Assembly: GCA_965219535.1 (NCBI GenBank)
Contig: CBDCNV010000002.1
Coordinates: 1,710,001 to 1,742,000, forward strand
Source of the DNA: Opitutales bacterium
Lineage (GTDB): Bacteria > Verrucomicrobiota > Verrucomicrobiia > Opitutales > PNEW01
DNA length: 32,000 nucleotides
Direction: 5' to 3'
Position 1 is the first letter of the stretch; every line of letters starts with the position of its first letter. Positions 1 through 32,000 of this stretch are shown here, piece by piece. Made by a program: the position numbers and the translations under genes. The notes below the pieces were generated by a model. It was not told where the DNA came from. It worked only from the letters and a program-made list of their open reading frames with translations, and did no database searches.

Positions 1-875
1 TCATGTCGACTAATTTCTGTCGCCAACCGAAGATAGTCATTCGAGACATTATCCGCATCATCCCCTTTCTCAACAAGACCTACGGGTAGGCCCAGGGTTA
101 CAGCCCTTCGAACGACTGTCGCATCGCGGATTTGCGACTGCATTAATTTTGCTTGAGGTGAAACCCTTTTCTGATTGCGGAATTGATTAAGCCTGAGCTG
201 CATTCTCATTTTCGGAACGTCAATATCAACGTTACCTTTAATTGAATTGAAAATGATACCTTTAACCTGTGCCGGTTTGCCCATGCCACTTTTTCTGAAA
301 CTCGCAGAGCGATTGTGGAATATGATTAATTTTTCCACGAGCAGGGTAAATCCAATAAGACTAAGAGCGTCAGGATTTGAAGGGACGTAAATTTCGTTAC
401 TCGAGAAAACGCCACATTGAGAGGCCCTGAGAATATTAGGGGGGCAATCGAATACAACGTAATCGTAGTTAGATTCTATCGCGGCGAGTTGTTCCTGTAC
501 AATAGCGTAAGGGGGGTTTTGGGGATCGCCTTCAAAATCACTTTCAAGATCTACCAAGTTGAAGGTCGTTGGAACCAAATCTAAACCGGGAAGCAGTTTT
601 TCACCGGTTTTACTTTGGACGACATCCTTGATGAGACAATCTTCAATGGTTTCCTTACCGGGATCGAAAATTGAGTAAACCGAACCTCTTCCCTCCGTAT
701 TCAACTTATTCCAACGTTCAAGGCGCATGAGCCAGATACTGGCGTTAGACTGGGTATCAAAATCAAATAAAAGTACCCGTGATCCTTTTAGGGCCAAGCT
801 GGCAGCAGTATTAACGATAAGGGAAGTTTTACCTACTCCTCCTTTATAATTGAGAAAACTTATCTTTCGTGCCAT
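1..875 (-). CDS. ParA/MinD-family P-loop ATPase (C-terminal end lies beyond the window edge)
   Basis: I translated the minus strand from the ATG at 875-873: MARKISFLNYKGGVGKTSLIVNTAASLALKGSRVLLFDFDTQSNASIW... It has the deviant Walker A KGGVGKT. I checked all 291 codons down to position 3 and found no stop. It is absent from the ORF track because it has no stop inside the window. Confidence 0.85.
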   Translation of the reverse strand, partial: MARKISFLNYKGGVGKTSLIVNTAASLALKGSRVLLFDFDTQSNASIWLMRLERWNKLNTEGRGSVYSIFDPGKETIEDCLIKDVVQSKTGEKLLPGLDLVPTTFNLVDLESDFEGDPQNPPYAIVQEQLAAIESNYDYVVFDCPPNILRASQCGVFSSNEIYVPSNPDALSLIGFTLLVEKLIIFHNRSASFRKSGMGKPAQVKGIIFNSIKGNVDIDVPKMRMQLRLNQFRNQKRVSPQAKLMQSQIRDATVVRRAVTLGLPVGLVEKGDDADNVSNDYLRLATEISRH

Positions 876-1309
876 GCAAAATTGGAATTCAAATTAATAT
901 AAACACCTGTTCTCAACATAATAAAGTTTAGACCACAAGTGTCATTTATAAAGTTAAATATGGATAATGATTATTTATGTCCTTAGAAATTGAGGAGAAC
1001 GTTCATCATTGTCAACGATTTGCCAATTTAAAATGAGACGTCGTATTTCGTCATGAGGGAGGAATTCTTAAGTAATTCGGGGGTAAATAATCTGGAATAT
1101 ATTCATTTTATAGTTGTCCTGTTAGACAGTAGTTTCCTTGAAAAGGGGTAATATAATGGTTTCTGGAACGAATGCATGGGCGAGGTAAAAGCATTATTTT
1201 ATTGGGGTATTAGGCGTAATACTGAATTTATAGTTCCGGGTTGTATGAAAGCTTCAATTGAATTTTCTTGAATTGTTCTTTAGGTCGACGATAATGCTAA
1301 CTTAAGATC

Positions 1310-1780
1310 ATGGCTGAAGATAAAATAATTGATCGGTTGGGGGCGCTACCTTTTTTTTCCGGGTTAAGCACTGAACAACTGGGAACAGTTTCAGAGCACA
1401 TTAGTTGGCTTAATCTCGAGCCTAATACTACGGTCTTTAAAGAATCAGATAAAGGTGACGCCATTTATTTTATTTTAGAGGGATCGTTCGAGGTTGTGAT
1501 TGAATCTGGCAATGGAAAATCCATTCAGCTCGCCACTTTGACAGAGGGCCATTCGTTTGGAGAAATGTCGCTCATCGATAATCTACCCAGGTCAGCGACA
1601 ATCATGGCGAATATCAAGTCTGACGTCCTGCAACTAAAAAAGAATGATTTTGATGAGCTCTTGAAAAAGCATCCAACTATCGGTGTTATCCTCCTAATGG
1701 AACTTACCGATTTTCTTTGTCAGCATGTACGCGAGGCGAATGAAAGCCAATTAAAAGAACCGCCGATGGCGTTCGAATAA
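1310..1780 (+). CDS. stand-alone cyclic-nucleotide-binding (CAP effector domain) protein, copy 1
   Basis: 156-aa ORF with the phosphate-binding cassette FGEMSLIDNLPRSATIMA and the typical GD.IYFILEG beta-barrel start. There is no HTH or other output domain. Confidence 0.85.
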   Translation: MAEDKIIDRLGALPFFSGLSTEQLGTVSEHISWLNLEPNTTVFKESDKGDAIYFILEGSFEVVIESGNGKSIQLATLTEGHSFGEMSLIDNLPRSATIMANIKSDVLQLKKNDFDELLKKHPTIGVILLMELTDFLCQHVREANESQLKEPPMAFE

Positions 1781-1821
1781 TAAAAGACACCAGGCTGAAT
1801 TAATTTATATATTAAAATAAT

Positions 1822-2286
1822 ATGGCAGATGATAGAATATTAGCGGAGCTGAAAAGCTTTCCCTATACTTCCGGATTAAACTCGGATCAGTTGGAATTGT
1901 TTTCCGGTTTTGTTGAGTTGCTCGAATATGAACCCGATACCGCGGTCTTTAAAGAAGGAGACGATGGCGATTCTGTCTATTTTATTTTAAACGGCGAACT
2001 CGATGTTTCAATGGATTCTGACTGGGGTGAAGATATTAAAATAGCCACCCTGACCGATGGAAGCGTATTTGGTGAAATGTCTCTTATTAATGAGCTTCCA
2101 CGGTCTGCTTCCGTCACCGCCCGCACAAAGACTTTAGTTTTAAAATTAAATAAGATTAATTTTGAATTGATTCTTGAAAAACATCCGGCGATTGGCGTCA
2201 CCTTACTAAAAGGACTGGCGCAGATCGTTTGTCAGCGTGTACGAGAATCAAATTCATCGCTTTCTGAATTCCTTGAACCCATTTAA
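1822..2286 (+). CDS. stand-alone cyclic-nucleotide-binding protein, copy 2
   Basis: 154 aa with cassette FGEMSLINELPRSASVTA. It is collinear with copy 1 (MAEDKIIDRLGALPFFSGL vs MADDRILAELKSFPYTSGL) and starts 41 bp after it. Confidence 0.85.
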   Translation: MADDRILAELKSFPYTSGLNSDQLELFSGFVELLEYEPDTAVFKEGDDGDSVYFILNGELDVSMDSDWGEDIKIATLTDGSVFGEMSLINELPRSASVTARTKTLVLKLNKINFELILEKHPAIGVTLLKGLAQIVCQRVRESNSSLSEFLEPI

Positions 2287-2355
2287 ATGTTTAGTGGTAT
2301 CAAAAATTATCCTCATAGATTTCTGTGTATCAAATAATTCAATAGGTATAAGCTG

Positions 2356-2820
2356 ATGGGAAATTAAAAAATAATTAAAGGGCTTTCGGGTCTGCCTTTC
2401 TTCTCCGGATTAAATAATGATCAACTGTCAGCCATCTCGGACCATATTGAGTCACTTGACCTTCAACCTGAGACCAAAGTCTTTTCAGAAGGAGACGTTG
2501 GTGATTCGGTATATTTTATAGTCGAGGGGACGCTCGAAGTGATCAAGGATTCCGACTGGGGAGAAACGGTAAAACTAACCACATTAAAAGAGGGAAACTC
2601 TTTCGGGGAAATGTCTGTGATCGACGACCATCCACGTTCAGCAACCGTCGTTTCACAAACGAAAGCCTGGGTCCTGAAACTTAGAAAAGATAATTTCAAT
2701 ATTATCGTCGATAAACATCAAGACATTGGCTTGATCATGCTCAAGAAAATTTCCCGTTTTCTATGTCGGCACGTGCGCGAGTCGAATGAATCGCTGTCCG
2801 ATTTCCTTGAGCCAATCTGA
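2356..2820 (+). pseudogene. cyclic-nucleotide-binding protein copy 3, interrupted by in-frame TAA at codon 4 (ORF track shows only 2539..2820)
   Basis: The frame of ORF 2539..2820 stays homologous upstream to the ATG at 2356: MGN*KIIKGLSGLPFFSGLNNDQLSAISDHIESLDLQPETKVFSEGDVGDSVYFIVEG... This aligns without gaps to copies 1 and 2. The TAA at 2365-2367 sits where both paralogs have D. The cassette FGEMSVIDDHPRSATVVS is intact, and the total length is 154 codons, the same as copy 2. Confidence 0.6.
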
Positions 2821-2902
2821 TTCTGAATAGTATGGGGTTAACTGAAAAATCCCAGCGATTTCGATCCAGAATATACCCTTGAGAAGGGATGATGAACTGC
2901 GT

Positions 2903-3769
2903 CTAGTCGGCAATACCTAATTCGCGCATCCGCTCTATCCAACTGGCACGGAGCGAACTGTTCTCTTTATTTAAAAACCACTCTTTTCTATAATCGGGTT
3001 TGGCGCTCTTCTTATCAGTGCGAGTATTAAACACCTGTTTCGACCACTTGACCTGTCCCCGCATCTGTTCAATATGATCGGTGGACTTTGGATAGGCATA
3101 GTAAACAATCTCGAGCATTGTCCGGCCCGCTTTACCCCCGCGACTGGCATGCCAGCAGTTGAGATTAAATAAAACAACATCTCCCGGATTGCTTTCACAG
3201 GCAAAGCCGGGAAAGGTTTCAATATTTTCGGGATTGCTGATTCCCGGCATTTTCTTCAGGTCTCCATAGTAAGGTTGCTTGTGGCTTCGAGGGATAATTC
3301 GCAGCGCGCCGGTATCAGCAGTGAGCGTATCGGTATAAAATCCAAACTTGATTCCATAGCGATGGTCGGGATAGGGGTTAATCGGTGGATGGTCGGGGTG
3401 CCAGCGCGTATCGCCGACAAATAAACTAGCGTGACATTGATGTCCGATGAGGTCCTCACCAAAATGCTGTTTTGCTATACCATAAACTCGTTCGTCTTCC
3501 GAAAGCGTAAAAATAAAGGGCGAATAGGAATTGGAAAGTTGTATTGTTTGCAGTCGATCACTCGAAGGAATTGTCGGATCAAAAGGCAGGTCGGCAAAAG
3601 TAATTTCCTTCGCTTTTTCAATTTCCTTATTTATTTTCTCAACTTCATTCTCAGAGAAAAACTGCTTAAGGACAATGAAGCCAAATAAATCAAAGAATTG
3701 GAGTTCGTCACTGTTCAGGGACAAGCGAGGACCTGTAGTCGGGTTGGGAAATATAACAGATTGGATCAT
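2903..3769 (-). CDS. phytanoyl-CoA dioxygenase (PhyH) family Fe(II)/2-oxoglutarate oxygenase
   Basis: 288 aa. It has an N-terminal FFDLFGFIVLKQFF motif, a GDTRWHPDH (HxD) motif, DTGALRIIPRSHKQPYYG, and a distal His in NCWHASRGG. Confidence 0.8.
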   Translation of the reverse strand: MIQSVIFPNPTTGPRLSLNSDELQFFDLFGFIVLKQFFSENEVEKINKEIEKAKEITFADLPFDPTIPSSDRLQTIQLSNSYSPFIFTLSEDERVYGIAKQHFGEDLIGHQCHASLFVGDTRWHPDHPPINPYPDHRYGIKFGFYTDTLTADTGALRIIPRSHKQPYYGDLKKMPGISNPENIETFPGFACESNPGDVVLFNLNCWHASRGGKAGRTMLEIVYYAYPKSTDHIEQMRGQVKWSKQVFNTRTDKKSAKPDYRKEWFLNKENSSLRASWIERMRELGIAD

Positions 3770-3770
3770 A

Positions 3771-4868
3771 TTACTCTTCTTTTTCTGGTTCTTTTAATTC
3801 TTCTACTAAAGATCCACTTTCGTAATCAAAGTAACCAAACTCCCGCTTGTGTTCTATCCATTTTTCGCGCAGGGGGCTTTGATTAGGATTTTGATCCCAC
3901 TCCGATAAAGGCTCAGGTTCTTTTCCCTCTTTTGAATATTTCTTATCCAGGATTTTACTATGCATGTATGTTTCGCGGAGTTCCTGGGCCTGATCTTCGG
4001 TGCGTGGATAAGCATAGTATCCAACGGCAATCATGGGGCGCCCACTTTTACCCCCGAGGCTGGCATGCCAGCAACTGTGGTTAAAAATAAGGACATCTCC
4101 TGGCTCTGTGGCGCAGACAAATCCCGGAAGACTACGAACATTTTCCGCATCTGTAATTCCCGTTATTTTTCTAAGTTCCCCATAAAAGGGTTGCCGATGG
4201 CTTCGCGGTAGCACGCGAAGAGCTCCCGTGTCAGCGCCGACTGATTCTAAGTACAAAGCGAACTTACAGCCAAAATTGTGATTGGAATAACGACTGTATT
4301 CTTTTGGTTTATCAATCACCGCAGTTTTATATCGACCATCGGGAACTCGATCGGGATGCCAACGTGTATCGCCCACATAGAGACAACCGCCTGTTTGGCC
4401 ACCGATGATTTCACCACCCAAGAGTTGCTCCGCGATTTTATAATAGCGAGGATCTTCAGCTAATGCTGCTAATAGAGGAGTAGTAGAATCAGTAAACGTC
4501 ATGCACTGGGCGCGCTCACTTGTCGGAAGATCTTTTTCAAAGGGTTTATCTTTAAATTCTAACTCTACGGCGTGGTCGAATTCATCACTGATTGTCTTCA
4601 TTTCATCCTGGGTGAAATGGTTTCGCAGGATGAGAAAACCAAAAGTATCATAATACTGAACTTCGGTTCGGGATAAAGCAGTAATCGCGCTGCTACTTTC
4701 AGTAGAATCTGACCTATTTTGAATCATAAAATTATAAACGCTTGATAGCTTATATGAATCGATGATTTGGACTAAATGTTCAACAGAATAATAGTTGAAT
4801 ACATTTAAATGTTCAATCCATTTAGCTGGCCGAATATTTTTAGATGGACCGGCCTCGAAGCTGGTCAT
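3771..4868 (-). CDS. PhyH-family dioxygenase paralog with an N-terminal extension of about 75 aa
   Basis: 365 aa with the same motif set (YYDTFGFLILRNHF, GDTRWHPDR, DTGALRVLPRSHRQPFYG, SCWHASLGG). Its stop lies 1 nt from the start of the downstream paralog. Confidence 0.8.
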   Translation of the reverse strand: MTSFEAGPSKNIRPAKWIEHLNVFNYYSVEHLVQIIDSYKLSSVYNFMIQNRSDSTESSSAITALSRTEVQYYDTFGFLILRNHFTQDEMKTISDEFDHAVELEFKDKPFEKDLPTSERAQCMTFTDSTTPLLAALAEDPRYYKIAEQLLGGEIIGGQTGGCLYVGDTRWHPDRVPDGRYKTAVIDKPKEYSRYSNHNFGCKFALYLESVGADTGALRVLPRSHRQPFYGELRKITGITDAENVRSLPGFVCATEPGDVLIFNHSCWHASLGGKSGRPMIAVGYYAYPRTEDQAQELRETYMHSKILDKKYSKEGKEPEPLSEWDQNPNQSPLREKWIEHKREFGYFDYESGSLVEELKEPEKEE

Positions 4869-5031
4869 GTGAATTATTAGATATTGTAAGGTGTTGGATT
4901 AAAGGTGGATGAGGTGCTTATAAGACAAATGCGGAGATTTTATCCTAAGGGATAATTAGCCATAGGTATTTAAGTCTGAAAGGAGTATACCGTATAAGTA
5001 TTTAGGCAGTCGCATAATCCGAAACAACTTC

Positions 5032-5280
5032 ATGTACCGCCATACTCCAGAGTCATTTGACGGAGACAGAGATATTTGGCCGGGTATTATTCAATCTATG
5101 GATTCAACTTCAGAAAACGATAAAAGCAATTACTTCCCCTTTGCCTTGATACGCAGAGATAAAGTAAAACTGGGATTGGAATTAGCGCGTGATTTGAATT
5201 ATCCCGACGCAAAAATTATCAATAAGCTTTCGCAATATTTTACCGAAAAGTTTTTTAATGAAGAGCATGATTCTATATAG
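5032..5280 (+). CDS. hypothetical small protein (82 aa)
   Basis: This is the only ORF in an otherwise empty 430-bp gap. It has no recognisable motif and no clear RBS. Confidence 0.3.
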   Translation: MYRHTPESFDGDRDIWPGIIQSMDSTSENDKSNYFPFALIRRDKVKLGLELARDLNYPDAKIINKLSQYFTEKFFNEEHDSI

Positions 5281-5297
5281 CAGATAATAAACTTTTT

Positions 5298-5792
5298 TTA
5301 TTTTAGGGTAAGTTGCGTGTTTCCCGTGGTCAATGACCCATCGCTGAGAATACGCGCGCGTAAACCGCCTTCACCCTTCAAAAAAGATTCGGCGCCTGGA
5401 GCAACCGCTTCGTCCATCCAATAACAGGGCGCGCATTCCTCACTGCCCGAAAATAATACATTCTGAATAGTGAATTCCCTTTCGATGAGAGTGTTTAAAT
5501 CTATACCTTTTAAAATGAGATTTCGACGAAAGACACTGGTCGAGAGATCGGGTTTATCAAATTTGTTACGGATGCTTTCATAAATTGCCCAGTTAAAAAA
5601 AGTAATTTGTCCCTTGTAATTGTCTCGAAAGTCGAAATAGCGATCACCGACGAGTCCCTTATCTGTAATACAATCGACACTCTCTACGGCATGCACGGGA
5701 TTATGATTTCTCTCCATCCCGTGTCGTCCCTTGAAGTCATGGCCTGGTGATATATAGATGGCGATTATTTCAATGGGTATCTCTTCAGCCAT
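5298..5792 (-). CDS. MOSC domain-containing protein
   Basis: 164 aa. It has GLVGDRYF and the conserved C-terminal cysteine region SGSEECAPCYWMD, followed by GGLRARIL, as is typical of MOSC/YiiM-like proteins. Confidence 0.75.
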   Translation of the reverse strand: MAEEIPIEIIAIYISPGHDFKGRHGMERNHNPVHAVESVDCITDKGLVGDRYFDFRDNYKGQITFFNWAIYESIRNKFDKPDLSTSVFRRNLILKGIDLNTLIEREFTIQNVLFSGSEECAPCYWMDEAVAPGAESFLKGEGGLRARILSDGSLTTGNTQLTLK

Positions 5793-5903
5793 GTATAGAA
5801 TTAATATTGAATAGAGCCACGGGTTGCAAGACTACGGTGATGAATCAACTAACAGGAGGGTTCCTTAAGGACCCTAAAACAACACCCCTTACTTCTATTA
5901 ACG

Positions 5904-6809
5904 CTAGGGCCAATATTGTGCAAATTTTTTTCGCAGAAAAGCTGCGCTTCTATGCATCTGGTCCATGCCATCGACACCATCTTCAATACTGACCCAACCA
6001 TTAAATCCGACACTGTGAAGCATGGAAAATATTTTATCATAGTCATTAAGACCTTGTCCAATTTCACCATGACTCATTCGACTGGCGTAACCTTCAACAT
6101 TCTCTTCTTTGCGAAGGTCTTCCAGCGTTCCCTCTGCGACATAACGGTCACTCGCGTGCATGGTGACGACTCGATGTTTAACACGGTCGAGTAATTCCAA
6201 CGGGTCTTCGCCGGCAATGAGAGTATTACTCGGGTCGTAATTGACCCCAAAATGAGGGGAGTCAATAAGTTCGACGAGATCACAAAATACATCGATATAC
6301 TGGGCAAATTCGGGGTAGGTCCAGTAATTATCTTTATAATGATTCTCGAGGATTAGAGTAATACCGCGTTCAGAAGCGTAAGGAATGCATGCGTTAATAG
6401 CATCCGCTGTATAACGCAGGCCGTCTTCGCGAGAAACGTCAGGGCGTCGTTGGCCGGAGAGTATACGGCAATAGGAACCGCCAAATTCAGCACACATATC
6501 AATCCCACCTTTTTCGAGGTTGATTTGTTCATCTCTAAAGGCTTTATCGTGATGTGTGAAGTCAGGCGAGCAGCACATCATGGGAACCTCGAGCTTATGG
6601 TCCTCAACCATTTTCCGGTAGTCGGCCCACTTTTTCGAGTCTTTCAAGTCGATTATTCCGGTATAGAATTCCAATCCATCAATATCGAGGGTGGCTGCCA
6701 GCTCAATCCATTCTTTGAGAGACATTTTACCATTGATGCACAATTCGTCTAAGTACGCTTTTGGGAATGCTGCTAATTTAGGCATATTATTTTTATTTTT
6801 TGTCGTCAC
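5904..6809 (-). CDS. sugar phosphate isomerase/epimerase, xylose-isomerase-like TIM barrel (UlaE/SgbU-like)
   Basis: 301 aa. The N-terminus PKLAAFPKAYLDEL...LDIDGLEF resembles the UlaE/SgbU start, and it has LILENH, VTMHASD and GWVSIED metal-site-type motifs. An alternative ATG at 6785 (MPKLAAF) would remove the 17-nt overlap with the SDR gene. Confidence 0.75.
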   Translation of the reverse strand: MTTKNKNNMPKLAAFPKAYLDELCINGKMSLKEWIELAATLDIDGLEFYTGIIDLKDSKKWADYRKMVEDHKLEVPMMCCSPDFTHHDKAFRDEQINLEKGGIDMCAEFGGSYCRILSGQRRPDVSREDGLRYTADAINACIPYASERGITLILENHYKDNYWTYPEFAQYIDVFCDLVELIDSPHFGVNYDPSNTLIAGEDPLELLDRVKHRVVTMHASDRYVAEGTLEDLRKEENVEGYASRMSHGEIGQGLNDYDKIFSMLHSVGFNGWVSIEDGVDGMDQMHRSAAFLRKKFAQYWP

Positions 6810-7593
6810 CCTCTTTGAGAGGAATGCGACCTATAACTGGGAATTGCTCGAGATCGATGACACTACCGGTAATCGGTCTGCTGTCATTACTGAGCCAAAA
6901 AACAACATGTTGTGCAATATCTTCCGGCTTCGTCATTTTGCCGGTGGGGACATACTCAAGATCCGGTTTTTCAGACCAGCCCTCGGGTAACCCTTCTGAG
7001 ATTTTAAGATTATATTCGTTGGGCGTGATAACCCATCCCACATTGAAGTGGGTAATGCGCACCTGATCAGAGGCCAATAGATTAGCCAGGTTACGGGATT
7101 GTGTCATCAATGCCGCCTTTGCCATGCTATAATCAAGTTGATTCGGTTCACCGGTATAGGCATTAATTGATCCAATATTTACAATCGCCCCCTGGGTGCG
7201 CTTTAAATATTCTATCCCCGCCTTTGTCATGAGGAGAGGAGCGCGGACATTGACGGCCATTACTTTATCGAAAAGGTCCACGTTAGTCGTGTAAAGATTG
7301 CTGCGGATAATATAAGCTGCGTTATTGACGATTCCATCCAGTTTACCGTAAGCGTTTATCGCCGCGTCAACCAGGCGTTGAGGGGCGTGGGGATTGCTCA
7401 TATCATCGATGTGAAGTTTAGCTTTACCGTCCAAGCTGGCAATGATCTGTTCACCCCGTTCCTTATTACGTCCATGCACGAGAACATCCGCCCCTTCAGC
7501 CGCGCAGGCACGAACGGTCGCTTCACCGATACCGGTCGTGCTACCGGTTACAATTATTACTTTATCTTTTAATCGCAATGTCTCTTCTCCCAT
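6793..7593 (-). CDS. SDR-family oxidoreductase
   Basis: 266 aa with the cofactor motif VTGSTTGIGEA, NNAA, and the catalytic motif YSMAKAA (YxxxK). Confidence 0.9.
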   Translation of the reverse strand: MGEETLRLKDKVIIVTGSTTGIGEATVRACAAEGADVLVHGRNKERGEQIIASLDGKAKLHIDDMSNPHAPQRLVDAAINAYGKLDGIVNNAAYIIRSNLYTTNVDLFDKVMAVNVRAPLLMTKAGIEYLKRTQGAIVNIGSINAYTGEPNQLDYSMAKAALMTQSRNLANLLASDQVRITHFNVGWVITPNEYNLKISEGLPEGWSEKPDLEYVPTGKMTKPEDIAQHVVFWLSNDSRPITGSVIDLEQFPVIGRIPLKEGDDKK

Positions 7594-8453
7594 GCCGCTT
7601 CAAAATTGCTGCGGCTTTTACGGATAACTTCCGACGGATCAGCCTGCCATAAGGAGTCTGGAAGCTCGTCGATGGAGAATATTTCAAGACAGTACGCTCC
7701 TCGATAGCCGGTCTTCTCAATCGCACCAAGCAGACGCGGGAAATCAATTACCCCTTCACCACAAATTCGTCTATCACCCGGATGCCGCGGCTCACTTTCC
7801 GGCCAATCGCTTAAGTGGACACCAAATAAACGGTCCCCTAGAGCCTCAGTGCGACTATAAATTTCCGGCTCGCGCCACACGTGATAAACATCGAGCATCA
7901 GTCCGAAATTGGTACGATCGACGTCTTCAATAAGATCCATCGCTTCGTGCATGGTGCAGGTAAATGTGTCATTATTCATGAGAACCGGACTCAAGGGTTC
8001 ATACATGATGCGAACATTCTTTTCAGCGGCATAATCAGCCAGATCAGGATAGAGTTCGCGCGCCGTTTTGTGAGCTGCCTGAAAATTCATTTCCGGCGCA
8101 CTCCCGGAAATCGTTACGAGGATGAGATCTTCATCGGGAAATGCCTCGGAAAATAAATCAATAGATTGACGAAACCGTCCGTGTCGCTCCACCGGATTAT
8201 CGATATCAGGACACATAAGATCTTTGAATAGCGCATGGACACGTGGTTGAACGCTGGTCACTTTTAACCCGCACTCACGAACGGACGCTAATTGATTGAG
8301 AGCTTCATTATAATCGGTGGAAAGCTTTCGTTCACATATCTCGATGCCTTCGATTCCCAGGGTATGATAGAGCTTAACATCCTCTTCAAAACTCTGGTGC
8401 CAGGTAGTAAACTCGCTGACAGAAAAGGTCGGGAAACTTGAATTTTCAGCCAT
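7569..8453 (-). CDS. sugar phosphate isomerase/epimerase, xylose-isomerase-like TIM barrel
   Basis: 294 aa with the pattern IEGIEICE ... IMYEP ... VHLSDW ... GEGVIDF ... GYRGAYCLEIF, typical of the AP-endonuclease-2/xylose isomerase-like fold. Confidence 0.75.
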   Translation of the reverse strand: MAENSSFPTFSVSEFTTWHQSFEEDVKLYHTLGIEGIEICERKLSTDYNEALNQLASVRECGLKVTSVQPRVHALFKDLMCPDIDNPVERHGRFRQSIDLFSEAFPDEDLILVTISGSAPEMNFQAAHKTARELYPDLADYAAEKNVRIMYEPLSPVLMNNDTFTCTMHEAMDLIEDVDRTNFGLMLDVYHVWREPEIYSRTEALGDRLFGVHLSDWPESEPRHPGDRRICGEGVIDFPRLLGAIEKTGYRGAYCLEIFSIDELPDSLWQADPSEVIRKSRSNFEAAWEKRHCD

Positions 8454-8462
8454 GGGTAGCGG

Positions 8463-9494
8463 TCAATCGATCTTGGGATCGAGCACAGCTTTTACAATGC
8501 GCCCGCTATGCATCGTCTCAAATGCTTCATTCCATTCCTGGAGAGACCAGATCCCGCCGACGATAGGCTCTATTTCCAATTGTCCGGAAGCTAAGAGGGC
8601 GATCACCCTCTCCCAAACCGGCCAGTTGTGACTGAAGCTGCCCTGCAGCGTGACATTTTTTGCCACGAGGGGATCGAGAGAAAAGCCGAGCGGTTGTTTT
8701 CCCCAACCGACCTTGGTAATCCAACCTGCTGGACGGACGAGATCGAGTGCCGTCTTCAAGGTAATAGAAACACCTGCGGTATCGATTACCCCATCAGCGC
8801 CCAAACCATCTCGCTGTCTCGCCCAGTCATCGGCGCTGCCGACAATAGTTTTACAGCCGTACTTTTTAGCCACTTGAAACCGGTGCTTGTCAGATTCCAG
8901 TCCGACGATGGCGACTTCAGCGCCACAGAGGCGAGCGACAGCTGCACAGAGAACTCCAATCGTCCCCGGACCCAATACCACGACGCGGTCTCCAGGTTTG
9001 ATGCGCGAGTTTTCTACAACAGCATTAAAGGCAACCGAACATGGTTCGGTTAACGCCGCATGCTGCATCGATAAATTATCCGGTACTCTATGGAGTAAAC
9101 GGGCGGGAACGCGGACGAATTTCGTCATCGCCCCATTGACACCGTAGCCGAATCCCTGGCGATTGGGATCGAGGTTATAAAGACCTCGTCGAGTCATCGG
9201 ACTGTCATTATCGATAACCGCCGCGGTCTCACTGACCACGCGGTCGCCCACAGCCCATTTGTCGACGCGCGAACCACATTCACTAATTATTCCACCGAAT
9301 TCGTGTCCGAGTATGACGGGATAATTCACCGCCCAGCTGTGTTGTGCCGCCCATTGGTGCAGGTCACTGCCGCATACTCCGACGGCATGAACTTCCAGTA
9401 GAACATCCTCATCACCAGTGGTTGGCAGGGGGACTTCACGCAATTCAACCGCGTTAGGCTTATTTTCGAAATTTACTACGGCGGGTGAATTCAT
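8463..9494 (-). CDS. zinc-dependent medium-chain dehydrogenase (sorbitol/threonine dehydrogenase-like)
   Basis: 343 aa with GVCGSDLH, GHEFGG and a Rossmann motif VLGPGTIGV. The four-Cys structural-zinc lobe appears to be absent. Confidence 0.9.
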   Translation of the reverse strand: MNSPAVVNFENKPNAVELREVPLPTTGDEDVLLEVHAVGVCGSDLHQWAAQHSWAVNYPVILGHEFGGIISECGSRVDKWAVGDRVVSETAAVIDNDSPMTRRGLYNLDPNRQGFGYGVNGAMTKFVRVPARLLHRVPDNLSMQHAALTEPCSVAFNAVVENSRIKPGDRVVVLGPGTIGVLCAAVARLCGAEVAIVGLESDKHRFQVAKKYGCKTIVGSADDWARQRDGLGADGVIDTAGVSITLKTALDLVRPAGWITKVGWGKQPLGFSLDPLVAKNVTLQGSFSHNWPVWERVIALLASGQLEIEPIVGGIWSLQEWNEAFETMHSGRIVKAVLDPKID

Positions 9495-9511
9495 CGCTCA
9501 ATTTAAGATGA

Positions 9512-10201
9512 TTAACTATTATAACTATGGACTTTTTCACAAATCAATCTCAGAGATCCTTCAACATCACCTGATGCTGTTTTAAAGGAATCGGCATCAA
9601 CCGTCAAGGGAGCCCCGAGGACTACGAGGGGGGCGCCATACTCCGGTGTACGCATCGCCTGTTCGATGGTCAACCCGCCAACGGCTTGAACGGGGACACT
9701 GACTGCTTGCACGACTTCCCTCAATAGATCAAGTGGACTAGGCGCATTTTCTCCCCGCTCGTGCATTCCCCCACGCTCATCATAGCCGATGTGGTGAACG
9801 ATATAGTTGCATCCGAGGTCTTCGAGGTGCTTTGCCGCTCCTACCATGTCGTCACAAGCTAAATTATCACCCATCACCTCAATCCCGAAATCCTGACAGG
9901 CTTTAACTACACGTATAACTGTTTCATCATGTGCTTTAGCCATCACCACCACTTGGGTGGCTCCGGCTTTAGCCATCATTTCGGCTTCGAGGTAACCCCC
10001 ATCCATGGTCTTGAGATCGGCCACAATTGGCGTATCCGGAAACCGTTCGCGCAGCGCTTTAACCCCATGTAAACCCTCTGCGAGGATGAGCGGAGTCCCT
10101 GCCTCGAGCCAATCGACACCCGCCCGCATCGCCATCTCTGAAGTTTTCAGAGCTTCTTCAATATTAGTGAGATCGAGAGAAATTTGAACAATAGTTTTCA
10201 T
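9512..10201 (-). CDS. 3-hexulose-6-phosphate synthase / 3-keto-L-gulonate-6-phosphate decarboxylase family (OMP decarboxylase suprafamily)
   Basis: 229 aa. The pattern QISLDL...WLEAGTPLI...IVADLKTMDGG...VVVMA matches the signature of the HPS/UlaD/SgbH family. Confidence 0.8.
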   Translation of the reverse strand: MKTIVQISLDLTNIEEALKTSEMAMRAGVDWLEAGTPLILAEGLHGVKALRERFPDTPIVADLKTMDGGYLEAEMMAKAGATQVVVMAKAHDETVIRVVKACQDFGIEVMGDNLACDDMVGAAKHLEDLGCNYIVHHIGYDERGGMHERGENAPSPLDLLREVVQAVSVPVQAVGGLTIEQAMRTPEYGAPLVVLGAPLTVDADSFKTASGDVEGSLRLICEKVHSYNS

Positions 10202-10466
10202 AAGAATTTATCACACTTCGAGGGCAATTATACTTAAATTAAGAGGGACCAGAGATGATTTCACACGCTGACGGTAAATAATAAAACAATACAGCTCCCA
10301 CTAATCCAGCCATTTCACTATATTTTAGTTACAAAAATGAAGAGTGTAAATTAACAGAGCCCGGGATTTATGAAAATACCTGAGTGAATTCTCAGCTATT
10401 TCCACCCATAATGTGATGTCAATGACGTCGTGAAACATAACGGGATATAAAAAAATCGGATAAGAC

Positions 10467-10489
10467 TTGCTAATTAGTTTAATTAGCAA
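10467..10489. promoter_or_regulatory. perfect 10-3-10 inverted repeat TTGCTAATTA-gtt-TAATTAGCAA, candidate operator
   Basis: I read it directly and the arms are exact reverse complements. It lies in the 416-bp divergent intergenic region, 129 bp upstream of the TolC-like start and 266 bp from the start of the HPS-like gene. Confidence 0.5.
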
Positions 10490-10617
10490 TAAATCATCGT
10501 AACTTTACGTTACCCCATGACTGCTTTACCTCATTCAAAGATGATGCATATTTAATAACCCCCCTTTTGTGATGGGCAGATATTTAAATATTTTCACGCA
10601 CACGGATACTATTCCCA

Positions 10618-12219
10618 TTGAAAAAGAGTATGACTCTATTGCCAGCAAATTGTATTTATTTAGTAAGGCGATTCTTTATCGCTATTGTCCTGCTGTGCCT
10701 GATTTTAAACGCGTCAGGCGCGGAAGAGGGACCTGATACTTCTCGCGAACTGTCACTGCGGGAAGCGGTAAACCGCGCCCTGGAACAGAATCTTGGATTA
10801 ATTATAGAACGCTATCAACCGGGTTTGTTCGAGGATGATATCACGGTGGCCCAATCGCAGTTTGATCCGGAGATTCGTATACGGAGCAACTTGGATGAAA
10901 CGTTGAGTGCATTAGCCCAGAGCACTCTCGATGGCGCGGCCCAACCAGAGGACGACAATAGAAGTTTTTCCGTAGCGGTGGATAAGAAAATATCTACGGG
11001 TGGAACAGTCGAATTGAGTACCTGGATGAACCGGTATGAGACAAATTCTACATTTGCTATCCTCAACCCCGATTTCCTCTCGGAAATAGCAATAAGTTTT
11101 GAACAACCCTTGCTCAGTGGGGCATGGCGAAAAGTTAATCTCGCGCCTATCGCGAGGGCGAAAGCTGCACACACGCAATCTATACTGGAACTGCGCAGAC
11201 GGGCATTTAATGTCTTGGCCAATATTGAAATTAATTACTGGCGAATAGCTTATGCCACAGCTCGAAAAATATTACAGGAGTCGAGCATCGAAGTCGCCGA
11301 GAAATTACTGGAAGAAACAAAAGAAAAGGAACGTGTGGGCTTGGCTACGCAAGTAGATGTGCTTCAGGCGAGCGCTAATCTTGCCTCACGACGTGAAGCC
11401 GTCATTCTTGCCTCTCAAGCTATCGATGATGCTTCTGATCGTCTATATTCAAGCATGGGTGAACTAAAGGCGAACAATCCTCCCCTCGCGGTGGATTCGC
11501 TGCCTGAATCGGAGATTACAATTCCAGACTTTAACCTTACTTATAAAAAAGCACGTGAACTCGATCTGGATATGCGGATCCAGCAGGAAATCATCACCAG
11601 AAGTGAAATAGATGTCACGGTAGCGCGTAATAGACGGCTTCCGGATCTGGACCTTACACTCGCCGGTGGATATCGGGGCCGTGATTCGGATGGTTCGGGT
11701 TCTTACAGTAATGCATTCGACGGTGATGGTTATGCCTGGAGTGCGGGTCTCGAATTCAGCGTGCCTTGGGGCAATCGTGAAGAGCGAGCCCGCCATCGCC
11801 AAACGAAGCGAGTTCTGGAACAGGAAGAAGTGCGTCTCGATGATATAGAACAGGATATGTTGGGCAATCTGCGCTCTGCCTGGCGGGCGGTTGCCGCGGG
11901 TAAGGAGCGGCTGTTAGCGAATCAAATATCAGTCGAAGTTAATGAAGAGCGTTTCGATAAAGAACGCGCTAAATTTGAAGCGGGGGTATCGACCTTCCGC
12001 GTGGTGCTCGAAGCCCAGGAAGATTTGGACGAAGCGCGACTGCGCCACCTTGACGCCCGCTTCGACTCTATCCGTGCAGTGGTCCAGCTCACCCGACTCG
12101 ATGGGTCCATTCTTGAACGCAACGGCTTTGTCTGGCAGGATCTGGATCGTCTCAACGAATCCCCTACGCATGTAGACTTAAAAAAAACACCTGTATCTTC
12201 TCAAGAAGTTGCCAATTAA
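10618..12219 (+). CDS. TolC-family outer membrane efflux protein
   Basis: 533 aa. It has a signal-like N-terminus (IAIVLLCLILNASGAEE), the typical LSLREAVNRALEQNLGL motif, and two OEP-type repeats rich in coiled-coil segments. The track start is a TTG at 10618, and the ATG at 10630 is an equally plausible start. Confidence 0.85.
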   Translation: MKKSMTLLPANCIYLVRRFFIAIVLLCLILNASGAEEGPDTSRELSLREAVNRALEQNLGLIIERYQPGLFEDDITVAQSQFDPEIRIRSNLDETLSALAQSTLDGAAQPEDDNRSFSVAVDKKISTGGTVELSTWMNRYETNSTFAILNPDFLSEIAISFEQPLLSGAWRKVNLAPIARAKAAHTQSILELRRRAFNVLANIEINYWRIAYATARKILQESSIEVAEKLLEETKEKERVGLATQVDVLQASANLASRREAVILASQAIDDASDRLYSSMGELKANNPPLAVDSLPESEITIPDFNLTYKKARELDLDMRIQQEIITRSEIDVTVARNRRLPDLDLTLAGGYRGRDSDGSGSYSNAFDGDGYAWSAGLEFSVPWGNREERARHRQTKRVLEQEEVRLDDIEQDMLGNLRSAWRAVAAGKERLLANQISVEVNEERFDKERAKFEAGVSTFRVVLEAQEDLDEARLRHLDARFDSIRAVVQLTRLDGSILERNGFVWQDLDRLNESPTHVDLKKTPVSSQEVAN

Positions 12220-12255
12220 CATACGCAAAGATAAATAAGCTGAAAGAAACGATCG

Positions 12256-12945
12256 ATGTTAATTGAACTCATAAACGTTCGCAAGATTTACAAGATGGGT
12301 CACCAGGAATTGCATGCCTTGAAAGGGATTAACATGAATATTGGTGAAGGCGAGCTCGTCTCAATTGTCGGGCCATCGGGTTCGGGGAAATCAACACTAT
12401 TGAATATACTGGGGATATTGGACGGATTTGACGAAGGCCACTATGAATTGGCGGGAACGAGAATGGATGATCTCACGGAAAATAAAGCCGCTTACTACCG
12501 GAATAAATTCATCGGATTTATATTTCAGTCGTTCAATCTCATCACCTTTAAGAACGCGATGGAGAATGTGGCATTGCCGCTCTATTATCAAAATGTAAGC
12601 AGAAAAAAGCGAAACCTGATGGCTTTGGAATACCTGGATAAAGTAGGTTTGCGGGACTGGGCAGAGCACCTGCCGAGTGAATTATCCGGAGGTCAAAATC
12701 AGCGCGTGGCGATCGCTCGGGCATTGATCTCCAAACCTAAGCTTATACTCGCTGATGAACCTACTGGCGCCCTGGATTCTGAAACCTCAGCCGAGGTTAT
12801 GGATCTTTTTAAAGAAGTAAATAAATTGGGAATTACAGTTATAATTGTGACCCATGAACATGATATTTCTGAAAAAACAGAACGGATTATCCATCTTATT
12901 GACGGACATATTGAAAATGATGGGAACATAAACGAGCTGAGATGA
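12256..12945 (+). CDS. ABC transporter ATP-binding protein (LolD/MacB-NBD type)
   Basis: 229 aa with Walker A GPSGSGKST, Q-loop, signature LSGGQNQRVAIARAL, Walker B LILADEPTGALD and H-loop VTHE. Confidence 0.95.
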   Translation: MLIELINVRKIYKMGHQELHALKGINMNIGEGELVSIVGPSGSGKSTLLNILGILDGFDEGHYELAGTRMDDLTENKAAYYRNKFIGFIFQSFNLITFKNAMENVALPLYYQNVSRKKRNLMALEYLDKVGLRDWAEHLPSELSGGQNQRVAIARALISKPKLILADEPTGALDSETSAEVMDLFKEVNKLGITVIIVTHEHDISEKTERIIHLIDGHIENDGNINELR

Positions 12946-12968
12946 TTAATTGAATAAGGTAATCATTA

Positions 12969-14213
12969 ATGTTTGATTTTGATAAATGGAGTGAAATTTA
13001 CTCCACGATAAGCAAAAGTAAGCTAAGGACATGCCTTACAGCTTTTAGTATAGCGTGGGGAATCTTTATGCTCGTCGTCCTCCTGGGTGTGGGGTCCGGG
13101 TTATTGAAAGGTGTAGAATACCATTTTCGCGATGACGCCACAAATACGATTTGGGTTAATCCCGGCCAAACGAGCATGCCATATCGAGGGATGAAACCTG
13201 GAAAAAAAATAACATTAACGAACATCGATCACGATCAAATTTTAGATACTGTGGCTGGGGTAGAACATATTGCTTCAAGGTACTTTCTTCGAGGAGAATA
13301 TTTAATCAGGTATAAGAAAGATTTCGGTCTGTTTAGGGTGCGGGCAACTCATCCGGGCCATCAATACATTGAGAAAACAGTTATTACTCAAGGAAGGTAT
13401 TTAAACGATTTGGATATAAGTGAACGCCGTAAGGTTACGGTCATTGGATTAAATGTGGTGGAAAAGTTATTTAAAAATAAAGAACCCATTGGTGAATGGA
13501 TCGATATAAACGGAATAAAATACAAGGTCGTTGGCATAATCAAAGACCTCGGATATGAGTGGGAAATGAATTGGATATATATCCCGATCACAACCGCTCA
13601 GATGGCCTACAATGGAGCTAACCGAGTGCATCAGATTATTCTTACCACAGGAGATGCGAATCTGATTGAGAGTGATTTCATGGCCGCAAATATTAAAGAC
13701 CAATTAGTAGAGCGACATATATTTTCACCGGATGATTCGCGTGCGATAACAGTGACGAATTTTAATGAAGTTTTTCAAAGATACTTAAACATGATTATTG
13801 GAATCAAAGCATTCATATGGTTAGTTGGTCTTGGCACTATTGCTGCAGGAATAGTCGGGGTAAGTAACGTCATGCTGATTGTGGTTAAAGAAAGGACGCG
13901 TGAAATTGGTATCCGGAAAGCAGTTGGTGCCACACCTAAATCAATAATAGGATTAATTTTACAAGAATCCATCACCGTGACAATGATCGCTGGTTATATC
14001 GGCCTGGTTGCCGGGGTCGCCTTTATCGAATTTTTCAGTTGGGCATTGGAAACTTTTGACCTGCAGGGAGATTTTTTCAGGAATCCTGAATTCGATTTTA
14101 AATCCTCAATATTGGCTACTTTTATTCTCGTATGTGCCGGGACTTTAGCTGGATTTTTTCCCGCAAAGTTTGCTGCCCAAGTGAAACCCGTTGAAGCACT
14201 GAGAGAAGAATAA
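12969..14213 (+). CDS. FtsX/MacB-type ABC permease, class A copy 1
   Basis: 414 aa. It starts MFDFDKWSEI and has TM1, a periplasmic domain of about 220 aa, a coupling helix ERTREIGIRKAVGAT, three C-terminal TM helices, and the ending KPVEALREE. Confidence 0.9.
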   Translation: MFDFDKWSEIYSTISKSKLRTCLTAFSIAWGIFMLVVLLGVGSGLLKGVEYHFRDDATNTIWVNPGQTSMPYRGMKPGKKITLTNIDHDQILDTVAGVEHIASRYFLRGEYLIRYKKDFGLFRVRATHPGHQYIEKTVITQGRYLNDLDISERRKVTVIGLNVVEKLFKNKEPIGEWIDINGIKYKVVGIIKDLGYEWEMNWIYIPITTAQMAYNGANRVHQIILTTGDANLIESDFMAANIKDQLVERHIFSPDDSRAITVTNFNEVFQRYLNMIIGIKAFIWLVGLGTIAAGIVGVSNVMLIVVKERTREIGIRKAVGATPKSIIGLILQESITVTMIAGYIGLVAGVAFIEFFSWALETFDLQGDFFRNPEFDFKSSILATFILVCAGTLAGFFPAKFAAQVKPVEALREE

Positions 14214-14227
14214 GAACAAAGAGAGCA

Positions 14228-15496
14228 ATGTTTGATTACGATAAATGGCAGGAGATTCTCTTAACTATCCGTAAGAATAAATTACGTACCGCACTGACAA
14301 TGTTCGGTGTATTCTGGGGAATACTAATATTGATATTATTACTCGGTTCGGGCGAAGGATTGATTAATGGATTTAAAGGTGAATATTCGTGGATGCGAGG
14401 TAACGCGGGATTTCTTTGGACTGAAATTACTTCTATACCTTATGAAGGTATGCAACGCGGTCGACGCATTCAACTTCGGAATGAAGATACCGAAGCTATT
14501 CGCCAAAGTGTACATGAATTGGAATATGTGTCCCCGAGAATATTTACCGGGGGTATGAATGGTGAAAATATTGTCAGTCGCAAAAGTAATACAGGGGCAT
14601 TTAATATCTATGGAGATTATCCCTCTTTTTCATATGTACGAAATATGAATATAGTAAAAGGTAGATTCATAAATGATTTAGATATCAGGGATAAAAGGAA
14701 AGTAGCAGTGATCGCAGAGCAGGTCGTCAATGTTCTATTTAAAAAAAATGAGAAAATAATTGGTGAATATATCATAATACACGGTATTAATTTTAAAGTG
14801 GTTGGGCTAACTAAGAATACTGCAAGGTATGATAGTCAATATGCTAATCGGGACATGAATTCGATATATTTACCGTTCACCACATTTCAGAAAGCCTTTA
14901 ATTATGGAAATAGGGTGGGTTGGTATGGGCTAACCTTTAAACCTGGAAATGACGCAAACGAGGGTAGCGATAAAATTAAAAAATTGTTAATGAAACGGCA
15001 TAAAATTCATCCTGATGACATTAGCGCTTTTGGTTCGTGGAATACCCAGGAGGATTATAGAAAAGTCATAAGTTTATTTAAGGGAACCCGCTTATTTGTG
15101 TGGATGGTAGGAATTTGCACCTTTATGGCCGGGTTAATCGGGGTAAGCAATATCATGCTGATTATTGTCAATGATCGAACTAAAGAAATAGGGATACGAA
15201 AATCTCTGGGTGCCTCTTCAAAATCAATTATTAGTTCAATCATCCAGGAGTCTGTTTTTATCACTGCAATAGCTGGTTATTGTGGCCTACTACTGGGTGT
15301 CATCTTAATCGAGGGAAGTGGCATTGTGATGCAAAAAATGGCAGTGGAGACCGGATCGTTTTCGAATCCTGAGGTAAATTTTAACGTGATTATTTTAGCT
15401 TTTGTAATAATTATTATAGGTGGTGTCTTGGCAGGTTTATTACCTGCAAAAAGAGCTGTGTCGATCAGCCCGATGGAAGCAATCCGGTATAATTAA
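14228..15496 (+). CDS. FtsX/MacB-type ABC permease, class B copy 1
   Basis: 422 aa. It starts MFDYDKWQEIL, has the coupling helix DRTKEIGIRKSLGAS, and ends SPMEAIRYN. Confidence 0.9.
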   Translation: MFDYDKWQEILLTIRKNKLRTALTMFGVFWGILILILLLGSGEGLINGFKGEYSWMRGNAGFLWTEITSIPYEGMQRGRRIQLRNEDTEAIRQSVHELEYVSPRIFTGGMNGENIVSRKSNTGAFNIYGDYPSFSYVRNMNIVKGRFINDLDIRDKRKVAVIAEQVVNVLFKKNEKIIGEYIIIHGINFKVVGLTKNTARYDSQYANRDMNSIYLPFTTFQKAFNYGNRVGWYGLTFKPGNDANEGSDKIKKLLMKRHKIHPDDISAFGSWNTQEDYRKVISLFKGTRLFVWMVGICTFMAGLIGVSNIMLIIVNDRTKEIGIRKSLGASSKSIISSIIQESVFITAIAGYCGLLLGVILIEGSGIVMQKMAVETGSFSNPEVNFNVIILAFVIIIIGGVLAGLLPAKRAVSISPMEAIRYN

Positions 15497-15510
15497 TATA
15501 TTTGATAACT

Positions 15511-16755
15511 ATGTTTAATTTAGACAAATGGAGTGAAATTATCTCCACAATTAGTAAAAATAAATTAAGAACTTTTCTTACGGCGTTCAGTATTGCCTGG
15601 GGGATATTTTTACTCGTTGTCCTCTTGGGTGCAGGATCGGGATTTCTTAATGGCATACTATACCAATTCCGTGATGACGCGATGAATAGTTTTAAAATCT
15701 CTCCCGGGACTACGAGCATGCCTTATAAAGGGATGAAACCCGGTAAGAGAATACAATTAACAAACGAAGATTATGAAATGATCGCAGACAATGTTCAGGG
15801 GGTAGAGCACATCACCGCGCGCTATTTCCTATCCGGTGAATATCCTATCAGGTATAAATTAAATAATGCCAGGTTTACGGTGAGAGCAACACACCCCGGT
15901 CATTTATATTATGAAAAGACGGAAATTACTCAAGGCCGGTTTCTTAATGAAAAAGATTTAATGGAACGAAGAAAAATAGCAGTAATTGGCGCGAACGTTG
16001 TAAAGATATTATTTATAAATGATGATCCGATGGGTAAATGGATCGAGATAAATAAAATACCCTATAAAGTAGTCGGGGTATTCGATGATGCGGGAAGAGG
16101 ATTTGAAATTAGTATAATATATATTCCAATTTCGACGGCGCAATCGGTCTATAACGGGGCTAATAAGGTTCACGAAATATTATTTACAACCGGCAATGTC
16201 AGTTTGAAAGACACACGATTAATGGAGAAGGTGACGACAAGAATCCTTGTCGAACACCATAGGTTTTCTCCTGAAGACGAGCGGGCGGTTGATGTTGAAA
16301 ATAATAACGAAACGATGCAAAAAGTTTTAAACATGATTTCAGGGATAAAATTTTTCATTTGGATCATAGGGGTAGGAACGATTACCGCTGGCATTGTAGG
16401 GGTGAGTAACATTATGATGATTTCTATTAATGAGCGAACACGCGAGATTGGAATCAGGAAAGCGATTGGTGCTACGCCAAATTCGATCATCAGTCTGGTT
16501 TTACAGGAATCATTCGTTATTACACTCCTCGCCGGTTATGTTGGGCTGGTCTTAGGAGTCGCTACGATTGAATTTGCCAGCTGGGCGTTTGAGCATTTCG
16601 AATTGCAATCTGAATATTTCAGAAATCCCGAAATTGATTTTAAAACAGTTATAACGGCTACTATTTTTCTTGTTTTCGCGGGGGTTCTCGCCGGTTTTTT
16701 CCCCGCCCGATTAGCCGCTAAAATAAAACCCGTTGAAGCGCTAAGAGAAGAATAA
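15511..16755 (+). CDS. FtsX/MacB-type ABC permease, class A copy 2
   Basis: The ORF track starts at a TTG at 15502. The ATG at 15511 gives MFNLDKWSEI, which is collinear with the other class A copies. It has ERTREIGIRKAIGAT and ends KPVEALREE. Confidence 0.9.
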   Translation: MFNLDKWSEIISTISKNKLRTFLTAFSIAWGIFLLVVLLGAGSGFLNGILYQFRDDAMNSFKISPGTTSMPYKGMKPGKRIQLTNEDYEMIADNVQGVEHITARYFLSGEYPIRYKLNNARFTVRATHPGHLYYEKTEITQGRFLNEKDLMERRKIAVIGANVVKILFINDDPMGKWIEINKIPYKVVGVFDDAGRGFEISIIYIPISTAQSVYNGANKVHEILFTTGNVSLKDTRLMEKVTTRILVEHHRFSPEDERAVDVENNNETMQKVLNMISGIKFFIWIIGVGTITAGIVGVSNIMMISINERTREIGIRKAIGATPNSIISLVLQESFVITLLAGYVGLVLGVATIEFASWAFEHFELQSEYFRNPEIDFKTVITATIFLVFAGVLAGFFPARLAAKIKPVEALREE

Positions 16756-16768
16756 GAATAAAAGCAAT

Positions 16769-18034
16769 ATGTTTGATTATGATAAATGGCAGGAAATCCT
16801 GATTACGATCAGGAGAAATAAACTGCGGACTATTCTGACAATGTTCGGGGTATTCTGGGGTATTCTCATGCTAATGTTATTAGTGGGGTCAGGACAGGGT
16901 CTTGCCAATGGAATGAATAGGGAATTCGCCCATTGGGGTTTTAATAGCGTATATCTTTGGTCCAACACGACAACCAAAGCTTACGAGGGAATGACCCCCG
17001 GTCGTGAAATACAATTTACGGATGAAGATACAAAAGCGATAAAACATAAATTCGAGGAAGTAGAATATTTAGCGCCCAAAATTCAGTTGGGTGGCTTCCG
17101 GGGAAATCAAATAGTTAAGCATAAGAATAAAGTTGGAGACTTTCATGTAATGGGCGAAGTCCCGGATCTAAGAAATTTCGTTTCTATCAAAATTGTCGCC
17201 GGAAGATTTATTAACGACCTGGATCTTCTTGAGAGAAGAAAAGTAGCCGTGGTAGGCGAGAATGTTATCAAGATTCTTTTTAAAAAGGGGGAGGAATATA
17301 TTGGTAAATCATTAACTGTTAACGGGATACATTTTACAATTGTCGGCAGGTTGAAAACCGATGCCCCCTATGAATTTTGGACGGAGCGAGACAGGAATTC
17401 GATAATGATACCCTTCACGACATTTCAACAGACCTTTAATCAAAGAAATCGGGTAGGGTGGTATGCAATGGGGGTTAATCCATCAGCCCATGGAGACGAA
17501 TTAGGTGACGATATAAAATCGATGTTAATGAAACGGCATAAAGTTCATCCTGAAGATTTAGCAGCATTTGGATATTGGAACAGCCACAAGGAGTTTTTAA
17601 AGGTTCAAGGTTTATCTAAGGGGATGCGTGTCTTTATCTGGTTTGTCAGTCTATGCACCCTCTTAGCGGGAGTGATCGGGGTGAGTAACATTATGATAAT
17701 TGTCGTCAACGAGCGGACTAAAGAGATAGGTATCCGAAAATCGATGGGGGCATCGCCAATCAGTATTGTCAGTTTGATTATGCAGGAGTCGGTATTTTTA
17801 ACCACTGTAGCCGGTTACATCGGGTTACTCCTGGGCATCGCGATGATTGAAATATTGCGAAAAGTATTAGGGGGGATTGGTGATAATATGAGCTTGATAT
17901 CCCGTCCCGAGATCAACTTACAGGCCGCTGGATTAGCCTTGTTGGTTATAATCATTGGTGGTGTCATTGCCGGCATCCTTCCTGCGCGCAAAGCAGCTTT
18001 AATCAGCCCGATGGAGGCAATCCGGTATAAATAA
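16769..18034 (+). CDS. FtsX/MacB-type ABC permease, class B copy 2
   Basis: 421 aa. It starts MFDYDKWQEIL, has ERTKEIGIRKSMGAS, and ends SPMEAIRYK. Confidence 0.9.
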   Translation: MFDYDKWQEILITIRRNKLRTILTMFGVFWGILMLMLLVGSGQGLANGMNREFAHWGFNSVYLWSNTTTKAYEGMTPGREIQFTDEDTKAIKHKFEEVEYLAPKIQLGGFRGNQIVKHKNKVGDFHVMGEVPDLRNFVSIKIVAGRFINDLDLLERRKVAVVGENVIKILFKKGEEYIGKSLTVNGIHFTIVGRLKTDAPYEFWTERDRNSIMIPFTTFQQTFNQRNRVGWYAMGVNPSAHGDELGDDIKSMLMKRHKVHPEDLAAFGYWNSHKEFLKVQGLSKGMRVFIWFVSLCTLLAGVIGVSNIMIIVVNERTKEIGIRKSMGASPISIVSLIMQESVFLTTVAGYIGLLLGIAMIEILRKVLGGIGDNMSLISRPEINLQAAGLALLVIIIGGVIAGILPARKAALISPMEAIRYK

Positions 18035-18058
18035 CTTTTAGCATATATTATTAGGGCG

Positions 18059-19303
18059 ATGTTTAACATAGATAAATGGAGTGAAATATTTTTCACCATT
18101 AGGAAAAATAAGATGAGAACATTCCTTACGGCTTTCAGTATAGCTTGGGGGATATTTTTACTGGTGGTTCTTTTGGGTGCTGGATCGGGTTTTCTCAATG
18201 GCGTGCTCTACAATTGGCGTGATGACGCGATAAATAGTATAAGTATCGAACCTGGACAAACTAGCTTGCCCTACAAAGGAATGAAACCGGGAAAAATGAT
18301 TCAATTAACAAACGAAGACCACAATCAAATTAAAGATAAGGTCAGGTCAGTTGAGCATATTTCCTCTCGATTTAATCTAAGGGGGGATTACACGGTCAGA
18401 TATAAGTACAATTTTGCTCGTTTTCCTGTGCGTGCCGTCCATCCCGGACATATACACTTTGAAAAGACAATTGTTACGGAAGGTAGATTTATCAATGAAC
18501 TTGATATTAAAGAGCGGAGAAAAGTGGTCGCAATTGGGGTGGAAGTCGTCGACATTTTATTCAAAAATGAAGAACCGATAGGGAAGTGGATTGAAGTCAA
18601 CCAGATACCGTATAAAGTGGTCGGTGTATTTAGGGATGAAGGAGTAAGTTTTGAATTGAGCGTCATTTATATGCCGATATCAACGGCACAAATGGCGTAT
18701 AATGGCGCAAACCGGGTGGACGAAATATTATTCACTACGGGCAGTGCGAGCTTCAAAGAAACTCAGTTGATGACAAAGGAGACTAAAAATATAGTCGCCG
18801 AGCATCATCGGTTTTCTCCGAAGGATCCGCGTGCAGTAGAAGTTTTTAATTATAATGAAATGCTGCAAAGGTTTCTCAATATGATTGCAGGTATAAATGT
18901 TTTTATCTGGGTAGTTGGTGTCGGTACGATGGCAGCCGGTATTGTCGGGGTGAGCAATATAATGATTATCGCAGTCAAGGAGAGAACGCGTGAGATTGGA
19001 ATCAGAAAAGCAATAGGGGCAACTCCAAGCTCAATAGTGGGATTGATATTACAGGAATCGCTTATCGTTACATTAATAGCCGGGTATGTAGGTATGGTCG
19101 CCGGGGTAATTTTTGTAGAATTGGCTAACTGGGCATTTGATAACTTTAACGTACAATCGGAATATTTCAGAAACCCGGAAATTCACTTTAAAACTGTAAT
19201 TATGTCGACAATTCTACTGGTTGTTGCCGGTTCGATTGCAGGTTTTTTCCCCGCTCGATTGGCGGCGCTAGTAAAACCCGTCGACGCACTAAGGGAAGAA
19301 TAA
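18059..19303 (+). CDS. FtsX/MacB-type ABC permease, class A copy 3
   Basis: 414 aa. It starts MFNIDKWSEI, has ERTREIGIRKAIGAT, and ends KPVDALREE. Confidence 0.9.
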   Translation: MFNIDKWSEIFFTIRKNKMRTFLTAFSIAWGIFLLVVLLGAGSGFLNGVLYNWRDDAINSISIEPGQTSLPYKGMKPGKMIQLTNEDHNQIKDKVRSVEHISSRFNLRGDYTVRYKYNFARFPVRAVHPGHIHFEKTIVTEGRFINELDIKERRKVVAIGVEVVDILFKNEEPIGKWIEVNQIPYKVVGVFRDEGVSFELSVIYMPISTAQMAYNGANRVDEILFTTGSASFKETQLMTKETKNIVAEHHRFSPKDPRAVEVFNYNEMLQRFLNMIAGINVFIWVVGVGTMAAGIVGVSNIMIIAVKERTREIGIRKAIGATPSSIVGLILQESLIVTLIAGYVGMVAGVIFVELANWAFDNFNVQSEYFRNPEIHFKTVIMSTILLVVAGSIAGFFPARLAALVKPVDALREE

Positions 19304-19320
19304 AATTCAATTATATAGAC

Positions 19321-20595
19321 ATGTTTGATTACGATAAATGGCAGGAGATTCTGAGTACGATCAGAAAAAACAAACTGCGTACTTCACTTACTATATTTGG
19401 TGTCTTCTGGGGTATACTGATGCTTATATTATTGCTCGGTTCGGGACAAGGTCTGTCAAATGGAATGACGCGTGATTTTGATCGTGTGGGTATAAACACT
19501 GTAGGAGTTTGGGCCGAAATGACAACGAAACCTTACGAAGGATTGTTAGCGGGGCGTACAGTACAATTTACCAATGAAGATACAGTCGCACTTAAAAGAA
19601 ATATCGACGCCATTGAGCATATTTCCCCCCAAATACAATTGGGTGGATGGTCAGGTAGACAAGGTCCCACTTCAGTCACACGTAATAGTAAAAAGGGTAA
19701 TTTTATTATAAAAGGAGATAATCCGGAAATTAGAAACATAGTGAATATCCAGATCAAAAAAGGAAGATTCATTAATGATATAGATATTAAGAATAAGAGA
19801 AAAGTGGCAGTAGTTGGAGACAATATTATCAAGCTACTTTTTAAGAAAGGTGAAAACATTATTGGAGAAACAATAAATATCACCGGTGTTAGTTTCACTA
19901 TTGTTGGCAATCATAAAACATTAGCCGCTAATGGATTTTGGACGGAGAGAGATAATAATACTATTTATACACCCTTCTCGACGATACAACAGGCGTTTAA
20001 TTATCGGAATAGAGTAGAGTGGTATATGTTTGGGGTTCGACCCAATGAAAATTCCCGTGAATTGGAAGGTAAAATCAGAGCATTCTTAATGAAACGGCAT
20101 TACATTCATCCCGAAGATAATGCGGCCTTGGGGTCCTTTAATAGTCAGGATGAATATAATCAAGTGCAGGGATTGTTAAAAGGGATTCGTGTTTTTGTCT
20201 GGTTTGTTGGGCTATGTACTTTGTTAGCGGGAGTGATAGGAGTGAGTAATATTATGATGATTGTGGTCAATGAGCGAACGAAAGAAATAGGCATCAGAAA
20301 ATCCATGGGAGCAACACCTTTTAACATCGTCAGTTTAATCATGCAGGAGGCAGTATTTTTAACTGCCATTGCCGGTTATTTAGGATTACTTCTGGGTATC
20401 GCATTGATAGAACTATTGCGAATAGCTATGAGAAATATGGGTGAACACATGAGTTTGATCTCCCGCCCAGAGGTAAATTTGCAAGCCGCAGGTTTTGCGT
20501 TGATGATCATAATTTTTGGAGGATTAATAGCGGGGATACTACCTGCGCAAAAAGCAGCCTCGATCAGTCCCATGGAGGCAATTAGATATAAATAA
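19321..20595 (+). CDS. FtsX/MacB-type ABC permease, class B copy 3
   Basis: 424 aa. It starts MFDYDKWQEIL, has ERTKEIGIRKSMGAT, and ends SPMEAIRYK. Confidence 0.9.
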   Translation: MFDYDKWQEILSTIRKNKLRTSLTIFGVFWGILMLILLLGSGQGLSNGMTRDFDRVGINTVGVWAEMTTKPYEGLLAGRTVQFTNEDTVALKRNIDAIEHISPQIQLGGWSGRQGPTSVTRNSKKGNFIIKGDNPEIRNIVNIQIKKGRFINDIDIKNKRKVAVVGDNIIKLLFKKGENIIGETINITGVSFTIVGNHKTLAANGFWTERDNNTIYTPFSTIQQAFNYRNRVEWYMFGVRPNENSRELEGKIRAFLMKRHYIHPEDNAALGSFNSQDEYNQVQGLLKGIRVFVWFVGLCTLLAGVIGVSNIMMIVVNERTKEIGIRKSMGATPFNIVSLIMQEAVFLTAIAGYLGLLLGIALIELLRIAMRNMGEHMSLISRPEVNLQAAGFALMIIIFGGLIAGILPAQKAASISPMEAIRYK

Positions 20596-20608
20596 CAAAA
20601 CATAACCT

Positions 20609-21682
20609 ATGAAAAAATTTTACATTATAATTATCGTTGCATTTTTAGTCCTAAGTTTCTTCGGCACCCTTGTGTTTCTTTACCAAAAAGCGGTGGAAAA
20701 GGACGTTATCTTTGAAACGGAAACGCCCTTTTACACGGATATTGTCAAGAAGGCGGTAGCTACAGGTACGATTACTCCAAGGAGAGAGATTGAAATTAAA
20801 TCACAGGTGTCGGGAGTGGTAGAAAAGCTTTATGTCGAACCGGGCGAAATTGTTAAGAATGGAGATCTGCTCGCCAAGATCAGGATTATTCCGGACATGG
20901 TAAATCTTAACAATGCAGAATCCCAGCTCAATACCGCGCGGATCAATTATGAAAACGCGAAACAGGAAAAAGAAAGGCAGGCGCAGCTTTTCGAGAAAAA
21001 ATTCATTTCAGAATTTGATTATGACCAATATGTACTCGAATTTAATCTCGCCGAAGAGCGTTTAGAATCGGCAGAGAATAATGTTCAGTTAATCCGGGAG
21101 GGTACATCTAATAAGGAGGGGCAGGTTACGAATGAAGTTACCTCTACCGTTAATGGGATGATTCTCGATGTCCCGGTACGAGAGGGGAGTTTTATTATTG
21201 AATCGAACACCTTCAACGAGGGAACGACTATCATGTTCATCGCGGATATGAAATCGATGATCTTTGAAGGATTTGTGGATGAATCAGAAGTCGGAAAAAT
21301 CACAGACGGCATGGAATTGATTTTAACTATAGGCGCTATCGATACAGAGAAATTTAAAGCGCTGCTGGAATACATATCACCCAAAGGTGAAGAAAAAGAA
21401 GGGGCTATCCAATTTGAAATCAGAGCCTCGGTAACATTATCGGAAGATCATTTTATCCGGGCAGGTTACAGTGCCAATGCGGATATTGTTCTCGATACGA
21501 GGGATAATGTTCTCGCGGTGCGCGAAAGTAATCTCACTTTTGAAAAGGATTCTATATTTGTTGAAATAGAGAAAGGATACCAGGAATTTGAGAAAAAACA
21601 GATTGAGACGGGGCTATCCGACGGGATCAATATCGAAGTCCTTTCAGGGGTGACGGAAAAAGATAAGATCAAGAAGCTGTAA
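20609..21682 (+). CDS. efflux periplasmic adaptor (HlyD/MacA-type membrane fusion protein)
   Basis: 357 aa. It has an N-terminal TM anchor (IIIIVAFLVLSFFGTLVFLY), a lipoyl-like motif IKSQVSGVVEKLYVEPGEIVKNGDLLAKI, a coiled-coil hairpin and a C-terminal beta-barrel region. Confidence 0.85.
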   Translation: MKKFYIIIIVAFLVLSFFGTLVFLYQKAVEKDVIFETETPFYTDIVKKAVATGTITPRREIEIKSQVSGVVEKLYVEPGEIVKNGDLLAKIRIIPDMVNLNNAESQLNTARINYENAKQEKERQAQLFEKKFISEFDYDQYVLEFNLAEERLESAENNVQLIREGTSNKEGQVTNEVTSTVNGMILDVPVREGSFIIESNTFNEGTTIMFIADMKSMIFEGFVDESEVGKITDGMELILTIGAIDTEKFKALLEYISPKGEEKEGAIQFEIRASVTLSEDHFIRAGYSANADIVLDTRDNVLAVRESNLTFEKDSIFVEIEKGYQEFEKKQIETGLSDGINIEVLSGVTEKDKIKKL

Positions 21683-21699
21683 TTGTAAGCAGTTAACGG

Positions 21700-23631
21700 G
21701 TGAGTAAAAAGACAGTCAGTCCCTTTGGGTCATGGAAGTCGCCGATTACGATGGATACGGTTCTCGCTGAAAGCGTACGTTTTTTTGAATTAGGCTTGGA
21801 CGGTGAATCAATTTATTGGCTTGAGGGACGGCCCCAGGAAAGTGGGCGATGCGTAATCGTAAAAAAAAGTCCCAAGGGAAATATATCGGATCAATTACCC
21901 GCACCTTTTAATACCCGAAGCCGGGTTCACGAGTACGGGGGGGGTGCTTTTGTCGTCGACGATGGCACATTTTACTTCACCCATTTCAATGATCAATGCA
22001 TTTACTGTAAGCGAGGAGATGCCGATCCCTTTCCCATTACCGAGGAGGGGAAATGCTTTTATGCTGATTTCAGGTACGACCGAAAACGAGAAAGGTTGAT
22101 AGGCGTACGTGAAGATCATCGTGATGAAAACCATGAACCGATTAATACAATTGTCAGTGTCGACCTCAAACAACCCTACAAGGTTGAAGTGTTGGCATCG
22201 GGGAAGGATTTCTATTCCTCACCACGTATAAGTCCCGATGGTAGACATCTCACCTGGCTGAGTTGGGATCATCCAAACATGCCTTGGGATGGTTGTGAAG
22301 TGTCGATGGCAAAATTTGCAAATGATGGCCGCCTCAATGATCCCATCCACGTTGCAGGTGGGCTCGACGAGTCAATCTTCCAACCGGAATGGTCACCGGA
22401 TAATATACTTTACTTTGTCTCAGACCGGACGGGGTGGTGGAACATTTATCGCTATAAGGAAAGTAAGGTTGAGGCTCTCTATCCCATGGAAGCTGAATTT
22501 GGGCAATCCCAATGGGTATTCGGCATGTCTAAGTACGGATTCGAGTCGGAGCAGTCTATCCTCTGTGCCTATTCTCAAGACGGCGTCTGGAACCTGGCGA
22601 GACTCGATACGGTTAATAAATCGCTCGAAAAAATAGATACACCCTACACTTTAATTGAAAATATACAGGTCGGCGCAGGTAAAGTAGTATTTTTAGGAGG
22701 ATCACCGACTGAAGCATGTGCGGTTCTCACGATGGATTTAAAAAGTCGAGAGATCGAAATTATACGTAAGTCCAATTCGCTTGCGGTTGATGCCGCCTAT
22801 CTTTCAGTCCCAATGACAATTGAGTTTCCTACCGAAAATAAGCAAAAGGCCCATGGTTTTTTTTACTCTCCCAATAACAAAGATTTGACTGGGCCATCGG
22901 GAGAATTGCCTCCACTTATCTCTATCATGCATGGCGGGCCAACCGGGGCAACGGATGCGGTTCTGGATTATGGAATCCAATTCTGGACAAGCCGGGGTTT
23001 TGCCGTCTTTGATATTAATTATGGAGGCAGCACCGGATACGGCACCGAGTACCGGCGACGGCTAAATGGACGATGGGGTGAAGTCGATCTGAATGACTGC
23101 GAAAATGGTGCGCGTTACCTGGCTGACGAGGGTTATGTCGATTTCGAAAAGATGGCGATACGCGGTGGAAGTGCAGGGGGGTATACCGTTCTCAGTGCAC
23201 TGACCTTTGGGCAGGTTTATAGAACAGGTGCGAGTTACTACGGGGTCAGTGACCTTGAGATTTTAGCTAAAGACACGCACAAATTTGAATCGCGATATCT
23301 GGACAAAATTATTGGTCCTTACCCGGAATCCGCACAATTGTACCGCGACCGTTCACCGCTCTTTCATTTAGATAAATTAGGTAAACCGATAATTTTTTTT
23401 CAGGGCTTGGATGATAAAATTGTTCCTCCCAACCAGGCGGAAATGATGGTCGAGGCCTTGCGAAAGAAGGATATACCCGTGGCCTATATAGCATTCGAGG
23501 GTGAACAACACGGATTTCGAGAGGCGAAAAATATTAAAAGGGCGACGGAAGCGGAATTATATTTTTACGCAAAAATATTTGGCTTCGAACCGGCTGACCG
23601 TATTGAACCGGTGGATATTGAGAATTTGTAA
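21700..23631 (+). CDS. S9-family serine peptidase (prolyl oligopeptidase/acylaminoacyl-peptidase type)
   Basis: 643 aa with a GTG start. It has an N-terminal propeller region (FGSWKSPIT...), a nucleophile elbow GGSAGGYT, an Asp in QGLDDKIVP and a His in EGEQHGF. Confidence 0.9.
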   Translation: MSKKTVSPFGSWKSPITMDTVLAESVRFFELGLDGESIYWLEGRPQESGRCVIVKKSPKGNISDQLPAPFNTRSRVHEYGGGAFVVDDGTFYFTHFNDQCIYCKRGDADPFPITEEGKCFYADFRYDRKRERLIGVREDHRDENHEPINTIVSVDLKQPYKVEVLASGKDFYSSPRISPDGRHLTWLSWDHPNMPWDGCEVSMAKFANDGRLNDPIHVAGGLDESIFQPEWSPDNILYFVSDRTGWWNIYRYKESKVEALYPMEAEFGQSQWVFGMSKYGFESEQSILCAYSQDGVWNLARLDTVNKSLEKIDTPYTLIENIQVGAGKVVFLGGSPTEACAVLTMDLKSREIEIIRKSNSLAVDAAYLSVPMTIEFPTENKQKAHGFFYSPNNKDLTGPSGELPPLISIMHGGPTGATDAVLDYGIQFWTSRGFAVFDINYGGSTGYGTEYRRRLNGRWGEVDLNDCENGARYLADEGYVDFEKMAIRGGSAGGYTVLSALTFGQVYRTGASYYGVSDLEILAKDTHKFESRYLDKIIGPYPESAQLYRDRSPLFHLDKLGKPIIFFQGLDDKIVPPNQAEMMVEALRKKDIPVAYIAFEGEQHGFREAKNIKRATEAELYFYAKIFGFEPADRIEPVDIENL

Positions 23632-23925
23632 GGGGATTTTGGTCAAAAAGTAAATGCGTTTATGCGTGTAAGCGATAATGCGGAAAAGTGATAATGTGGA
23701 TATTCGTGTAACCTATTTCTGATTATTGCTTAATTCCATTTGTCATCGCGAGGCTGCTAGTCAGCCGTGGCGATCCAGGGGAATGTCGGACACGTATTGT
23801 AATCTCCCTGGAGTGGAAGATGTCGCTACGCTCGGTAGCCGCAGTCGGATACGCCTCCATCGCACTGAAAAAAAGGGGATGCAGAATGCATGATTAATCC
23901 TAGCGGTTTCCGCTTTCACGCTTAT

Positions 23926-25905
23926 TCACTCAACAGTCTCCTCGACTACAGTGACCGGGATTACATCACCGTCAGTATTTGAAAAGGTGGCATTGATACT
24001 TTGAGTGGGCTGTGTGGTCCCGTCCGACTTTACATTGTTTTGTGAAATCAATGTCTCGAAACCCGGTGTTGTCGATCCGCTCGGTGCAATGACGATTGAA
24101 GATGCATTGGTCTGAACAAGATCGCCTCCCGTAATTCGCAACCCGGGGTTAGTCGCTTCTACAGTAAAAGAATTATCACCGAAGAGGAGGAGTGGCACGG
24201 CATCTCCCAAGGCATCGATATCACCTATTAAAACCCTGACCGAGACAGGTACTCCTAGCGCATTGAGCCCAACATTTCCCGTCGAAGCACTGAAATTTGT
24301 ATTCGCACAGAGGATTCCTCCCATGCCTGACGAATTTATAATTTCAACGTATGAGACATCAGCCTGGGCATCGTAAACTTCTTCCTCTGGGAAGAGGCTT
24401 TGATTAACCGAATTCAGGCGCCCGACGGAAAATATACTGAAGAAAGTGCTATCATCAGCCCCATTAATAACAATGCTGGCGCGGCCCTTAACATAATTAA
24501 CATCGGGTTGATTATATTTACGGGGTGGCGCAGGTTCTTCAAAGGTGTCGGCATCGAGAATTATTGTCAGCGTCCCGCTACCGGAAAATTCTACCTGAAC
24601 GATATCTTCATCTTCATCAATAAAAGAAGCACGTGTTATCTGGTCGGGATCGGCCCGCAATGTAACGAGAGGGCCTTCAAGAAGTATCTGATCGAAAACA
24701 TTCCCATTGGAATGCACGATATTAAAACCGACAACCGTACCGCTCCCATCGAGTGCTACTTCATCGGGAACAACTGTAACCTCGCTTATAACTGAAATAA
24801 TAGCGGTAATACTGTCAGTAATACCTTCTGCTCCTGTGACCCGAACCCAATAAAAATTCGTGCTGCTTTGCGAGCTCGTCAATAAAGTGCTCTCGTTACC
24901 GGTCGATATGATGGTATTGCCACCGCCGTCAAATACAGGATTAGAGGTATCACCTCTCTCGCCCATAAACCAACTATAAGTTCTGTTGTCTCCCTCCGTT
25001 TCGACGAATAATTCAACTGCCGTATCGGAATCCACCCTTTGGCTTTTAGGTTGACTGAGAACATTCGGGCCACTCGATCCGTCAACTACCAAGGTAAGTA
25101 TAGAACTGAACGCAGTCCCGATTGTATTGCTGATTTCCACGGTATAGTTGCCAGCGTCCGCACTTTGAACGTCGTTGATAGTAAGAGCACTACTTGTAGC
25201 TCCCCCAATAATCTGTTCATCTTTACGCCATTGGAAACTCAATGGTTCCTGTCCTTCGACGACGACGGTAAATTCAGCTGTTGAACCCGGATCCACTTCA
25301 AGTAGCCCAGGACCTACCGTGGATATCAAAGGAATCCCTGTTCCGAGCAAGGCCAGATTATGATCTGCTCCCGCGACAACTTCAGTGACACCTGAAAGTG
25401 CTTCCGGTAATTCTGTTTGACCATCTGCATCATTACCCCAGGCGATAACTGTTCCATCGGCGAGTGATATAATGTTATGGAAGAGACCGGCGGCTATGGA
25501 GGTGACCGAACCGGCGTTAAACTGTGAATTGATAGTTCCTTTAGCATTCGCGGTTGAATTTACAGAACCTGATGCAATTTCAGGAACATTCAGTTGCCCC
25601 AAACTATTATCACCCCAGGCGATGATGGTCCCATCCGATTTTACCGCGAGACTGTGCTGTGCACCGGCAGTGACAGCGATCACATCACTTAAATCAGCGG
25701 GCACATCAATCTGACCAAATCTATTATCACCCCAGGCGACGACGGTACCATCTGATTTAATAACCAGATTGTGTATGGCACCCGCTGCAATAGATTCAAC
25801 ATTTTGAAGATCTTCCGGAATATCTGTTTGTCCCACTCTATTATTACCCCAGGCGACGACGCGGCCATCCGATTTTAAAGCGAGACTGTGGACACCACCA
25901 CCCAC
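23926..25905 (-). CDS. C-terminal fragment of the same protein (RCC1 blades 4-7, Ig-like domain, unknown C-terminal domains)
   Basis: 659-aa ORF whose frame is open up to 25953 (SATPPIDLTDVVSIVGGGVHSLALK...). It has WGNNRVGQ, WGDNRFGQ, WGDNSLGQ and WGNDADGQ, plus an I-set-like motif SADAGNYTVEISN. Confidence 0.8.
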   Translation of the reverse strand: MGGGVHSLALKSDGRVVAWGNNRVGQTDIPEDLQNVESIAAGAIHNLVIKSDGTVVAWGDNRFGQIDVPADLSDVIAVTAGAQHSLAVKSDGTIIAWGDNSLGQLNVPEIASGSVNSTANAKGTINSQFNAGSVTSIAAGLFHNIISLADGTVIAWGNDADGQTELPEALSGVTEVVAGADHNLALLGTGIPLISTVGPGLLEVDPGSTAEFTVVVEGQEPLSFQWRKDEQIIGGATSSALTINDVQSADAGNYTVEISNTIGTAFSSILTLVVDGSSGPNVLSQPKSQRVDSDTAVELFVETEGDNRTYSWFMGERGDTSNPVFDGGGNTIISTGNESTLLTSSQSSTNFYWVRVTGAEGITDSITAIISVISEVTVVPDEVALDGSGTVVGFNIVHSNGNVFDQILLEGPLVTLRADPDQITRASFIDEDEDIVQVEFSGSGTLTIILDADTFEEPAPPRKYNQPDVNYVKGRASIVINGADDSTFFSIFSVGRLNSVNQSLFPEEEVYDAQADVSYVEIINSSGMGGILCANTNFSASTGNVGLNALGVPVSVRVLIGDIDALGDAVPLLLFGDNSFTVEATNPGLRITGGDLVQTNASSIVIAPSGSTTPGFETLISQNNVKSDGTTQPTQSINATFSNTDGDVIPVTVVEETVE

Positions 25906-28259
25906 AATCGAGACGACATCGGTAAGATCAATAGGTGGTGTCGCTGACCGGCATTATTTAATCCCCAGGCGACGACGGTGCCATCTGATTTCAGTGCTAA
26001 ACTATGAAAGAAACCAGCCGCGACAGCGACAACATCAGATAAACCTGGTGGTACTGATGCCTGGCCACGATCATTTCTCCCCCAGGCCGTCACTGTCCCA
26101 TCAGGATTTAACCCGAGATTAAAACCTACTCCACTGGAAGCTGCAGTGAGCTGGGATAAATCCGGTGTAATGTTCGTTTGTCCATTATCATTTTTTCCCC
26201 AGCTGGTAATTCGGTTAGAAAATATACGTCGGTAACCACGCGCAACTATACTGAAATCACTGGTTTCATTTGAATTAACAGCCTTGACCCAGTAATTAAA
26301 AACGACGCCTGCTTCAGCTGTAAAGTCATCGTAGAAAGATGTGGCAATGTCGCGTTGAATGAGGAGAGCATTGCTTCTATCATTTTCAGTATTGCGATAT
26401 ATATTATAACGTGAGGCATTACTAACCTCTTGCCAAGCAACACGAATGCGATCGGTAGCCTGGCCCCTGCTCGCTCTTACGGAAAGAGGAGGATGAATCT
26501 CACCGGAAGTTAATATTGTTCCGTTATTACCCGTGGTGACAAAGACATCGGCGCCAGAAGTGACATCAAATAATACTTTTAAGGTTCCGGAATTTCGTTC
26601 TAGCCAGTTCATACCATTGGGAGAAGTGGCTATAGCCCCGGCACCACCTACGGCAGTAAATAACCCTTTGCCAAAACTTACTCCCTGATAGCTTTCATTG
26701 CCGGCTTGAAATGAATTCCAATTCATGCCGTCCGATGAAACTTGAACATTCCCGTTATCACCAACGGCAACAAAGATACCTTTCGCAAAGGTAACATCAT
26801 TTAGCCCATTTCCATTGTGATCATGTTCAGTCCAGTTAATACCATCGGTAGATGTCATGATGGACCGCTTCGTGTTTCCCGTAGCGAAATTACCGCGACC
26901 TACGGCAACGAATCGCCCGTTTCCAAATATAACACCTTCCAGACTGCTGGGGCTCTCAGCGGCTTGCACTGTCATCCAATCACCTCCATTCATAGAGGTC
27001 TGGATGATGGATCCATTGCCGACGGCGACAAAAATTTGATTCCCAAAAGTGATACTATTTAAATTTGCATTAGTTCCTGTGTTAGCTGCTGTCCACTCAA
27101 GTCCATCTGCTGAAGTTGTCAGGTTGCCGCTGCCCCCTATGGCGACAAATCTACCATTGCCCAGCGCAAGATCAGACAATGATCCAGAAATTCCAGAATC
27201 CAGAATAGACCAAGTCTTTCCATTTGCGGATGCCAGTAGTGTCCCCGAAAGTCCGACCGCAAAAAATCTGTTATTTAAAAATTCTGTGCCCAACAACCAT
27301 GCGGTCGTCCCCCTAATTTGATCCGTCCACTCAACAGTATCTGGCGAGGTGATAATTCTACCCCCGATACCAATTGAGACGAAAGAGCCGTTGTTAAAAG
27401 CAACACTTACGAGGGAACCCACATTCTCTGTTTCCCGGGGTTCCCAGAATTGAAAAGATGAAGAGGTTAAGATAACGGCTTGACTTAAGAGCGGGCCACC
27501 CCCGCCAACAGCAACAAAAGTTCCATTATTAAAGGTGATATCATTTAATGAAAGCGCGGTACCGGAACCTTGCGCAGCCCAATTAACTGCATTTCCTGAA
27601 CTTAAAATCGTCCCGTTCTCTCCTACAGCAAGAAAATTTCCATTGCCGAAAGATATGCCTCGTAACCAATTCGTTGTCCCGGAAACTTGCGGAATCCAAT
27701 TGTCACCATCGGTTGAAGAAATTATAACACCATCCATGCCAACAGCGACATAAATACCATTGCCGAAGGTAACATCGGAATATTCATGACCTTCATTGTT
27801 AACAATGCTTAAATCCCAATTCTGCGCATCGATGGAAGATAAAATTATGCCTCGACTTCCGACGGCGACAAACCGGCCGTTTCCAAAACTAATACCGTTT
27901 AATTGAATTCTCGTCCCGGATGTTTGGATGCCCCAATCTTTTCCATTTCGAGAGAATAGAATAGTCCCTTCAATGCCCACCGCAGCAAAAAATCCATTTC
28001 CAAAGGCAACAGCTTTTAATGATGCTCCCCTGTTACCGGTGACAGGAGTTATTTGTTCTTCCCAATTTTGGCCGTCGGCAGAAGTTAAGATAGTACCGGC
28101 ATTACCGACGGCAACATAAGTATCATTTCCATACGCGATTCCGGATAGGTTTTCTCCCTTGGGGATGGGATTTCTCCAGGTCCAGACTTCTTGAGCTTCT
28201 GTAAATACAAAGGGGGCAAGAAATAAAAATGCTAATAGAAATGCCGATAGTTTGCGCAT
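25875..28259 (-). CDS. N-terminal fragment of a giant secreted multidomain protein (signal peptide, 14 propeller blades, Fn3-like domain, RCC1 blades 1-3)
   Basis: 794-aa ORF with signal peptide MRKLSAFLLAFLFLAPFVFTEAQ. It has 14 repeats of the type FGNG.FVAVG..G.I..S.DG.NW, then WGKNDNGQ, WGRNDRGQ and WGLNNAGQ. After WGLNNAGQ the last 22 codons are out-of-frame junk. Confidence 0.8.
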   Translation of the reverse strand: MRKLSAFLLAFLFLAPFVFTEAQEVWTWRNPIPKGENLSGIAYGNDTYVAVGNAGTILTSADGQNWEEQITPVTGNRGASLKAVAFGNGFFAAVGIEGTILFSRNGKDWGIQTSGTRIQLNGISFGNGRFVAVGSRGIILSSIDAQNWDLSIVNNEGHEYSDVTFGNGIYVAVGMDGVIISSTDGDNWIPQVSGTTNWLRGISFGNGNFLAVGENGTILSSGNAVNWAAQGSGTALSLNDITFNNGTFVAVGGGGPLLSQAVILTSSSFQFWEPRETENVGSLVSVAFNNGSFVSIGIGGRIITSPDTVEWTDQIRGTTAWLLGTEFLNNRFFAVGLSGTLLASANGKTWSILDSGISGSLSDLALGNGRFVAIGGSGNLTTSADGLEWTAANTGTNANLNSITFGNQIFVAVGNGSIIQTSMNGGDWMTVQAAESPSSLEGVIFGNGRFVAVGRGNFATGNTKRSIMTSTDGINWTEHDHNGNGLNDVTFAKGIFVAVGDNGNVQVSSDGMNWNSFQAGNESYQGVSFGKGLFTAVGGAGAIATSPNGMNWLERNSGTLKVLFDVTSGADVFVTTGNNGTILTSGEIHPPLSVRASRGQATDRIRVAWQEVSNASRYNIYRNTENDRSNALLIQRDIATSFYDDFTAEAGVVFNYWVKAVNSNETSDFSIVARGYRRIFSNRITSWGKNDNGQTNITPDLSQLTAASSGVGFNLGLNPDGTVTAWGRNDRGQASVPPGLSDVVAVAAGFFHSLALKSDGTVVAWGLNNAGQRHHLLILPMSSRLWVVVSTVSL

Positions 28260-28445
28260 AATGTGAAAATAAAATATTATTCCGTCGCAAATTTTATAGA
28301 TATAGTAGATAATTAATAAAAAATATGGATTGAGTGTAGCGGTGAAATGTTACCGAGTCGAATATAAAGGGTGGATGCTTAATTTTATAAATGAAGAGGT
28401 TCAATTGATCGACGTTCTTGTCAGCAACGATGCTCAAAAAATAGG

Positions 28446-30797
28446 ATGAGAAATATATTAATTATTTCCCTGCTCGTGGGATTATTTCCTTTCTTCGTTT
28501 TCGGACAAAAAGAAAACAGTGTCATTGTAGCGATTGAAAATCAGGTTGATTTTGCGGTCAAGAAAGGTCCCTGGATAAAAGCGCAAGTGGGTCAGAAGCT
28601 CAACTATGGAGACAGAGTGCGGACCGGTGAGTTCAGCCGGGCCACGATTCACCTACCGAATGAGAGTGTCATGCGGATAAATGAACTCACGACGATCACT
28701 TTAAAACCGCCGAAAAAATCAACGGGAAAACCCGGCATTGATTTACGAAAAGGTGCCCTCTACTTTTTCAGTCGCAACCAACCTGATGAATATGAATTTG
28801 GCACCCCAACCGCCACCGGTGCAATTAAAGGCACTGAATTTGAACTTCATCTGGATCCAGAAGAGAACACGGTGATGACACTTTTCGATGGTGAAGTTGA
28901 TTTATCTAATGCACAAGGATCAATTGCTCTCATAAGTGGAGAGCAGGGAACAGCAAAATCGGGATTACCACCGACAAAAACAGCGGTTATTAATGCGGTT
29001 AACATTATTCAATGGTGTCTCTATTACCCCGCAGTAATTGACGTCGATGAAATTTCATTCTCACAGAATGAAATCAGTGCGTTCAGCGCATCCATAGATT
29101 CTTATCGTAAGGGTAATATACTGGAAGCGCTGGCTCGTTATCTCGCAAGTGGCGCTAAACCCGAAAGCGAAGCGAGTCGCATTTACGTGGCCGGGCTTTT
29201 CCTCGCGACGGGACAGGTCAGTAAAGCGGAAGAACTAATAGCAAAAGTAAGAAATGATAACCCGCACACCCTGGCCCTTAAAGAATTAATCAGCGCGGTG
29301 AAAGAGCCACTACCGTCTACCCATCCCGAGCCGCAATCGGCATCTCATTGGCTGGCACGATCCTATCTTCTGCAGACCCGAGGGGATTTAGAGCTGGCTT
29401 TGAAAGCCGCTCGCAATGCCATAGAGCTTTCACCTGAATTTGGTTTTGGATGGGGGAGAGTAGCAGAATTGGAATTCAGCTTTGGCCGATCAGATGCGGT
29501 CAAAGAGTCCCTGGACCTGGGTCTAAAATTAGCGCCTGAAAACGCGCAAAACCTCGCTTTGCAAGGATTTATATTAGCGGGAGACAATCAGCTTGATAGA
29601 GCGCGTGACAGTTTTGAGCAAGCCATATTCATTGATGGCGCATTGGGCAACGCCTGGTTGGGTAGAGGGCTCACCAGAATACGTGACAATGATCTCGATG
29701 AAGGGATGCAGGATCTACAGGTCGCAGCTGCAATCGAGCCAAACAGATCTTTATTACGAAGTTATCTGGCTAAAGCATTTTCCGATTCCAAGGAATTCTC
29801 TCTTGCAGCAAATGAATTGACGCTGGCTGAAATGCTAGACCCCAGTGATCCTACGCCCTGGTTTTTTTCCGCTCTATTGAATCAAAAAATTAATCGTTAC
29901 AATGTTGCGGTCACTGACTTGAAAAGATCTATGGATCTCAACGAAAACCGAAGGCTCTATCGATCTAAATTTCTTCTCGACCAGGATCAAGCCGTCCGCA
30001 GCGCGAATCTCGCTGCGATCTACAATAATGTAGGGATGAGAGAAATAAGTATTCGCGAAGCTCATCGAGCGGTGCAGAATGATTATACTAATTACTCGGC
30101 CCATCTTTTTCTTGCGAACAGTTACGATGCGCTGCGCGATCCTCGAAGATTTCAACTCCGGTTTGAAACACCGTGGGCTAATGAATTACTCTTAGCTAAT
30201 CTCCTCTCCCCGGCCAGCGCGGGAACACTTTCTCAACATGTTTCTCAGCAGGAATACACCCCTCTTTTTGAGAGACAACGTTTAGGTTTAAACGCACAAA
30301 GCACGTATCAAAGTCATGGAGAATTTCGCCAGCTCATTACTCAATACGGACTCTTTGGTGACACCAGTTATGCGGTAGATTTTGACTATCATACCTTTGA
30401 CGGGTACCGCCTGAATAATGAATTCGATCGCATTGAAGTTTTTACACAGCTCAAGCATCAATTGACAGAGCAAGGGACAGTGTTTCTACAGTTGAAATTT
30501 CAAGATTTTGATGGAGGCGATGTATCTCAGATTTGGGACAATTCTCAACTCCGACCGGATTTTCATTTCGAAGAAGAACAAATTCCGCTTGTCTTTGCGG
30601 GTTATCACCACCGGTGGTCTCCGGGAATCGACACTTTATTTCTTTTTGGACGACTTACGGATGACTTAGTCAATCGAGATCTCCAAGTTCCACAACTCAT
30701 TCTCAGCACTGATGAGGCAGGGGAGAGAGTTGTATTTCCATCAGCCGATATGGATTTTTTTATCGCAACGAATTGGAGATATACTCAGCAGAAATAA
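28446..30797 (+). CDS. FecR-domain plus TPR-repeat protein, first fragment of a gene of about 1146 codons
   Basis: 783 aa with signal peptide MRNILIISLLVGLFPFFVFGQ. The FecR-type region runs GDRVRTGEFSRATIHLPNESVMRINELTTITL...GALYFFSR...GTPTATGAIKGTEFEL and is followed by multiple TPR-like repeats. The final residues after the T7 run at 30755-30761 are out of frame. Confidence 0.8.
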   Translation: MRNILIISLLVGLFPFFVFGQKENSVIVAIENQVDFAVKKGPWIKAQVGQKLNYGDRVRTGEFSRATIHLPNESVMRINELTTITLKPPKKSTGKPGIDLRKGALYFFSRNQPDEYEFGTPTATGAIKGTEFELHLDPEENTVMTLFDGEVDLSNAQGSIALISGEQGTAKSGLPPTKTAVINAVNIIQWCLYYPAVIDVDEISFSQNEISAFSASIDSYRKGNILEALARYLASGAKPESEASRIYVAGLFLATGQVSKAEELIAKVRNDNPHTLALKELISAVKEPLPSTHPEPQSASHWLARSYLLQTRGDLELALKAARNAIELSPEFGFGWGRVAELEFSFGRSDAVKESLDLGLKLAPENAQNLALQGFILAGDNQLDRARDSFEQAIFIDGALGNAWLGRGLTRIRDNDLDEGMQDLQVAAAIEPNRSLLRSYLAKAFSDSKEFSLAANELTLAEMLDPSDPTPWFFSALLNQKINRYNVAVTDLKRSMDLNENRRLYRSKFLLDQDQAVRSANLAAIYNNVGMREISIREAHRAVQNDYTNYSAHLFLANSYDALRDPRRFQLRFETPWANELLLANLLSPASAGTLSQHVSQQEYTPLFERQRLGLNAQSTYQSHGEFRQLITQYGLFGDTSYAVDFDYHTFDGYRLNNEFDRIEVFTQLKHQLTEQGTVFLQLKFQDFDGGDVSQIWDNSQLRPDFHFEEEQIPLVFAGYHHRWSPGIDTLFLFGRLTDDLVNRDLQVPQLILSTDEAGERVVFPSADMDFFIATNWRYTQQK

Positions 30798-30997
30798 CCC
30801 AGATTTTCCAGCTCGACAAATGGACTTTTATAGGTGGACTGCGCTACCAGGATGGGGATTTTGAAGTCGAGAATCGGCTCACTGGGATTACTCTCATTCA
30901 GGAACCCTTCTTTGACGATCCGCCAGCGAATTTAAAATTTAAGGAAGGTTTCAACCGAGTAAATTTATACTTATACTCACTCTGGGAGGTGTTATAA
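30773..30997 (+). CDS. middle fragment of the FecR-TPR-barrel gene (frame is homologous from 30761)
   Basis: This frame continues the upstream protein if one T is added to the T7 run: ...DMDFF/YRNELEIYSAEITQIFQLDKWTFIGGLRYQDG. It has the alternating pattern of beta strands and ends at the in-frame TAA at 30995-30997. Confidence 0.45.
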   Translation: MEIYSAEITQIFQLDKWTFIGGLRYQDGDFEVENRLTGITLIQEPFFDDPPANLKFKEGFNRVNLYLYSLWEVL

Positions 30998-31081
30998 AAT
31001 TTAACAGTTACAGCCGGAGTCTCCTACGATAGTATAGATTATCCTTTAAATTTTTTAACTTCGCCTATTAGCAGTGGGCAA

Positions 31082-31885
31082 TTGGAGGATGACCAGGTTT
31101 CACCCAAAGTCGGGATGAATTGGGACGTAAATGATCAAATAAGTATACGTGCAGCTTATAGCCAATCTCTCGGGGGATTTAGTTTTGATCAAAGTGTACG
31201 CCTCGAGCCCAGCCAGATATCTGGTTTCACCCAGGGATTTCGCTCCCTTATTTCAGAATCCGCAGTCGGTGCGGTCCCTGCGTCCGAATTTGAAGTCGCC
31301 GGTTTAGGGATCACGCTTAATATAGATGCGCAAACTTACCTCGATCTTCATGCCACGATTCGCGAAGCTGATGTTGTGCGTTTTGATGGTGTTTTCAATG
31401 ATACCGGCAGCACATTCTTCAGGCCGGGAGTAATCCGCGAGGTTCTCAATTACGAGGAGGATAATTTTACGGTTGCGTTAAACCATCTCCTCGGGGAAAT
31501 GTGGTCTCTGGGTGTGCGTTATGAATATACGCGATCTGATCTCGACCAGATTTTTGACACTATTCCCGACGCGAATTTTAATTTTCGCTCTACCTTACAT
31601 CAGCTAAATCTTTTCGCGATTATAAATCATCCCTCAGGCTGGCACGCAAAAGCAGAAGGTAGATGGGTGAATCAAGACAATCGGGGGTTTTTACCTGATT
31701 TTGGGGACGAGGACTTTTTCCAAATTGATGCTTTTTTGGGGTATCGAGCACCCGGCCAACAGTGGCAATTAACCGCGGGAGTCGTGAATTTAACGGATGA
31801 GAATTATCGACTCAATCCCCTAAATACATTTTTGGAATTTCCACGCGAAGTAGCTTTCTGGCTTAAGTTCGATTTGAATCTATAG
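31082..31885 (+). CDS. C-terminal beta-barrel fragment of the FecR-TPR-barrel gene
   Basis: It is in the same frame as 30773..30997 and is open directly after the TAA (NLTVTAGVSYDSIDYP...). It has amphipathic strand patterns and a TonB-receptor-like terminal strand motif, VNLTDENYRLNP...FWLKFDLNL. Confidence 0.7.
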   Translation: MEDDQVSPKVGMNWDVNDQISIRAAYSQSLGGFSFDQSVRLEPSQISGFTQGFRSLISESAVGAVPASEFEVAGLGITLNIDAQTYLDLHATIREADVVRFDGVFNDTGSTFFRPGVIREVLNYEEDNFTVALNHLLGEMWSLGVRYEYTRSDLDQIFDTIPDANFNFRSTLHQLNLFAIINHPSGWHAKAEGRWVNQDNRGFLPDFGDEDFFQIDAFLGYRAPGQQWQLTAGVVNLTDENYRLNPLNTFLEFPREVAFWLKFDLNL

Positions 31886-31902
31886 AGTGTTCATTTTAGG
31901 AG

Positions 31903-32000
31903 ATGAATATTTTCAAAAATCGGTGGGCTAAATATATCTGGGGTTCGGTTCTGGTTGTGGGCATTGGATTACTTTTTATCCTTCTACCTCTGGGAAATAA
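31903..32000 (+). CDS. membrane protein, N-terminal 32 codons only (runs off window)
   Basis: The ATG at 31903 is preceded by AGGAG. The translation MNIFKNRWAKYIWGSVLVVGIGLLFILLPLGN shows a short cytoplasmic tail followed by a TM helix. Confidence 0.5.
   Translation, partial: MNIFKNRWAKYIWGSVLVVGIGLLFILLPLGN

Follow-up and report, generated by a model that had tools for sequence, protein, structure and literature searches.

Among characterised systems, the one that appears closest to the permease module considered here is VarACDEF of Vibrio cholerae (VC1563 and VC1565–VC1568), in which VarD and VarE are MacB-like permeases, VarF is the ATPase, VarA is the adaptor, and VarC is the channel (PMC5595328). 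VarACDEF confers TolC/VarC-dependent macrolide resistance and exports macrolides in a channel-dependent manner (PMC5595328). In LolCDE, the ATPase is a separate protein that works as a dimer alongside two paralogous permeases, giving a LolC-LolE-LolD2 complex (PMC8277102). The PG0679–PG0685, PG1662–PG1667, and PG0280–PG0283 clusters of Porphyromonas gingivalis are annotated as encoding TolC, an adaptor, two or three permeases, and one ATPase (PMC12094164, Table 1). MceG is a shared ('multitask') ATPase for Mce1 and Mce4 in M. tuberculosis (PMC9947336).

The window, i.e., the whole 32-kb stretch of Opitutales DNA analysed here, contains an operon (10618–21682) in which a TolC-like channel gene is followed by one ABC ATPase gene, permease genes of two classes in the order A-B-A-B-A-B, and an adaptor gene. 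Its features and the downstream neighbour are as follows.

10618..12219, + strand: TolC-family outer-membrane channel (OEP), operon gene 1; PF02321 OEP, two stretches, E 2.8e-43
12256..12945, + strand: ABC ATPase (NBD) of MacB/LolD/DarD type, 229 aa; PF00005, E 3.5e-30
12969..14213, + strand: permease A1 (cassette type 1, class A), 414 aa; MacB_PCD plus FtsX, four TM segments
14228..15496, + strand: permease B1 (cassette type 1, class B), 422 aa; MacB_PCD plus FtsX
15511..16755, + strand: permease A2 (cassette type 2, class A), 414 aa; MacB_PCD plus FtsX
16769..18034, + strand: permease B2 (cassette type 2, class B), 421 aa; MacB_PCD plus FtsX
18059..19303, + strand: permease A3 (cassette type 3, class A), 414 aa; MacB_PCD plus FtsX
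19321..20595, + strand: permease B3 (cassette type 3, class B), 424 aa; MacB_PCD plus FtsX
20609..21682, + strand: periplasmic adaptor (membrane fusion protein), 357 aa; TIGR01730 RND_mfp, 124.8 bits against a cut-off of 94.9
21700..23631, + strand: S9-family serine peptidase or esterase, downstream neighbour with a putative link to the pump; PF00326, E 1.7e-49

The ORF coordinates agree with the preliminary description of six permeases of 414–424 aa, separated by gaps of 13–24 nt, behind a single NBD gene. The channel and adaptor genes lie 13–36 nt from their neighbours, the gap between the OEP and NBD genes being 36 nt. The start of A2 was set at the ATG at 15511, matching homologues; the ORF lister extends this frame to the TTG at 15502. 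The NBD translation reads Walker A (GPSGSGKST), signature (LSGGQ), and Walker B (ILADEPT), and this gene (12256–12945) was the sole NBD match within the window. Its best NCBIfam matches were DarD, MacB NBD, and LolD, every one of them under the equivalog cut-off. The OEP also matched TIGR01844 with a score under the curated cut-off, and the adaptor contained HlyD_D23 and HlyD_3 domains with a MacA match (6.9e-27) under the cut-off. As had been described, the six permease genes stand alongside a single gene each for the NBD, the adaptor, and the TolC-like channel. The locus is predicted to encode a MacAB-TolC-type tripartite ABC export pump, the inner-membrane part of which consists of a separate ATPase and permeases A and B.

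MacB_PCD and FtsX exceeded the Pfam cut-offs in all six permeases, and hydropathy analysis gave four hydrophobic segments in each. In the AF2 models of A2 and B2 (pLDDT 81 and 76, respectively), a long TM1 leads into a mixed alpha/beta domain, after which come three long helices. Foldseek searches against the PDB returned MacB as the top structural match of both A2 (5GKO, 7.6e-29; 5NIK, TMq 0.75) and B2 (5GKO, 1.4e-23, TMq 0.62), followed by LolE, YtrF, HrtB, YbbP, and BceB. Profile matches of A and B to MacB were full-length (E 1e-37 to 1e-44), at an identity of only about 18–25%. The six proteins belong to the type VII ABC transporter (MacB/FtsX superfamily) permeases, in the MacB clade. Assignment to MacB proper (equivalog NF007826) was rejected, the NBD being a separate gene and the scores of the permeases (106–124 bits) and the NBD (236 bits) lying under the cut-off of 966. 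ADOP duplicated permeases (TIGR03434), which are fused doubles of ca. 800 aa, were likewise rejected for these single units of 414–424 aa (101–119 bits against 622). For the LolC/LolE family (TIGR02212, NF008076, and NF008357), A and B scored 29–50 bits against cut-offs of 362–540, and in profile searches against the PDB, LolE and LolF were matched at only 1e-5 to 1e-10, mostly in the C-terminal part. The earlier term 'LolC/LolE-like' is apt as an analogy of gene organisation, but not for sequence and fold, both of which are nearest MacB.

MacAB-TolC (E. coli, Aggregatibacter, and Acinetobacter) is thus the best sequence and fold match for A and B, and it shares with the Opitutales pump the adaptor and TolC partners and the architecture of four TM segments plus a periplasmic domain. 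However, MacB carries a fused NBD and forms a homodimer from one gene, whereas here the NBD is separate and the permeases fall into two classes with up to three pairs. VarACDEF, likened by description, has the content of a single A–B module (channel, adaptor, two 4-TM permeases, and a separate ATPase), but it has one permease pair against three here, a different gene order, and no reported cassette polymorphism. LolCDE, which resembles the locus in organisation only, can serve as a model for a complex of A, B, and two NBDs; it lacks an adaptor and TolC, is essential, and is single-copy, whereas the Opitutales locus has both partners, contains one to three pairs, and has decayed in one relative. 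In the P. gingivalis clusters, likened by annotation only, permeases likewise outnumber ATPases, but there are at most three permeases and an alternating two-class array is not described. MceG resembles the NBD sharing proposed below in that one ATPase serves several membrane modules giving substrate specificity, but such systems belong to other ABC types, which import substrates or transport lipids, and their modules lie at separate loci, not as tandem cassettes in one tripartite efflux operon.

The six proteins split into the two alternating classes that had been claimed, with protein identities of 63.5–69.3% (A–A), 53.9–64.8% (B–B), and 36.7–43.0% (A–B). Both classes branched as (1,(2,3)), and the clade of copies 2 and 3, earlier noticed as the closest in both classes, had 100% support (neighbour joining, 200 bootstraps). 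The A and B trees were congruent, as physical linkage alone would make them. The N-terminal, coupling-helix, and C-terminal motifs reported before, together with the tail MSLISRPE[IV]NLQAAG found only in B2 and B3, were all present, and the codon strings given for ERTKEIGIRKS of B2 and B3 were found at 17711 and 20272. DNA identity between paralogues was 61–70%, the longest exact word in common was 32 nt, and inter-paralogue dS was saturated; by these values, the duplication of the permeases is an old one rather than an artefact of assembly. Two further independent assemblies (L001 and L002) also carried this array.

Divergence was mainly periplasmic, as the preliminary description had it. The identity of the periplasmic domain was 60% (A–A), 48% (B–B), and 32% (A–B), compared with 83%, 87%, and 61% for the N-terminus plus TM1 and 82%, 77%, and 67% for the coupling-helix loop. 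The membrane core and coupling loop were 65–87% identical within a class, and the NBD-facing surface appears to be the most conserved part of the permeases. Against orthologues, dN/dS was 0.06–0.11 (A1), 0.09–0.12 (B1), 0.11–0.24 (A2), 0.09–0.15 (B2), 0.09–0.11 (A3), and 0.13–0.14 (B3); all six permease genes are under purifying selection (dN/dS 0.06–0.24). No breakage of the coupling-helix or TM motifs was found in the six copies. With saturated dS between paralogues, these results bear out the reading of an old and maintained paralogy. The dN/dS of the periplasmic domain was 0.06–0.22, which indicates relaxed purifying selection, not positive selection; divergence in specificity is therefore not demonstrated by these values.

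The 87 loci that we sampled outside the Opitutales clade represent at least five phyla, including Bacteroidota, Acidobacteriota, Myxococcota, and Eisenbacteria/Krumholzibacteriia. Every complete locus had a single A with a single B behind it, the exceptions being contigs that ended inside the module, and the only conserved neighbours were NBD, A, B, and adaptor. The adaptor lies immediately 3' of the last B gene in every locus. NBD–A–B–adaptor, holding just a single A and a single B, is an old module, and among the sampled loci multi-pair arrays appeared only in the Opitutales clade. In 5 of 80 loci, the A–B pair had no adjoining NBD or adaptor; an NBD encoded elsewhere must serve those pairs, suggesting that NBDs of this family can act from a distance. 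Across phyla, A and B adjoin strictly 1:1 in about 100 loci, consistent with A+B being an ancient obligate unit and speaking for a heterodimeric permease. This arrangement, together with the joint gain and loss of A and B described below, is hard to explain if A and B each self-pair like E. coli MacB, giving six pumps with one ATPase. The characterised MacB, FtsX, and Spr0695 permeases are homodimeric (PMC5985334) and the AF2 models of A2 and B2 give both classes complete MacB-like folds, but we consider self-pairing improbable.

Relatives with about 94% identical flanks carried the cassette sets {2}, {3}, {1,2}, {1,3}, {4,2}, or {1,2,3}; four cassette types are known in the clade, and three of them are present in the source genome. 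Cassettes were gained and lost as entire A+B pairs in a fixed order, and a lone A or B was never seen, in accordance with the earlier claim that the A+B pair is the duplicated unit. The OEP, whose position is kept in all clade relatives, the NBD, and the adaptor were 93–98% identical in protein whichever cassettes were present. The idea of exchangeable A+B modules is strengthened by these relatives, which hold one, two, or three whole pairs. They also speak against the alternative, raised in the preliminary description, that all six permeases and the ATPase form a single larger hetero-assembly. That alternative would suit six genes 13–24 nt apart in one apparent operon, among which internal promoter-like or terminator-like sites were not above shuffled controls. 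However, type 2 or type 3 occurs alone beside essentially the same NBD, adaptor, and channel, and every known type VII ABC complex contains two permease units (PMC5985334), making such an assembly scarcely credible. The preliminary description knew of no characterised system with this stoichiometry, but the two-permease MacB-like tripartite pump VarACDEF has been characterised (PMC5595328).

Copy number differs among the relatives, and the locus of L103 is dead, with an in-frame A2::adaptor fusion, stops in the OEP, and a truncated NBD, indicating that the pump is dispensable. Both observations would fit extra pairs that are dosage copies or are being lost, without new function. Against this, the paralogues are 31–46% diverged with saturated dS, yet they retain dN/dS of 0.06–0.24 and intact motifs. 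Cassette 1 was also near-identical (dS 0.01–0.04) between genomes with a 6% flank difference, which points to its recent spread rather than decay. We therefore regard mere redundancy or decay as very unlikely.

Clear recombination mosaics were found across relatives. The B1 allele of L088 showed 100% identity for about 900 nt, followed by a drop to 76–84% that marks a recombination breakpoint. In L089 and L090, the orthologues of A3 and B3 were 83–84% and 78–79% identical, respectively. Such breakpoints inside pairs would be compatible with any A pairing with any B, so that three pairs could give up to nine heterodimeric pumps and not three. The within-class conservation of the membrane core and coupling loop would also allow this, and strains mix types freely ({1,3} and {4,2}), so that co-expressed non-cognate subunits are at least tolerated. 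In 12 haplotypes, however, A and B types were co-inherited and an A of one type never adjoined a B of another (no A1–B2-type neighbours), a pattern that agrees with co-adapted partners but that linkage also predicts. Combinatorial pairing is therefore considered possible but rather unlikely.

In the reading we prefer, alternative A+B heterodimers probably share a single ATPase dimer, a single adaptor, and a single channel. An A+B heterodimer would bind two copies of the single ATPase, sit beneath a hexamer of the single adaptor, and connect with it to the single TolC-like channel. The A+B unit may have been multiplied within the Opitutales lineage into diverged cassettes, each being an alternative version of the same pump, and the versions would differ mainly in the periplasmic domain. 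In MacB-type pumps, the periplasmic domain meets the substrate and the adaptor. Since the versions differ in this domain, the cassettes would widen or shift the range of compounds expelled from the periplasm or outer leaflet; possible candidates are antimicrobial peptides, lipopeptides, and macrolide-like compounds. The pump resembles a constant engine fitted with interchangeable parts. Neither conserved neighbours nor a riboswitch or regulator gave a clue to the substrate. No signal peptide was evident on reading the N-terminus of the S9-family peptidase. Its gene lies downstream in all clade relatives at variable spacing, with two genes inserted between it and the adaptor gene in L089.

Ten tightly spaced forward-strand genes span positions 10618–23631 of the window, and the intergenic gaps from the ATPase gene through the six permease genes to the adaptor gene are 13–24 nt. 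Domain and family scans identified the encoded proteins as follows.

10618–12219, forward strand: TolC-family channel (OEP; PF02321 matched twice)
12256–12945, forward strand: single ABC ATPase (NBD; best matches DarD, the NBD of MacB and LolD, all below the equivalog cut-offs)
between NBD and adaptor, forward strand: six permeases of 414–424 aa (A1, B1, A2, B2, A3 and B3; MacB_PCD and FtsX domains in each)
20609–21682, forward strand: periplasmic adaptor (TIGR01730, above its cut-off)
21700–23631, forward strand: S9-family peptidase (S9)

Every one of the six permeases contains four hydrophobic segments, and no second NBD was detectable in the 32-kb window. An exact look-up of the A1 protein (12969–14213) in the gene index returned no record; A2 and B2 of the same contigs were recorded. 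The absence is probably due to a difference in the called start and leaves the finding unaffected. The G+C content of the efflux operon (12000–21000) was 0.38–0.43, compared with 0.44–0.51 in the flanking genes, and the GC skew was strongly positive. This composition is compatible with a foreign origin or with the composition of membrane-protein genes.

Sequence searches and predicted structures assign both permease classes to a MacB-like, not a Lol-like, group. Single-sequence searches and A and B family profiles matched MacB (5LIL, 5GKO, and 5NIK) and pneumococcal Spr0695 (5XU1) over the full length with E values of 1e-37 to 1e-44, whereas the E values for LolE and LolF were only 1e-5 to 1e-10 and these matches lay mainly in the C-terminal region. 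Against the NCBIfam LolC/E model, the permeases scored 29–50 bits (cut-off, 362 bits), and neither the permeases of either class nor the NBD scored above the cut-off of any curated NCBIfam model. AlphaFold2 models built from 53- and 56-sequence alignments (pLDDT 81 and 76) had MacB as the best structural match, with a TM score of up to 0.75 against 5NIK, and LolE as the next. The term "LolC/LolE-like" used in the preliminary description thus holds as an analogy of organization but not as a family assignment.

The six permeases form two strictly alternating classes, as had been proposed, with identities of 63.5–69.3% among A proteins, 53.9–64.8% among B proteins, and 36.7–43.0% between A and B. 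The class motifs and both codon strings quoted in the preliminary description were all found in the window sequence. Its claim that divergence is concentrated in the periplasmic domain also agrees with our alignments (identity 60% A-A, 48% B-B, and 32% A-B); the small TM3-TM4 loop was a second place of concentrated divergence. The N-terminus with TM1 (83, 87, and 61% for A-A, B-B, and A-B, respectively) and the coupling-helix loop (82, 77, and 67%) were the best-conserved parts. Paralogues shared 61–70% DNA identity, with a longest common exact word of 32 nt and saturated dS, indicating that the duplication is old and not an artefact, as the preliminary description had argued. An assembly artefact was ruled out by the 30–39% DNA divergence between paralogues and by the recurrence of the array in assemblies made independently; the identical array was found in two more assemblies from other samples (L001 and L002).

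A scan with the alignment of all six proteins, which covered a single genome for each species, yielded 80 loci, from Bacteroidota, Acidobacteriota, Myxococcota, and Eisenbacteria/Krumholzibacteriia, and from one Opitutales metagenome-assembled genome (MAG). When the ORFs of these loci were sorted with class-specific profiles, exactly one A followed by one B was found in every locus, normally in the order NBD-A-B-adaptor, the sole exceptions being two contigs that end after A. A metagenome scan yielded only seven loci, all canonical or truncated, with this same arrangement. Protein searches (E < 1e-20) retrieved more than 7,000 relatives of class A and more than 6,000 of class B, which, where named, carry just "ABC transporter permease". 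The A+B pair is therefore an ancient and widespread module. Clustering of the neighbouring ORFs in the 80 loci revealed no conserved gene besides NBD, A, B, and adaptor, and thus the context gave no hint of the substrate. In five Bacteroidales/Marinifilaceae loci (L042, L050, L051, L061, and L064; ca. 10001–12530), the A-B pair had neither an NBD nor an adaptor nearby and stood among unrelated genes, e.g., those for a TonB-dependent receptor, a fucosidase, and a phosphofructokinase. Since these five pairs lack an adjacent NBD, an NBD encoded elsewhere can evidently serve an A-B pair of this family.

Relatives within the Opitutales clade were gathered by look-ups of close homologues. All have the same flanking genes, namely an OMP-decarboxylase-like gene on the upstream side and, downstream, the gene for the S9 peptidase and a giant RCC1/Ig gene. 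Flank DNA identity to the window was about 94%, but lower in L089 (91%) and in L090 and L093 (about 80%). The assignment of the window to an uncultured Opitutales lineage is based on L060, the chromosome of an Opitutales MAG, which shares the synteny of the window and has a flank identity of about 94%. The OEP, NBD, and adaptor proteins of the nearer relatives were 93–98% identical to those of the window. The A+B pairs (cassette types 1, 2, and 3 in window order, and type 4, absent from the window) differed among these loci.

Cassette sets at the Opitutales loci
{2}: L086/L087, L060, L093
{3}: L089
{1,2}: L003–5, L088, L091
{1,3}: L090
{4,2}: L092/L094, L095 (circular, 4.98 Mb)
{1,2,3}: window, L001, L002

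The multi-pair arrays are clade-specific and polymorphic. A and B of the same type always adjoin, a lone A or B never occurs in the clade loci, and the order is constant, with type 1 or 4 first, 2 next, and 3 last. The type 4 proteins shared 62–67% (A) and 54–58% (B) identity with the copies of the window. Neighbour-joining trees of A and of B (200 bootstraps) were congruent, with the topology ((2,3),(1,4)), and all four types formed one clade against the other phyla with 100% support, indicating that the duplications occurred within this lineage and predate the split of the sampled genomes. The low-coverage (5–15x) long-read contigs of L092 and L093 have frameshift-like breaks in OEP, and that of L090 has such breaks in B1 and the adaptor gene; these are probably sequencing errors but may be real pseudogenes.

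Compared with orthologous cassettes, the six permease genes showed dN/dS of 0.06–0.24, similar to OEP (0.09–0.27) and S9 (0.06–0.20). By region, dN/dS was 0.06–0.22 in the periplasmic domain and 0.05–0.16 in the membrane/cytoplasmic core. Purifying selection thus acts on all parts of the permeases but is somewhat relaxed in their periplasmic domain, where gene-wide positive selection was unsupported (dN/dS at most 0.22). The extra pairs are unlikely to be decaying duplicates, because every copy is constrained and cassette 1 has spread recently between lineages. Compared with L091, whose flanks differ by about 6%, dS was 0.04 for A1, 0.01 for B1, and 0.48 for the adaptor gene. Divergence from L003 was likewise uneven, with dS of 0.13 for OEP, 0.25 for NBD, 0.78 for A1, 0.94 for B1, 0.51 for A2, 0.42 for B2, 0.53 for the adaptor gene, and 0.16 for S9.

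Sliding-window DNA comparisons revealed sharp breakpoints. B1 of L088 was 100% identical to that of the window over about 900 nt and then 76–84% identical. The initial 135 nt of the type 3 A gene of L089 were type 2-like, and the type 2 A genes of L088 and L092 had a type 3-like middle. Paralogues have conserved DNA in roughly the first and last 30 nt of each gene, which provides short homologies at the cassette borders. The intergenic sequence 5' of the first A was linked to the NBD allele and not to the cassette type. In L103, a short-read contig, residues 1–323 of A2 are fused in frame to residues 235–357 of the adaptor at an "IGA" microhomology (2140–3447). Stops break the OEP of this locus into three ORFs, and the NBD is truncated, lacking its N-terminus. 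Because this locus is dead, the pump is accessory and dispensable in that strain.

In the proposed mechanism, the inner-membrane unit of a MacAB-TolC-like pump would consist of a heterodimer of A and B plus two subunits of the single NBD, and the three pairs would be alternative units for one shared NBD, adaptor, and channel. Alternative heterodimers on shared parts are the best-supported reading, because A and B are universally linked 1:1, pairs are gained and lost as pairs, the engine is invariant with any cassette content, and the NBD-facing elements show the highest conservation. We infer heterodimer formation, NBD sharing, expression, and substrates. The observations of the preliminary description are thus confirmed, and its interpretation is supported in part and sharpened. 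The A+B pair as the unit and the sharing of one NBD, adaptor, and channel are retained from it; the single larger hetero-assembly of all six permeases that it also considered is unlikely, since single pairs suffice in relatives. Dimers of A and B from different cassettes are rather unlikely, and homodimers of A and of B unlikely. We tentatively propose, as a possible extension of the alternative heterodimers, that a conserved engine (ATPase dimer, adaptor, and channel) takes interchangeable heterodimeric permease cassettes, which strains may gain, lose, and exchange through homologous recombination in the conserved ends of the genes, so that the substrate range would be strain-variable and horizontally shuffled. 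Such cassettes would be analogous to the specificity-subunit cassettes of other systems.

No functional hint was obtained from context genes, RNA elements, or promoter motifs. No Rfam family matched anywhere in the window. Between 9500 and 24500, scans that may not suit Verrucomicrobiota found 35 sigma-70 promoter-like sites (38.6 in shuffles) and 11 terminator-like sites (13.2 in shuffles), and hence no evidence of internal signals. The sigma-54 promoter pattern had 12 matches against 11.1 expected, none of them in the upstream intergenic region. The published link of sigma-54 to COG0577 in Opitutia (PMC12316311) was therefore not confirmed at this locus.

The MacB-family members covered in reviews are homodimers (MacB and FtsX), the LolCE heterodimer, and fused forms (YbbP and BceB); tripartite pumps with heterodimeric permeases are not discussed there (PMC5985334, PMC8277102). 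VarACDEF of V. cholerae, which confers macrolide resistance, is a characterized two-permease tripartite pump (VarD and VarE with the ATPase VarF) (PMC5595328), and annotated but uncharacterized clusters of P. gingivalis combine one ATPase with two or three permeases of this kind (PMC12094164). In other ABC classes, single ATPases that serve several membrane modules are known, for example MceG (PMC9947336). The stoichiometry by itself extends these known multi-permease clusters. In the literature, which was incompletely covered, we found no account of a single ATPase with six permeases, of an array in which two classes alternate, or of cassette polymorphism in such pumps, and no functional study of ADOP or two-permease MacB systems in Bacteroidota; within this coverage, exchangeable permease cassettes are undescribed for tripartite efflux pumps.

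The usual description of a MacB-type tripartite ABC pump has a single transporter, adaptor, and channel. In the present clade, the putative specificity-bearing membrane part is modular, has multiplied, and varies within a natural population, with the energy and conduit parts fixed; this fixed engine with cassettes recombining at the population level is unexpected and testable. If the pairs are alternative heads, they would provide a natural experiment on the residues of the MacB periplasmic domain that set substrate range, and efflux capacity could evolve via cassette exchange, not whole-pump acquisition. They would also draw attention to the very widespread, uncurated NBD-A-B-adaptor family, which has thousands of homologues and no NCBIfam equivalog; reviews hardly mention that such systems would be heterodimeric.

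The S9 peptidase/esterase, with a hint of a beta-propeller (PD40), is encoded downstream of the adaptor throughout the clade, at a distance of 18 nt in the window versus about 130–270 nt in relatives. In three Bacteroidales loci (L066, L071, and L080), there is likewise an S9 gene, here on the upstream side of the NBD-A-B-adaptor module. By analogy with the type VII system YbbAP, which works with the hydrolase TesA (PMC12654888), a partnership of S9 with the pump is conceivable. In L089, two genes are inserted between adaptor and S9 (13857–18154), one for an 838-aa glycosyltransferase of the GT2 family and the other for a 593-aa type I ABC exporter (ABC_membrane and ABC_tran). The giant RCC1-repeat/Ig-domain gene (23926–28259, reverse strand) is split in the window, where two ORFs (659 and 794 aa) overlap, undivided (1444 aa) in L088, L091, and L092, and present as 675, 289, and 501 aa in L003 and as 1126 aa in L086; in L004, an insertion sequence (HTH_Tnp_1 and rve) adjoins it. 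This gene may be a second variable spot beside the pump, or the splits may be assembly frameshifts. Two tandem paralogue pairs were also found in the window, encoding cNMP-binding-domain proteins (1310–2286; 156 and 154 aa) and PhyH-family dioxygenases (2903–4868; 288 and 365 aa).
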